IMG/VR virus record: IMGVR_UViG_3300016665_000396 | Coordinates: 1-59,164 of that record | DNA from: a virus | Lineage: Duplodnaviria; Caudoviricetes | Direction: 5' to 3' (one strand) | DNA length: 59,164 bases | Shown: piece by piece, positions 1 through 59,164 of the stretch | How positions within the stretch are numbered: position 1 is the first letter of the stretch | Layout: every line of letters begins with the position of its first letter | Notes under the pieces: model-generated | Told to the model about the DNA's origin: nothing | What the model saw: the letters and a program-made list of their open reading frames with translations, nothing else | Database searches by the model: none | Position numbers and translations under genes: made by a program

Positions 1-63
1 GGAATGATATATAATACATTAAGAATGGTTCCAGCAGCAGCATTTTTCGCAGGACAATGATTT

Positions 64-708
64 ATGCATATACGTATCTCTGAACTAAATCCAGAAACAA
101 AAACCCCACAAATAATCCTTTTCAATAAGATTAAAAACAAATCTTTATCTTGGACCACAAGCAAACCAGCTAACGTATCAGAAACACGTTCTCTTCTTGA
201 GAAAATGGTTAAAGCTTGTTTGTCTGATGATGGTGTAGGTCTTGCCGCACCTCAAATCAACATCTTCAAGCAAGTATTCATTATTCGTGAGATGGATGCC
301 GATAACAAGCCTCTTGAAAGCTTTATAGCCTATTTCAATCCGGAATGGAAGGCGGTAGCTGAAGAAGGCAAGGAACAGGGCATAGAAGGCTGTTTAAGCG
401 TTCCTGGGCTACCATTTGAAGTATCTAGATGGAAGACAATAGATGCTACATGGTTAGAGCTTCAAGAGGACGGAAGCTTTGTTGAACGCAAAGAAAGATT
501 TACTGGATACATGGCAAGAGTATTCCAACATGAACATGCTCATTTAAGAGCAAGAAGCATTGTTGATGATGGTAAACCTCATGGCGATGATAAGCTTATA
601 ACAGAAGATAAGAAACAGCAAAAGGTTTTGAATACCGGTGCTAATCTTAAAGCTAAAGCTGTTAAAGTAGGTGGCGGCGCTTCTGGAGCAAGACCAAAAT
701 ATAGCTGA
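64..708 (+). CDS. def: Peptide deformylase
   Basis: Motifs GVGLAAPQ, EGCLS and QHEHAHL. Confidence 0.95.
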   Translation: MHIRISELNPETKTPQIILFNKIKNKSLSWTTSKPANVSETRSLLEKMVKACLSDDGVGLAAPQINIFKQVFIIREMDADNKPLESFIAYFNPEWKAVAEEGKEQGIEGCLSVPGLPFEVSRWKTIDATWLELQEDGSFVERKERFTGYMARVFQHEHAHLRARSIVDDGKPHGDDKLITEDKKQQKVLNTGANLKAKAVKVGGGASGARPKYS

Positions 709-713
709 AATAA

Positions 714-741
714 AAAAGGGAAGTTTTTACACTTCCCTTTT
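714..741. terminator. Bidirectional intrinsic terminator
   Basis: AAAAGGGAAGT/ACTTCCCTTTT inverted repeat between convergent def and Hsp20 genes. Confidence 0.8.
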
Positions 742-771
742 CCCCTGCTTGAATGGTATAAAATATAAATA

Positions 772-1122
772 TCAGGTTACATTAACAGTTACCAATCCAT
801 CCTCTTCTTTTTTTAATTTTGCTGAAACAGTAAGAATACCATCTACACATTCAGCTTTTAAAGTAGCTGTGTCAATGCCTGGCATAGAAACTCTGTAAGC
901 TACAGAACGGGTTCCGTGTTTACCAGATACGGAGAGGATATCTTCTTTCCAAGATACGGATAGCTTATCTTTTGGAATGCCTGGAACTTCATAAGACACG
1001 GAGGCTACTCCGTCTTTAACTCTTACAGGTGTAGCATAAGCTGTAGGTGATAGTTCTCTGGCGTCTGACCAGATATCGTTAAGAAGGCGATCAAGAGCAC
1101 GAGTTGAGTATAATGTTATCAT
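772..1122 (-). CDS. Small heat shock protein (Hsp20/alpha-crystallin)
   Basis: EVPGIPKDKLSV...LKAECVDGILTV; SD AAGGAG; TTGACA promoter near 1198-1203 on the minus strand. Confidence 0.88.
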   Translation of the reverse strand: MITLYSTRALDRLLNDIWSDARELSPTAYATPVRVKDGVASVSYEVPGIPKDKLSVSWKEDILSVSGKHGTRSVAYRVSMPGIDTATLKAECVDGILTVSAKLKKEEDGLVTVNVT

Positions 1123-1348
1123 AGTTTATCTCCTTTAAGTTATAGCGCCGATTGTGTTGACGCTGTGACAAACCCAAAATAAACATGGAGAAAAACTTGT
1201 CAAGGGGGTAGATGAAAAAATTTTATGGAAGCTTAAAAAAGAAAAAGGAGCGCCTTTTTAGGGGCACTCCAGTTTCAAGCAGGAGAAATCATAGCTATAT
1301 GATTTGTTTAAATATGCGATTAAAACCCAAAAAATGTATAATAAATAG

Positions 1349-1591
1349 TCAAACAAGGGTTCCTTTTGTGTATTGATCGGGGAAAAATAAACAGATTGCA
1401 TCATATAAACCATCTAATGCATTTCCAGTAGCATATGAAGCAATATCCTCTTCAGTCCATCCTGGTGCAAAATAGAAACCATGATAGACAAAGTTTCTTA
1501 ACATTTGAAGTTCTGGTTCCCAATCAACTTGCAAACCACCTTCAAAATCTAATATACGATCTCTTTCTCTGATGTTAAATGTAGTTGGCAT
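1349..1591 (-). CDS. Hypothetical protein, possibly fibre-associated
   Basis: ORF directly downstream of the fibre gene; ATG at 1591. Confidence 0.6.
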   Translation of the reverse strand: MPTTFNIRERDRILDFEGGLQVDWEPELQMLRNFVYHGFYFAPGWTEEDIASYATGNALDGLYDAICLFFPDQYTKGTLV

Positions 1592-1593
1592 AA

Positions 1594-4500
1594 TCAAAAC
1601 TCCGTTTCAATATACATGGAAATCAAATCAAGTGCTACTGCGACAGTTCCACCAGTTTCAGTATATCCAAGAAGATTTAATCCTTGAGTGCTTGCTGGTA
1701 GATTGGTTGTTATAGAGCCGGTAACAACTGCATTCTTTGTAAAGTTTTCAACACGCCAATCAACGCTTGAGCCACTTGGTGGGCAATAAAGAGCGAGTTC
1801 ATAAACGTCTATGGATGAACTTACAGCCGAGAAGTTGCTTCCAAGGTCAATAGTTGTTGCAGCGCCGGAACCATCGTTATGCATAATAGAGAAGTTAGCC
1901 GAACCACTGTTGCAGCCCATACCGATAATATTAACCCAGTTTGATGGTTCTGTTGCTGCTGTTCCTGTGTTTGCTCCATTCATTCCAATGAAATATCTTC
2001 CAGAAAGAGTTGTAGTGGCATTGCTTGGAATGAAACGAGTTATGTAATGGAAACCGCCTCTATTTGTATCGTCGCCTCTCCAGAACCAGGTTGCTCCCAA
2101 TCTCCATCCTGCTGGAGCATTTGCTGTTGTTGCAGTTACAAATCCAACACGTCTTAATGAAGATGCAAAACCTGTTAGTGTTGGAGTTCTTACTGTTACG
2201 GTTCCTGTTGCACTCGGAGCACCAATACCGTCTGCCGTTAGAGAGATAGAGCCACCGTTTATCATCCAAATGCCGTATTTACTACGACCGGTATGAGGTT
2301 GATAGCTGTAAGCACGACCACTTGCCCCAAGTCCTGATATAAGCTCTCTTCCAGCGACAGCTTGAGCAAAAACCTTTACCGCATTTGAAGCAGGTGTTGT
2401 TGGACTCGTATTTTCGGTAAGGACAAGATCACCGCCGCCAATGCTAACATTCGTTGCACCTCCAAAGTTTCCAGCGTTATTATATTGAACTTGACCGCTG
2501 GATCCTCCAGGACTGCTTCCTGCTAAGTTAGTTCCAACTCCTGCACCAAGGGTGCTAATATCATAGTATCCGCCACGATTTGTTCCGCCCGATTCAAATA
2601 TTCTTAACCGGTTCTGATAAACGTCAATTGTGACGCTGCCAGTTAATGTAGTATTAGTCTGTGCAAGAGCAAGATTAATCTCTCCACCCTCGTCTCCTGA
2701 TGAAAATAGTGATTTTAAATTTCCACTTGCAATAATGTCAGTTGCTGATATAATATCGCCAGTAAATCTTGAACCACTTATTGTTGCTACAACAGAGTTA
2801 TTAATGCCAAGTGTAACAGCACCATTTGATCCTGTTGTTACATTCATTCCGGTTCCAGCAATCAAATAAGATGTGCCGTCTGTAAGTTTCGTAAGAGAGC
2901 CAGAGAAACCGGTTCTTGCAATGATTGTAGATGAACCATTTATTGAACCGGTTACTTCAAGACCAGCTAATGAAAACTTACCAATGAGCGTGTTATTGAT
3001 ATTGAAGCCCAAGTTTCTGCTACCAACAGTTGCAAAATTAATTCCATCAAGGAAACCAAGACTTCCAGGATTGTTAGCCAAACCATAAACGCCGCCAAGA
3101 TAAGTTCCACCTTGGTCAAGAGAGTGTCCAGCAAAGTTGAAAGAACCTGCCGCACTTCTAATAACTGGTCCATATACTTGTCCTGATGCCAAATCAATAA
3201 TCATTGGAGAGTTGTTATAAGGACTGCTTATGTCTGGAACTATGCCCGCAACTTGCAAACCTCCAGCAGCAACTTTTACACCATTTGATATATTTGCAGA
3301 TCCAGTAACTTGAAGTCCAGCGGTTGTCATTTTTGAAACCGCAGTAGTTCCAGTAACAAAGAAACCAATTTCACGATTATTAGTGGTTGTAATATTCATA
3401 CCACCAACATAGCCATTACCTGGTGCGCTTGCTATGTTATATATACCACCAAGATAAGTGCCATTTTGATCAAATGAAAGAGCAGAATAATTAAATGTTC
3501 CAGCCACGCTTCTTATTACAGGACCATAAGTCTGCCCAGATGCAAGATCAACTATGAGCGGCGAGTTGTTATATGGGGCACTTATTCCTGGCACTACTCC
3601 TGCAACTTGAAGTCCTCCTGCTGCAATATTAACACCATTTGATACTTGAGCAGAACCAACTACTCTAAGCCCATTTGATGCTGTTAGCTGACCGGTAGAA
3701 GTTACTACATCAGAAGATGCGTCTCCAAGGGTAACGTTACCACTAACAGTTGCAATACTGCTGACAACTAAGTTCGTGGTAGAAAGAGTATTGGTAGTCT
3801 TATTGAATGTTAATCCTGCAACACCACCGAATGTAGAGCCACCGTCATTAAATTGAACATATGTGTCCAATCCACCTGGAGTTGTTGTTCCACCGCTACC
3901 ACCACCACCACCTAATCCTGCTGCTCTAAAAAATGGTGCTTGTATTATCTTTGCTTGAGTAGCGTTTGAAAGATTCGTTGCGTTTCCTTTTACTATGATA
4001 TATGCTACAAAAATAGCAGAATCAGCAGTGTTAGAACCTTCTACAAAGTTTTCTTCTAAAATTGCTGATTGGGCGGCTGCTATAGTGCCATAGGTTGCAA
4101 CCCCATAATAAACATAAAGTGCTCTGGTTGCTGCATTTGGAAACCAGAAAACTCTTTGAACAGAGAAATCATTAGACGAGACAGATGCAAGAGTGCCATT
4201 ATTGTTATACTGCCCTGGATTAATCGTTGTGTATCCTGCGCCGCCGATCCCTGTATCAATAATTGGTGTTGAACCACTAACATATTCTCTGAATATTTTA
4301 GATGTGGTCAGTTCAAAATCCGATGTGGACTTGACATAATCTGGACTATTAGGATTTACTGTATAGTTTCTGCCTTTAACATAAGAATCACCACCAGTTT
4401 TTGTTAAACTTAATGTTGAACCCGATGCAGCAAGAACGTGTCCGGAAAGTTTAAGAGGTCCAAATGCTCTTACAAACTGATCATGAGACGTAGAAATACC

Positions 4501-5442
4501 ATAGGAAACTGCCGGTGCTGTTGCTGTGCCATTGGTAACAGAACCTGTTTGATGAAGAACTCGTCCAAGAACAATGTAGTTTTCAAAATCTCCATCAACA
4601 AATGGAGTTGTTTGTTGAATGATTTGACTATTTGCCGGATTGATTCCAATATATGTGAGCTGGGAGGAAGTGATGTAAGTTAGAGATTGACTTACATAAG
4701 CTGGCCAATCCACTTTTTGAATTGTTGGATATGGATCTGTCGTTGTAGAAGCATTATAGCTCAAAACAATACCAGATCCAGAAGTTACAGAAAATGTAGA
4801 TGACCCGGTTGCTGTAGACAGGATGCCACCATTAAGAAGTCCTGTTGACAACATGCTTTCCAACCATCTTAAACGTGTTGTATTTGTATATGGACCATTA
4901 TATTGCGTGAAATATAAATCGTTTGTGGAACCAGAAGTATAAATGTAAGAAGAAGTTGTATTTGTTGGTATTCTTAATGTATTAACCGGTTTAAGCTGAA
5001 CATAATCGCCAAGACCAATACCACCAGAAACAAACAAGTCACCATTGAATAGGACGGAAGTATTTTCAGTTCCTGTATCGGAGCGGGTGCCGGATACGAT
5101 AAGAGAACCAGTGATGAATATACCATTAGATGCGCTTATTGTAAGTCCATCATTAGGAGCCAATATTCTTGCTGATGTGCTGGTCAATACGAGATTAGAA
5201 CCAGTTATAGAACCGGATGCATATATTGATCCGGTTGTAAATATATTGCCGGGTGCATCAGATTGCCAATATATTGGATTCATTTCCGGTGCAGTTTCCC
5301 AGCTATCAGAACCTGTGGCATAGTAGATATAGTTTCCTTGAACGAAATCATAACCAACAGCAGAAGCTGTTATAGGTAACTCGTTAGGAGTTCTTTCTCC
5401 AGGGATTTGTATTAATAATGGTTTTTTCTCAGTGATTGCCAT
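1594..5442 (-). CDS. Large virion fibre/receptor-binding-like protein
   Basis: 1282 aa, G/S/T-rich with many TGS/SGS units, PGGxxxxVQFN linkers and an internal ~118-aa duplication. Confidence 0.75.
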   Translation of the reverse strand: MAITEKKPLLIQIPGERTPNELPITASAVGYDFVQGNYIYYATGSDSWETAPEMNPIYWQSDAPGNIFTTGSIYASGSITGSNLVLTSTSARILAPNDGLTISASNGIFITGSLIVSGTRSDTGTENTSVLFNGDLFVSGGIGLGDYVQLKPVNTLRIPTNTTSSYIYTSGSTNDLYFTQYNGPYTNTTRLRWLESMLSTGLLNGGILSTATGSSTFSVTSGSGIVLSYNASTTTDPYPTIQKVDWPAYVSQSLTYITSSQLTYIGINPANSQIIQQTTPFVDGDFENYIVLGRVLHQTGSVTNGTATAPAVSYGISTSHDQFVRAFGPLKLSGHVLAASGSTLSLTKTGGDSYVKGRNYTVNPNSPDYVKSTSDFELTTSKIFREYVSGSTPIIDTGIGGAGYTTINPGQYNNNGTLASVSSNDFSVQRVFWFPNAATRALYVYYGVATYGTIAAAQSAILEENFVEGSNTADSAIFVAYIIVKGNATNLSNATQAKIIQAPFFRAAGLGGGGGSGGTTTPGGLDTYVQFNDGGSTFGGVAGLTFNKTTNTLSTTNLVVSSIATVSGNVTLGDASSDVVTSTGQLTASNGLRVVGSAQVSNGVNIAAGGLQVAGVVPGISAPYNNSPLIVDLASGQTYGPVIRSVAGTFNYSALSFDQNGTYLGGIYNIASAPGNGYVGGMNITTTNNREIGFFVTGTTAVSKMTTAGLQVTGSANISNGVKVAAGGLQVAGIVPDISSPYNNSPMIIDLASGQVYGPVIRSAAGSFNFAGHSLDQGGTYLGGVYGLANNPGSLGFLDGINFATVGSRNLGFNINNTLIGKFSLAGLEVTGSINGSSTIIARTGFSGSLTKLTDGTSYLIAGTGMNVTTGSNGAVTLGINNSVVATISGSRFTGDIISATDIIASGNLKSLFSSGDEGGEINLALAQTNTTLTGSVTIDVYQNRLRIFESGGTNRGGYYDISTLGAGVGTNLAGSSPGGSSGQVQYNNAGNFGGATNVSIGGGDLVLTENTSPTTPASNAVKVFAQAVAGRELISGLGASGRAYSYQPHTGRSKYGIWMINGGSISLTADGIGAPSATGTVTVRTPTLTGFASSLRRVGFVTATTANAPAGWRLGATWFWRGDDTNRGGFHYITRFIPSNATTTLSGRYFIGMNGANTGTAATEPSNWVNIIGMGCNSGSANFSIMHNDGSGAATTIDLGSNFSAVSSSIDVYELALYCPPSGSSVDWRVENFTKNAVVTGSITTNLPASTQGLNLLGYTETGGTVAVALDLISMYIETEF

Positions 5443-5449
5443 AAAAAGA

Positions 5450-5488
5450 AAACGCCTCTGCCCTATAAATAGAAAGGCAGAGGCGTTT
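5450..5488 (-). terminator. Hairpin/terminator with a late-promoter motif in its loop
   Basis: 13-bp perfect stem AAACGCCTCTGCC/GGCAGAGGCGTTT, loop containing TATTTATA on minus, U-tract then ATG. Confidence 0.75.
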
Positions 5489-5511
5489 CTTATATTTTAA
5501 TAAGAAAGTTA

Positions 5512-6963
5512 TCAGGAACGACTACCAACAATATTGATTGACATTTCTTTTGTTCTTTGTGCATACCAATATATTTGTGTGACGCCAGAATCCATTGATG
5601 AAGTTAACTCTATAATACCATCTTCTGTAATATTAACGTCCCAATTTGCAGCATAACTTCCTGATGTTTCTCTGGATAGCTCTGTAACTGATCTTACCTT
5701 TTGTATACCAGTTGATGATGCTATTGAAGACATAACAAGATATGTTGCAGCAAAACTGTTAATATTTGAGTTAACATCTGGTGCAGCGGCGATAATATGG
5801 AACTCATGACGAACTGTAGCGCCAAATGTTCCATCAAATACGCCATTAGAAGCAGAAAGTATGCTTCCTGATAGATATCCTGTTCCATCTGCGCTAACTA
5901 CATAGTTTGAACCTGTGATTGGACCAATATCAAGACCACCGAAGTTAAGCAATCCACGTCCTGTTCCTGCTGGGCTGAAGTATGCTGCTCCTGTTACAGC
6001 AAGGGAAGCAGTAATAGCGACAGAACCGGTTGTATATATATTATTAGCAACATCAGAAGTCCAGTAAACTTCAGTTCCTGGAAGATTGCTTGCAGAAACT
6101 TCAATCTGACCGAGGGAATTTGTTGCGATTGTAATATAATCGCCAGCGAGCAAGTAAGGAACGCCAGCAGATACTTCTTGGAGAGAACCGGTTAAACCAG
6201 CAGCAAATACGCCATTACCATTAAATGTAAATGTTGAGCCAGCTTGGAATACGGAGTCTCCAGAAAGATCCAAACCTACTGAAGCAGTAACCGGAGCAAC
6301 AATTGTTACTGCCGTAGCAGAAGTAATTTCTGCTACTTGAAGACCATTTGATGCAGAAACTTGACCATTGAAAATAGCTTGATCTGTTGGTGCTAAGTTG
6401 AAGCTTACATAGTTGCCATCAATAGCTGCATTTCCTAATACACTTAATGCAAGAGGTCCAGCGCCGCTTATCATCATATTGCCTGATACATAAACGTCAC
6501 CACCAAATGCAGCAACTCCATTTGCATTTGTTATGCCATCTACAGCACCAGATACAAAGAATACTACATCAGAACCGATAGAAGAACCACCAGCACCAGC
6601 AAATATTGCGCTTCCAGATATTTCTGCTCCATTAGAAGCAGAAAGAGTAGCCATTTCAACCATAGAAGCTGTTGTAAAGATTACTCCGTTAACCGTAGAA
6701 TCCCAGTAGCTTGCTGCTGTTGAAGGTGCTGTTCCGGATACTTCAATTTGTCCGAGAGAGTTTGTTGTAAGTGTAATGTATGGTCCTGCAAGTAAGTAAT
6801 CAGAACCATCTACAAGCTTTGTTAATGAACCACTTAAGCCACCTGCAAAGTATGCTGCTCCGGAAACTTCAAACGAACCTGTTATTTTACCGGAATATGC
6901 ATCCAGCAAATCATGATTAGACCCACTGTTGTTTAGCTGGGTAAATCTTTTGTTTATAGCCAT
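5512..6963 (-). CDS. Virion fibre-like protein, paralog
   Basis: Two copies of the GSL...YLLAG.YIT..TNSLGQIEVS...YW.S module. Confidence 0.72.
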   Translation of the reverse strand: MAINKRFTQLNNSGSNHDLLDAYSGKITGSFEVSGAAYFAGGLSGSLTKLVDGSDYLLAGPYITLTTNSLGQIEVSGTAPSTAASYWDSTVNGVIFTTASMVEMATLSASNGAEISGSAIFAGAGGSSIGSDVVFFVSGAVDGITNANGVAAFGGDVYVSGNMMISGAGPLALSVLGNAAIDGNYVSFNLAPTDQAIFNGQVSASNGLQVAEITSATAVTIVAPVTASVGLDLSGDSVFQAGSTFTFNGNGVFAAGLTGSLQEVSAGVPYLLAGDYITIATNSLGQIEVSASNLPGTEVYWTSDVANNIYTTGSVAITASLAVTGAAYFSPAGTGRGLLNFGGLDIGPITGSNYVVSADGTGYLSGSILSASNGVFDGTFGATVRHEFHIIAAAPDVNSNINSFAATYLVMSSIASSTGIQKVRSVTELSRETSGSYAANWDVNITEDGIIELTSSMDSGVTQIYWYAQRTKEMSINIVGSRS

Positions 6964-7071
6964 AAATTTTATCTCCTGTTTATAATAGTTGCCCCATCAT
7001 AAACCACTTATGACAAGAGCCCCGATTATAAATATATTAGGATAAAACCTGTGGAACTAATAATATGATAA

Positions 7072-7866
7072 TCAAGTTCTAATGAGTTGATATAAGCCCA
7101 TTTCTTTAACTCTTTGACCATACCAATATATCGTAGCACCAGTATTAGATCCAGTTACAGTAACATCACCATTCTCATTAACGTTAACGTCCCATGTTGC
7201 AGCATGACTACCAGATATTTCTCTGGATAGCTCTGTAACTCCTCTAACGTTTTGAATCAATGATATTGGATCTACAACCGACATAACAAGATATGTGGCT
7301 GCAAAAACATTATGAACTGGACCAACATATCCTTCACCAAGAACATGAAGTTCATGACGAACAACTCCATATGTTCCAGCAGAAGCACTCAATATATTTC
7401 CATTCAATATACCAGTATAAGGCGCAGAGGAACCATTAACCGTAGTAGAACCAGTAATAGGAGACATATCTAATGTTCCTACACGTAATAATCCTCTACC
7501 GGCTCCATTAACACCTAACTCAGCAGAACCCGTAATTTCTACTGAACCTGTAGTAAAAATAGTGCCAGCAACATTTGATTGCCAATAAGCATCACCACCA
7601 CCACCACTTCCAGATATTTCAATTTGACCTAATGAGTTGGTTGTAACAGTTACGTTTGGACCAGCTAAAATATATGCTTGGCTTCCAGTTAATCTTTGCA
7701 AAGAACCAGAAATACCATCAGGAGCATATACACTTCTATCAACGTGACTAGCAGTCAATGCTGGAACGTTAACAACAGTAATATTTGTAGCACCAAATGG
7801 AGGAGATTGATCTTCATCCCAATATTGGTAACTTCCACCGACTCGTCCTCTGTATATTATTGCCAT
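7072..7866 (-). CDS. Virion fibre-like protein, paralog
   Basis: Shares the module and C-terminal domain (FAATYLVMS, VTELSRE.SGS) with 5512..6963. Confidence 0.72.
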   Translation of the reverse strand: MAIIYRGRVGGSYQYWDEDQSPPFGATNITVVNVPALTASHVDRSVYAPDGISGSLQRLTGSQAYILAGPNVTVTTNSLGQIEISGSGGGGDAYWQSNVAGTIFTTGSVEITGSAELGVNGAGRGLLRVGTLDMSPITGSTTVNGSSAPYTGILNGNILSASAGTYGVVRHELHVLGEGYVGPVHNVFAATYLVMSVVDPISLIQNVRGVTELSREISGSHAATWDVNVNENGDVTVTGSNTGATIYWYGQRVKEMGLYQLIRT

Positions 7867-7912
7867 TACTAATCACCGGGTTGATATTTCTAATTAATAC
7901 CTCAAAATGAAA

Positions 7913-7937
7913 AAGGGAAGGTATTTAACCTTCCCTT
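7913..7937. terminator. Intrinsic terminator
   Basis: AAGGGAAGGT/ACCTTCCCTT with flanking A/T tracts. Confidence 0.75.
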
Positions 7938-7946
7938 CTCTTTTAT

Positions 7947-8243
7947 TCACTCTGAATCTTTGTCCGGTGGAGAATAATCCCTATTATCCTCTTCCATTGT
8001 AACCGTTACATAGTTTCTAACATTCTTAAACATATTAACCCAAATAAACGTTAATGTAACATACATGGTAAGAAACCCTAACCATGCCGATACCGCTGCC
8101 GTAGGACTCAATCCATTAAAACCTAATTCTGTAGCAGAATTGTTCCAACAAAATCCAAGAACCAATCCCACAAACACCTGAGACATTAACGCTACAATGA
8201 CATTAATGATCGCACTACTGCTACTACTATTATTTTCAGCCAT
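7947..8243 (-). CDS. Small membrane protein (2 TM)
   Basis: Two hydrophobic segments and an acidic tail. Confidence 0.7.
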   Translation of the reverse strand: MAENNSSSSSAIINVIVALMSQVFVGLVLGFCWNNSATELGFNGLSPTAAVSAWLGFLTMYVTLTFIWVNMFKNVRNYVTVTMEEDNRDYSPPDKDSE

Positions 8244-8583
8244 TATTCATTTCTACCTTCTTAATACACGATACCGGACAACTATACAATCCTTCATTAA
8301 TCAACAATACAGCAGCACCATCATACCTACCAAGATATAATCCTATTTGTCCATCATTAAAAATCGTATAAAGATTACTGTTTCTAGTCCATTTGTAATC
8401 AAATTTATCACGATAAGTAAACTTATCCTTATCATTCTTTGCAACGGGACGAAGTTTACAAATAGAAGAATATTCTGTGTTTAATGTTATTTTGATTAAA
8501 TCACCACTTCTGAAATCTGCAAAAAGCTTATTACGATCTCTGTATCGGGCTTGTGCAGCATTATTTCTTACCCGTAAACTCAT
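8236..8583 (-). CDS. Hypothetical protein (dispersed small beta-barrel-like family)
   Basis: SGDLIKI...QIGLYLG pattern; leaderless promoter directly upstream. Confidence 0.7.
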   Translation of the reverse strand: MSLRVRNNAAQARYRDRNKLFADFRSGDLIKITLNTEYSSICKLRPVAKNDKDKFTYRDKFDYKWTRNSNLYTIFNDGQIGLYLGRYDGAAVLLINEGLYSCPVSCIKKVEMNNG

Positions 8584-8665
8584 ATCTTAATCTAACATAT
8601 TCTTTCTAAGAGATAAACAAAAAAGCCCGGCGTTTAAACCGGGCTTCTCTGCTATTCGTTATTAA

Positions 8666-10033
8666 TCAGTAAGCCTTGAACTTACCACTATCAGCGTTCA
8701 TCTTACAGGCAAGGTCGCCAGGACGAACATGATCCATTGTGCCACTCGGGGTCACAACCCAGAGCACCTTGGCACCATTAACCGCACTCATAACCGGAGC
8801 ATAACCGTCCGTGAGGATGATGATACCCGACCAACGACCACGATTCTTCGGGTTATTGACAAACTTAGCAACAGCGTCAAAGTCCGTGCCACCACAACGG
8901 GTCCGGAGCATCTGCGGCGTATTATCGCCCTTCTTCCAGACCTTATGTGAAGCCTCGTCAATCTCCGTGTCAAAGTGAAACACGTCAAGCTGCGTCAGGT
9001 TAGCAAGATTGCCAAGTTCCGAGAACAGCAGAGCGATATCCTCGTCTGCCATAGAACCCGACTGATCCATAAAGCAAGCGAAGTTAGCGATAAGCGGACG
9101 CTTAACGCCAGGATGAATGTAAGGCATCTTCTTATTGATGCGCTTGATCGTGCTATGACGATCCGTGCTACGGGCACGACCGATGAAGTTCCGAATGATG
9201 CTACGCCAATCAACCTCATTGGAAAGCATCTTGCGGATCATTTCCTGAATATGGGCAGGAACCGAACCCCATTGATTGCTACGATCTGCACGCTTGGCTG
9301 CACGATCAATAAGATCCTTCATCTTATCACGAAGTTCCTCGGCAGTCTCGGGATCAATGTCACCCCAGCTATCGTGATCGTCCATCGTGCCCATGCTATC
9401 AAAGACAGCCTGGATATCACCCTCACCATCACCCTGCTCGTCACGGATCTTCTTAAGCTCGTCAAAGTAATAATCCGAAGCCTGTAGAGGCTCGGCGTTA
9501 GCAATGAAATCCGCATAAGGATTGCTGGCGGGCTTCATGCTACCATCCTCCTGCTTCTCGAGAGGACGAACACCAGGGATAAGGCAAAGCTTTGGAAGCT
9601 TGTTTGCACCGATGATGGAGTTAATCGCAAGGTCAGTAGCCCAATTCCAAAGCATCTGATCTGCACCCTGCGCCACCGCACGATGGAAGATATGCGAGAA
9701 AACCATATGGTAAATCTCGTGGCAGATAACGCCCTTACGCTCCTCACGGGTTAGCTCTCGCATAAACTTGGGAGAGTAGCCCATGATAACATCATGGCGT
9801 CCACCATTCTTACGAACACCGATGTATGCCGTAGGGCAATTGGGATCGGCATCCTTCGTAATGTCCAGCGAGACACCACCGAGGAAAGGATCCTGCATAT
9901 AGAGTTCAAGGAAATCAAAATCAAACTCGTCAGGGCGACGAAGCTGATTATCAGGATCCGAAGCACCATCACGCTTGACAGGCTTGTCGTCGTTAAGACC
10001 ACCGGCACGGAGAACATTTTGCTTATTCATCAT
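8666..10033 (-). CDS. HExxH metallopeptidase-like/VWA protein (DUF2201-type)
   Basis: HEIYH and WNWATDLAIN; MIDAS elements DQSGS, GGTDF, LTDG. Confidence 0.88.
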   Translation of the reverse strand: MMNKQNVLRAGGLNDDKPVKRDGASDPDNQLRRPDEFDFDFLELYMQDPFLGGVSLDITKDADPNCPTAYIGVRKNGGRHDVIMGYSPKFMRELTREERKGVICHEIYHMVFSHIFHRAVAQGADQMLWNWATDLAINSIIGANKLPKLCLIPGVRPLEKQEDGSMKPASNPYADFIANAEPLQASDYYFDELKKIRDEQGDGEGDIQAVFDSMGTMDDHDSWGDIDPETAEELRDKMKDLIDRAAKRADRSNQWGSVPAHIQEMIRKMLSNEVDWRSIIRNFIGRARSTDRHSTIKRINKKMPYIHPGVKRPLIANFACFMDQSGSMADEDIALLFSELGNLANLTQLDVFHFDTEIDEASHKVWKKGDNTPQMLRTRCGGTDFDAVAKFVNNPKNRGRWSGIIILTDGYAPVMSAVNGAKVLWVVTPSGTMDHVRPGDLACKMNADSGKFKAY

Positions 10034-10068
10034 ATATCCATACTATCAGGAAAATCGGAATATTTAAA
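10034..10068 (-). promoter_or_regulatory. Sigma70-type early promoter, leaderless
   Basis: TTTAAA-17-(TGa)TAGTAT-6 nt-ATG. Confidence 0.7.
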
Positions 10069-10300
10069 CCATTTAATCGTCCCAAAATTCAAGGGGAATT
10101 CTTACATAATACCCATATGCGTAATTACGTGCGTATACGTGCGCCTGTTCCTCTTAATTGATCACGTGCGTATACACGAGGAATTCTGTAGGTAGTGGAA
10201 CCCTACCAATTAGATGGGTTGTAGGACGGCTTCCATATTTATAATTGTGTGTTATGGCGTGGGACTGTAAGTTCTTGATTTTACAGGAGAATTTAATTGG

Positions 10301-10329
10301 TTGAAATATTGGATTTGAGTTGATATATT
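10301..10329 (+). promoter_or_regulatory. Sigma70-type early promoter
   Basis: TTGAAA-17-(TGa)TATATT upstream of the AAA gene. Confidence 0.7.
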
Positions 10330-10389
10330 AGATACATAAGCTACTCAAACAGCAATCACTCAAACACACAGAACAGGAATAAGTAAGTT

Positions 10390-11661
10390 ATGTCGAATCT
10401 CGCTCTCCCCGTCAGCATGAAGTCGTTTCAGCGCATGGTCGCCTCCGTTTCGCCCGATATCACGGTTTGTGTCCGTGGTGGTCACGCTAAGGGCAAGTCG
10501 GAGGGTGTCTATCAGTCCGCTGCGCTTCGTTTCTCGGATTTCTACCGTGATGCCGCTAACTGCCGCCGTGCAGTTGAGGTTCTTGGTGCAGGTGTCCTTT
10601 CGCATGGTCGTGCCTCTAACAAGGTGAGCGAGTGGCGCTATGATCTCGGTATGCCGATCATTGAGCGTCGTCTTTCGCAAATGACTGAGGGTGATATCAT
10701 CGGTCTACCCATCCTTGAGGGTAACAGCACCACCTTCCGTCCCTGCGATTGGCTAATCCAGGCTTGTGAGTTCCCGGTCGTTCTCTTCCTTGACGAGCGT
10801 AACCGTGCGCTTGAGGGCGTTAAGCAGGCTGTCTTCCAGCTTGCGGATAGCAAGGCGTTCTATGGGCATCGCCTTCACCCTGAGACGATCATCGTTATTG
10901 CTGAGAATATCGGTGATGCTTATACGGTTAATCAGTCGGATCCTGCCGAGATCAGCCGTGCGGCTACTGTCCACCTTGATCCTACCAAGGAAGAGTTCCT
11001 TGATTATATCAGCGGTCGCTGCGATGGTGCGCTCGTTGATTTCCTCCGCCAGAATCAGCGGTTTGTGGAGCATGACGGCGCTTTCGAGCCTAATAAGAAG
11101 TATCCCGACCGTCGTTCGTGGGTGAAGCTTGATGGTGAGCTTACTCGCCTGGGTCTGTATGAGAACCCCGAGGATCATATGTTCTACGTCCTCACGGGTG
11201 CTTTCTGCGGCATTGAGGTTGCCGGTGCGTTCAAGAAGTTCTGCGCCGAGCGTGATCGTCAGGTGTCGTGTGAGGAAATGCTTGAGGATTGGGAGGCTGC
11301 GAAGCGTAAGCTTGGTCGCCTGTCGAATGAAATGTATGTCGAGCTTGTGAGCAAGATGGGTGATTGGCTCAAGAAGCATGACCTCAATGCGGATCAGGCT
11401 CTTGAACTTGCCCGCTTCATGCACGATGCTCCTCCTGAGCCGATGATGGCCATGTGGATGACTCTCCAGAAGAATATCAAGAATCTCACGAAGGTTCACC
11501 CGCACGTTGAGCAGCTTATGGTGCGCCGCACCACGGGTCAGGATACGTCGGATCTCAAGGTTCCGGCTAAGACTGCGAAGGCTGCAACGGCTCCTGCTGC
11601 TGGGGCGAATGTGCCCCCGGCTGCTGCCCCTGCGCCTCGTAAGCGTGGCGCTCGTCGCTGA
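10390..11661 (+). CDS. MoxR-like AAA+ ATPase
   Basis: Walker A GGHAKGKS, Walker B LFLDE, NRA; YPDRRSW; adjacent to the VWA gene. Confidence 0.88.
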   Translation: MSNLALPVSMKSFQRMVASVSPDITVCVRGGHAKGKSEGVYQSAALRFSDFYRDAANCRRAVEVLGAGVLSHGRASNKVSEWRYDLGMPIIERRLSQMTEGDIIGLPILEGNSTTFRPCDWLIQACEFPVVLFLDERNRALEGVKQAVFQLADSKAFYGHRLHPETIIVIAENIGDAYTVNQSDPAEISRAATVHLDPTKEEFLDYISGRCDGALVDFLRQNQRFVEHDGAFEPNKKYPDRRSWVKLDGELTRLGLYENPEDHMFYVLTGAFCGIEVAGAFKKFCAERDRQVSCEEMLEDWEAAKRKLGRLSNEMYVELVSKMGDWLKKHDLNADQALELARFMHDAPPEPMMAMWMTLQKNIKNLTKVHPHVEQLMVRRTTGQDTSDLKVPAKTAKAATAPAAGANVPPAAAPAPRKRGARR

Positions 11662-11736
11662 AAGCATTAGCTCTCCCGCCCTGTTCAGAGTGTGAGTAGC
11701 TAATAGCAGAAAAGCGGGAAAGCTAACAAAGCGATT

Positions 11737-11763
11737 AGCCCCTGGTGAAGACCGGGGGTTTTT
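11737..11763 (+). terminator. Intrinsic terminator
   Basis: AGCCCCTGGT-GAAG-ACCGGGGGTT followed by T tract. Confidence 0.8.
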
Positions 11764-11895
11764 CGTTTTTATTATTCTTTCAGAAACAAGAAAACCCGAT
11801 CCATTATTGAATCGGGTTTATCTTTTTTTTAAGGGATGATAGTATGAAGATATCAGGTAAACAACTCTAATCATAAATAGTGAGATAGAATAAAA

Positions 11896-12297
11896 ATGTC
11901 AGATAATTTTGAGAATGAGAAGCCCCTTAATCGTATTGTTAAGTTTGCATATATCCGTGATGCCGATAATGCAGATCGTGTTCTAACGATTGCTCGTCGT
12001 TGGGGTCGCAATGGAAATAAGATTCATTATGGTTATGCCCTATGTCGTCCTGATGCAGATCAGTTCCGTAAGGATATTGGGCGAACCATTGCAAGTGGCA
12101 GAATGCTTACAAAGCCTGTAAAGGTTAAGCCCGAGGGCGAGCGTTTGGTGCTCCGCTCAGTAATGCGAGATATTGCCGAAGCAGAGACGACGCCTCGTAT
12201 TGTTCGTAAGATTGCCCAGGATTGGTTGGTAAACGAGGGCGTTGCCCTTCGTGATAGTGTTGATCAGGAAGTGCCGGATTTGAGTTCGCTAACCTGA
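11896..12297 (+). CDS. Hypothetical phage protein
   Basis: ORF with upstream sigma70-type promoter. Confidence 0.75.
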   Translation: MSDNFENEKPLNRIVKFAYIRDADNADRVLTIARRWGRNGNKIHYGYALCRPDADQFRKDIGRTIASGRMLTKPVKVKPEGERLVLRSVMRDIAEAETTPRIVRKIAQDWLVNEGVALRDSVDQEVPDLSSLT

Positions 12298-12538
12298 TTT
12301 AGTCTCCTTGAGAATGTCCTGTTCTCAATTGTCCCTTCTTAACCCTTCGATTGTGAATACTCTTGGAGTTTTAAGGGTTAATAGTCAATATCAAGCCCCG
12401 TAATTGGATTTTTGGGGATGCCCTTGTTGGTGTTGATGAATTTGTTTTAGGGAAGTAGCCGATTTGACAGTAATCTTGGACGGATGAATTGTTGAGTCGG
12501 CTGCGAGCTTATTTTCCATATCATTCCTATTTAATGAT

Positions 12539-12799
12539 ATGAGCAAAACAGATAACCTTAGCGCCGAATACGTCAAGAAGATTCTAAAGTCTTTAGATCC
12601 GGATTTAGCTGCATTAGTTGTTTGTTCTGGTGTCTCGTTAGATCCAAACATTTTGTTGAAAACTTTAGTTGTTGCTGCTGATGTATCTTATTACCGCAAT
12701 ATGGTTAAAGATATAGAAAAACCAGAAAAAGATAATTCTGGTGATTTAAGTGCAGATGAAATAAAAACATTGTTGAAAACAGATGGATGGAAAGTTTGA
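12539..12799 (+). CDS. Hypothetical protein
   Basis: TATTTA motif 5 nt before ATG. Confidence 0.65.
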   Translation: MSKTDNLSAEYVKKILKSLDPDLAALVVCSGVSLDPNILLKTLVVAADVSYYRNMVKDIEKPEKDNSGDLSADEIKTLLKTDGWKV

Positions 12800-12849
12800 T
12801 AAATAGTTTATACTTCAGATACCTTGTGGTATATTAATAGTATAGACAC

Positions 12850-12927
12850 GGTGCGGAAGGCGAACTGGTACAGCCGCTACTCTTATAAAGTAGGAACGTT
12901 TTGTGGGTTCAAATCCCACCCGCACTA
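12850..12927 (+). tRNA. tRNA-Ile(UAU)
   Basis: Acceptor GGTGCGG/CCGCACT, anticodon arm CTACT-CTTATAA-AGTAG, T arm GTGGG-TTCAAAT-CCCAC; no encoded CCA. Confidence 0.85.
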
Positions 12928-12950
12928 TTAACCTTTAGCATAGAAGAAAA

Positions 12951-13217
12951 ATGGCAACGAGAAAGATTAGTGTTCCAAAGAATGGTGGCATTCAAACCAT
13001 TTACCGATTTGATAATGGTTATGGTGCCAGCGTTGTAAATCATTCCTTCTCATACGGAACCGAAATGGCGGTTGTTAAGTTTACTAGCTCAGACCTTCAA
13101 GATTTTGAGTTGTGCTATGATAGCGGGATTACGGATGATGTTTTGGGTCATTTGACTCCTGCTGATGTAGATCGGTATCTTGTAAGGATTGAGCAGCTTC
13201 CTCCTGTTAGGGATTGA
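12951..13217 (+). CDS. Hypothetical phage protein
   Basis: ORF between tRNAs; YRFDNGYGASVV. Confidence 0.75.
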   Translation: MATRKISVPKNGGIQTIYRFDNGYGASVVNHSFSYGTEMAVVKFTSSDLQDFELCYDSGITDDVLGHLTPADVDRYLVRIEQLPPVRD

Positions 13218-13224
13218 TAACTTT

Positions 13225-13306
13225 GCCAAAGTGGCGGAATTGGTATACGCAGCGGCTTCAAACTCCGCCGAGTTTCCTCATGTGGGTTCGAGTCCCACCT
13301 TTGGTA
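13225..13306 (+). tRNA. tRNA-Leu(CAA)
   Basis: GCCAAAG/CTTTGGT acceptor, loop TTCAAAC with a C-U mismatch at 31:39, class II variable arm, discriminator A. Confidence 0.8.
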
Positions 13307-13357
13307 TAAAAAAAGTAGTTTACAAGTTAAAGAAGATGTGATAAGTTAGAGATATAA

Positions 13358-13441
13358 GGGATCATGGTGGAATAGGCAGACACCGCAGACTTAAAATCTG
13401 CTGCCCCAAAAGGCGTCCCGGTTCAAGTCCGGGTGATCCCA
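13358..13441 (+). tRNA. tRNA-Leu(UAA)
   Basis: GGGATCA/TGATCCC acceptor, GCAGA-CTTAAAA-TCTGC anticodon arm, long variable arm. Confidence 0.92.
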
Positions 13442-13495
13442 TAATGAAAAGACGGTTCCGATGCAGGGATCGTCTTTTTGTCATTTGGAGGAAAA

Positions 13496-13750
13496 ATGAA
13501 TACGAAAGAACAAGTGCAAGCAGTCTTACAACCCTTTATAGATGAATACCAAGGCAAGCATGGAATATGGGGTTTATCTGTTGCTGCCGGTCCTGCTGAA
13601 TATAATGAATACGGTAAGCCACGTCATTCAGAAAAACGTGATTATGTTGATTGGGCACTTCACGTATTTACCAGGGATGAAAATGCCAGAGAAGCTTTAC
13701 CAGAATATTATAATGGAGTCCGATTGATGATATTTGTTGGTAATGACTAA
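13496..13750 (+). CDS. Hypothetical protein
   Basis: SD GGAGG then ATG at 13496. Confidence 0.7.
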   Translation: MNTKEQVQAVLQPFIDEYQGKHGIWGLSVAAGPAEYNEYGKPRHSEKRDYVDWALHVFTRDENAREALPEYYNGVRLMIFVGND

Positions 13751-13807
13751 TTATCTATAGTTTATTTGTTTTTTGGGCATGATAAACTGAGTGTAAGGGG
13801 TGTTCCA

Positions 13808-14332
13808 ATGGGTAAGATTAATCTATCTCGTGGGCTCTGGAAGTCTCAGATTCGTGTATTAGAAGAATATTGCGCCAGTAAGGGCTGGGAAGTGGAATAC
13901 GTTTCTCGTAAAGACCCTAACGCAGATTCTGCTATTATTCATAAAAACAAGTTGGTTATTAAAAAAGATAGGACAACCGAGCTAACGTTCTATGTCTTGT
14001 TACATGAGATTGGGCATATGATGCTATGCCAGAACAATCGTATGTATGACGAACGTTACAATGCTGTTTTTGAAAGTTTTGGAAGCGCAAGTATAACTCA
14101 TAAGGTAAAAAGAGTTGAGGAGGAGCTTGACGCATGGAAAACAGGATATAAGTTGTCTAAACGGTTGAAACTTTATGTGAACCGGCGTAGATTTGAACAA
14201 GTGAAGTCACGCTGCGTTACCACCTACCTTATGTGGGCAGTTGACCGAAAAATCAAGAAAGAAAAGAATGATGGAAGCACTAAAAATAGTCTCAATGGAA
14301 GAGGAGCCAGTATTAGAGAAAGCGCCGAGTAA
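13808..14332 (+). CDS. HExxH zinc-metallopeptidase-like protein (ImmA/IrrE-like)
   Basis: LLHEIGH plus downstream EEELDAW. Confidence 0.65.
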   Translation: MGKINLSRGLWKSQIRVLEEYCASKGWEVEYVSRKDPNADSAIIHKNKLVIKKDRTTELTFYVLLHEIGHMMLCQNNRMYDERYNAVFESFGSASITHKVKRVEEELDAWKTGYKLSKRLKLYVNRRRFEQVKSRCVTTYLMWAVDRKIKKEKNDGSTKNSLNGRGASIRESAE

Positions 14333-14999
14333 GATAGATCAAATCTACTTTGATTACGCCTCAACCAAAAGCCTTAAAACCCGTAATCAAATCGTAAAAC
14401 AAAATCAGGCTCTTGTTACTTACATAATCAACAAGTATTATAATAACAAGAAAGAATATATGCTCTTGAAGGAAGATATGATGCAGGAAGGCATCATAGG
14501 TCTTCTATCTGCTATTGAGGGATATAAGCCTGACCTCGGTTATCGTTTCTCTACCTATGCAACATGGTGGATCCGGCAAGCTATTAACAATTACCTTCTT
14601 AACGTAGAACCTATCATTCACGTTCCTTCTCATGTTAGAACTGCTAACAATAAGATTCAGAAGAAGCTACGGGAAGAGAATATAGTTTTACAGGATTATA
14701 TCAATAACGCCGATTCTAAAGAAAAAGAAGAAGACGGCTGTTCTGATAAGATGTTGCAATCGATTACAATGGCTAACCGCTCTAAGAATGTATGTTCTAT
14801 GGATGAACAGATCAAGAGTGGTCCCAATGGCGAAGGCAACAATACAATGAAGGATATGTTGGTTTCAGATGAAAATATTGAAACCCGATATGGAAACTCT
14901 GAGTTGGTTAGTCTTGTTAAAAATGCATTGTTGAACTTGTCTGAAAAGGAGAGATATATCCTTCTCCTACGTTTTGATGTTATAAAGGAGATACCATGA
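14268..14999 (+). CDS. Sigma70-family sigma factor, regions 2 to 4.1 (lacks 4.2)
   Basis: DMMQEGIIGL...GYRFSTYATWWIRQAI, IHVP; ends LSEKERYILLLRFDVIKEIP. Confidence 0.92.
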   Translation: MMEALKIVSMEEEPVLEKAPSKIDQIYFDYASTKSLKTRNQIVKQNQALVTYIINKYYNNKKEYMLLKEDMMQEGIIGLLSAIEGYKPDLGYRFSTYATWWIRQAINNYLLNVEPIIHVPSHVRTANNKIQKKLREENIVLQDYINNADSKEKEEDGCSDKMLQSITMANRSKNVCSMDEQIKSGPNGEGNNTMKDMLVSDENIETRYGNSELVSLVKNALLNLSEKERYILLLRFDVIKEIP

Positions 15000-15262
15000 A
15001 AAAAGAATATATTACCCTGGATGAAGGCATAGATTTCCGTAAGATAGCCGCTATTATGACAAAAGCGGGTTATAAGATGAACCATGCTACTGCTAGAAAT
15101 CAACTTATGTCAGCTCTGCAAAAGCTTCTTACAAATATAGTTAAGCAAACAGAGGTCAAGCCAGATCGTGAAAAGATTGAGGAAATGATGAATTCTCAAG
15201 AGATTCACAATGCCTTGGCTGATGTTTTGCATAGAGCATATCAAGAAATAAAAAAGGATTAA
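14996..15262 (+). CDS. Stand-alone sigma region 4.2-like HTH protein
   Basis: DFRKIAAIM...NHATARNQLMSALQKL; ATGA overlap and its own SD AAGGAG. Confidence 0.65.
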   Translation: MKKEYITLDEGIDFRKIAAIMTKAGYKMNHATARNQLMSALQKLLTNIVKQTEVKPDREKIEEMMNSQEIHNALADVLHRAYQEIKKD

Positions 15263-15264
15263 TT

Positions 15265-15585
15265 ATGCCATTCTTAGTAAGAGGAAAAGCAAGAGCACGT
15301 CAAAATAAAATAACACCACCTGCTCCAGCACCACAATCTGTTTCTCCTGCTATAACCGAACCAGAAAAATCGGCAGAACAAAAGGTAGAAGAAGAGACAA
15401 AAGTTTCTTATCAGGAAATAACATATCGTGTTCCAAAAGAAGAACGATTACTTGATTTGCCTTTAGAAGAAGAAGTTTTTGGAGAACAAGATAATTCTAT
15501 TCCAGATGAAAAATCTTATAATATAACTCCTGTTACTAATGATGTTCCAATTGGCATAGCTCTTAAAAAGAAAAAAAGGAAATGA
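15265..15585 (+). CDS. Hypothetical low-complexity protein
   Basis: Pro/Glu-rich with basic termini. Confidence 0.65.
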   Translation: MPFLVRGKARARQNKITPPAPAPQSVSPAITEPEKSAEQKVEEETKVSYQEITYRVPKEERLLDLPLEEEVFGEQDNSIPDEKSYNITPVTNDVPIGIALKKKKRK

Positions 15586-15612
15586 TATCAGACACGATAA
15601 TTATCCATATGG

Positions 15613-15891
15613 GTGGTTAGAGTGTTGGGCATTAAGGCGGGACAATTATTAACAACTGTCAAACCGGAAGGGCTATTTGCTCTTTCTGTTGCCGCCGACT
15701 TTCTCTCTGTATCTAAACGCATCTATCACGAAGATAAGTTCTTCTCAAAAAGAATCCCTATCGGAGAGATATTTCTTTGTCTTGAAGTTAAGGGCTATGA
15801 TGAACAATTTTGTTATAGCCTTAAAATTCTTTGGAAAGAACAGATATATTATATCTTTTGCGACTATAATGAAGTAAGAGTTGTAGAATGA
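15613..15891 (+). CDS. Hypothetical protein (dispersed small family)
   Basis: KAGQLL...PIGEIFLCLE...LKILW. Confidence 0.65.
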   Translation: MVRVLGIKAGQLLTTVKPEGLFALSVAADFLSVSKRIYHEDKFFSKRIPIGEIFLCLEVKGYDEQFCYSLKILWKEQIYYIFCDYNEVRVVE

Positions 15892-16235
15892 TTACTTATG
15901 CACCAAGAACAGGAACGTTGTTAACCGTTATATCTCCTGGATTGGTTGCGGCAACATTAAGCTCTATTAACAAAATAGAAGGCGATATCCGCTGGTATGT
16001 TTTTGACAATATTTCCTTTCTTGAAAAAGGCTCTACTCTTCTATACGTTGGTGATGAAACCTTGATGGTTACTCATTGGGAACTTCATAACGTTGATGAT
16101 TATTATCAAAACGATGAGTTTTATAAAAAATTTTTAGCTGCCGTTTTCTTATATAACGACAAAAAAGTCTATATCTTCTATGACGACCACTATGATATGT
16201 GGGATCCAGAGTGCTACTTCACACAATTAAAATAA
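15888..16235 (+). CDS. Hypothetical protein (dispersed small family)
   Basis: RTGTLL...KGSTLLYVG...VFLY. Confidence 0.7.
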   Translation: MITYAPRTGTLLTVISPGLVAATLSSINKIEGDIRWYVFDNISFLEKGSTLLYVGDETLMVTHWELHNVDDYYQNDEFYKKFLAAVFLYNDKKVYIFYDDHYDMWDPECYFTQLK

Positions 16236-16271
16236 GTTTAAAACCGCAAAATAATCTGTTAATATAAGGAT

Positions 16272-16676
16272 ATGCAGACAATGACAGAAGGTAAGAGCAA
16301 AGCAAAGGTCACTTCGGCTATGATCCAGAAGCAGAAGCTTGATATCGCCTTTGAACTTAAGGCAAAGTATGGAATCACCAAGGGAACCGTTGTCCATGTG
16401 ACTCGTCCTGTGCAGGGTAGAACCCGTATTGAGAAGGATCCTATTCCGGCAGATCGTGAAGAAACCGAAACTGAGTTTAAGGACTTCCATGCAGAGGATA
16501 ACTGTCTTTATGTAGGTGCCTTCTGGGATTATTGGACTGGTAAGATGTTTCTTGAGTTTATTGCTCCGGAGGGTGTTCTATACTACGATTTTGGTCAGCA
16601 TGGAGCCGGGGATAAGAGCTTTGGTGAAATTTTCAAGGTTGAGGTTGCAGCCACTACACGTCATAGTGTGATTTAA
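16272..16676 (+). CDS. Hypothetical protein
   Basis: Promoter TTTAAA-17-TAATAT-6 nt-ATG; terminator follows. Confidence 0.75.
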   Translation: MQTMTEGKSKAKVTSAMIQKQKLDIAFELKAKYGITKGTVVHVTRPVQGRTRIEKDPIPADREETETEFKDFHAEDNCLYVGAFWDYWTGKMFLEFIAPEGVLYYDFGQHGAGDKSFGEIFKVEVAATTRHSVI

Positions 16677-16743
16677 GCAAATAACAAAAGTTGAGTTAGA
16701 ATAGAAGCTGGGAGAAATCCCAGCTTTTCTTTTTGGAGTATGT

Positions 16744-17061
16744 ATGAAGATCCGAGCGTATAAAAAAACGTCCCTTAAAGTTTGTAGAATATTAACTGAA
16801 GATATATACAAGTTGTTGCCGTTAGCAGACTTTAATTCTATAGCCAATCGTTATAGGGCAGAGGATGCTTTAAAGCGTGTTATAGCGGAAAGATATAGTA
16901 AAGAGCCTCAAGTTAAGGAGTGGTCGTATCAATTTGAATTATTATATGTTCCAGATCACAATGGTGTTGTAAATCTTCATGTTGCATTAAACGAGGATTG
17001 GGAACGTGAAAATCTTCTTTATCTTGATTTTGATGAAGATTATGCAAATATGAGATATTGA
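16744..17061 (+). CDS. Hypothetical protein
   Basis: SD GGAG; followed by a terminator hairpin. Confidence 0.7.
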   Translation: MKIRAYKKTSLKVCRILTEDIYKLLPLADFNSIANRYRAEDALKRVIAERYSKEPQVKEWSYQFELLYVPDHNGVVNLHVALNEDWERENLLYLDFDEDYANMRY

Positions 17062-17109
17062 TTAATAAAGCCGCCTGTTCAAGCGGCTTTTTTCTTTTAT
17101 TCAATCGGG

Positions 17110-17144
17110 TTTACATTATAAAATATTCGTGTTAAGATGGTTGC
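17110..17144 (+). promoter_or_regulatory. Leaderless sigma70-type promoter of dnaE
   Basis: TTTACA-17-(TGt)TAAGAT-6 nt-ATG, no SD. Confidence 0.72.
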
Positions 17145-20100
17145 ATGACTACACCTAAACACTTCGTAAACCTCCACGCCCATTCAACTTTCTCTGTAGG
17201 GGATGGGATTGGTATGCCTCAAGACCATATTGATTACGCCGTTAAAAATGGTGCAGATGCCCTCGCTCTCACCGATCACGGTAATATGAATGGCTTTTCC
17301 TATCAATACCTCCATGCAAAGAAGCTAAAGGATAAGGGCGTTCCCTTTAAGGCTCTATCAGGTGTAGAAGCCTACTTCATTCCATCCCTATCAGAGTGGC
17401 GTAAGCTTAAGACCGCACAGGATGAAGCCAAGGCTGCTGAAAAGGAAGCAAAGCGTATTGCTGCTAATCCGGATAGCATCGGTGATGAACTCGCTTCTGC
17501 AAAGGCAGAGCTTGAGGAAATGGCTGGCGTAGTAAAGACCGATGAAGATGAAGAAGGTGGAACGGTTGTAGAGAACGAGGACGATAGTAAGTCCAACAAG
17601 TATCGTGACCCTATTCAGCGACGTAATCATCTTGTCCTGCTACCAAAGAATACAGCAGGTCTAAAGACCCTATTCCGTCTTGTATCTAACTCATATATTG
17701 ACGGATTCTACAAGTATCCACGCATTGATCTTGATATGCTTAAGCGGGAAGCAAAGGGTAATATCATCGCCCTATCCGCTTGCGTAGCCGGTGCAGATAT
17801 GCATATCATTGCTTCTCACCAGACAGAGCCGGATTATAATAAGTGGGGTCCGAATAATGTTAACTTTGAGCTTATTCAGAGTGAACTAAAGGATATGATT
17901 TATGCATTTAAGGATGCTCTTGGTGAAGAGAACTATTACCTTGAAATGCAGTTTAATCGTCTTGGTGCCCAGCATCTAAAGAACTTCCACATTATGGAAG
18001 CAGCAAAGCGCACAAACACTAACCTTGTAGTTACTTGTGATAGCCATTACTCCAATCCAGATCATTGGCGTGAGCGTGAACTCTATAAGGCTATGGCTTG
18101 GGCTTCAAAGTCCAAGGACGGTGTTGACGTATCCAAGCTTCCACAGAAGGTAGAAGAACTTAAGTGCGAGCTTTATCCAAAGAATGCCCAGCAGATTTGG
18201 GATAGCTACAAGAGTTATGCCGCTGGATATGATTGTTATAATGATGATGTAGTCCGTGAGGCTATTGAACGCACCTGGGATATTGCCCACAATCAGATTG
18301 GAACGGTTGATTTTGATCGTTCCGTTAAGCTTCCTGTTATTGAGAAGCTTGTTCCAAAGACCCATCTTGAGGATGCCATTGAAAAGCTTGGAGAGGGCAC
18401 GGACGAGGACGTTCTTGCTTTTGAAGAGTTGAAGCGTCTTGCAAAGATTGGGCTTAAGAACCGTAAGCGTGATAAGGATGGGGAATATATTGATCGCCTT
18501 GTCTACGAACTCGGAGTAATCAAGGAACTTAAGTTTGCCAAGTATTTCCTCACATATGCCAAGATTATGGATATTGCTTCAAAGCAAATGATGATTGGTA
18601 ATGCTCGTGGATCTGCTGGTGGTAGTCTTCTATCATATGCGCTTGGTATTACCCAGGTAGATCCTATTCGTTTCGGGCTTCTATTTGAACGTTTCCTTGT
18701 CCGTAAGAAGAAGGGTTTCCCTGATATTGATTCTGATTTCGGTGATCGTGAAAAGGCTGTTAAGCTTATTGGTGATTACTTTGGAACGGAGAACGTTATC
18801 TCGGTTAGTAACTTCAATCAGCTACAGCTACGCAGTTTGATTAAGGACGTTGCTCGTCTTGCTGGTCTACCATTTGATGAAATCAACAAGTATACCGGTA
18901 AGATTGAGAGTGAGGCTCTTGCAGAAGCGAAGAAGACACCAGGATTTGATCGTGCTGGCTGGGTTCTTACATATGAAGAGGCAGAGAATAACTCCGCTTC
19001 ATTCCGTGAGTTGATGGAGAAGTATCCAGACTTTGAAAAGACCATTCGTGTTCTATTCAAGCAGATGCGAAACGTATCCCGGCACGCTGGCGGTGTAATC
19101 ATTACCAGCAATCCTCGAGATAACATGCCAATCATTAAGAGCGGCGATGTTCTACAAACGCCATGGCCAGAGGGTCTTAACGCACGCCACCTTGAAGATT
19201 TCGGTCTTCTAAAGTTTGATATCCTCGGTCTTGGAACCCTTCGTATGTTTGAGGAGTGTATCCGTAAGATCCTCCGTAAGACCATGCCAAACCGCAAGTA
19301 TATTACCTTTGATATGATCAAGAAGTGGTTTGATGATAACCTTCATCCCGACGTTAACGCTCTTGATGATATGAAGGTATTTAAGAACGTTTATTGGGAT
19401 AGCCGTTATGCTGGCATCTTCCAGTTCGTTCAGCAGAACGTTCAGAAGTTCATGGCAGAAATGAAGCCAAAGAATGTCACAGATATTGCTATTGCAACTT
19501 CTATTTTCCGTCCCGGTCCTCTTGGTATCGGTGCTGACAAGCTATATTTGAATAACCGTAAGAACCCTTCAAAGATTGTTTATAAGCATCCTCTACTGGA
19601 AGAGGTATTGGCAGATACGTCCGGTCTAATCGTCTTCCAAGAGCAGCTACAGCTAATCTATCATAAGCTTGCTGGTGTTCCCCTTGAGGATACGGATGCT
19701 GTTCGTAAGGCATTCACCAAGAAGGATCTATCCAATAAGGAGAAGGCTGCAAAGGAACGTGAAGCAATGCGTGAAGACTTTGCCAACCGCTGCCTTGCTA
19801 CCAACAATATCGCCAAGGAAATCAGTTATAGCATCTTTGATGAAATGGAAAAGTTCGTAGCTTATTCATTCAATAAGAGCCACGCTGTTGCCTACGCTAT
19901 TACTTCATATCAGTGTGCATGGTTTCTAACCTATTATCCAGAAGAATGGATTACCACTTACATTGATTACTGTGCTACAGAGAAGGGCAAGCAGGCTGGT
20001 AAGGAAGATCCAAAGGCTATTGCTCTATCAGAAGCCAAGGCTCTTGGATTTACGATTGGTAAGCCCGATGTAAATCTATCGGAAAAGGAATATACGATCC

Positions 20101-20828
20101 GTGATGGTAAGCTTATTCCATCCTTCGCTTCTCTTAAGCACGTTGGTATGACGGTTCTTAATGAGATTAATGAGTTCCGCCCTTACAACACGCTCGAGGA
20201 TTTGTTGTTTAATCCTAATGACACATGGCGTCATTCAAAGTTTAACAAGCGTGCATTGTCTACTCTAATCAAGCTTGAAGCTTTTGAGAGCATGGGATTG
20301 GTAGGTGAGGATAAGATGTTTAAGAACTATCGTCAGCTTCACCATGTTCTTGTAGATAAGGGTGATGATTTGAAGCGGGCTGTCAATAAAAAGAAGAAGA
20401 CTCATAAGGAGGATCTTGCTCGTATTATTGCAGAAGCCCAGGAACTACCAGATTGGGATCTAAAGGAAAAGGTAGAGTTTAGTCGTGCTCTATCTGGAAC
20501 GGTAGATATTGATCTCATTGTTACCCCAGAGATTGCAGAATATTTCCGAACCAGCGGTATTACTTCTATTGACGATTGGGAAGACGACGAGCAGTGGGTC
20601 TGGTGTATTGTTAAAAACGCCCGAGAAGCTAAGACCAAGACAGGTAAGGCTTATATGCGAATGAAGATTTACGGGGCATCCTGCACGGATATGGAGGTCT
20701 TCGTATGGAACTTCAAGGCGGGTAAGGATAAGCTAATCCCAGAGAATAGTCTTATACTTGGAAGGTTCAAGAAGAGTGATTTTGGTTTGTCTACCTTCTT
20801 TGGAACGTTGGAGATTATTAGCAAATGA
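17145..20828 (+). CDS. dnaE: DNA polymerase III alpha subunit (family C)
   Basis: PHP motifs HAHS/TDHG/DSHY; RGSAGGSL, FPDIDSD, KFDILGL, FNKSHA. Confidence 0.97.
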   Translation: MTTPKHFVNLHAHSTFSVGDGIGMPQDHIDYAVKNGADALALTDHGNMNGFSYQYLHAKKLKDKGVPFKALSGVEAYFIPSLSEWRKLKTAQDEAKAAEKEAKRIAANPDSIGDELASAKAELEEMAGVVKTDEDEEGGTVVENEDDSKSNKYRDPIQRRNHLVLLPKNTAGLKTLFRLVSNSYIDGFYKYPRIDLDMLKREAKGNIIALSACVAGADMHIIASHQTEPDYNKWGPNNVNFELIQSELKDMIYAFKDALGEENYYLEMQFNRLGAQHLKNFHIMEAAKRTNTNLVVTCDSHYSNPDHWRERELYKAMAWASKSKDGVDVSKLPQKVEELKCELYPKNAQQIWDSYKSYAAGYDCYNDDVVREAIERTWDIAHNQIGTVDFDRSVKLPVIEKLVPKTHLEDAIEKLGEGTDEDVLAFEELKRLAKIGLKNRKRDKDGEYIDRLVYELGVIKELKFAKYFLTYAKIMDIASKQMMIGNARGSAGGSLLSYALGITQVDPIRFGLLFERFLVRKKKGFPDIDSDFGDREKAVKLIGDYFGTENVISVSNFNQLQLRSLIKDVARLAGLPFDEINKYTGKIESEALAEAKKTPGFDRAGWVLTYEEAENNSASFRELMEKYPDFEKTIRVLFKQMRNVSRHAGGVIITSNPRDNMPIIKSGDVLQTPWPEGLNARHLEDFGLLKFDILGLGTLRMFEECIRKILRKTMPNRKYITFDMIKKWFDDNLHPDVNALDDMKVFKNVYWDSRYAGIFQFVQQNVQKFMAEMKPKNVTDIAIATSIFRPGPLGIGADKLYLNNRKNPSKIVYKHPLLEEVLADTSGLIVFQEQLQLIYHKLAGVPLEDTDAVRKAFTKKDLSNKEKAAKEREAMREDFANRCLATNNIAKEISYSIFDEMEKFVAYSFNKSHAVAYAITSYQCAWFLTYYPEEWITTYIDYCATEKGKQAGKEDPKAIALSEAKALGFTIGKPDVNLSEKEYTIRDGKLIPSFASLKHVGMTVLNEINEFRPYNTLEDLLFNPNDTWRHSKFNKRALSTLIKLEAFESMGLVGEDKMFKNYRQLHHVLVDKGDDLKRAVNKKKKTHKEDLARIIAEAQELPDWDLKEKVEFSRALSGTVDIDLIVTPEIAEYFRTSGITSIDDWEDDEQWVWCIVKNAREAKTKTGKAYMRMKIYGASCTDMEVFVWNFKAGKDKLIPENSLILGRFKKSDFGLSTFFGTLEIISK

Positions 20829-21136
20829 CGTTATACCGTTGCGCTTATCAAAATGAAAATAGTCCGAGAGGAGTATTAATTCATCGTGTTGAAAGAGATC
20901 CGGAAGGCAAGTGGGTGAGAGCAGCGGGAATGGATACAGTAAGCAAGATTGCTTATAATGGAGTTGTTCTCAAGTTGGAAGTAGCTAGATTGACAAGTCC
21001 ATTTATATCAATCAATTGGAATGAAAATAAAACATCAGAATATCACATATGTCTTTATCAAGATTATACGGTGGCTATAGCAGATGAAAAGTGGAGCAAA
21101 TATTTCGTTCCGATAGAAACAAAAACAGAAGAATGA
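20825..21136 (+). CDS. Hypothetical protein
   Basis: ATGA-coupled to dnaE. Confidence 0.65.
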   Translation: MTLYRCAYQNENSPRGVLIHRVERDPEGKWVRAAGMDTVSKIAYNGVVLKLEVARLTSPFISINWNENKTSEYHICLYQDYTVAIADEKWSKYFVPIETKTEE

Positions 21137-21213
21137 TAAAGAATTAAGGCTGGAAGGGTAATCTTTCCAGCCTTATCTAATTAAGAATACACTATTACGA
21201 AGGTATATCTCAC

Positions 21214-22215
21214 ATGAAACTTACAAAAGATTTGCAAGCCCTTTTAGACGGCGAAGTTAAGAGAGCAGTTAAAGATACCCTTGAAGCAAAAGGATTAACT
21301 CCAGAGAAACCTAAAAAGTTAACGGAGGCAGCTAAACCTTCTGTAACTCAAGTTCTTACGGGAGCAGTAAAAACTGTTGTAAATACCCTTAAAGAAGGTT
21401 TTACTCTTATTCCAAAATCCCATCTCATGAAGACGGAGAAGCTTTCAGATGCTACAAAAACAGCTCATGATAAGCTTTATAAGGGCTATGTAGAGGCATT
21501 TAATAAGGTTGCTGCTGGATTAGTTGCAGCAGACAGAAATGAAGTTAAGAGCACCGCTAGTTCTTATCGTTCTCTTAAAACAGATGAAACATATAACTTC
21601 AATGGCGTAAAGCTTCACGAGCTATATTTTGCAAATATTTCTGATGTTGATAGTGAAATCAGAGTAGACAGTCTTCCATACATGAGATTATCACGTGATT
21701 GGGGAACATTTGAAGCTTGGCAAGAAGATTTTATGGCTGCTTGCATGGCTTCCCGTAACGGCTGGGGTATGACAGTTTGGGAACCATATCGTAACGTTTT
21801 TATGAACGTTGTTGTTGATAGTCACGACAAAGATATTCCTCTTGGTTGTATTCCAGTTATCGTTATGGATATGTGGGAACATGCTTATTTCAAGGATTAC
21901 GGAATTGATAAAAAGGCTTATCTTTTTGCAATGATGAAAGAATTGAATTGGGACGTTATTGAAGCACGTATGCAAGTATGTGATAATTCTAAGATTGATT
22001 TAATCTATAAGATTGAACCACTTACAAATCCAAAGCCTGACGCAATGCTTTCTGCTGCTGCTGAACAAGCACAAACAGTTCCGATTACACAGGTTCAACC
22101 TCCAGCACAAAAGCCAATAACAACTGGATTGGGTAATCAAGCAACAACTCCACTTTCCCCATCTACACCAGCCGCTCCAGCTACACAAGCACCTGGCGTC
22201 CAAACAAGAGGATGA
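21214..22215 (+). CDS. Fe/Mn superoxide dismutase-family protein with N- and C-terminal extensions
   Basis: HDKLYKGYV, LHELYF, DMWEHAY. Confidence 0.88.
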   Translation: MKLTKDLQALLDGEVKRAVKDTLEAKGLTPEKPKKLTEAAKPSVTQVLTGAVKTVVNTLKEGFTLIPKSHLMKTEKLSDATKTAHDKLYKGYVEAFNKVAAGLVAADRNEVKSTASSYRSLKTDETYNFNGVKLHELYFANISDVDSEIRVDSLPYMRLSRDWGTFEAWQEDFMAACMASRNGWGMTVWEPYRNVFMNVVVDSHDKDIPLGCIPVIVMDMWEHAYFKDYGIDKKAYLFAMMKELNWDVIEARMQVCDNSKIDLIYKIEPLTNPKPDAMLSAAAEQAQTVPITQVQPPAQKPITTGLGNQATTPLSPSTPAAPATQAPGVQTRG

Positions 22216-22216
22216 T

Positions 22217-23074
22217 ATGAAGAGATTAAAAGAAAATACATTGATGGTTCGTCATAGTGGTAAACTTGGTTATACCAATCGTTCAAATCGTCCTGTAAGC
22301 ATTCCTGCTGGAACCTTATATGAACATGTTCGTCTTATTGACAAACAACACTCATATGTTCGTATTAATAACGTTCTATATGTTGCACACAATAAAGACT
22401 TGGTATTAAAAGAACAAGTTGTTCAAGCACAGTATCCTCAACAAATGGCAGATTTTGCGCCGGTCCCACAAAAGAATGTTTCTTTAGATCAGGTTGTTGA
22501 CAAATATATTGTTCGCTATGAAAGAGAGAGTATTCCTCAAACTGGTATGCCTGGACCTGGACCTACTCCTTCCGCAGCGACGCCGCCAGAAACATTAGCT
22601 CAACAACCAAGTCCATCTTCATTAGAAGAACGTCAATTGCGTAGTTTAAGTGCTATTTTGTTTGAGCAAGATGCACCAGAAGAAGAACCACCAGCCGATG
22701 AACCTCCACCAGATGAAGGCGATACAGGCGATGAAGGTGGAGGCGGAGGACCACCACCAGAGGGTCCACCAGTAGTCAATACACCAAAGATTAACCTTAA
22801 TGATTTTACTCGCAGCATCGCTCGCCTTATTAACAACTATGATGCTCTATTAAATCCACGTTCTATTATCCTTAATCGTGTTGAAGAATACATCAGAACC
22901 AATTACGATGAAAGAACAGCAAAAATGTTCATTCAAATAATGGAAAGAAATTATGGATTACATCCTACAAATACGGAGTATACTGGACAATCAGGAGGCG
23001 GCGAATTCCCAACACCATATTCCTTCAACGCTGGTGGAGAAGGTGGACAACTTGGTGGAGGTGGCGGCGAGTGA
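22217..23074 (+). CDS. Hypothetical Pro/Gly/acidic protein
   Basis: In operon with SOD. Confidence 0.75.
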   Translation: MKRLKENTLMVRHSGKLGYTNRSNRPVSIPAGTLYEHVRLIDKQHSYVRINNVLYVAHNKDLVLKEQVVQAQYPQQMADFAPVPQKNVSLDQVVDKYIVRYERESIPQTGMPGPGPTPSAATPPETLAQQPSPSSLEERQLRSLSAILFEQDAPEEEPPADEPPPDEGDTGDEGGGGGPPPEGPPVVNTPKINLNDFTRSIARLINNYDALLNPRSIILNRVEEYIRTNYDERTAKMFIQIMERNYGLHPTNTEYTGQSGGGEFPTPYSFNAGGEGGQLGGGGGE

Positions 23075-23077
23075 TCA

Positions 23078-23377
23078 ATGACTAAACCTGTCGGTAGACC
23101 TAAAAAAATTCTTCCTAAAGAACTATTAGAGCTAAGATTTACCAAGGAAGAAATGTTACATTTGAAGAAAGAACTATTCAGACACGGTTTAACAGCACAT
23201 CAATTCATGGGATATCTTATACAACAGATATCTATTAACGATCAAAGATTAGTTGAGTTGCTAAATGAAGCAACACAATATAAGAAACAAAGAATATTGG
23301 AGGGCAAAGAAGAACACGTTGATGCGGAAACTCTATATCGTATGATAGAAGAAGAAAATAAAAAACTTCAGAAGTGA
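23078..23377 (+). CDS. Small putative DNA-binding protein
   Basis: GRPKK start followed by an RHH-like pattern. Confidence 0.55.
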   Translation: MTKPVGRPKKILPKELLELRFTKEEMLHLKKELFRHGLTAHQFMGYLIQQISINDQRLVELLNEATQYKKQRILEGKEEHVDAETLYRMIEEENKKLQK

Positions 23378-23384
23378 GGATTAT

Positions 23385-23741
23385 ATGAAATTCTTAAAGA
23401 AATTATTGGGTGTTGTAGAAGCTACTGAAACAAAGATTGTAACAGTAGAGAGTGGTGATTCTGAAGAGTTAACAAAGAGATTGAGGGAGTTTGATAATCA
23501 AGCATTACAAAGTCAAATAAAAACATTAGAAAAAGTGATTGGATTCCTTGCACAAAAGGTGGAAGTTCAATCAGAAGTTATACGCCGACAATCTGATGCT
23601 ATCAGGGAAATACATACAACTATAGAAGAAATCGCAAACGTGTTTGAAACTGTCCAAAAAGTCACAATGATGGATAAACCACCAGTTGATGACGATGATG
23701 ATGAAGATGAATCAGAGGGTCCAAAGAAATATCTAAACTGA
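23385..23741 (+). CDS. Coiled-coil protein with acidic tail
   Basis: Heptad pattern; SD GAGG. Confidence 0.65.
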   Translation: MKFLKKLLGVVEATETKIVTVESGDSEELTKRLREFDNQALQSQIKTLEKVIGFLAQKVEVQSEVIRRQSDAIREIHTTIEEIANVFETVQKVTMMDKPPVDDDDDEDESEGPKKYLN

Positions 23742-23742
23742 T

Positions 23743-24168
23743 ATGGAAGACATAAATACAAATAACGGTATTAAAAAGTTTTTTGAGAATAATTGGCTAA
23801 CGTTGCTTCTTATATTAGGTGCAGCGTTAGCTTTTTACTTTGGTTTTCAAAGAATATCTGAACTCAATCAAAGAAACTCTGAAATGAATCAGATGCTCCA
23901 AGATCAAAGGGATACTCTAAACGATAACCATGAAACCATCAATAATCTTAATAAAACTGTTGTTGATGAAAGAGCTGCAAGAGAAGAGTTAAGACGAGAT
24001 TATGAAACCCATATGGAAGAAGTTCGTTCTAATCTTCAAAAGCAAATAGATGCAATCCGTCGTGGCAGAACTGTAAGAACAAATGAACTTACAAACAATC
24101 CTTCGGAACTTGTTAACAGCTATAACTCCACATTCGGATTTGGAAGAACTGCGAGTCCTGCGCCATGA
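23743..24168 (+). CDS. i-spanin-like protein
   Basis: N-terminal TM followed by a long coiled coil. Confidence 0.6.
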   Translation: MEDINTNNGIKKFFENNWLTLLLILGAALAFYFGFQRISELNQRNSEMNQMLQDQRDTLNDNHETINNLNKTVVDERAAREELRRDYETHMEEVRSNLQKQIDAIRRGRTVRTNELTNNPSELVNSYNSTFGFGRTASPAP

Positions 24169-24740
24169 TTAAAAAACTTATATCTTCCATCTTATTAGTT
24201 TCTATATTGTTTGGTTGCACTACAGGAAATCTCCCAGGAGGCTCTACAACGGCTGTAGACAATCAAGGCTTCCCTGATATACCTCCATTAGAATTAGCAC
24301 CTGTAGAAGCCGTTGAGGTGCCTACTGTAGAACCTAATCCAAATCCAACACCGGCTCCATTAGCTTTAACTCTTAATCAAGAATTTAGAGCACCATATCC
24401 AGGTATATTTTTCAGCAATGAACAGGCGGCATATATTATTGCCGAATTAGAAGCTTATCAGCGTCGTGTATCTGTGTCTATGGAAAGTATGAGAGACGGT
24501 TATCAGTTAAGATTACGTCATGAGACTGAAGAGTTAAGACTTCAGATTAATAGCGATAGAAATCGATTTCGCATTATAATAGCCGCAAGGGATGCAGAGA
24601 TTGCTAGACTGTTGGCACAAACAGAAAGATTTGCAAACCGTGGGGCAGAATTCCCATGGGAAGCTGTCTTGGTTGGTGCTGGCGGATTATTGATTGGAGT
24701 TGTTGGTGGTTTCTTAATGGGTTTTATTGCTGCTAATTAA
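24165..24740 (+). CDS. Spanin-like lipoprotein with C-terminal TM
   Basis: Lipobox LFGC, Pro-rich linker, coiled coil, Gly-rich C-terminal TM. Confidence 0.6.
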   Translation: MIKKLISSILLVSILFGCTTGNLPGGSTTAVDNQGFPDIPPLELAPVEAVEVPTVEPNPNPTPAPLALTLNQEFRAPYPGIFFSNEQAAYIIAELEAYQRRVSVSMESMRDGYQLRLRHETEELRLQINSDRNRFRIIIAARDAEIARLLAQTERFANRGAEFPWEAVLVGAGGLLIGVVGGFLMGFIAAN

Positions 24741-24763
24741 TACTTAATACTCAAAGGACATAT

Positions 24764-25024
24764 ATGAAAGTACCTCTTTTAAAACAATCTGATGGTAGAC
24801 CATCTGCTTCATTCACAATGATGATTATAGCATTTACCGTAGTTACCCTATGGCTATTTGTTTCTATAGTAGAAGAAGCATTCGGAATTCAAATCAGAGA
24901 ATTCTCAGGTTCTGAAGCAATGAGCTACTTTACACCAATTGCAACCCTTTACTTCTCCCGTAGATGGACAGATAGAAATAATGCAACCGCTGAAACAACC
25001 AGCCAAGAGAAAGCAGAAGAATGA
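24764..25024 (+). CDS. Holin-like small membrane protein
   Basis: Hydrophobic segments and charged tail, next to the spanin-like genes. Confidence 0.5.
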   Translation: MKVPLLKQSDGRPSASFTMMIIAFTVVTLWLFVSIVEEAFGIQIREFSGSEAMSYFTPIATLYFSRRWTDRNNATAETTSQEKAEE

Positions 25025-25025
25025 T

Positions 25026-25910
25026 ATGAAAATTTCAATCAATGAACTTAAGTCCCTAATTGCTGAAGCCGTTAATGAACAAGTTGCAGCACAACAAGGC
25101 AGAAGCTCACAACGTCGTGATCAAGCTGCTTCTCTAATCTCTGCTACAAATCTTCGTAATGCAGAAGCTGTTCTTAAACTTTTAGCACGCAAGTCTGAAG
25201 GTGAAATCTCCCCAGATCAAAAGCGTTATCTAAACATGCTTAAGGGCAAAACTTCCAAAGAAGACCTTAAGGTTGTTCTTGATAAACTTTATGTTGATGG
25301 TCTTAACGGCAAGTCCATTCTTGGTTATTCAGCCATGACACCAAACAAGCTTAAGGATCTCATAAACAATATGAAGTCTGCCAAGGCTGCTGTTGGTAGC
25401 GAAGAAACTCCTTCTGACGTAGAAGAGGTTGAAGCTGATGAAGAAGAAGCTGGTAAAAAATATCAGACAAAGGCTATGACCGGCGGCGCTTCTCTTGAAG
25501 ATATCGCTAAAGAACTTGGCGTCTCTGTTCAAAGAGCAGCAGAACTTGAAAAGAAAGCAATGGAACGTTTTAAGAAAGCCGCCGTTTCTCGTGGTGGACT
25601 TGAATCTTTGGAAAGTCTCAAGGCATTGGCAGTTCCAGCAGCTAAACAATTCGTTGAACGTCTTGGTGAAGTAGGCGTTGAAGATTTCGTAGTAGACGTT
25701 CTTAAAATGCCAAGAGCAACAGAAAAAGATATTGAACTTCTTGTTGATCTTCAAGCAATGGTAGAAGAAGGCGCAGAAGAAGAGGCAGCAGCGGAACTTG
25801 TTAGATTGTATCTTCGTGGTTCCAATCTACCAGTCATGGCTCGCTTCACAGATGCACTTAAAGCAAAAGAAACAGCAGGTAGACCTTCTCTCGTTCGTAA
25901 ATTCTTCTGA
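25026..25910 (+). CDS. Protein with sigma4.2-like HTH and LxxLIxE leader
   Basis: MKISINELKSLIAE; SLEDIAKELGVSVQRAAELEKKAMERF. Confidence 0.75.
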   Translation: MKISINELKSLIAEAVNEQVAAQQGRSSQRRDQAASLISATNLRNAEAVLKLLARKSEGEISPDQKRYLNMLKGKTSKEDLKVVLDKLYVDGLNGKSILGYSAMTPNKLKDLINNMKSAKAAVGSEETPSDVEEVEADEEEAGKKYQTKAMTGGASLEDIAKELGVSVQRAAELEKKAMERFKKAAVSRGGLESLESLKALAVPAAKQFVERLGEVGVEDFVVDVLKMPRATEKDIELLVDLQAMVEEGAEEEAAAELVRLYLRGSNLPVMARFTDALKAKETAGRPSLVRKFF

Positions 25911-26005
25911 TAAATCAAGGGGTTAGAAATTTAAATTTAATCCCTTGACTTTCGTTCCCAGGTATGGCATTATAATATATAACTGCTACTGACCCTGGAG
26001 AAACG

Positions 26006-26782
26006 ATGAATACCATGAAGATCAATCCCGAGAACGTTAATCCCCTTTTCGCCCGCCTTCGTGATCGTGCAAAGCTTTCCGAGTGGCTGGTTAGCTATTA
26101 TTTTAGCGCAGAGAAGACGGATCGTGCGTGGTATAATCCTAACGTGAATGCAGAGAACGTTCTGGCTTATATTTCCGATCCCCGCAGTGGCTTCCCGCTC
26201 TCCCCGGCTGATGTGTGCGATGATTGGGCTATTAAGAAGTCCCTTAAGTCGGATTTTGCCGCTATTGATTTTGATGCTGTCGCTGCCAAGCCTGTGAAGG
26301 GTAAGAAGGAAGCGATCTATAACACCGGAGACGTTTCCCTTAAGAATATCGGTAACGAGCTTCATGGCATTACTGCAATGATGGCTCTTAAGCTTGAAAC
26401 CTCTGGCACCGCAAAGATGCAGCTTATGACGGGCAAGAACCGTGATGGTATGGAAGCTGCTATGGAGCGTATCTCCCAGGCGCACCGTGAGGTTGCAGAC
26501 GCCTACGCTACGCTTCTCCTTTCCTGCAATAGCGTTAACGCTTTCCTTGATGCAATCAAGAAGGCTTATCAGATTACGCCGCTGGAAATGGAAGATATTA
26601 AGACTAACCGGGAGCTTAAGATGATCCAGTTCCTTATGAGTCAGGATGCTACGGATATTGCCGATTACCTCCGTGGGGATATTCTTAAGCAGGATAACCG
26701 GATGAAGAGTTTTCAGACGATGATTAGCAAGCACCTCTACCCGAGCAAGAAGCGTGGTCGTCCGAAGAAGAATGCGAACTGA
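26006..26782 (+). CDS. Early protein with sigma4.2-like HTH and basic GRP tail
   Basis: SLKNIGNELHGITAMMALKLETSG; C-terminal KKRGRPKK; TTGACT promoter upstream; GC-rich codons. Confidence 0.7.
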   Translation: MNTMKINPENVNPLFARLRDRAKLSEWLVSYYFSAEKTDRAWYNPNVNAENVLAYISDPRSGFPLSPADVCDDWAIKKSLKSDFAAIDFDAVAAKPVKGKKEAIYNTGDVSLKNIGNELHGITAMMALKLETSGTAKMQLMTGKNRDGMEAAMERISQAHREVADAYATLLLSCNSVNAFLDAIKKAYQITPLEMEDIKTNRELKMIQFLMSQDATDIADYLRGDILKQDNRMKSFQTMISKHLYPSKKRGRPKKNAN

Positions 26783-26784
26783 TT

Positions 26785-27108
26785 ATGCCAGATCCAGAAT
26801 TACTTAATCACCCATTATATAGTTCTTTCCCAGAGGGCTGGACTACCCGTGCGGTAGGTTCGGTCCTTTTTGTCTTTAAAGAGAACATAAAGATAAGAAT
26901 AGAAGAGTATAGCTATCTTACCATAGACGTTTTAAAACTTAAGCATGATCATGGGATCGTCGTCACTCTTGAAGAAGAAGAGGACGGCGATTTTGCTTTG
27001 GTGTCATGTAAAATCCAATCTGAAAATGGTAAACATGATATCAAACAATGCTATGATATATGTTTGAAGATAGATCGCTTCTTATCGGGAATACAAATAA
27101 ATGACTAA
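26785..27108 (+). CDS. Hypothetical protein
   Basis: ORF in operon. Confidence 0.65.
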   Translation: MPDPELLNHPLYSSFPEGWTTRAVGSVLFVFKENIKIRIEEYSYLTIDVLKLKHDHGIVVTLEEEEDGDFALVSCKIQSENGKHDIKQCYDICLKIDRFLSGIQIND

Positions 27109-27712
27109 AATTATTACAAGTGAAGATTCGGATTTTGAGTTAGACCCAGAAAGTTTAACTGATTCAACCGATATTTCTGAAAATATTAAAACAAATAGAT
27201 TGGAAGCAATCAGAGATTTAGAAGCTTTACTTGAAAATTCCGAATCCGCAAGTAATGTCAGTAACATTACACAACAAACAAAAGAAGAAGCTAAGATTGA
27301 GTGTGTTATAAAGTTTGAAAGTCGTTTAACAAAAAATATGTTTGTAACAAATGTATATTTGTCAGGCTTAAATCAAACAGTAATTGAACGCAATATAACA
27401 GAAATAGAATTAAATGGCGAAGATCAAAAGCTAATTCGTCTGTTTTCTTTTTATCAAAATAACATATACAAACAAAAGCGCACAAGATTTGGCGCTACAA
27501 GAATTTTTCTACAAAAGAAAGTTATTAGAAGAAGAAAAAGAAACGTCCTTAGCAAAAATGATGTTTTAATAACAAAGTTTTATGTAAAGGTCAATGGTAA
27601 AAGGTTAAATCTAATTGATTTGGACGTGTATGATTGGAAAGTAAATGAAATGAAATATGCTTTTGACAACAATCGTTCCACAATTAAGATTCTTTTAGTA
27701 AGAAGCAAATAA
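27101..27712 (+). CDS. Hypothetical protein
   Basis: ORF in operon. Confidence 0.65.
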   Translation: MTKIITSEDSDFELDPESLTDSTDISENIKTNRLEAIRDLEALLENSESASNVSNITQQTKEEAKIECVIKFESRLTKNMFVTNVYLSGLNQTVIERNITEIELNGEDQKLIRLFSFYQNNIYKQKRTRFGATRIFLQKKVIRRRKRNVLSKNDVLITKFYVKVNGKRLNLIDLDVYDWKVNEMKYAFDNNRSTIKILLVRSK

Positions 27713-27733
27713 TTAGGTTTTGAGGAAATTCAT

Positions 27734-28219
27734 ATGACATTATCAATTCGTAAAGCTTTTCAAGAAGAACGCCGTAAAAAATACCTTTCTGGATTAATCA
27801 ATGAAGCAATTGTTCAAATCCTTTCTGAACAAGAAGCTGCCGCTGCTCCTATGGGAATGCCTGCTCCTGCTGCTCCACCAGCCGATGTTTCTGCGCCACC
27901 AGCACCAGAAGCACCAGAACCAGCACAACCAAAAGAATTTACTGTTGATGATATGATTGAACGCCTTAACGTTATTCGTGGCGGTCGTTCCTTCACAGAT
28001 CCAGAAGTATATGGACAATTAGTTACATTCTTTAAGACACTATCCGATGAACAAAAAGCTTCAATGGAGAAGTTTTTAATGGATCTTGGTAAGATTGTTA
28101 TCAACGTCAATGAACAAGAAGCTCCTCCTTCACCAGAAGCTTCTGCTGCTCCACCAGCTACACCAGCCGCTCAACCACAAGTTCCTCCGGCTCCTACAGC
28201 GCCAGCACCAGCAGCTTGA
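27734..28219 (+). CDS. Pro/Ala-rich hypothetical protein
   Basis: TAATTA motif and SD GAGG; LINE and ILSEQ motifs. Confidence 0.7.
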   Translation: MTLSIRKAFQEERRKKYLSGLINEAIVQILSEQEAAAAPMGMPAPAAPPADVSAPPAPEAPEPAQPKEFTVDDMIERLNVIRGGRSFTDPEVYGQLVTFFKTLSDEQKASMEKFLMDLGKIVINVNEQEAPPSPEASAAPPATPAAQPQVPPAPTAPAPAA

Positions 28220-28227
28220 TTAATCTC

Positions 28228-28262
28228 TTGAAATAATCAAAATCATAGAGTATACTAATATC
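28228..28262 (+). promoter_or_regulatory. Leaderless sigma70-type promoter
   Basis: TTGAAA-17-TATACT-6 nt-ATG. Confidence 0.75.
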
Positions 28263-28571
28263 ATGGCTGAACAAACTGAATTGCCGAAGTTTTACTGGCG
28301 GGAACAACGTCAGGTTAACGTCCATGATATTCCCGGTATCCGTTATCTCCCTTGTATGCCGGTAGTCGGTTCCTCTCACGGTGTAACAAGAATTGAAAAT
28401 GGCACCTTTATTCAGTATCTTCGTGATGTTGAGGGTGGTCCCCGTGGTGAAGATAAAGCATGGGTCTTTGCCCTGGCAGAAAAGCCGGAAATTGAGTTTG
28501 TAGTCCCGGCAGCTTGTGCCCCTTATCTCTGGAAAGCAAAGCATAAGGTTAGTCCGCTCCGAAAGCGTTGA
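28263..28571 (+). CDS. Hypothetical early protein
   Basis: Own promoter and terminator. Confidence 0.7.
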   Translation: MAEQTELPKFYWREQRQVNVHDIPGIRYLPCMPVVGSSHGVTRIENGTFIQYLRDVEGGPRGEDKAWVFALAEKPEIEFVVPAACAPYLWKAKHKVSPLRKR

Positions 28572-28642
28572 AAATACCCCGGCAAATCCGGGGTTTTTTA
28601 TTACTTGAATTTTTCCCATTAATCTGTTATTCTATTAACATA

Positions 28643-29722
28643 ATGACGAATCGCAATCACCTCCACACCGATAATACCCGCCGTTATTGCAGCCGTTGTG
28701 GCGATGCTCTCACCGATCCCGCTTCCCGTGAGTGCGGTGTCGGTCCCGTCTGCCGTAAGAAGGATACCCACCTCTACGCTAAGACCATTGTTGCTAATTT
28801 TGGGCTTGCGACCGTCCGTGCTATGAGTGTCCGTGAGGAAATGCTCGCTCCGGAGGTTGTTAGCGTTTGGAAGGCGGCGGTTAAGCGTCTCCTTAAGTCT
28901 GCGGAAAAGGTTGCTAACGTTACCGACGATATGACGATTATGCAGCGCACCGGGGCGGATCTCCGTGAGGTTGTCCGTGCCTGTGATCTCGTCTGCTCCT
29001 ACGAGAATCCTACCCCCATCGTTCGCTCCACCGTTGTTGACGTTGTGCGTGCCTGTGGCTATGTCGGTCTTGCGGCGGTCCTCTCCGGTGAAGCTTCTAC
29101 CTCGCCCAGCCGTGTTTGGTTTGAGAATGGTCGGGTCTATATGAGCGGGCTTGGCAACAAGTCTGGTTGGGCTGCGATGCGCCAGATCCCCGGTGTGCTT
29201 ACTCCGAAGTATCGTGGGGATCGTGCTCCCTACTCTGTCCCGGCTGTCCAGGCTGCAAGCTTCCTTGAGAACGTTCGGCGCTACTGGCCGATGTATGAGG
29301 GCGATATCGCTGCGATTGCTACCGAGGCTGCTACCTGGGTTCAGAATAATCAGGCTGTTGCCCAGGCTGCTGCGGCTTCTACCGCTCCGGTTCATGTGTT
29401 CGGGATTACCACCCGCTCGCAGGATTTCGTTGTCACCTTCCCGTGGGTTCGTAATGCGAACATGAATGGTTTCATGGCGCAGCTTAAGACCATCCCCGCT
29501 AATCAGCGCAACTATAATCCTGTCACGAAGTCGTGGTCGTTCACCATCGCCAACCTTGATCGTGTGACCGAGATTGCCCGCACGTCGGGTATCTTCGGTG
29601 AGGTTCGGAAGGTTGATACTGGCGAAGCTACTCCGGAGGGCACCTACAATGCTCGTTCGGTTGGTCGTCGCTATCCTAACCTGGGTCGTGCTGCTTACTT
29701 CCGTGGTGGCTGGCGTCTCTGA
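28643..29722 (+). CDS. Zn-binding (DUF6011-like) early protein with HARP-like C-terminus
   Basis: CSRCGDALTDPASRECGVGPVC; RNYNPVTKSW; ATG at 28643 after TTGAAT-17-TATTCT. Confidence 0.7.
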   Translation: MTNRNHLHTDNTRRYCSRCGDALTDPASRECGVGPVCRKKDTHLYAKTIVANFGLATVRAMSVREEMLAPEVVSVWKAAVKRLLKSAEKVANVTDDMTIMQRTGADLREVVRACDLVCSYENPTPIVRSTVVDVVRACGYVGLAAVLSGEASTSPSRVWFENGRVYMSGLGNKSGWAAMRQIPGVLTPKYRGDRAPYSVPAVQAASFLENVRRYWPMYEGDIAAIATEAATWVQNNQAVAQAAAASTAPVHVFGITTRSQDFVVTFPWVRNANMNGFMAQLKTIPANQRNYNPVTKSWSFTIANLDRVTEIARTSGIFGEVRKVDTGEATPEGTYNARSVGRRYPNLGRAAYFRGGWRL

Positions 29723-29776
29723 TATCAGCTAAAATCTAAACAAACTTAACCCTGGCTCTGCCGGGGTTTTTTGTTT

Positions 29777-30673
29777 TTAAAAATCTAAACCACCGTCGTC
29801 AAAATCGCCCTTTTGTATTAACTTCATAATCGTTTCATCGTATCCAAGCTTTATACCGGCTTGGATTTTTTCTTTATCAAAGTCCATGCTATTTTGATTT
29901 GGGGATACGCTTGGAATGAATACGTTGATCTTTACGTTTTCCAGCGTCTTGGCGGCTCTTAAAACCGTGTAGCAGTCCATAAGGTAAACTTGGTCGCTCA
30001 TTATTTCAGAAGCCCGTAAAGCGACTCTGGGGGCGCTTGTAAGGTTAGTAGCTGGCAGAACACGATCTCTGATAGCAATAGGGGAAGTAAGAACAACGTC
30101 TATTTCATCTGGACGTTCTTTAAGTGCTTCATAGATTGGAATCTGGTGTCGGATACCACCATCTACCCATTTCTCTCCATATAGATCAATAGGTTCAAAG
30201 ACTAATGGCAAGTGGCTGGATGCAAGAATAAACTCTTTAATAGCTGGATTTTCTCCGTCTATTACGGTGTATTCAGAGTTATTGAGGTTTACGCAACCTA
30301 CAGTAAGTTTAACGCCGCTTGAAACTATCTTGCTAGCATCAAGAAATTTGTCTACAATATTCTTTAGAGGTTGTCCGCTGTGTAGAGAACCCTTCCACAT
30401 TGAATAGAGATAGTTTATAGGCTTAACAGGATTCCAACGTGTGTAGATATCATCCGAGGTGTTTATGTTGTTCCAGATATCTAATAGCCCGTTTATAGAA
30501 TGAGGTTGTTCCATTGGGGAGTGCATAGCAATCCAAGAAGCGTTAAGAGCACCTACAGATATACCATGAACAGTATTCCAAGTTCTTCCCGCTTCTAATA
30601 ACGCTTGTATTGCACCAACTTGATAAGCACCTCTTGAGCCACCACCACTTAATACAAGCGCCCTTTTAACCAT
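29777..30673 (-). CDS. Patatin-like phospholipase
   Basis: LSGGGSRG, GISVG (GxSxG), DGG. Confidence 0.92.
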   Translation of the reverse strand: MVKRALVLSGGGSRGAYQVGAIQALLEAGRTWNTVHGISVGALNASWIAMHSPMEQPHSINGLLDIWNNINTSDDIYTRWNPVKPINYLYSMWKGSLHSGQPLKNIVDKFLDASKIVSSGVKLTVGCVNLNNSEYTVIDGENPAIKEFILASSHLPLVFEPIDLYGEKWVDGGIRHQIPIYEALKERPDEIDVVLTSPIAIRDRVLPATNLTSAPRVALRASEIMSDQVYLMDCYTVLRAAKTLENVKINVFIPSVSPNQNSMDFDKEKIQAGIKLGYDETIMKLIQKGDFDDGGLDF

Positions 30674-30681
30674 ACGTCACC

Positions 30682-31164
30682 TCAACCTTTTAATAATGAT
30701 TTACCACCATATGATACATTATTTCCACCATTTACGATAGCAGAACGTTCAACTAATAAATCTCCTGCAAACGGAGCACGAACACGAACCAAATCTTTCA
30801 TTCTCTGTGGCTGCTCGTTGATTTTAGATAAATCTATTGATGGTAGGTCGTCTACGCAGTAGGCTCGCATTTCTCCCATTATAGCAAATTCTTTATTGGC
30901 TACTCCGGTTAATGGACCCATGCTACGAATGAGTGTAGTAGTGGTTCCCCATCCATCTGGGTTCTGAATTTGACGATAATAGTTTGCGCCTTCACGAAGA
31001 TATACGGAACTTTGGGAAGTTGGTTGTTGCATCATAGCTCTTTGCATGAGCATACCAGCCACGTCTACTTCTGGCATATGAGGACGTGTTGGTTGTGGGC
31101 GTTGAGGTTGTTGTTGAAGTTGTGCTGCTCTATTTGCCCAATACTTTGCTTCCCAATCATCCAT
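30682..31164 (-). CDS. Hypothetical protein
   Basis: Gln/Pro-rich N-terminus; in operon. Confidence 0.7.
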   Translation of the reverse strand: MDDWEAKYWANRAAQLQQQPQRPQPTRPHMPEVDVAGMLMQRAMMQQPTSQSSVYLREGANYYRQIQNPDGWGTTTTLIRSMGPLTGVANKEFAIMGEMRAYCVDDLPSIDLSKINEQPQRMKDLVRVRAPFAGDLLVERSAIVNGGNNVSYGGKSLLKG

Positions 31165-31165
31165 A

Positions 31166-32467
31166 TCACTTACCTTCCTTAAGAACTATAGTGGCTACTG
31201 CTTCTAAAAGAATATTAAAATCCTCTTGTGATTTAATATTATAGCGTTCCATCAATTGTTTTGTTTCCTCTTCGTTTAATCCAAAGAAACCTTTAACTTT
31301 TTGGAATACTGTTTTTTCTTCTGGAGATATTTGTGGTGGTCCAAGATAACGTGGGTCCAATCCACGAATTTGGGACGCTGCAATTGCTGTTGGATAATCC
31401 GGATCTATCATTCCTCCCAAGTCTGCAATTCTTTTTGAAATTTCTGGACTTGAAATGCCAGCCGCTTGCAACTTTTCAACATATCCTTTAATCGCATCTT
31501 GAACTTCTTTAGATTTCAAAACTTCAACTGTTTTTGTTACATCTACGCTTTGTTGTTTTGGAGAAGTTGCACCTTTAATACCAGCGGAGGGAGCTTGTTT
31601 ACGTCCTGATAGTGTGCGACGACCATCATATAATTCTAAAGCACTATATATCTGTCCGCCTTTATCACTTAAATTTGAAACGTTATCATTTATTATTTTT
31701 GTGAAATTTGGATAACCGGAAGCATCTGACAGTCTGTTTAAAGTATTATACAAACTTTTCAATTGATTTTCGGTTTTATTGGGAATTGCAATTGTATTAT
31801 AAGCATAATTGATAACAAAATTTCGCAAATCTTTCTTTTGTTGTTCAGTTAACTCTTCTTGACTTCTGTTTAAGAGAGCTATAGCATCATTAATGTTTTC
31901 AATATTTTGCTCTTTTGATTCAGTTGGTTCATTAACAGCAGCCGAAGCAGCACTAATAGCCACCGGTCTAGCAGGCTTTGTTTGTTCAGCTAGAACTTCT
32001 TTAACAAGTTGATTGATCATTTCTTTTAAATCTGCCAAAACTTTTTCACGGCTTTTCTCAAAAGCAACTGCCCCGCCCATAGGTTCTGGGTTTTCTGGTG
32101 CATTATTGCTTGGAAGACCTTTAGAATAAATCTTTTCAGATTTTGGCTTCCAGTTTTCCCAGCTTTCCTTCTTAACGTCAGTCTTAACAAAATCCGGACT
32201 ACCTGGCTCATTTGGAGCACGGCGCTTTCTTGTTACTGCACTTTTCTTTTCTTTTTTGCTCATATTCTTAGCCTTGTTTGCTGGAACACATTTTGGATAT
32301 TTTTTGGAGCTATCCTTTGCTCTTACGCCTTTATCAGCAGATGCACCACATGGAGGATGCCCACCACCCTTCTTCTTGCGGCTGATATCTTTCCAATCTT
32401 GATCAAACCATTTACCAAGACCTGAATTTTTATATACTTCATTAACGTTATTATTTTCTTTTGCCAT
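31166..32467 (-). CDS. Hypothetical protein with basic KWF..W.D..CG..YPKC domain
   Basis: GLGKWFDQDWKDI...PCG...KYPKCVP. Confidence 0.7.
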   Translation of the reverse strand: MAKENNNVNEVYKNSGLGKWFDQDWKDISRKKKGGGHPPCGASADKGVRAKDSSKKYPKCVPANKAKNMSKKEKKSAVTRKRRAPNEPGSPDFVKTDVKKESWENWKPKSEKIYSKGLPSNNAPENPEPMGGAVAFEKSREKVLADLKEMINQLVKEVLAEQTKPARPVAISAASAAVNEPTESKEQNIENINDAIALLNRSQEELTEQQKKDLRNFVINYAYNTIAIPNKTENQLKSLYNTLNRLSDASGYPNFTKIINDNVSNLSDKGGQIYSALELYDGRRTLSGRKQAPSAGIKGATSPKQQSVDVTKTVEVLKSKEVQDAIKGYVEKLQAAGISSPEISKRIADLGGMIDPDYPTAIAASQIRGLDPRYLGPPQISPEEKTVFQKVKGFFGLNEEETKQLMERYNIKSQEDFNILLEAVATIVLKEGK

Positions 32468-32469
32468 TG

Positions 32470-33150
32470 TTAATCCATGTACTTAAATGTGTGTTTTTTA
32501 TAGGTTTTTCTATGTCCAAGTAAATGACGAACTATCACGTTTATTTTTGTATTATAATACACCGCAACGTCTTCAACAGAATTAAATATTAATCCATCAT
32601 CTCGTATGATTTTACGATTTCTGTAATCCGGATTGCAATTTGATTTAGTAAATTTTCGATACCATTCACGATTGCAACGTAACTTTTTTATTTGATCATC
32701 ACTTCGACGTTTTCTATTTTCTTCTGTCCTAACACTTTGGATATGTCTATTTCTTATTTCCGGTTTCCACATCGCTTCTTTTGTTTTGGCGGCGATAATA
32801 TGTTTTTCTTGTTCGCTTCTTTTTCCATATCTTTTTGGACCACAATCTCCGCCTTCAGTTAGGTTTGTCAATTGTATTCCATTTTCTTTGCATTTTTTAA
32901 TTTCTTGCATTTCAAGTTCGTATGCAACATTTTCTTCAAGATTTTCATGTAAAAATAAAACAACCGGCTCTTTACCGTTTTTACGTATTAATTCAATTTT
33001 ATATTTTTTATGTAAATTGTTGCCCCAACCGGAGGGTTTTAAATGATCATATGCTCTATTTCCAGAACCTTTTCCAATGTAAAATATTGAATTGTCAATC
33101 GGATTTAATAATGCATACACGTAAAACCATTTGCGAAGGTCTTCGTTCAT
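32470..33150 (-). mobile_element. Free-standing GIY-YIG (LEM-3-like) homing endonuclease gene
   Basis: FYVYAL...FYIGKG...R...E...LTN; NUMOD-like C-terminus (IFNSVEDVA). Confidence 0.85.
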
Positions 33151-34610
33151 TTTTTCTTTCCCTTCTTACGCCAGCCGCCACCCTTACTCTTATACCACTT
33201 AGCTGCCCATGCATTAGCGTATGCACTTGGATATACATCAAACTTTTTCTTGGCTTGTGCTTTGGCACGACTCCACAAACTTGGATTCGTTGGAGCATTT
33301 TCTCCTTCATCAATACCTTCTTCTAACAAAGCTTCGTCTACACGTTCTGGAAGTTTTTCACCTTTTGGAGTTTCACGCTCAAACTCTGATGCTAAACGCT
33401 TCCACTTTTCTCCTTCTTTGCCGCCTTCGGCAGCTTTGGCATAGAAGAAACGACGTTGTGCTTGTGATGCAAATTTTTCATCTACTTCTTCATCACAAGC
33501 TTCTTCGTTCAAAAGATATTCTAATAGTGCCTCAAGTTGTTTCATATGTGCCTCTCTTATACTAGCATTAACTCCAACACGATCATCGTCGGTAGGAGAT
33601 TGTCTTAATCTTCTTGCGCCCAATAAATCTTCGCCAAAATCTTCATCTTGTCCGTGCATTTCTTCATAATCGGCAGGAACAAACTGTTTTGGCCAACCGA
33701 TAGCACCAAATCCACCCATTGGACTTCTTTGTGGAGGTTCATATATTACTGGAGGATTTTGTTCCGGATTTTCTCCAAACTGTGGGCGCCACGTTTCTGT
33801 TGGAGGCTGATCCGGATTAAGATTATTCCTCCAAGCTGCTAATGAATTGGTTCTGGTATTATTCCAGCCTAATCTATCTGGTGTTGTAGCTTTAGGAGCA
33901 CCAAGAATTTCATTAATATATTCGCCAACAAATTCTTTAATTAAATCATAAAGAATTATTTCGGCTGCGTCCTGCTCATGCTCTGTTTCATCTATATCAG
34001 AATCAGGTCCAATCAATTTATTAAGTTCTTGATCCGGATCTGTTGCTTTTAAAGATTTAATGCGTTTACCAATAGGTTCTTCATCTTCAGATAGTTGCAA
34101 AGCTAATGCAGCAGAATTTCCTGTCATATCATCCATAGGAACACCATCAAGGGTTGGTCCTAAATATTCTACTTTACGTCCATCTATAGGATTCTCATAA
34201 TCAGCACCGGCATTCAATGGTGTAAATTGTTTTGGTTCAACCAAAGTGTTAGGAGCAGGGAAGCCTGGCAAGTCTCTCATACGAGAGACAGAATTATCAT
34301 ATGGAGCACTTTCAGCAACAGTTTCTACTGTGCCATTTCTACCATTCCAATGTGGAACAGGATCTTCATCAGAATTAAATCCAAAACCTCTACGATATTT
34401 ATTGTTAATCCACTCTTGGTCTTCTATATTTTGTTCAAGCTCTTCTTGTTCTTGGTCAAACAAATCTTGGGTTGCTGGATTAAGTCCAAAGTGAGCAAGT
34501 TGTTTATATCCGCCCATGCCATAGTTGCCAGTTCCACCAAATGATGGATTGCCATAAAAATTAGGACCGGTATACTCTAATAGTTTTTGTAGGTTAGTTT
34601 TTTTGGTCAT
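33147..34610 (-). CDS. Acidic multi-segment protein with C-terminal YPSAYA domain
   Basis: KKKFDVYPSAYANAWAAKWYKSKGGGW; repeated L/IxE motifs. Confidence 0.7.
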   Translation of the reverse strand: MTKKTNLQKLLEYTGPNFYGNPSFGGTGNYGMGGYKQLAHFGLNPATQDLFDQEQEELEQNIEDQEWINNKYRRGFGFNSDEDPVPHWNGRNGTVETVAESAPYDNSVSRMRDLPGFPAPNTLVEPKQFTPLNAGADYENPIDGRKVEYLGPTLDGVPMDDMTGNSAALALQLSEDEEPIGKRIKSLKATDPDQELNKLIGPDSDIDETEHEQDAAEIILYDLIKEFVGEYINEILGAPKATTPDRLGWNNTRTNSLAAWRNNLNPDQPPTETWRPQFGENPEQNPPVIYEPPQRSPMGGFGAIGWPKQFVPADYEEMHGQDEDFGEDLLGARRLRQSPTDDDRVGVNASIREAHMKQLEALLEYLLNEEACDEEVDEKFASQAQRRFFYAKAAEGGKEGEKWKRLASEFERETPKGEKLPERVDEALLEEGIDEGENAPTNPSLWSRAKAQAKKKFDVYPSAYANAWAAKWYKSKGGGWRKKGKKK

Positions 34611-34705
34611 GGGATATTCTTTAATTATCTCTCTCTTAATTGGTAGCGTTCCACAAAAAAAGAAAAAGCATTTATATTCTTAATAGGACCATATATGATG
34701 GATAT

Positions 34706-35290
34706 ATGGCAACGATAGATAATCCTAAATATTTCCTATTTGATACGGAAACAGGTGGCGTCCGAAAAGAAATGAGTCTTCTTACTCTTTACGGACATAT
34801 TCTTGATGAAAATCTTAATATATTGGATACGATTGATTTAAAGATAAAGCCTGATGATGGTGTATATCATTTGCACGCTCAAGGTCTTGAGATTAATAGA
34901 ATTAACATTATAGAACATGACCGAATAGCTAAACCTCTATCAGAAGTTAAGACCCGGTTTAAAAACTATATTTGTGGATGGAGTCTTAATCAAAAACTTA
35001 CTCCGATTGGTCATAACGTCCGATTTGATGTAAAGTTTCTTAAAACCCATCTTTTGGAAGATTGGGATCGTTATTTTGATCGCCGTCATATTGATACCGC
35101 ATCAATTGGTAAGTTTCTTGCTCTTACTGGAATAGTTCCAAAGCTTAATACTTACAGTCTCTCTGAAATGGCTTCTGCTATGATGATTGATGTAGATGAA
35201 AGCAAAAGACACGAAGCCAGCTATGATGCCGATTTAACCCTTAAAGTATTGCAAAACATGACCCATTTAGTAAAAGGAACAAAGAAATGA
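34706..35290 (+). CDS. DEDDh 3'-5' exonuclease (DnaQ-like)
   Basis: DTETGG, GHNVRFD, HEASYD; promoter TTTATA-17-TATGAT-6 nt-ATG. Confidence 0.9.
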   Translation: MATIDNPKYFLFDTETGGVRKEMSLLTLYGHILDENLNILDTIDLKIKPDDGVYHLHAQGLEINRINIIEHDRIAKPLSEVKTRFKNYICGWSLNQKLTPIGHNVRFDVKFLKTHLLEDWDRYFDRRHIDTASIGKFLALTGIVPKLNTYSLSEMASAMMIDVDESKRHEASYDADLTLKVLQNMTHLVKGTKK

Positions 35291-35937
35291 GATATACAGT
35301 AAACGTTGATGAAAGAGTAAGAGTTAAGGATATTGAGTCGGCATGTTATATGCCGATTTATATCAAGTTCTCCGGTCCCTTCACAGAGCAAACAGCAAAT
35401 AAGTTCTGTGAAGAGTTGGAAGCAGCAGAAGATCATTGTATTAAGGCGAAGCAAGAAATTCTTCCAATCATCATTGATAGCTACGGTGGCGAGGTATATT
35501 CTCTCCTTGCTATGGTTGATATGATTAATGCCTGTAAGATCAAGGTTGCAACCATCGTAGAAGGCAAAGCTATGTCATGTGGTGCTGTTCTTCTTACTTG
35601 TGGTGCAGAGGGCTATCGATTCTGTGCTCCATCGGCTACCGTTATGATTCATGAAGTATCCAGCATGAATTGGGGCAAGAACGAAGAAGTAAAGGCTAAT
35701 GCCGTAGAAACAGATCGTTTGAATGAACGTATCTTCAAGATGATGGCAAAGAACTGTGGTCACAAGGAGGATTATTTCCTTGAATTGGTTCACCAGAAAA
35801 AGCACGCTGATTGGTTCCTTGATGCAGATGAAGCCATGAAGCACAATGTAGTAAATCATGTTGGAATTCCAAGCTTCCACGTTGACTTTAAGATCGATAC
35901 CGAATTCCGTTTGCCTAACGGTAAGCCAGTTCGCTGA
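35287..35937 (+). CDS. clpP: ClpP-family protease
   Basis: IDSYGG, AMSCG, MIHE, DWFLDADEA. Confidence 0.9.
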   Translation: MRYTVNVDERVRVKDIESACYMPIYIKFSGPFTEQTANKFCEELEAAEDHCIKAKQEILPIIIDSYGGEVYSLLAMVDMINACKIKVATIVEGKAMSCGAVLLTCGAEGYRFCAPSATVMIHEVSSMNWGKNEEVKANAVETDRLNERIFKMMAKNCGHKEDYFLELVHQKKHADWFLDADEAMKHNVVNHVGIPSFHVDFKIDTEFRLPNGKPVR

Positions 35938-35959
35938 TTTTTAAAACATAGAAAAAAAT

Positions 35960-35988
35960 AAAGGGAAGGTCGAAAGACCTTCCCTTTT
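35960..35988. terminator. Bidirectional terminator
   Basis: AAAGGGAAGGTC-GAAA-GACCTTCCCTTT between convergent genes. Confidence 0.85.
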
Positions 35989-36011
35989 GTGTTTATACCA
36001 CAGGTATATTA

Positions 36012-36419
36012 TCAGACAATGCTTCCGGAAGTAATAAACCAACCGCAGCCGGTGCCATATACTGGTCCAGCCAAGCCGCTTACTCCGATAGCTTGAACAA
36101 CTTGTCCTCTATTTGCTGCCAATTGAGCAGTCCATGCTCCAGCATTGATTGCGTCAGATGCTGAAAGAGTGAATGTGTTTGAGGATGCAACTACTAAACT
36201 GACAATAATGCCATCAGCTACAGTTCCATCAACTGATTGTGTTGCGCTAATGTCCGGTAATACTGCTGTTACGCCTGAACCTGACAAAACGATTACGCTA
36301 ACTGATGCTGTGTTAGAACCAGCAGAGAAAACTTCTTGTTCAGAACCGAAAAAACCGGTTGTTCCATCAACTAGTGTGCTGACAAAACCATCTTTTGTTA
36401 CTTTATTTCTGATACCCAT
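36012..36419 (-). CDS. Putative virion structural protein
   Basis: Small-residue rich; TATTTATA motif and SD upstream. Confidence 0.6.
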   Translation of the reverse strand: MGIRNKVTKDGFVSTLVDGTTGFFGSEQEVFSAGSNTASVSVIVLSGSGVTAVLPDISATQSVDGTVADGIIVSLVVASSNTFTLSASDAINAGAWTAQLAANRGQVVQAIGVSGLAGPVYGTGCGWFITSGSIV

Positions 36420-36522
36420 ATTAAATCACCTTCTTCCTGTGGTAGCTATAAATATGATGCTAAAAAATATTATTCTAATTTAGCAAACCCATACATCATT
36501 AAATAGTTATTATTATTCATAA

Positions 36523-37017
36523 ATGACCACATCATCTTGGAAAGATCCATTGCCTGTTTATATGTGGAGCTTGCCGATCGGCAAATACCATCCAGCAGGT
36601 TTTGGATATTCAAAAAATCATAACGTTCATACTGGAGTAGACTTATACGTTCCAGATAATATTCCTGTTATGTCTGTAGAAACCGGAACAGTTGTTGATA
36701 TATTCAGATTTACCGGACCAGGAACTCCATATCCAAATCTATTACCAACAGAAGCAATCATGATTGAAGGTGCTACCGGTGTAGTTCTTTACGGAGAAGT
36801 AGAAGTTAAAAGAGATATACAAATTGGACAAATAATTGAGGCTGGAAGTAAAATAGCAAATATTAAATGTGCCATTTTAGATCAACCAATGTTGCATCTT
36901 GAATTGTATAAACATGGAACAAAAACTCCGTGTGTTTGGAAACAAGGAAACTCACAACCTAAATCCCTCCTTGATCCTACTTCCTATTTACTTTCCCTAA
37001 AGACCTTTAAAAAATGA
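36523..37017 (+). CDS. M23-family peptidase
   Basis: HTGVDL...LHLEL. Confidence 0.8.
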   Translation: MTTSSWKDPLPVYMWSLPIGKYHPAGFGYSKNHNVHTGVDLYVPDNIPVMSVETGTVVDIFRFTGPGTPYPNLLPTEAIMIEGATGVVLYGEVEVKRDIQIGQIIEAGSKIANIKCAILDQPMLHLELYKHGTKTPCVWKQGNSQPKSLLDPTSYLLSLKTFKK

Positions 37018-37631
37018 CAACAACATCTTCTCCTACACTTGCTCTAAAAGGTAAACGCTATGATGTTCTCTTGATTGACCCACCGTGGGCACACTTCGGA
37101 GATCCTAACAAAGATGCTGCCGCAGGAAAATATTATCAGCTAATGACTGATACCGATGTTAACAGTCTTCCACTTAAGAAAATTCTTAAAAAGGATGCTT
37201 ACGTATTTGTGTGGGCTACTACACCACGTCTTAATGCCGCTATAGAGGCTATTAAAGCCTGGGGACTTCACTACCGAGGCGTAGGTCATATCTGGGTAAA
37301 AACACGCAAGGACGGCGGTATAATCAACGCACAAGGCATTCCTCCAACCTATAGTAAACCCACCACAGAATTCTTATTAGTTGCCACAACCAAAAAAACT
37401 GGCAGACCTATTAAACTGCTAAATTCAAAACTTCCACAAGTTGTATTGGCTCCAAGAGAGGGACATTCAACAAAGCCAGAAGTGTTTCGTCAATTGATTG
37501 AAAGTGCTTTTGGTTCTGGTTATGATATGATAGAAGTTTTTGCTCGTAAACAAGTTCCTGGCTGGGATGCCATAGGAAATGGCGTTACTAATGGCGAAGA
37601 CGTTAGAGTGTCAATAAATAATATCATATGA
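37014..37631 (+). CDS. MT-A70-family adenine methyltransferase
   Basis: DPPW, FVWAT, WVK, TEFLL, HSTKP, EVFAR..GW. Confidence 0.9.
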   Translation: MTTTSSPTLALKGKRYDVLLIDPPWAHFGDPNKDAAAGKYYQLMTDTDVNSLPLKKILKKDAYVFVWATTPRLNAAIEAIKAWGLHYRGVGHIWVKTRKDGGIINAQGIPPTYSKPTTEFLLVATTKKTGRPIKLLNSKLPQVVLAPREGHSTKPEVFRQLIESAFGSGYDMIEVFARKQVPGWDAIGNGVTNGEDVRVSINNII

Positions 37632-37900
37632 AAAAGCCGAAAAAGAAATTAATTAAGATATGGTGGAAGATACCAACTATTGATGATATTCCTACAAATG
37701 AGGCAAGAGAACTTATATATCGTTCAATGCAAATAGCATCGGATGCTCTTTATTATTATCATGGTGTTTTAGAAGAACCAAACTATTTTAGAACATTTTG
37801 GTTTATGACAGAAGCAGATAAAGGTGTTCAAATGGTCAACTATCTTATTAAAAGAATGGATGATCCACGTATTGAATATCATGCAGAAGTAAGATACTAA
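37628..37900 (+). CDS. Hypothetical protein
   Basis: ATGA-coupled ORF. Confidence 0.6.
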   Translation: MKKPKKKLIKIWWKIPTIDDIPTNEARELIYRSMQIASDALYYYHGVLEEPNYFRTFWFMTEADKGVQMVNYLIKRMDDPRIEYHAEVRY

Positions 37901-37950
37901 AAAAGGCGACCCATTTCGGAGTCGCCTTTATCATTTGTTATGTTTTAGCT

Positions 37951-38709
37951 TTAGTGCTTGTTATAACCGCTATATTCCCTTGCTGCATTAACCTGCACAA
38001 CCTCACGATCACGATCATTCGGTCCAGTAAGAATCATAGCCGTTAGACGACCACCAAACACGCAGCCGGTGTCAATACCATAGCATCCAGCACCATTCGT
38101 GCCCTTCCACATATAGATACCTTCACGACCAACAACGTTATGCCCGAAGATAACATCACGGGTATCATCCCATAGATCCGCCCAAAAGACAGAACCAGCG
38201 GGCTGACGAAAACCAGGCATATCAAGCGGCATCATACGGTGAGTTTCCGGATGAATAAACCGCACCATCGTCATAGTCTCCTTATTCTGCCTATGAAGCT
38301 GAATACCGGGAGCAAAACCAGCGTGAACCACTAGAGCATTATGCTCCGGAAGCTCAATATAGAAAGGCAGACCTTCAAGCCATGCAATCTCAATATCGCC
38401 AAGCTGATTAATGGTATTCTCCTGATCCGGATCGGGATACATAGGGTTCCGGTAATTCGGATTAATCCCAGCCTTAAGCATATGCTTACGCCGACGAAGA
38501 AGCTTTGCATCATGGTTGCCCTGGACTGCATCTGCACCAAGTTCCATCGCATAACGCACAACCCCTGCGCTATCCGGACCACGATCCACTAGATCACCGG
38601 CAACGATTAGACGATCAATACCCTGCCGATAATCAACACGATTCATAAGCGCCCGAAACTCGTCGAGACACCCATGCACATCGCCCACAACAATTGTTCG
38701 CTTAACCAT
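37951..38709 (-). CDS. Calcineurin-like metallophosphoesterase (ApaH/PrpE/PPP-like)
   Basis: GDVHG, GDLVDRGP, GNHD, VHAG, FGH, IDTG. Confidence 0.92.
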   Translation of the reverse strand: MVKRTIVVGDVHGCLDEFRALMNRVDYRQGIDRLIVAGDLVDRGPDSAGVVRYAMELGADAVQGNHDAKLLRRRKHMLKAGINPNYRNPMYPDPDQENTINQLGDIEIAWLEGLPFYIELPEHNALVVHAGFAPGIQLHRQNKETMTMVRFIHPETHRMMPLDMPGFRQPAGSVFWADLWDDTRDVIFGHNVVGREGIYMWKGTNGAGCYGIDTGCVFGGRLTAMILTGPNDRDREVVQVNAAREYSGYNKH

Positions 38710-38773
38710 ATTATTATAATAACAAAAAACCCCTGATTTCTCAAGGGTTAAATATCCTAGATTTTATAGTGTT

Positions 38774-39703
38774 TCAACAGGAAATATTGAACTTGGTTCG
38801 CATATCAAGAAGCGCAAGATTCTTATGCTTGGCTTCTACATCAACGTCAACAGTATCGGAGCGCATAGCCTCAAGCTGCATATCAGGGATACGATGAATA
38901 TACTGCGAATGAGCACGCTTCTGATTAAAAGCCGCATTCTCAAACCCTGGCTCCGTATTGCTAATATGCTGCAAAGGCTTGATATCTCCCCAGGTAGCAC
39001 GGGTATCATCAAAAGCCTTGGCAAAGGACATATTGCCGGTATTGAAAGTAAAATGGTGGCTATCAAACACTACCGGAACACCACAACGATCATGCACATC
39101 AAGTAGCTGCGGGACATTATAGCACTTCTCGTCATTCTCAAGGGTAAGACGTGAACGGACGTTATCAGGGAGAGAACGATAAACGCTTACGAGAGAATCT
39201 GACCGATTTGCTTTACCGCCATGAATGTTAATAGCTGCATAGCTTGAAAGGGGTAGACCCATACAGTCAAAAACCCATGCATGATATTCAAGCTCTGTAA
39301 TGCTGTTCTTGATAACATTTGCGTTGTCGCTGGAAATAACTGTAAACTGTCCAGGGTGAGTAGTGACTCGGATGCCATTATCTGTAAACAACTTGCCCAG
39401 CTTTGCAAGCTTGCCAACAAGAATAGCATCGTCCTTAATCATCTGACTATTCTGATCCCACAGGGGCAATAGGCTGGATGAAAGCCGAAATGAACGGATA
39501 TTGAGCGAAACAAGCTTTGGCACAAGCTTGATATGCTGATCAACGTTATGATGATAGGTAGAACGAATACGATTAAGGGGATACTTGCCAGCCTTGAAGG
39601 CACCTAACTGCAAGGTCTTTTCCTCAATGATATTCTTAAAGACGACATTACCCGTTCGCTTCTTAACAGGCTGGATGAATTGGCAGCAAAGTCCGAGGCT
39701 CAT
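38774..39703 (-). CDS. uvsE: UV damage endonuclease
   Basis: FRLSS, HPGQF, LTLENDE, FDSHH, QHIS, VEAKHK. Confidence 0.93.
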   Translation of the reverse strand: MSLGLCCQFIQPVKKRTGNVVFKNIIEEKTLQLGAFKAGKYPLNRIRSTYHHNVDQHIKLVPKLVSLNIRSFRLSSSLLPLWDQNSQMIKDDAILVGKLAKLGKLFTDNGIRVTTHPGQFTVISSDNANVIKNSITELEYHAWVFDCMGLPLSSYAAINIHGGKANRSDSLVSVYRSLPDNVRSRLTLENDEKCYNVPQLLDVHDRCGVPVVFDSHHFTFNTGNMSFAKAFDDTRATWGDIKPLQHISNTEPGFENAAFNQKRAHSQYIHRIPDMQLEAMRSDTVDVDVEAKHKNLALLDMRTKFNISC

Positions 39704-39741
39704 ATCTACACCTTATCAGGAAAAAGAGGGATTATAAACTA

Positions 39742-39975
39742 TTATTCGTTTGAAGGGACAAGTTCAATATCCGCTTCATCAACGTAGCACTTTGTTTCAC
39801 CGACAAGGATTAGTGCTTGCTGAACGGCTCCACTATGCTTTGAAGCTGCCCACTTAAGATAAAGCCCGATTTGATCCGCATGAAAGTCAAACCAGTCTGC
39901 CGAGGCGATATTAACACAACGGACAAACTTAAAAGGTCGCTTAATCCGAATCAAATCACCGGGCTTAAAGTTCAC
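39742..39975 (-). CDS. Hypothetical protein (dispersed small family)
   Basis: FKPGDLIRI...QIGLYL. Confidence 0.65.
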   Translation of the reverse strand: MNFKPGDLIRIKRPFKFVRCVNIASADWFDFHADQIGLYLKWAASKHSGAVQQALILVGETKCYVDEADIELVPSNE

Positions 39976-39994
39976 AGCGAAAGACTCCGCTTAT

Positions 39995-40204
39995 TCACCA
40001 GGGAAAATCATCGTGCAGACCATCATTGAGCTCTGCATCAACCGCAAACGTCCACGGCGACACATGACGGTCGGCGGTCGCAGCCGCCGACGCCATATCC
40101 TCAAAACCGTTGCACTCGGGGCACGCTTCCCAATGCCAATGGATGCCCTCGTCCTGAACCATCACACGACCCTCACCCGAACACTTCTGGCAATGCATCA
40201 TCAT
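39995..40204 (-). CDS. Small Zn-finger protein
   Basis: CQKCSGEG...CPECNG. Confidence 0.7.
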   Translation of the reverse strand: MMMHCQKCSGEGRVMVQDEGIHWHWEACPECNGFEDMASAAATADRHVSPWTFAVDAELNDGLHDDFPW

Positions 40205-40213
40205 TCTCCCTTA

Positions 40214-40504
40214 TCAGTTGGAAAGGCTATTCACAAGGAAAGAGGCAAGCTCACGAACACCAGCACTATCCGGATTATAAGCACCGATACGGACCATGCC
40301 CCACCGAGCATAAACGTAAAACGTCTCACCCGTTTCCTCGCAAACGAAACCGACCTCCATAGCGGAATAACCGCTATCGGTGTCGCCCCAGCCTTCCATG
40401 CGCCCAGCAGCGAACGTGGAAAGCACATGATCCATATTCACATTGTCAACGTGGAGTGCAAGGGACATTCCACAAATATCAACCGGACGGGCAGCGAAGT
40501 TCAT
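40214..40504 (-). CDS. Hypothetical early protein
   Basis: GC-rich ORF in the early cluster. Confidence 0.65.
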   Translation of the reverse strand: MNFAARPVDICGMSLALHVDNVNMDHVLSTFAAGRMEGWGDTDSGYSAMEVGFVCEETGETFYVYARWGMVRIGAYNPDSAGVRELASFLVNSLSN

Positions 40505-40549
40505 TTCTTTTCTTTCTTTTAGCTTTAGATTAGGAAGTTTATAGCTTAA

Positions 40550-40822
40550 TCAATAACGCTCGTTATCGTAGACCTGCGAGGCAAGCTCTGCGAGCGCAGC
40601 CTGACGGCGCTCCTCGGCGCTACGAAGGTCATTAGCCCTACGGCAGCAGGGACAGCGGACCATGCGATATCGGCTCACACCGAAACCACGTCCATCACCC
40701 TGCGACCAACCCTCACGCACGTCCGAAGGGACATACGAGAACACCGCAGCGCAGAACTCGCACGGACGCTCAACACGGACGCCACGAACACGACGGGGAG
40801 CAGCAACAACCTTGACCGACAT
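40550..40822 (-). CDS. Zn-ribbon protein
   Basis: CEFC...CPCC; TTGAAA-17-TATTCT promoter. Confidence 0.7.
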   Translation of the reverse strand: MSVKVVAAPRRVRGVRVERPCEFCAAVFSYVPSDVREGWSQGDGRGFGVSRYRMVRCPCCRRANDLRSAEERRQAALAELASQVYDNERY

Positions 40823-40914
40823 AATCTCTCTCTTTCCTTCTCTCTATCTATATACAGAATAGCAGGGGTAGAGGATATTTTCAAGTAATAAAAAGAAAAA
40901 TAAAACCCTTATTT

Positions 40915-41229
40915 TTATAGGCGAATCGGGTCAATGGGACGATATTCGTGAACCTGATATAGCTCCGGATAGATCAACCAGCCTAGCCGTTCACCCCACA
41001 ATACCTTATAAGCTGCGAAATAACCGGGACACCGCTGACGACCACCGGGACCACCAACAAACATGAAAATACCGCCATGAGGGATACGCTCATATTCTGC
41101 ATAGCGAAAGCTTGGATAGGCGGCCTTATCGCTAAAAATAAATCCCGGCGTGTAATAGTTCCGATAAAGCTTACCCGAAGTAGGGTTCCACTTACAAACC
41201 AGAGTATGCCAGCCGGGATTTAGATGCAT
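40915..41229 (-). CDS. Hypothetical protein (dispersed small family)
   Basis: SGKLY...PHGGIFMFVG...YKVLW. Confidence 0.6.
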   Translation of the reverse strand: MHLNPGWHTLVCKWNPTSGKLYRNYYTPGFIFSDKAAYPSFRYAEYERIPHGGIFMFVGGPGGRQRCPGYFAAYKVLWGERLGWLIYPELYQVHEYRPIDPIRL

Positions 41230-41233
41230 TTAA

Positions 41234-41458
41234 TCAGTCAATAAGATTTAGATTATAAAGACGGAGAACAGCCTCACGGAGAGAAATGCCAGTAGCGTTG
41301 GCAAAATGCTGTGCTGCATTGATCTGATCTGCTGATAGATGAACGGGACCACCACCAGAATCATCATCCATATTGTTGGCCATATTCCGAAGACCTGCTT
41401 CTGCAAGACGTGCCGCAATACCCGCTGCAAAAAGCTTACCTGCCCATGATAGACGCAT
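41234..41458 (-). CDS. Hypothetical protein
   Basis: ORF with SD. Confidence 0.65.
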   Translation of the reverse strand: MRLSWAGKLFAAGIAARLAEAGLRNMANNMDDDSGGGPVHLSADQINAAQHFANATGISLREAVLRLYNLNLID

Positions 41459-41493
41459 AATATACCTATTCTTTCTTTCTTACTATTAACTAG

Positions 41494-41700
41494 TCAATTT
41501 GTGAACTTAAATTGACGCACAATCGTATTATTGATCCACTTGCTATCACCCGGCTTATCCGAGAAAGCAATTAGATAACGACGCTCATACTCCGAAACGT
41601 CAATTGCAACCACCTCAACCTCATAAGGCTTGCCAAGCACATTCATGCGAAGCTTCTCACCCTTGTTAAGCAACTTTTCAAGATCACCAACCATGTTCAA
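41494..41700 (-). CDS. Hypothetical protein
   Basis: SD AAGGAG; ATG at 41694 is the likelier start. Confidence 0.65.
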   Translation of the reverse strand: MNMVGDLEKLLNKGEKLRMNVLGKPYEVEVVAIDVSEYERRYLIAFSDKPGDSKWINNTIVRQFKFTN

Positions 41701-41734
41701 TTCTCCTTTTATCTTAAGATATGGTTAAGATAAA

Positions 41735-41878
41735 TCAGTCCTCAAAAATGTCAAGGACCGTGAGAAAATTCTTGTTTCGAGCACGGAACTTCTGGCGTGC
41801 ATCTGCGACAGACGTTGCACGCTGGGACTCCCAAACAACCGAACCATTGAACGAATAGATGATCGTGTAATTCTTCAT
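41735..41878 (-). CDS. 47-aa early protein not in the ORF track (MKNYTIIYSFNGSVVWESQRATSVADARQKFRARNKNFLTVLDIFED)
   Basis: TTTAAA-17-TATATT-7 nt-ATG; early-type codon usage. Confidence 0.7.
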   Translation of the reverse strand: MKNYTIIYSFNGSVVWESQRATSVADARQKFRARNKNFLTVLDIFED

Positions 41879-41981
41879 ATAAATAAATATAACACACCAT
41901 TCAGAGAATTTAAAGTAATAAAAAACCCCGGAAATCTGGGGCTTTCCGGGGTTTAATCTTTGGAGGAAGAAGAGGATTTAA

Positions 41982-42290
41982 TCAATCAAGTAATGACGGA
42001 GGTGCAGGTTCTGATGCGGTTAAGTTAGCTTCATTCTCTTGCATCTTTTGTTCAGCCTGTTTATTAAGACCTTCAACCATACGGTTATAACTCTCAACAT
42101 ACTCTGGACAGAGAGTAACATATCTCTTGTCTTCTGGATGAACTTCTACTACTAATGAACGAAGATGATCTACAATGTTTGTTCCAGTAAGAAGAGAAAG
42201 TTGAACCAACTCTCTTACCATTGCAATAACGTTATCATCTACTTTATAAAGTGTTCTATTTGCTTCTGTTGTTACTGTTTCTTCTGACAT
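41982..42290 (-). CDS. Hypothetical phage protein
   Basis: ELVQLSLLTGTNIVDHLR; SD AAAGGA. Confidence 0.7.
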   Translation of the reverse strand: MSEETVTTEANRTLYKVDDNVIAMVRELVQLSLLTGTNIVDHLRSLVVEVHPEDKRYVTLCPEYVESYNRMVEGLNKQAEQKMQENEANLTASEPAPPSLLD

Positions 42291-42406
42291 AACCATTCCT
42301 TTTAGGAAGAGTTTAGGGAATGTAACCAAAAACGTATAACAGAAAAACACAAACAACAAGGATTATTCCTGGTATTGGATCATGTTCATCTAACATAATA
42401 TTGCCT

Positions 42407-42805
42407 TTATCGCATGAATTCAACAGCAAGACCTTCTTTAACAAGTGTATCATTTAAAGATATCGTTTCTTTTGTAAATCCTACAGGATAAACTTCTATC
42501 AACCATCTACCATATTTCTCTTGTCGGAGTTCTTTACCATTATGACTACAAATGATAACATAACCGTCAGGAGCATTTGTCTTTAACCATTCTTCTACAC
42601 GTCCTTTAGTGCCAAGACCTCTTAATAATTCCTCTTCATCTTTTGGATGAGAAATTTCTGGAGCATTTATACCCCAAAGACGTGCTTTAACATCTTTAAA
42701 AAGACCAAAACCAAGGTCTATTAGAATATCAACGGTATCTCCATCAATGACTCTATTGACCTTGGCTTTGTAGAAATAAACTAACTTTTCTGTTGCAGTT
42801 AACAT
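42407..42805 (-). CDS. Thermonuclease (SNase-like)
   Basis: VIDGDT, RLWGINAPE, KYGR. Confidence 0.88.
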   Translation of the reverse strand: MLTATEKLVYFYKAKVNRVIDGDTVDILIDLGFGLFKDVKARLWGINAPEISHPKDEEELLRGLGTKGRVEEWLKTNAPDGYVIICSHNGKELRQEKYGRWLIEVYPVGFTKETISLNDTLVKEGLAVEFMR

Positions 42806-42835
42806 ACGGTTAAATATTAACCGCATATCTTATTG

Positions 42836-43918
42836 TCAGAGTATTTGAGCAGCGATAAGACAACCACGGGCAACAGCATGAAGTGGATCCTTAGCGTGTC
42901 TTACTTCTTTGACAGTAACAGGGAAACCATTAGCTTCAAGCTTTCTTGCAAATGTAGAAACAAATCCCTTAGCCTGGGTAGTTCCTCCCCCTACTACTAC
43001 CGGTAGAGGATCCTTAAACTTTGGTAGATCCTTATGATCTGCAAGAGCAGCAGCAAGTTGCTTTGTAGTGTAATCAATAAGACGCTCGTAGTAAGCAGCT
43101 ACAGCAGCAAGAATCTGATTATCATGTGGTTGACCGATGGTAAAGTCTCCCTCTTCCTTCTCAGCCTGAACAATACTATCTGTCTGTCCAGTAGCAACAG
43201 CAGCCATACGATCAATCCAGTCGCCACTCTTTGTGGTAGAGAAGGTCAATACAGGTTCACCATTAAGCATTACACAGACGTTAACCATGCCAGCGCCCCA
43301 TGATAGAGCAACGCCGGTATAATCGTCGTTCTCAAGTTCTGAATAACAAAGAGCTTCTGCCTCATTGATAGCCCTTGGAGCATAACCAACATCGGATAGA
43401 ATCTTCTTTACAACGTCTTCATGATATCCGACATCAAACTCTTCATCTTCTTGATCAATAGGCTGTGCAGGAATGCAGAATACAAGCTTTTCACCCTGTT
43501 CTGCTGGTGTTCCAGCTACTTCCTTAAGAATATATGATAGAACCTTACGGGCATCCTTCTCTTTTGAAGAAACAACACCACGGAACATAGGACGCTTTGC
43601 GCTATCATTACGCTCTACAGCCTTTTCAATAGCATCCTTGCCGAGAAGGATAAAGGTTCCATCTGTATCCTTTACAAAAGTTTTACCAACCAAACCCTTT
43701 TCAATCATCTTTGCAGCGATTGGAGTTGAAGGCTTGATTACATAGAATGCATCACGAAAATCTTTATATTGAACTGTTCCTTCTTCATGTTCAGATGCCA
43801 ACACAACGAATGATGTGCCAACGTCTAAACCTCTACCTAGCTTTGTCATCTTTTTGCTCCTCTTCTGTTTCTTTTCCATAGTTTCTAGTTCTTCTGGTGA
43901 TATTATTTTAAAACCCAT
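42836..43918 (-). CDS. Actin-like ATPase (MreB/ParM/MamK superfamily)
   Basis: GLDVGT, INEAEA, SWGAG, VVGGGT, AVARG; alternative start at 43849. Confidence 0.85.
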   Translation of the reverse strand: MGFKIISPEELETMEKKQKRSKKMTKLGRGLDVGTSFVVLASEHEEGTVQYKDFRDAFYVIKPSTPIAAKMIEKGLVGKTFVKDTDGTFILLGKDAIEKAVERNDSAKRPMFRGVVSSKEKDARKVLSYILKEVAGTPAEQGEKLVFCIPAQPIDQEDEEFDVGYHEDVVKKILSDVGYAPRAINEAEALCYSELENDDYTGVALSWGAGMVNVCVMLNGEPVLTFSTTKSGDWIDRMAAVATGQTDSIVQAEKEEGDFTIGQPHDNQILAAVAAYYERLIDYTTKQLAAALADHKDLPKFKDPLPVVVGGGTTQAKGFVSTFARKLEANGFPVTVKEVRHAKDPLHAVARGCLIAAQIL

Positions 43919-44289
43919 CAGTCCTCTTTAGACTTTTTTAATGATGCCAGCTTTGAAACATTAGCACTTAAACCTTCGTCTTTGGCTACTGTTGTCTTAC
44001 CAAGATCATCAAACTTTTTTTCAAGACTATCAGTTTTGACTTCGGTTATAAACTTCCTATCATCAATCTCAATCTTACGCAATCCTCCAAAAGAACTTTT
44101 ATTTGAGTTTTCTGATGATGCTCTTGATATAAAACTAACTGGCTTCTCTGCTACTGGTTCTGGATTAATATTTTGAGCTATTGGATTTTGAATATTTACA
44201 TTAATTGGCGTAGGATTATCCATCTTGCTTAAGATATAACCAAGACTAAAAACTATGAAATAGCTTGCAAATATTAAGAAAGATTCCAT
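43918..44289 (-). CDS. Single-pass membrane protein
   Basis: N-terminal TM; TGATG overlap with the actin-like gene. Confidence 0.7.
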   Translation of the reverse strand: MESFLIFASYFIVFSLGYILSKMDNPTPINVNIQNPIAQNINPEPVAEKPVSFISRASSENSNKSSFGGLRKIEIDDRKFITEVKTDSLEKKFDDLGKTTVAKDEGLSANVSKLASLKKSKED

Positions 44290-44290
44290 A

Positions 44291-44989
44291 TCAGGTCTTA
44301 GCCTTTTCCTTTGCCTTTTGTTCTCTCAAGTATTTGCTATAGCAGTCATTGTGAACAATGGTCTTGCCAGCCTTAAGTTCTTCTTCTGGAATTGTGCCCT
44401 CAACCTCCAACCCACAGAGCGCACAATTAGGCTTTTTTACTGGGGCGGCCTCTTCTTTTTTTTCATTGTTTGCCAATGGAGTTGTTGCCGCTGGTGCTAC
44501 TTCCTTCTTCACTCCAACATGATCTATAACCTTTTGAACCGATGCTGTAGCATTTACCGCTGGTGGAACTGTTGAAACAGGCGGAGGAGCAACAGTAGGA
44601 GGTGTAGGCGCAGGAGCAGCTACAGGTGCAGGTTTTGGTTCTGGAGGGTTTGTTACAACCGATTCTTGTTTAATTTCTGGCTTTGATGTAACTGGCTCTG
44701 TATTTTCTACCTTTTGCGAACCACCATCTTTGAATAAACCAAGTAAACCATAACCAACGATATCTCCATAAGGACTTTCTCCAAAAGCATCCTTACGTGT
44801 TGCAATACGCTTAAGTTTATCAAAAATACGAACTACACATAGCATATCTGTATATGAATCTACTGGTATTCCATCTGGATATAGCAACTTTAAGAAGTCT
44901 CCAGCCTGATCAAATGATGATCCATAAGCCGCATTCTTTTCATCAACCAACTTGCCGATTCTTTCGGCTAATTCTGTATATTTTCCCAT
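44291..44989 (-). CDS. DUF1599/Nmad1-like domain, Pro-rich linker and Zn-finger
   Basis: EKNAAYGSSF, RIFDKLKRI, DIVGY; CALC...HNDC. Confidence 0.7.
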   Translation of the reverse strand: MGKYTELAERIGKLVDEKNAAYGSSFDQAGDFLKLLYPDGIPVDSYTDMLCVVRIFDKLKRIATRKDAFGESPYGDIVGYGLLGLFKDGGSQKVENTEPVTSKPEIKQESVVTNPPEPKPAPVAAPAPTPPTVAPPPVSTVPPAVNATASVQKVIDHVGVKKEVAPAATTPLANNEKKEEAAPVKKPNCALCGLEVEGTIPEEELKAGKTIVHNDCYSKYLREQKAKEKAKT

Positions 44990-45113
44990 TTTACCTCTAT
45001 CGATTAAAAAGGAGCTTAACATATCGGAATATCTTTTTATATTCGCAAAACAAAAAAGACAGGAGGTTAATCCTGTCTTCTTATAAATGTAATATATTTA
45101 AAGGTGCCTTATG

Positions 45114-45545
45114 TCAGCCCAAACCGTTGTAACCTAAGCCTCTATTCTCATATTGGAGAATCTGAGCGTCAGAACCGCTAAATACGTTAAGGGCTCCAGT
45201 AAGAAGATAATAATCTCTTCTTGGAATAGTTGTTAATCCTGCAACTACTTCATATGTTACGGAACCAGCTTGTGCAGATAGATAAATGTCTGTAACTCTT
45301 AAACGACCACCATAAGAACCACTTACTGGCAATGTAAAGAAGTTTGAACCTGCCAATCCATTTGCAGTAAATGCAATTTTAAGAACACCATCTGAGTTAT
45401 TCTTAACTGTTATTTCATTTGTAACAAATGGAAATTGAACATTTGATACGGATCCAGCAGAGGCTACCGATTGAGTTACATACGGTAAACCACTTGCTTG
45501 ATATTCTGCTACGTTATTGGGACCGGTTCTATAATTGAATGCCAT
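45114..45545 (-). CDS. Putative virion structural protein
   Basis: Beta-rich; TATTTA motif just before ATG. Confidence 0.6.
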   Translation of the reverse strand: MAFNYRTGPNNVAEYQASGLPYVTQSVASAGSVSNVQFPFVTNEITVKNNSDGVLKIAFTANGLAGSNFFTLPVSGSYGGRLRVTDIYLSAQAGSVTYEVVAGLTTIPRRDYYLLTGALNVFSGSDAQILQYENRGLGYNGLG

Positions 45546-45563
45546 ATTCGTTAAATATTAGGC

Positions 45564-46235
45564 TCATTCAAAAGGTTCTCTAATCTTTCCACTTTCATCC
45601 ACTAACTTAAACGCCTTAAGTGTATGTTCAAATGGATTTCCTTCAATAGCAACTACCTGTTCAAGCATCTGTCTGGCAATATCTCTTATTTCTACCTGGG
45701 CATGAGTAGAATATCTTAATCCAAGGAAATGAGCAAAAGAACGGAAGTTAAACATTACATCAGCCGTCAACTGATTACCGTATGGCAAATATAGACGAGC
45801 ACTCTCTTTTGCACGCTTACGAGATACACCCTTGGCAACAAGACGATTTAAACATTCATGGTAGCTATTAAGACTACCTTCCATGTGTTCTACATAAAGC
45901 TTTACTTCTTCATCATCCCAATCCTGGGGAACATAATACTTATCGTCCTTAAGTTCCTTATAACGGGCACTTTCACCATTCACAGATACACCAATACGAT
46001 GTTTGATGATATGAATATGTGAAGCAACCTCGGTTGTAACAAGGAAATGAAGACTTGACTTTTCAAATGGAGTTTCGTGATGATTCTCAGCAAGCATCTT
46101 TAGTAGAGCCGGCATTCTATTCATCTTAGCTTCATCAATATCTCTAACTGTGCTGGTCCAAGCCGATTGAGCATGAGTTAGGTCACCCCCATAATGCCCA
46201 AGGAGTTCTACTTTATTCTGATGTTCTTCTTTCAT
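45564..46235 (-). CDS. thyX: Flavin-dependent thymidylate synthase
   Basis: HETPFE, KHR...SARY, ARLYLP, HAQVEIR. Confidence 0.92.
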   Translation of the reverse strand: MKEEHQNKVELLGHYGGDLTHAQSAWTSTVRDIDEAKMNRMPALLKMLAENHHETPFEKSSLHFLVTTEVASHIHIIKHRIGVSVNGESARYKELKDDKYYVPQDWDDEEVKLYVEHMEGSLNSYHECLNRLVAKGVSRKRAKESARLYLPYGNQLTADVMFNFRSFAHFLGLRYSTHAQVEIRDIARQMLEQVVAIEGNPFEHTLKAFKLVDESGKIREPFE

Positions 46236-46489
46236 ACACTTTCTCCATCCCAATTTTTCCATGACACATAAGGCAAGCTATCATCTTCAAGGTTTGATTT
46301 CATTTGTAGAACAAGCTCGTAGGCTTCTCCATCATGGCATTGCATTTCTACAACAACTTCTTTTTCTGATTTACCAGAAGATATAAGTTGATTAATGGCT
46401 TTTTGTAGTGCTTCTAAAGCTTCTCTTGTTCCAGTTATACGTGCTTCTTCATGTTGTTGATATTGTGCATGAATATGAAGTGATTTCAT
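46232..46489 (-). CDS. Hypothetical protein
   Basis: ATGA-coupled ORF. Confidence 0.7.
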   Translation of the reverse strand: MKSLHIHAQYQQHEEARITGTREALEALQKAINQLISSGKSEKEVVVEMQCHDGEAYELVLQMKSNLEDDSLPYVSWKNWDGESV

Positions 46490-46830
46490 TTAACTTCCTC
46501 TACGTGTTCTATCTCTTCTAACATAAGAGTGTATGTTCTTTCAACTCTCATTCCATTTCTCATTTTAAAACATCCAATTTCCAAAAAGAAAATCCCATTG
46601 GCAACTCTTTTAGTCAGGAGCGTGCCAATGAGAATTCTTTTCTCTAAATCTTCCGGATCATATCTTCGTGTTAATGAACCAGATGGATCAATGAAACCAA
46701 GTTTTCTTGGATCTTTAAATTTAAGCTTTAATACTATTCCTATAGGAGCATCATTAATAATATCATATATCGTTTTCTCTTTATCTTTTTTGTTATTACG
46801 AGAAAATAGATTTTTTAGTTGCTCAAACAT
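46486..46830 (-). CDS. Hypothetical protein
   Basis: TGcTATAAT-6 nt-ATG. Confidence 0.7.
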   Translation of the reverse strand: MFEQLKNLFSRNNKKDKEKTIYDIINDAPIGIVLKLKFKDPRKLGFIDPSGSLTRRYDPEDLEKRILIGTLLTKRVANGIFFLEIGCFKMRNGMRVERTYTLMLEEIEHVEEVK

Positions 46831-46865
46831 GAATAGATTATAGCATCATTTAATATGATAGTATA

Positions 46866-47657
46866 TCAATCATGTGTTCTGCTTGTAGGAGCATGATATC
46901 TGTTCATTTCATATTTAAATAAACCATCTGTTATAGCCCGAGCAGGTATAAACAAACTCAAATGATGCATATTACCAACATATGAACTGGCTATTCCAAT
47001 AACTCTACCATTTGGTAACAATAATGGACCACCAGAAAACCCTCCAATAAGAGGAATAGAAGCTTGAATTCTGTAAAGTTGTCTATTTTCAATAATGTTT
47101 CTTGAAATTATACCATCTACTAAAGACCATACAAGTTCAAGAGGATGCCCAACAAGAAAAACGTGTTGAGCTATTTCTGGCGTTCCTACTTGTATGATTA
47201 AGCTATAATCAGAATTTCTTGTGCCTTCCCGAAGTTCTAATATAGCTAAATCATTTTCTTGATCTACATATGCAACCGTCGCTTCATTAAGTTCGTCATT
47301 AATGAAACGCTGATTTAACATGTTAATATTTCCGTATCTTACAAACTGAACAACAACACCGGTTGGATTTGGTCTTGTTGGTAGTTGCATTACGGTTTCC
47401 CCTAAACGTATTAAGCGCATTTGTTGAAAACAATGCAATGCACTTATGATTGTTGTTTCAGAAACAAAAAAGCCGCTGCAATATACCTGTGCGGTTTGAT
47501 CAGCGGCAGTTTCTGTTCTATTTTCTATGAAGGCGACCGTTGCTCTTACAGCATTCTCCAGCGGTGGACTTCCTCTGTCTCTTTGGACAGGAACACTACT
47601 ATGGCAGCTAAATAATAGCGCCACTCCTAACAATAAACCCAATAATACCTTTCGCAT
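46866..47657 (-). CDS. Trypsin-like serine protease, lipoprotein
   Basis: Lipobox LFSC; triad SALHC, DLAIL, GFSGGP. Confidence 0.88.
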   Translation of the reverse strand: MRKVLLGLLLGVALLFSCHSSVPVQRDRGSPPLENAVRATVAFIENRTETAADQTAQVYCSGFFVSETTIISALHCFQQMRLIRLGETVMQLPTRPNPTGVVVQFVRYGNINMLNQRFINDELNEATVAYVDQENDLAILELREGTRNSDYSLIIQVGTPEIAQHVFLVGHPLELVWSLVDGIISRNIIENRQLYRIQASIPLIGGFSGGPLLLPNGRVIGIASSYVGNMHHLSLFIPARAITDGLFKYEMNRYHAPTSRTHD

Positions 47658-47715
47658 AACATACCCCCATACATATAAATATAGGTGTCACGTGTGATCT
47701 TCATCACAGTATTTT

Positions 47716-48372
47716 TTATAAGCGAACTAAATCGTTTTCTATGATTATCTTTCCAAGATATCTGCCAAAATCATAATCACTTTTGTAATGAACACCAACA
47801 ATCATACGAGATAATCCAATGTTTCTGCCAAGTTTCAAAAGTCCAACTTTATAATCTGGATATCTTTTGGCAAGCAATTCTGCCATAACATAACCTTCAA
47901 GTGCATGACCACTTGGATATGCTGGATTATCTACGCCAGTTGTTTTAATAGGAACATATAAATTTAAATCGTAATAATATGCAAGTTGAGAAGGACGTGG
48001 ACGATTGTAGTGTTCTTTTAATCTAAATGTCAAAGGGTCTAACTGATCAATTACATTCTGCATCTCTTCTTTTGTTAGATCATTTATTCCACGACGTTTT
48101 AGATAATCAATAAAAACCTGACAATAATCATCTTCTGCCGCTTGACAAAACTGTATAATAGCTTCAGAAGCATCACCTATCATCTTTATACAACTCTTCA
48201 ACTCACGAATTGTTTCATCAGATGAATTAACTGGAGGCGGCATCTCAAACAATCTATCATAGATGCCAAGATCCATCAATTTTTCACTTAGTTCATCCTG
48301 TTTTAAGGAAATCTCTTTATCTCTAAAATTAAGATTTCCATACTTTATTTTGTTTATAAAGCTCATAACCAC
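47716..48372 (-). CDS. PAP2-superfamily phosphatase
   Basis: K..YNRPRP, YPSGH, SR...GVHY.SD. Confidence 0.9.
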   Translation of the reverse strand: MVMSFINKIKYGNLNFRDKEISLKQDELSEKLMDLGIYDRLFEMPPPVNSSDETIRELKSCIKMIGDASEAIIQFCQAAEDDYCQVFIDYLKRRGINDLTKEEMQNVIDQLDPLTFRLKEHYNRPRPSQLAYYYDLNLYVPIKTTGVDNPAYPSGHALEGYVMAELLAKRYPDYKVGLLKLGRNIGLSRMIVGVHYKSDYDFGRYLGKIIIENDLVRL

Positions 48373-49256
48373 CGCTTGTTTTCATTAAGCTGATACAATT
48401 CATCTTTAGGAATACGCTTATATTTGCGACAGAATATCTTCACGATATTTCCAGCAAGAGTATAAGCCTCATTCTCATATATTGTGTCTATGTCACCCAT
48501 CTCGTCCATAGGATCAACATTTGCTAAATGCTTATCAAGTAATCCTGTTTCTTCTTGACGAGCATGGGTAAGCTCATGGGCAATGGTTCTTAAAACATCT
48601 ACTAAAAGGCGCTTACCAACCAAGACATGAATCATGTGTTCGCCACGATTATACATGCCAGTTGTCATATCCTTTTTCTTTATTGTGTGAAGGTATATGT
48701 CTGGCATATCTTCCATCTTTAATATGCTATTACAGAATTTAAGGAAATCAATAAGAACATTTAATGATTCCTTTTTCATTGGCTGACTTTTATCTTGAAA
48801 TATTCTTACTCTGTCTGCTTTCTTTTTCGCTGGAACTGATTGTTCCTCTAAAGCAATATATTTCACTTTGTTTGCAGGTAATTCGCCAGTTGGTTTATCT
48901 CCATAATTCCACATTGTATCTGCTGTTGGATTATAACCTCTTTCGCTTTTATGAAATTTAAAACGTTTTTGTTTTTTAAACGGAGATTCTAAATCTTGAT
49001 CATCTTCTGTGATATCTTCTTCTAAATCTATTCCTTCTGAATTTGAAAACCCAAAATAATTGGATACGGTATTAACTTCTTCTAACTTGCTTTTAGGAGG
49101 AGGATGAAAATCGGTAGGATTTAATGCTGAAGCAGCACTGCCACCAGCAATTGCACCAGTTGAAGTCAAAGCGCCGCCACCCGTGCTAATTGCTATTTGC
49201 TCTTCTAATTCTTCTTCTAAAAGGTATTCAAGAAGTTTTTTAAGTTGTTCGTTCAT
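48363..49256 (-). CDS. HExxH metallopeptidase-like protein with acidic N-terminal leader
   Basis: RTIAHELTHARQ...ENEA. Confidence 0.65.
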   Translation of the reverse strand: MNEQLKKLLEYLLEEELEEQIAISTGGGALTSTGAIAGGSAASALNPTDFHPPPKSKLEEVNTVSNYFGFSNSEGIDLEEDITEDDQDLESPFKKQKRFKFHKSERGYNPTADTMWNYGDKPTGELPANKVKYIALEEQSVPAKKKADRVRIFQDKSQPMKKESLNVLIDFLKFCNSILKMEDMPDIYLHTIKKKDMTTGMYNRGEHMIHVLVGKRLLVDVLRTIAHELTHARQEETGLLDKHLANVDPMDEMGDIDTIYENEAYTLAGNIVKIFCRKYKRIPKDELYQLNENKRWL

Positions 49257-49280
49257 AATCTTTAATTACTACTTACCTTT

Positions 49281-50087
49281 ATGAACTTACTAAAAACATA
49301 CATAAAACTTGTTCTCCGTGAATCTTTAGAGGAAGGTCAAATAGAAAAAACCCTTCTAACACTTGACCAAGTTGTAGATAAGATTAAAAATAAAACCTTA
49401 ATCTTCATAGACACAGAGACTACAACTTTGGATCCAAAGAAATCATTTGCTCAAATAACGGAAATAGCCGGTGTAGCTTATGATACTAATACAGGTGAAC
49501 GTCTTGGCGAGTTCAATATGAAAGCCAAACTAACCTCCGCCACTCTTTCTCAAATAGAAACAGAGAAAGGTATGAAAGCAAGAGGTGAATGGAAAGAAGA
49601 ACAGAAGACCGTAGAAGACCTACTTGGTATGACCGCTTATCATACAGAAACTGTTCCTTATCAGGAAGAAGCTGAAATGATGGAAGGTTTTGTAGATTTT
49701 ATTAATAGCTTTGCTGATCGTAATCCTATATTAGTAGCTCATAATGCAAGATTTGATATGTATCAGATTGGTAAAGCATTAGAACGCCACAAACTTCCTA
49801 AAATGTCAATAATGCCAGTTGTAGATACAAAGGCTCTTGTGAAGAACTACCTACAACCTCTTTTATCTCTAATGGAAAAAGAGGGAGATCCAGCCGCTGA
49901 ACCTCTCCTCCGTGTATTAAGACCAAAGAAACTTTTTGTTAACCGTCTTGGTAATCTTGGAGATGCTTTCCAAGTTTCTACAAAACATTGGCATTCTGCT
50001 ATTGCAGATACAGAACAACTCGCAGGCATTCTATCTTCCCTCATTAACTTCTTTGAGGAAAGACAAGATACCTACGAGTTCCGTTGA
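49281..50087 (+). CDS. DEDDh 3'-5' exonuclease with LxE leader
   Basis: DTETT, AHNARFD, HSAIAD; MNLLKTYIKLVLRE. Confidence 0.88.
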   Translation: MNLLKTYIKLVLRESLEEGQIEKTLLTLDQVVDKIKNKTLIFIDTETTTLDPKKSFAQITEIAGVAYDTNTGERLGEFNMKAKLTSATLSQIETEKGMKARGEWKEEQKTVEDLLGMTAYHTETVPYQEEAEMMEGFVDFINSFADRNPILVAHNARFDMYQIGKALERHKLPKMSIMPVVDTKALVKNYLQPLLSLMEKEGDPAAEPLLRVLRPKKLFVNRLGNLGDAFQVSTKHWHSAIADTEQLAGILSSLINFFEERQDTYEFR

Positions 50088-50774
50088 TCAATATTTGCCG
50101 ACGCCGTTTGGATCCCAGTTTGTTGGAATCTTCTTACCATCTTTCCAGCACTTATCTGTTTGGGTTTTTAATCCCAATACTGGAACGGCATATTCTACTA
50201 CAACCTTTTGCCAGATACCCATGCCAGGATCTGATGGTTTCTGACCATTTGATTGTCTGTGTGCCCAGATATATTCTATTGGCATACCAGCAGCTCTGCC
50301 ATTGTCTACCAGCCACTTAAGGGCGGCTCTAAACGTCTCTACAGCCTTATCATCCAATGGAGTTGGATTGCCACCCCAAGTTGATTTAACATCTTCTCTA
50401 ATAGGCGTCTTGGGGTCGTCCAATAAACCTGGATAATGTCCTTCACACTCTAATCCAAGACTGAATGCATTAAGTTCATTTCCATGATAAAGATACCAAT
50501 CTAATGGTGCTGTGATTACGTATACGCCGTCTCTATATGCTACTGCATGAGCAGGAATACCTAATGCACGTCTGTAAGCTTTTTCTCTATCATTAGCCGG
50601 ACCAAATACACAGGCAGTTTGATGGATGGTTATGCCCGTTATTGTTTTTGGATCACGGCAAACTGTTTTGCCTTTAAGGGTTTTTGATGTGTTAACAGTT
50701 TTACCATCTGCTCCCTTTCTCGGAGGAAAGGGATTCTTTTGTTCGGCTCTTAAATCTAATACTCTTATTGTCAT
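50088..50774 (-). CDS. N-acetylmuramoyl-L-alanine amidase (Amidase_2), probable endolysin
   Basis: TIHQTA, PAHA, SLGLECEG, AHRQ...SDPG. Confidence 0.8.
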   Translation of the reverse strand: MTIRVLDLRAEQKNPFPPRKGADGKTVNTSKTLKGKTVCRDPKTITGITIHQTACVFGPANDREKAYRRALGIPAHAVAYRDGVYVITAPLDWYLYHGNELNAFSLGLECEGHYPGLLDDPKTPIREDVKSTWGGNPTPLDDKAVETFRAALKWLVDNGRAAGMPIEYIWAHRQSNGQKPSDPGMGIWQKVVVEYAVPVLGLKTQTDKCWKDGKKIPTNWDPNGVGKY

Positions 50775-50778
50775 ATAA

Positions 50779-52488
50779 TCAGCCCTCGCACCATGTGCAT
50801 TCTGTTAGTTCTCTCTTGTATACCGCATTGCTGTTCTGTTCAGCTTTAAGAACTGATGTAGAACGAAGGTAATAAAGACTCTTTAATCCGCTTGTAGCGG
50901 CTTCCAAGTGAACCTGATTAATATACTTTGGATCGCTATTGGCTGGGAAGAAGATATTGATGCTTTGTCCTTGATCAATGAACTTCTGTCTTTCAGCCGC
51001 TAACTTAACAATAGCAAATTGATTTAACTCTCTTGCTGTAAGGAATACTTCCTTTTGTTCCGCTGTTAAGCATTCCAAATGCTGAACTGAACCATCGTTC
51101 TTAAGGATTGAACCCCAAACTTCATCGGTATCTTGTCCAATGCTCTTAAGAAGCTTCTCGAGCTCTGGATTTCTTCTTACGAATGTTCCCTTTGCACTCT
51201 TTTGAGCAAATGCATTAGCAATCCATGGCTCAATACCTTGAGATACGTTAGAAGCAATAAGGGAGTTGGATACAGTTGGTGCTATAGCCATAAGGGTAGC
51301 ATTTCTTCTGTTATGACCATTACACCATTCTGGCTCTCCATATTCAGCCGCAAGAGCTGTTGTTGCCAACTCTGCTTCTTCTCTAATCTTCTTGAATATG
51401 ATCTTATTCTGAAGATAAGCTTGTAGGCTATCAAATGCAATCATATTCTTTTGGAAGTATGAGTGTAAACCGAGAACACCAAGTCCAAGAGCACGGGATT
51501 TAACAGCAAATCTTAATGCTCTTTCAAATCCACGGAGCTTTGAGGCTTTCTGGATAAACTCCTCCATTATACCATCAAGGAACCATACAGAGAGTTGAAC
51601 TGTATCTGTATCTTTCCATTCATCCCATCTTGCAAGATTAAGGGAAGAAAGGCAGCAAACAAATGTATGTTCCTTATCTGTAGGAAGGAAGATTTCGGAG
51701 CAGAGATTTGAACCTTTAAGTTTAATACCGGTATTCTTCAATACTTCTGGTGCTTGATCATTAGCATTGTCTGTAAAGAAAACGTAAGGCTCTCCTGTCT
51801 CTACACGGCTTTTAACAAGTTCTTTCCAGCGTCTACGAGCCTCTGCATCTCCAGACTTTACCTTGTCTATAAACGCATTAGAGACACAAACACCGTGATG
51901 AAGATTAAGGCATTGACGATTGGTATCTCCAGTAGGTCTACGAGACTGTAGGAATTCGTCAAAATCACCATGTTCAATATCAATGTAAGCAGCACAAGCA
52001 CCTCTACGGGTAGAACCTTGAGATATACCAAGAATAACGCTATCTGCCATTTTAAGGAATGGAACTACACCATCAGAATGTCCGCCCTTTGAGATTGGAG
52101 TGCCTTTAGCACGAACATCATTAACGTGAATAGCTGTTCCGCCACCATACTTGGATAGCATTGCTACTTCCTGTAGGGTTTCAAGGATCTCATATGTGTC
52201 ATCAGCCATATATGAAGAGAAACAGGAGATAGGAAGACCTCTATCTGTTCCTGCATTACATAGAACTGGGGTAGAAGGACATAGCCAGTTTTTCCACATA
52301 ATGTCAAAAAACTTGGTTTCAAGTTCTGGCTTATTAAGTGATTTGGCTACATTTGTTGCTACACGACGATACATAGCCTTTGGAGTTTCATCATTCCAAA
52401 GATAACCACCACGTAATGTCTGGAATGCATCAGATGTTAGCCATTCTGGTGCTTCCCCTTCTGCTTTTAATTGTTCTAATGTCTTCAT
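50779..52488 (-). CDS. nrdA: Class I ribonucleotide reductase alpha (short, no ATP cone)
   Basis: PISCF, SNLCSEI, VCCL, APT, LYY, C-terminal CxxC. Confidence 0.95.
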   Translation of the reverse strand: MKTLEQLKAEGEAPEWLTSDAFQTLRGGYLWNDETPKAMYRRVATNVAKSLNKPELETKFFDIMWKNWLCPSTPVLCNAGTDRGLPISCFSSYMADDTYEILETLQEVAMLSKYGGGTAIHVNDVRAKGTPISKGGHSDGVVPFLKMADSVILGISQGSTRRGACAAYIDIEHGDFDEFLQSRRPTGDTNRQCLNLHHGVCVSNAFIDKVKSGDAEARRRWKELVKSRVETGEPYVFFTDNANDQAPEVLKNTGIKLKGSNLCSEIFLPTDKEHTFVCCLSSLNLARWDEWKDTDTVQLSVWFLDGIMEEFIQKASKLRGFERALRFAVKSRALGLGVLGLHSYFQKNMIAFDSLQAYLQNKIIFKKIREEAELATTALAAEYGEPEWCNGHNRRNATLMAIAPTVSNSLIASNVSQGIEPWIANAFAQKSAKGTFVRRNPELEKLLKSIGQDTDEVWGSILKNDGSVQHLECLTAEQKEVFLTARELNQFAIVKLAAERQKFIDQGQSINIFFPANSDPKYINQVHLEAATSGLKSLYYLRSTSVLKAEQNSNAVYKRELTECTWCEG

Positions 52489-52505
52489 ATATTATTCTCG
52501 TTTAA

Positions 52506-53486
52506 TCAAAACATATCATCAAAATTTACAACGCCCTTGGAATAATCAGTTGGCTTAACGCTAAAGAAATCATCAAGTCTAACTCCAGCACCGATAGCAT
52601 CAAACCATTCCATACGCTTCAATGCTTCCTTGTCTACATTCTTCCAATTCTGTTTTAAACCGAGTTTACCAAGTTGCATGTTTGTGCGGTGTCTGATGAA
52701 ATCCTTTAAATCTTCCTTGGTAAGACCTTCAATGTCTCCATGCTCAAATACCTTATCAATAAAGTTATCTTCTAAAGCCACAGTATCTCTTGCTGCTTGG
52801 TAGATTTCTTTCTTGAATTCGTCGGTCCAGATTTCCGGATTTTCTTCAATAAATGTTCTAAACAAATAACAACCAAATTCCGAATGTAGCGTTTCATCCT
52901 TAATACTCCAAGTGACAATCTGGCTCATGCCTTTCATTTTATTATAACGAGAGAAATGCAAAAGGACAGCAAATGAAGAAAAAAGAGAAACGCCTTCTGT
53001 AAATGCAGAGAATACAGCAAGAGACTTTGCCATTGTCATCTTTTTCTCTATTGTCATATCAGTTGTATCAATATTACCAGTTTCTACAAGACGATCAATC
53101 TTGGCTTTAATAGTTGGCTCTGCAAGGAATGCTTCATAATCAGCAAATCCAAGAGTTTCATCAAGTAAAGAATAGGCTTGTGTATGGATGGTTTCAAAGG
53201 AAGCCATTGTTGTAGCAGCCATAACAACTTCTGGATGCTGGAACCAACGACCTACCTTGTTAGACCAATAATCATTAACGAAGATTTCAGTCTGTGTAAA
53301 GCCCTTTAGAATGCCACCAATAATAGACTTCTCTGAAGGAGTAAGGTTCATATTCCAATCAAGAAGATCCTGATTAAGAGTTACTTCTGAAGAAAGCCAA
53401 TGTGCTTGTTGTTGTTTGAGCCAATACTCATAGGCTTGTGGATATGAAAATGGCTTGAAATTGATGCGACGATCTAATAGGGACAT
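52506..53486 (-). CDS. nrdB: Ribonucleotide reductase beta
   Basis: ETIHTQAY, EGVSLF, DETLH, DFF. Confidence 0.95.
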   Translation of the reverse strand: MSLLDRRINFKPFSYPQAYEYWLKQQQAHWLSSEVTLNQDLLDWNMNLTPSEKSIIGGILKGFTQTEIFVNDYWSNKVGRWFQHPEVVMAATTMASFETIHTQAYSLLDETLGFADYEAFLAEPTIKAKIDRLVETGNIDTTDMTIEKKMTMAKSLAVFSAFTEGVSLFSSFAVLLHFSRYNKMKGMSQIVTWSIKDETLHSEFGCYLFRTFIEENPEIWTDEFKKEIYQAARDTVALEDNFIDKVFEHGDIEGLTKEDLKDFIRHRTNMQLGKLGLKQNWKNVDKEALKRMEWFDAIGAGVRLDDFFSVKPTDYSKGVVNFDDMF

Positions 53487-53494
53487 ATAACACC

Positions 53495-54937
53495 TCAATG
53501 ATTTTTCTGGAAATCTCTGATCTTTTCACGGAAGAAGTTCTTGAGATTACCGTCCTCAAGTTCTTCCTGATCTGATTTCATCTTATTAAACTCTTCTTCG
53601 GAAAGAATACGGAGTTTAGAACGGGCTGTGTCCAAGTGTATTTGGAATTGAACGCCATCTACACCGGCTCTGTTCTTTGCAATGAAGATATTGCCATAAC
53701 CTGTGCTCTTGCTCATGCTCTTTCTGGCAAGACCGAGAACAAAGTCTGCAACGTGTGCCTGACCATAAGCTTCTGCCATATTTGTAAGGTCAACGTAATC
53801 TTTATTAGCGCCTTCCTTATTTGACTGTGAAGCGGTCCATACTGGAATATCTACTTCATTAGCAAAGCCACGAAGTTCTTCATAAATCTTCTTTAGTTCA
53901 AGACGTAGAAGCTCATACTTCTCTGTTGAACGCATAATACCAGCATAATCAAGAACCAAAACGTCTGGTCTAAAGCCTTCATTAGAAAGCTTATCAATAT
54001 GCGAACGAAGGGTGTTGATTGTAGCTGTTCCTGTTGGATAATACTTAATCTTTAGACGACCAAGAGTTTCAGCATTATCTTCGTAATACTTCTTGATCTT
54101 CTCTTTGTGTTCATAACAATCAATGCTATCAATATCAAGCAAATGACTGTCATAACGAATACCAACAGCTCTCTCATTTAGTTCAAACGTATAATGCAAT
54201 ACGTTCTTGCCTTGTAGGAGAGCCTGTGCTCCAAAGTGGGTAAGTAGGTGGGATTTACCTACCCCTGTAGGAGCAATGATTACACCAAGTTCACCGGCAC
54301 CAAGACCACCATTAAGGATCTTCTTTTCATCAAGTTGTTTAATGCCAGTAGCGACAGTTCTGCGGAAGGTTTCACTATAACGGGCATCAACATCATCCTT
54401 AAGCTCAAGCCCAGGAGAATGCTCATTGCCAGCGTTAATAGCCGATTTAATCGTCTCTACTACCTTCTCATACTTCTCTGTCTCAATGAACTCAATGGAG
54501 GCTTCAAGAGCCTTCTGGAGTCCTGCACGCTTACAGAAGTCAAGAGACTTCTCTTTAACATATCCAAGATCACCAAGATCCTTGTTTTCTTCTACACGAA
54601 GTAGGAAATCATGGATTTGGGAACGAAGAATGCTATCAGATGGGTTCTTTAGCTCTGATGCTACGATTTGAGCAAGCAAAGCCATTGATGGGAACTCCTT
54701 ATACTTCTTGTTATAAGACATATAAGTGTCAGCAATCTTTTTAAGATATGCGAACTGGAAGAAGTTAACATCAAGAACTTCCGCAAACTGTCCTGCCCAA
54801 TTTCTATCAATCAAGAAAGCTTGGACAATCTTTTCTTGGAAGCTCTTATCAAAAGAGAAATGTTTTCCAGTTTCAGTCTTCACTGGCTCTGGTTTGGTCT
54901 GTTCGCCGCTCATCGTTTTCATAAATACTACGCTCAT
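53495..54937 (-). CDS. SF4 replicative helicase (DnaB/T4 gp41-like)
   Basis: APTGVGKS, VLDYA, WTASQ, KNRAG. Confidence 0.92.
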   Translation of the reverse strand: MSVVFMKTMSGEQTKPEPVKTETGKHFSFDKSFQEKIVQAFLIDRNWAGQFAEVLDVNFFQFAYLKKIADTYMSYNKKYKEFPSMALLAQIVASELKNPSDSILRSQIHDFLLRVEENKDLGDLGYVKEKSLDFCKRAGLQKALEASIEFIETEKYEKVVETIKSAINAGNEHSPGLELKDDVDARYSETFRRTVATGIKQLDEKKILNGGLGAGELGVIIAPTGVGKSHLLTHFGAQALLQGKNVLHYTFELNERAVGIRYDSHLLDIDSIDCYEHKEKIKKYYEDNAETLGRLKIKYYPTGTATINTLRSHIDKLSNEGFRPDVLVLDYAGIMRSTEKYELLRLELKKIYEELRGFANEVDIPVWTASQSNKEGANKDYVDLTNMAEAYGQAHVADFVLGLARKSMSKSTGYGNIFIAKNRAGVDGVQFQIHLDTARSKLRILSEEEFNKMKSDQEELEDGNLKNFFREKIRDFQKNH

Positions 54938-54992
54938 AGGTTCTTTCTACCTTACCTTACTCAATTCTGAAATTTTATTTAAACCCTTATTT

Positions 54993-56003
54993 TTATCGGA
55001 GAAAATTACGCATCTGTGAACAAAACCGGTCATAATCAAAGGTTGTATTAATGCCGCACTCAAGCACGGTTTTGATCAATCCAAGCTTATCCATACGAGG
55101 CTCATGGTTATCCACAATGTAGTTAATCTTGTTAATCTGACTGGCACTTAAATTGCTACTGTTAAGATACATTAAGTCCCAATTACGTCTTATTAGCTGT
55201 TCACATTCTACAATATCATTATAAACGGCAATAGGTTTCTTCTTTCCTATATTCGCTGCCTTGGCTTCTGTTATGATGGTAGCTATATCCAGGTCTTCGT
55301 CTACGGAAGCCATTTTAGGAAATCGTTTAGCTACCGTCTTGAACCCTGCTCCTGGCACCCCTGCTACATTATCACTATCATCACCAGCTATGGTTTTAGC
55401 TAAACAAAAGTTTCTGGCAGATATACCAAACTTATTAATAACTTCATTTCCATCTACAATCTTACGAGTTGCAGGATCATATATTTCTATAAGCGGATTA
55501 TGAAGTAATTGGTAAAAGTCTTTATCGTTAGAAACGATTATTCTTTTAGCGGTTGAGTTATGTAGTTTATCTTGAGCAAGATAAGCGATGATATCATCAC
55601 ATTCTGTATCTTGCACGTAAATCTGACATACGGGAGTGCTCTTGAGTAGAGCTGTTAGCATCGTGATCTGCTGAATTCTTGTTTGATCATCTAATGCTAA
55701 AACATCCCGAATGCTCTCCTTTCCTTGTTGGATTTTCTTCACTTCCTTCATCTTGGCTCTATTCGCCTTGTATTCGGGGGAAATGTGTCTGCGCCTTTGA
55801 GACGGACCACCGTTTTCCCAGACAACGTATACACGGGATGGGCAGAAGGTTCCAACAAGGTAGTCAACCGATTTCAAGAACCCAACCACTCCTCCTACCG
55901 GCTGACTATGGAGATTTATTTCCTGATTAACCAAAAAATGCCTGATGAAATTATTAAAACCATCGATCAGGATGATTGGTCTTTCTTGATTGGGTTGAGA
56001 CAT
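54993..56003 (-). CDS. 5'-3' exonuclease/flap endonuclease (T4 RNase H-like)
   Basis: IDGFN, YKANR, ECDD, SNDKD, GDDSDNVAGVPG. Confidence 0.92.
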   Translation of the reverse strand: MSQPNQERPIILIDGFNNFIRHFLVNQEINLHSQPVGGVVGFLKSVDYLVGTFCPSRVYVVWENGGPSQRRRHISPEYKANRAKMKEVKKIQQGKESIRDVLALDDQTRIQQITMLTALLKSTPVCQIYVQDTECDDIIAYLAQDKLHNSTAKRIIVSNDKDFYQLLHNPLIEIYDPATRKIVDGNEVINKFGISARNFCLAKTIAGDDSDNVAGVPGAGFKTVAKRFPKMASVDEDLDIATIITEAKAANIGKKKPIAVYNDIVECEQLIRRNWDLMYLNSSNLSASQINKINYIVDNHEPRMDKLGLIKTVLECGINTTFDYDRFCSQMRNFLR

Positions 56004-56101
56004 ATAGAGAAGGTATACTATCCCTTTTAATTGATATACCAATTGAAAACGCCGCTGAGAACAAATCCCAACGGCGCTATTCTTTTATGTTTTTATTTTT
56101 T

Positions 56102-56647
56102 TCAGCGACCTGACGAACCAAATCCAGCAGAACCACGATTGGTTTCTGTCACCTTATCGCTCTCACTCATTACTACCTCTCCAGCAGTAGATACCTTATA
56201 CACAACTAACTGTGCAATACGATCACCTACGCCAAATACAGCATCTTCTGAACCCATATTAACAAGCGTAACTCCTATTTCACCACGATAGTTTGGATCT
56301 ATAATGCCACCAACAGGAAATACTCCCTTACTGGCTAATCCACTACGTCCCTCTATCTTCATAAAGATACGATTACGATCATTATCCATTATTGGCATAT
56401 CTGCAAGTTGAATACCAGTTGCCATCTTCTTTACAGTTCCGGCTGGAATTGTAACATTCTCCGAACAATAAACGTCAAATCCAATATCCCCATCTCTTAC
56501 GGCATGAGGGATCTTTGCATTTTCATTCATGCACTTGAATTTAATGTTAATGGTTCTGGAAACCTTTGGTATCTGTGGGTCATACCAGTTTTTATCAACT
56601 GTTCTATATGAACTCTGTGCTATGCTATCACTTATATTGTTACTCAT
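56102..56647 (-). CDS. dut: Trimeric dUTPase
   Basis: GRSGLA, GIIDPNYRGEI, RIAQL, RGSAGFGSSG. Confidence 0.95.
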   Translation of the reverse strand: MSNNISDSIAQSSYRTVDKNWYDPQIPKVSRTINIKFKCMNENAKIPHAVRDGDIGFDVYCSENVTIPAGTVKKMATGIQLADMPIMDNDRNRIFMKIEGRSGLASKGVFPVGGIIDPNYRGEIGVTLVNMGSEDAVFGVGDRIAQLVVYKVSTAGEVVMSESDKVTETNRGSAGFGSSGR

Positions 56648-56754
56648 ACTATATTTCTCCTTAAAAAGATAAGGGCGACAATCCATTAACTTTTCAGTTA
56701 TTTTAGATTATCGCCTTTATTTTGGGTGTTATGTGTGTATTGGGGTTGTTATAA

Positions 56755-57981
56755 TCAGGCGCTTAACTCGTCAGCGGTTCTTACATCACCATCAGCTATA
56801 CCCTCATAAGTGATATGATCCTCTGGTTTTTCATTGCCGCTAATGATGAGTGCAGCATCCATCAGAGCGTTAACATATTCTGAATACTCTGCTTTGTTCA
56901 AAACTTTCTGTGCAAATTCGTTTTTATAGAACTTGACTTCGGTTCCTACTTCACCTGTTCTTAAGTCGGTTACTGTGAATGTTTTCCATGCACCATCACC
57001 GGCAATAGATACAGACTTATCTCCTACAACAACACCATTCTTTGCATTCTTACAATGCTCACGAAGAAGGTCAAATATCTCTTCTTCTTCAAAGATGCCA
57101 CGTCCAAACAAGATACGGAAACCAACCTTACGGAAAGGCTTTGCTACCTTGTTCTTAATGGTCTTTGCTGTTACGTTAATCCCGAGGACGTTATCATCCT
57201 TATCCTTTATAGCTGAACCACCATCAAGGCGGATACGAACCGAAGAAGAATATGGGATTGCCATGCCACCAGATGTTGTGGTTGGATCACCGAACATTAC
57301 GCCGATCTTCTGTCTCTGTTGGCTTACAAGAACCAATAGAACCTTCTGACCACCGATAACGTTAGCAATCTTTCTCATGCCCTTGGATAGAACACGGGCT
57401 TGTAGACCTATTGTGTTCTGATCATAGTCGCCTTCCAGTTCAGCCTTTGGGGATGATTGAGAGACGCTATCCCAAATGACGGTAACAGGAACGTCTTTGG
57501 TCATAGTGCGGGCTTTAAGGATAGTGCTCTCTATTACGGAGAGTATTTCCTCTGTGCATGGGGACTGAACGAAAACAAATCTTCTTGCTACATCAACGCC
57601 CATATTAGCAAGGGTGTCTGGATTTGTTGCGTTCTCGGTATCAATATAGACCGCAATGCCACCCATTCTTTGGGTAGAACGTGCTATTTGAGCCATTAGG
57701 GTTGATTTACCGATACCGGGTGGACCTTGTATTTCTACAATACGTCCTTCTGGCATTCCACCGCCACGACGATTAGAGATAATATAATCTAACTGACGTG
57801 AACCTGTAGAAATCCAGCGATGAACATGGGTTGGTGCATCGTCTACACCAAGATTGAAAGCAATCTTATCGTTATGTTCTTTATTGATTGCTTTGATAAG
57901 ATCGGATGAAAAGTCATCCATTACTGTATCTTGAACTGTTTGCTGCGTATCTCCTGATTTTTTTGTTGTAGGTTTTGCCAT
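56755..57981 (-). CDS. recA: RecA/UvsX recombinase
   Basis: GPPGIGKST, IDTENA, DSV, GLQAR, TTSGG, KNKVAKPF. Confidence 0.95.
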   Translation of the reverse strand: MAKPTTKKSGDTQQTVQDTVMDDFSSDLIKAINKEHNDKIAFNLGVDDAPTHVHRWISTGSRQLDYIISNRRGGGMPEGRIVEIQGPPGIGKSTLMAQIARSTQRMGGIAVYIDTENATNPDTLANMGVDVARRFVFVQSPCTEEILSVIESTILKARTMTKDVPVTVIWDSVSQSSPKAELEGDYDQNTIGLQARVLSKGMRKIANVIGGQKVLLVLVSQQRQKIGVMFGDPTTTSGGMAIPYSSSVRIRLDGGSAIKDKDDNVLGINVTAKTIKNKVAKPFRKVGFRILFGRGIFEEEEIFDLLREHCKNAKNGVVVGDKSVSIAGDGAWKTFTVTDLRTGEVGTEVKFYKNEFAQKVLNKAEYSEYVNALMDAALIISGNEKPEDHITYEGIADGDVRTADELSA

Positions 57982-58085
57982 GTGTTTCCTTCTTCTTTTT
58001 ACATCATACAGAAATCTAAATCATAGATAAACGAATAGGACCACATTTTTGGTGCGGTCCTACTGTTTTCTATCCCATGTTTATT

Positions 58086-58907
58086 TCAGAGGTCAGAAAA
58101 GGCATCATCGATCGATTTCTTTGCCTTCTTTGCCTTTGCCTCTGAAACGGTCCTATCCTTGACCTCTTCTACTTCCTCTGTCTCTTCGGAGGAGGAACCA
58201 TTACCAGCAAGGAAGTTTTGAAGCATAGCATTAAGCTCGTCCTCACTCTTTACTTGCGCCTTGAAGTAAGCCTCAAGGTTAGGAATGGCAGCAACAATCT
58301 TATCTGACACATCACTGCTCTTGGCAAGCGGTGAGGGCTTACGTCGTGGCTGAAGCTTGATATCCTTAACTGGATTACCAGCAAAGGTCTTATCAGTTGG
58401 AGATACGGTTACTGTGAAGTCATAACCGTTTTCTGGATCCATAAGGTTTTCATCCTTATAGTCAGGGTGAGCAAGAACGCTGTAAATATCCTTTACAAGC
58501 TTGCTGTTTAGCTCCCAGAGCTGAACACCCTTATCCTCTTCACCACGAACGATGATTGGGGCATAGTAGCGTTCCTTTGGCTGGAGATTACGCCAAAGTG
58601 TCCAAGCTTCCTTGGACTTATCCTTCTTTAGCTCGGTTAGGAGATTAAAGACAGGATCGGTTGTGCCTTCAAACTGACAACCGGCGACGAAACGGCGTTC
58701 CGAAAGAAGACGACTATCATAATAGCTTACCTCATGGAAAGGCTGACCATTACGATCTTGATATGGGAGGAAGCGAATGTCATGCTGACCAAGCTGCGGC
58801 TTCCACCAGTTTACTTTTGTCTTTTCTGTGGTCTTTGAACCGGCTGCTGCACGATTACCAGAAAGTTGATTGATTTTTGCCTTAATGGCATCAAGATTGT
58901 AGCTCAT
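58086..58907 (-). CDS. gp32-like single-stranded DNA-binding protein
   Basis: IRFLP, DP, DPENGYDF, acidic C-terminus ending DDAFSDL. Confidence 0.8.
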   Translation of the reverse strand: MSYNLDAIKAKINQLSGNRAAAGSKTTEKTKVNWWKPQLGQHDIRFLPYQDRNGQPFHEVSYYDSRLLSERRFVAGCQFEGTTDPVFNLLTELKKDKSKEAWTLWRNLQPKERYYAPIIVRGEEDKGVQLWELNSKLVKDIYSVLAHPDYKDENLMDPENGYDFTVTVSPTDKTFAGNPVKDIKLQPRRKPSPLAKSSDVSDKIVAAIPNLEAYFKAQVKSEDELNAMLQNFLAGNGSSSEETEEVEEVKDRTVSEAKAKKAKKSIDDAFSDL

Positions 58908-58941
58908 TTATTCACCTATGTTGCCCAATGGGACTTTAATG

Positions 58942-59008
58942 ATACAGAGGAAGGATATAAGCCATAAAATCCACTATTGGATACAAAAGCTTATAAGAAC
59001 CTCTGTAT
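58942..59008 (-). promoter_or_regulatory. Nested long stem-loop in the SSB 5' leader
   Basis: Concentric pairs ATACAGAGG/CCTCTGTAT, TATAAGC/GCTTATA and ATCCA/TGGAT. Confidence 0.7.
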
Positions 59009-59117
59009 GTTAAATATACATCAAAATACTGTTTTTGTCTCTCTCTGTTCTTATAACCTACATCACCAGAAAATACATTTAAACCGCTATATTTATAGAA
59101 AACTGAAAGGCTATAAT

Positions 59118-59164
59118 ATGAAAATTACTGTTAAACAACTTAAGCAACTTATCCGTGAACAAGT
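59118..59164 (+). CDS. Partial ORF MKITVKQLKQLIREQ, truncated by the window end
   Basis: TATTTATA motif at 59090 and an LKxLIxE leader. Confidence 0.7.
   Translation, partial: MKITVKQLKQLIREQ

Follow-up and report, generated by a model that had tools for sequence, protein, structure and literature searches.

Two-subunit sigma factors have been described in T4 (gp55/gp33), SPO1 (gp33/gp34), B. subtilis (SigO–RsoA), and Tn916 (Sig7–Sig8), and, in the accessible part of the preprint that describes them, the halves of the known split sigmas are encoded together and are each about one domain in size (bioRxiv 10.64898/2026.10.01.756105). Here, we analyzed a stretch of 59,164 nucleotides from a virus of the Caudoviricetes (IMG/VR record IMGVR_UViG_3300016665_000396, positions 1 to 59,164), hereafter the window. 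Measured against that part of the preprint, the window resembles the split sigmas in that a phage sigma without its −35-reading part coexists with separate proteins, the products of two neighboring genes that we call A and B, which bear the missing kind of helix–turn–helix (HTH). It differs from them in that the ORF adjacent to the sigma is not region-4-like, and in that A and B, at most putative partners of the sigma, lie about 10 kb off and are much larger. The genes concerned are the following:

14241 to 14999, plus strand: phage sigma factor (Pfam Sigma70_r2, 1.4e-14), ending after region 4.1
14996 to 15262, plus strand: 88-aa ORF overlapping the sigma stop (ATGA), conserved beside the sigma or close to it in relatives
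25026 to 25910, plus strand: gene A, 294 aa, A-type member of the family, ATG start
26006 to 26782, plus strand: gene B, 258 aa, B-type member of the family

The sequence-only reading of this DNA had spoken of a split sigma accompanied by at least three free sigma-4-like modules. The truncation of the sigma holds, as a region-2 polypeptide without region 4.2 is present (ORF 14241–14999): in a profile search against the PDB, the phage sigma matched SigA/RpoD/RpoS at E = 6e-21 with an alignment that stops at the end of region 4.1, and the sigma factors of the related records L011, L012, and L039 end likewise, in relatives that are 53% identical or more distant. By its position, the 88-aa ORF is the candidate for the missing region 4.2, but its profile found no sigma match in the PDB, and hhalign gave it a probability of 0.7% against a region-4 profile and of 0.4% against the A/B family. 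The count of three free modules is therefore not borne out, the 88-aa ORF (14996–15262) having no detectable similarity to region 4 that would confirm it as the third.

The boundaries read for the other two ORFs (A, 25026–25910; B, 26006–26782) are correct. In the automatic ORF listing, A could be extended upstream to a TTG at 24939; its ATG at 25026 lies only 2 nt past the stop of the upstream ORF, and an M-K-I start is present in all of the 16 aligned A orthologs. A begins with an amphipathic leader, followed by a helical N-domain; an acidic linker then leads into a region-4.2-like HTH, behind which come a helical C-domain and, near the C-terminus, a GRP. B starts without a leader: its N-domain, marked by a W-x-x-[RS]-Y-[YF]-F motif, precedes the HTH, and its helical C-domain is followed by a terminal AT-hook-like tail. 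The parts that matter here are located as follows:

25026 to 25097, plus strand: leader of A, residues 1–24, MKISINELKSLIAE..., predicted helical
25479 to 25586, plus strand: HTH of A, residues 152–187, sigma-70 region-4.2-like
25878 to 25886, plus strand: GRP of A (G285, R286, and P287 invariant)
26324 to 26431, plus strand: HTH of B, residues 107–142, region-4-like
26747 to 26773, plus strand: AT-hook-like tail of B, KKRGRPKKN, C-terminal

The motif that had first drawn attention to the two proteins reads TGGASLEDIAKELGVSVQRAAELEKKAM in A (residues 152–179) and TGDVSLKNIGNELHGITAMMALKLETSGT in B (residues 107–135), and the C-terminal GRP (285–287 in A, 251–253 in B) is invariant across both families. 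As single sequences, A and B show a marginal similarity (BLASTP, E = 0.049). At the profile level, they are homologous over their full length and alike beyond chance, as had been suspected: hhalign of the A-family profile against the B-family profile yielded a probability of 97.6% (E = 3.1e-12) over 269 aligned columns running from the N-terminus to the GRP, and in a joint alignment the two families run collinearly and share invariant P, D, I, G, F, and GRP. AF2 models of the two proteins reached a mean pLDDT of 68.3 (A) and 75.7 (B). With these models, Foldseek returned no match in the PDB at E ≤ 0.001 for either protein, the highest Z in the wide VIA-align search with model B was 4.8, with none ≥ 5, and a search of the ESM Atlas with A and B gave no usable match. 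The N- and C-domains matched nothing in Pfam, in PHROGs, in the PDB with Foldseek, or with VIA-align (model B), and neither was assigned a fold.

The central HTH of A and of B is recognizable as region 4.2 by profile comparison, in agreement with the claim that both proteins carry a sigma-70 region-4.2-type HTH. Against an independent region-4 profile built from E. coli RpoD, RpoS, RpoH, and FliA, hhalign gave 90.9% for A (E = 1.2e-6, 35 columns, A 152–186) and 86.4% for B (E = 4.7e-6, 84 columns, B 54–145). The alignment of A is limited to region 4.2, its HTH being preceded by an acidic linker of low confidence; that of B also takes in region 4.1, though its identity is 12% and it spans a disordered loop. 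Searched against the PDB, the family profiles found sigma region 4 in the top seven of the eight chains listed (A) and in 12 of the 14 listed (B), with weak E-values of 0.08–1.1 for both families. With Pfam Sigma70_r4 (PF04545), whose curated gathering cut-off is 24.1 bits, A scored 20.2 bits as a protein (E = 4.3e-4) and its locus 22.6 bits in a six-frame scan, both below the cut-off, and B itself had no HTH match in Pfam, Sigma70_r4 included. Across the family, searching with this HMM, as the sequence-only reading had proposed, gave sub-cut-off matches in all 16 A-type members examined, the best at E = 2.5e-5, and in 4 of 19 B-type members. Sigma70_r4 is the commonest Pfam match of the family, with KORA found in just 1 of 16 A-type proteins, and in the weak tail of the family-profile search, 23 of the 34 proteins inspected were true Sigma70_r4 proteins and 4 were KORA proteins. 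Sigma70_r2 was absent from A and B at E ≤ 10 and from 35 family members at E ≤ 0.1. In the AF2 models, the HTH is the least confident ordered segment of both proteins (pLDDT about 43–66), and since the Foldseek and VIA-align fold searches came back empty, its fold is without structural confirmation.

Compared with region 4.2 of RpoD, RpoS, RpoH, and FliA, the two-helix HTH and the next helix align with A 152–186 and B 54–145. Unlike in sigma-70 proteins, however, the HTH of A and B is internal rather than C-terminal, its scores are sub-cut-off, neither region 2 nor region 3 is present, region 4.1 is unrecognizable in A, and two conserved domains and a GRP/AT-hook tail are added. Weak matches over the same HTH also link the family to PHROG 686, “HTH DNA binding protein” (phrog_686, E = 6.5e-4), and to KorA/TrfB (PF16509; E = 0.1 for A), but these are short single-domain proteins and the matches span 23–42 residues only. 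Region-4-type HTHs are found also in proteins other than transcription factors. As for the tails, those of B-type proteins share with the AT-hook (PF02178) an R-G-R-P core and basic flanks, and R250, G251, R252, P253, and K255 (an RGRPK core) are invariant among them. B differs from typical AT-hook proteins in having a single hook at its extreme C-terminus that scores below the cut-off (E = 0.032, 14.5 bits against 17.4), and AT_hook matches at E ≤ 0.1 occur in 9 of 19 B-type members. A retains the GRP but has lost the basic flanks, which is why its GRP is not a canonical AT-hook.

The family has no name in Pfam or PHROGs, and a profile search over 1.84 billion proteins found 145 cluster representatives at E ≤ 1e-3, 101 of them at E ≤ 1e-10. 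It belongs to the core genes of a clade of aquatic, uncultured giant phages (about 230–460 kb) and keeps a fixed, syntenic position there, as seen from two neighbors in particular:

24764 to 25024, plus strand: small membrane-protein gene, a short distance ahead of the family member in every related locus examined, distant ones included
27734 to 28219, plus strand: Pro/Ala-rich protein gene, conserved some 1 kb past the family member

This arrangement, with the membrane-protein gene ahead of the family gene and the Pro/Ala-rich gene behind it, recurs in seven of seven distant loci, whose family protein is just 25–36% identical to B. Further neighbors, read from their sequences, include a lipoprotein-like protein and, in record L028, transglycosylase-like exported proteins. 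The region of the window is one of replication and nucleotide metabolism (DnaB-like helicase, UvsX-like recombinase, exonuclease, ribonucleotide reductase), and no virion gene was recognized among the window ORFs scanned. Neither blastn of positions 24000–29000 nor tblastn of B found a match among 50,697 phage records in a search for cultured relatives, and the matches of DnaE were all below 60% identity. A contig of 1,580 b, assigned by binning to a Polynucleobacter MAG, has an 89%-identical B and is too short to serve as host evidence.

Most relatives have one copy of the family at this site, and the lineage of the window has both types. In L006, a B-type gene stands alone at the site and no A-type gene occurs in the whole 64.8 kb record; in L025, an A-type gene stands alone. 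A FastTree phylogeny of 89 rows (midpoint root, local support) places A and B in separate clades, each well supported. A simple tandem duplication is rejected on account of these clades and of the single-copy relatives bearing either type at the same site: since single A- or B-type copies are found in distant relatives, the pair consists of two deep lineages side by side rather than of a fresh duplication. The two genes had been called a tandem pair, which is right insofar as they are adjacent homologs, but not in the sense of one gene recently doubled.

The two genes also differ in their codons and in the signals that surround them:

17110 to 17138, plus strand: promoter-like site before DnaE (TTTACA, 17 nt, TAAGAT), putative start of the string ending with A
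25915 to 25948, plus strand: hairpin after A, 13 pairs, 4 of them G–C, 3′ arm overlapping the −35 element of B
25945 to 25973, plus strand: promoter-like site of B (TTGACT, 17 nt, TG-n-CATTAT, an extended −10), sigma-70-type
25997 to 26000, plus strand: ribosome-binding site of B, GGAG

A is the final gene of a plus-strand string that opens with DnaE, and the genes from DnaE through A would be co-transcribed, judging from their tight spacing; the promoter-like site before DnaE is the one match where 0.03 was expected. For positions 24700–27200, no RNA data set was listed, and two runs labeled as possible RNA are probably DNA and consist of contigs only. To compare the intergenic region, we aligned nine loci whose A proteins are 61–90% identical to that of the window. 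The −35 core and the TG/−10 positions of the B promoter are kept in all nine, in keeping with the earlier suggestion that B has its own TTGACT promoter, though such sites are not enriched over shuffled sequence (25 found in 20500–30000 against 20.4 ± 4.8, no excess). A (C)TGGAG block is present in eight of the nine loci; the deviating one is L023, whose B starts further downstream. The hairpin arms AAGGG...CCCTT are visible in most of the nine, and, as the hairpin has no clear T-run, a terminator role is only putative. B is, as had been remarked, GC-rich in its codons and A AT-rich (GC3 of 0.56 and 0.25, respectively), and this difference persists in relatives, which suggests a GC-richer relative as the source from which B was acquired or retained.

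On the whole, we give an even chance to the reading that A and B are anciently diverged members of one family that are differently controlled and most likely act as DNA-binding transcription regulators or promoter-recognition accessory factors. A family protein would then consist of a helical N-domain, a region-4.2-type HTH, a helical C-domain, and a GRP/AT-hook tail, with a leader ahead in many members, and would bind AT-rich phage DNA sequence-specifically, its HTH reading the major groove and its RGRP tail the minor groove. Once bound, it may act as a regulator of transcription or help in promoter recognition as an accessory factor. A would be transcribed as the last gene of the DnaE (replication) string, and B, read from a conserved extended −10 promoter of host type that is its own, would be the first gene of the unit that follows. 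Counting against this reading are the absence of any score at a curated threshold, the PDB E-values of 0.08–1.1, the poor modeling of the HTH, and gene neighbors (membrane, lipoprotein-like, and exported proteins) that give no pointer to transcription.

The truncation of the sigma invites a more specific reading, in which A and/or B are free region-4.2 modules that would dock on the beta-flap of RNA polymerase with the truncated sigma and give alternative −35 specificities over time. We regard this as quite unlikely, although several observations argue for it: in the window and in relatives alike, the sigma goes no further than region 4.1; a six-frame scan of the window gave gene A as the sole Sigma70_r4 match at E ≤ 1; the alignment of A to the E. 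coli region-4 profile begins where the sigma stops and covers exactly region 4.2; the same scan of G005 (81% complete, 320 kb) yielded the region-4.1 stub of the sigma alone; the 88-aa ORF is not detectably region-4-like; and two-subunit sigma factors are already on record, as the accessible part of the preprint describes (bioRxiv 10.64898/2026.10.01.756105). However, the 88-aa ORF, conserved beside the sigma and ATGA-coupled to it, is from where it lies the more natural partner; A and B, with their roughly 260–300 aa, two extra conserved domains, and AT-hook, are unlike a bare region 4; and the family gene never adjoins the sigma in the records seen, the two being about 10 kb apart in the window. 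Since the sigma and the family gene both belong to the core genes of the clade, their co-occurrence carries no information, and a complex prediction for sigma 130–252 with A 140–294, which scored 0.06 against a mark of 0.32 with controls not run, neither supports nor opposes binding. Extended to the whole clade, this idea would predict a modular sigma made of a core ending at region 4.1 and of a region 4.2 supplied in trans by the A/B family, with two-member lineages switching promoter class by exchange of modules and a leader-bearing module perhaps delivered with the DNA, a scheme that seems to us very unlikely. We hold it extremely improbable that A or B works as an anti-sigma factor or decoy, a mimic of region 4 drawing host sigma-70 partners (the flap tip, activators) from host transcription. 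Phages do target sigma region 4 and the flap, as T4 AsiA does, and the region-4.2 likeness of A and B is the one observation in favor; but much of the flap-binding pocket is formed by region 4.1, which is unaligned in A (35 columns only), the conserved AT-hook-like tail suggests DNA as the target and not protein, and no similarity to known anti-sigma families was found in Pfam or PHROGs.

The gene neighborhood and the leader lead in other directions. A and B could be DNA-binders of replication, partition, or genome architecture (KorA/ParB-like or nucleoid-type), co-expressed with the replisome, given that A terminates the DnaE string in a window rich in replication genes, that A weakly matches KorA (TrfB; E = 0.1) and KORA turns up in 4 of 34 tail proteins, and that AT-hooks are typical of architectural proteins. 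Yet Sigma70_r4 tops all HTH families for the A-type (16 of 16, against 1 of 16 for KORA), no replication-specific domain was found, and what is conserved in the immediate neighborhood is membrane and Pro/Ala-rich proteins rather than components of the replisome, so that this, too, appears quite improbable. With regard to the leader, the sequence-only reading had noted MKISINELKSLIAE on A, where it is confirmed, and had on this sole basis called A virion-type. Residues M1, K2, I3, L8, and I12 are invariant in 16 sequences, and the AF2 model has a helix spanning residues 5–24. The same leader is borne by otherwise unrelated small ORFs: a 25-residue leader profile matched at 11 places in 5 records (6 by construction), and L025 and L040 contain runs of consecutive small leader-bearing genes. 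It is also the ancestral N-terminus of B-type proteins, although B itself is without it, and for this reason it cannot separate a virion class from an early class. One may nonetheless imagine that leader-bearing members (A here, B-type proteins elsewhere) are packaged in the capsid via the leader and ejected with the DNA as DNA-bound internal proteins, which we deem unlikely. An HTH and an AT-hook would befit a protein packed with DNA, and the leader has an I/L-x-E, the type of site cleaved by the T4-type prohead protease. There is, moreover, a parallel in T4, whose diverse internal proteins, in the accessible part of the source, have only a capsid targeting sequence in common (Virol J 2010;7:356, PMC3012670); here, too, a short conserved N-terminal sequence is the sole link among diverse ORFs. 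Unlike in T4, as far as that part of the source allows the comparison, the leader is a helix of about 20 residues dissimilar to any annotated targeting sequence, and A, at most a putative cargo, sits in a replication gene string. Its place in the DnaE string, within a region of replication and nucleotide metabolism where no virion gene was recognized among the ORFs scanned, speaks against packaging and leaves the virion-type label unsupported. Ten leader-bearing or neighboring ORFs likewise had no meaningful virion-function match in PHROGs (the best named one, at E = 0.025, being terminase small subunit), a P-loop kinase-like ORF in L010, an unlikely cargo, has a similar N-terminus (read by eye), and no prohead protease was seen in the records, which are fragments (9–20% complete except G005).

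Returning to A and B as putative DNA-binding regulators or accessory factors, their family is a core, position-fixed gene of widespread uncultured freshwater and estuarine giant phages that is unnamed in Pfam and PHROGs. The present analysis assigns to this family a predicted sigma-region-4-type DNA-reading head and a putative AT-hook, which offers a testable handle on transcription control in these phages. As the sigma factor of the same phages lacks its −35-reading end, the family is the obvious candidate for a promoter-recognition part acting in trans. If it were indeed such a part, the small list of split sigma factors would be extended; if it were an ordinary regulator, the locus would still show that a core gene can end up with two deep alleles adjoining each other, with different promoters and codon usage.

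Genes A (P0001) and B (P0002) lie side by side in the window, and the elements on which the sequence-only reading had been built are all present in them, so that it stands as an observation: the TG..SL..I..EL.G motif occupies residues 152–179 of A and 107–135 of B, a GRP motif residues 285–287 and 251–253, respectively, and the N-terminus of A, the short leader that it has in common with other ORFs, reads MKISINELKSLIAE. Within each family (16 A-type and 19 B-type sequences), these residues are invariant or nearly so.

Features of the window and leader-bearing sites in related metagenome loci

8666–10033, minus strand: DUF2201 metallopeptidase/VWA protein, adjoining the ATPase gene 10390–11661
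14241–14999, plus strand: phage sigma factor, group-1/2-like (Sigma70_r2, E = 1.4e-14)
17110–17138: promoter-like site (TTTACA, 17 nt, TAAGAT), ahead of DnaE together with a terminator-like hairpin
24764–25024, plus strand: small membrane-protein gene, upstream neighbor of the family gene
25026–25910, plus strand: gene A, 294 aa
25915–25948: hairpin in the 95-nt A–B spacer
25945–25973: TTGACT, 17 nt, TG-n-CATTAT, in the same spacer, upstream of B
26006–26782, plus strand: gene B, 258 aa, adjoining A
27734–28219, plus strand: Pro/Ala-rich protein gene, conserved core 'DDMI..LN.IRGGRSFTDPEVYG'
29777–30673, minus strand: patatin-like phospholipase (E = 1.5e-26)
8666–10033 (minus strand), 10390–11661, 28568–29722, 40013–40522, 40550–40822 (minus strand): five further genes with high third-codon-position GC (GC3)
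25026–25097 and 59118–59162; L009 1198–1578 (minus strand); L010 1291–1590 (minus strand); L025 4844–6932; L040 1190–2896: leader-bearing sites

Because CheckV puts the completeness of this 59,164-b record at 16%, the window is one piece of a phage genome that measures several hundred kb; no cultured relative was found by nucleotide, B-protein, and DnaE searches of phage records. Related sequence is present in the metagenomes of 14 studies, with freshwater, estuary, lagoon, and reservoir as the habitats. Among 185,579 species genomes, the B family had a single match (89% identity), on a 1,580-b contig (L026) of a MAG labelled uncultured Polynucleobacter, which could be a host hint or a binning artefact.

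Compared alone by BLASTP, A and B give an E-value of 0.049 (25% identity across 119 residues), and a comparison of profiles built from the 16 A-type and 19 B-type sequences aligns them with a probability of 97.6% (E = 3.1e-12, 269 columns). Aligned together with MAFFT (30 sequences), the two types are collinear from the N-terminal helix through GRP. The mutual similarity that had been proposed for the pair is genuine and full-length. At E ≤ 1e-3, 51 metagenomic homologues were found for A and 45 for B, none with a functional name, and a joint A/B profile retrieved, from 1.84 billion cluster representatives, 145 proteins (E ≤ 1e-3), of which 101 reach ≤ 1e-10 and 44 reach ≤ 1e-30.

The tandem is found in close relatives (L002–L005, L019–L023), with identical neighbors from DnaE to the DUF6011 gene. 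In L006 (52% GC), a single B-type gene of 303 aa, bearing an N-terminal leader, stands at the site, and no A-type gene was found in its 64.8-kb record; in L025, a single A-type gene occupies it, and no B-type gene was found in the 2.2 kb downstream. Seven loci of further clades (L027–L033, contigs of 36.6–461 kb) encode a family protein 25–36% identical to B, always in the same order: the small membrane-protein gene, a single family gene, about 1 kb, and the Pro/Ala-rich gene. In a FastTree phylogeny of 89 members, the midpoint root separates the clade that contains A (8 members, support 100) from the one that contains B (11 members, support 98). The single-type sites and the separate clades argue against a recent duplication as the origin of the pair, which therefore consists of two old core-gene lineages side by side. 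Two further arrangements were seen at this site. The near-identical metagenome loci L019 (5118–5444) and L020 (5568–5894) have, inserted behind the membrane-protein gene and ahead of A, an additional copy (53% identical) of the window gene 26785–27108, which normally comes directly after B; and in the 230-kb relative L028, two signal-peptide protein genes (6045–7559), whose products look like lytic transglycosylases by sequence, lie immediately upstream of the membrane-protein gene.

Both proteins had been described as sigma4.2-like, a description that sequence profiles favor and that the fold searches do not confirm. The Pfam Sigma70_r4 model matches A at residues 154–183 (E = 4.3e-4) with 20.2 bits, below its 24.1-bit cut-off, and a Pfam search of B returned no match to its helix-turn-helix (HTH). 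Across the families, all 16 A-type members matched Sigma70_r4, with a best E of 2.5e-5, and 4 of the 19 members of the B type did so (best E = 3.4e-4); each other HTH family was matched by at most one A-type member. Profile searches of PDB sequences gave weak E-values (0.08–1.1) and consistent targets, with region 4 of SigA, RpoD, RpoS, or RpoH accounting for 7 of the 8 chains listed for A and 12 of the 14 listed for B. An independent region-4 profile, made from the C-terminal 87–89 residues of Escherichia coli RpoD, RpoS, RpoH, and FliA, gave a probability of 90.9% (E = 1.2e-6) with the A family, the 35 aligned columns being exactly region 4.2, and of 86.4% (E = 4.7e-6) with the B family, where 84 columns were aligned. 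In the weak tail of the joint-profile search, the HTH positions alone were matched; 23 of 34 scanned proteins, mostly from this tail, carry a bona fide Sigma70_r4, four of them with region 2 as well. The HTH is the least confident ordered segment of both AF2 models, for which no fold match was found by Foldseek (PDB, E ≤ 0.001) or, for B, by VIA-align. Our reading, from sequence profiles, is that the HTH of A and B is probably of the region-4.2 type, outside Pfam Sigma70_r4 by that family's own threshold.

As for the remaining domains, the N- and C-domains are modeled with confidence as helical (pLDDT 80–93 for B) and matched nothing in Foldseek or, for B, VIA-align. The B-type C-terminus is an RGRPK tail invariant in the 19 members, on which a sub-threshold Pfam AT-hook was detected in 9; A keeps the GRP and lacks the basic flanks.

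The two genes also differ in codon usage and in their upstream sequences. The GC3 of B is 0.56 against 0.25 for A, most window genes lying at 0.15–0.35, and this contrast, which had been pointed out from the sequence, is kept in relatives. B belongs to a high-GC3 minority class (0.54–0.60), several members of which have their own TTGAxx/TG-extended −10-like site upstream and some a terminator, much like morons; sites similar to that of B precede 10390, the DUF6011 gene, and 40822 (minus strand). Such sites are not enriched regionally (25 observed vs. 20.4 ± 4.8 expected). In an alignment of nine loci, the −35 core, the TG, and key −10 positions of the site are conserved and the flanks variable; a predicted host-type promoter belonging to B, which the TTGACT had suggested, is thereby well supported. 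A closes a closely spaced string of plus-strand genes starting at DnaE and would be co-transcribed with replication genes. One gene of this string (21214–22215), kept in all relatives seen, encodes a 333-aa protein whose C-terminal domain is that of an Fe/Mn superoxide dismutase (E = 5.9e-19); the N-domain is matched weakly, and about 80 residues extend the protein at its N-terminus. In the DUF6011 gene (28568–29722), a terminator-like hairpin (28576–28594) and a promoter-like site (28605–28633) lie within the annotated 5′ end, upstream of an ATG at about 28643 (MTNRNHL...); the annotated TTG start is probably wrong.

That A might be a virion-type protein is a guess. The leader, of the form M-K-[ILV]-[TS]-x-x-x-L-K-x-[LM]-I-x-E, was found with a 25-residue profile at 11 places in five records, six of them the profile's own input; the new matches are small unrelated ORFs, one truncated by the window end (59118–59162), and in L025 and L040, small genes follow one another in runs, every one starting with the leader. 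Such a segment on otherwise unrelated ORFs recalls the internal proteins of T4, described as diverse and having only a capsid targeting sequence in common (Virol J 2010;7:356, PMC3012670). Against a virion role, no informative PHROG match was obtained for the leader-bearing ORFs scanned, the ORF scans identified no virion gene, and A is surrounded by replication genes (DnaE, DnaB-like helicase, UvsX-like recombinase, exonuclease, ribonucleotide reductase). Since distant B-type proteins bear the leader too, it is ancestral to the A/B family and was lost in the window's B.

The sequence-only reading further supposed a split sigma factor with a third free sigma4 module. The sigma factor of the window aligns to SigA, RpoD, and RpoS no further than the end of region 4.1, an end repeated in three relatives (L011, L012, and L039, the sigma locus of G005). 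One relative's sigma is 92% identical to that of the window by search (93% by alignment) and a second 53% (49%); the third relative, G005, is 320 kb long and 81% complete. The truncation of the sigma is therefore genuine, and it is conserved. An ORF of 88–105 aa is also kept just downstream (sigma and ORF together span 14241–15262 in the window), overlapping the sigma stop by ATGA in the window, 160 nt away in G005, and, in L012, separated from the sigma by an additional gene of 157 aa. This ORF showed no region-4 similarity in a PDB profile search and a region-4 profile comparison, and none to the A/B family by profile comparison. In six-frame Sigma70_r4 scans, gene A was the sole match in the window, and the sigma's own region-4.1 stub the sole match in G005. 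The known two-subunit sigma factors named in bioRxiv 10.64898/2026.10.01.756105, which include T4 gp55/gp33, SPO1 gp33/gp34, SigO–RsoA, and Tn916 Sig7–8, offer a precedent for region 4.2 supplied in trans; that A and B would act as such modules for the truncated sigma nonetheless appears improbable to us.

Overall, homology, the region-4.2-type HTH, and the promoter of B survive from the earlier interpretation, and the virion class and the third module do not. Our preferred reading, which we regard as an even call, is that A and B are paralogues from a new family found across the clade and act as DNA-binding regulators; they would combine a sigma-region-4.2-type HTH with a C-terminal GRP, set in an AT-hook-like tail in B, and would be separately controlled.
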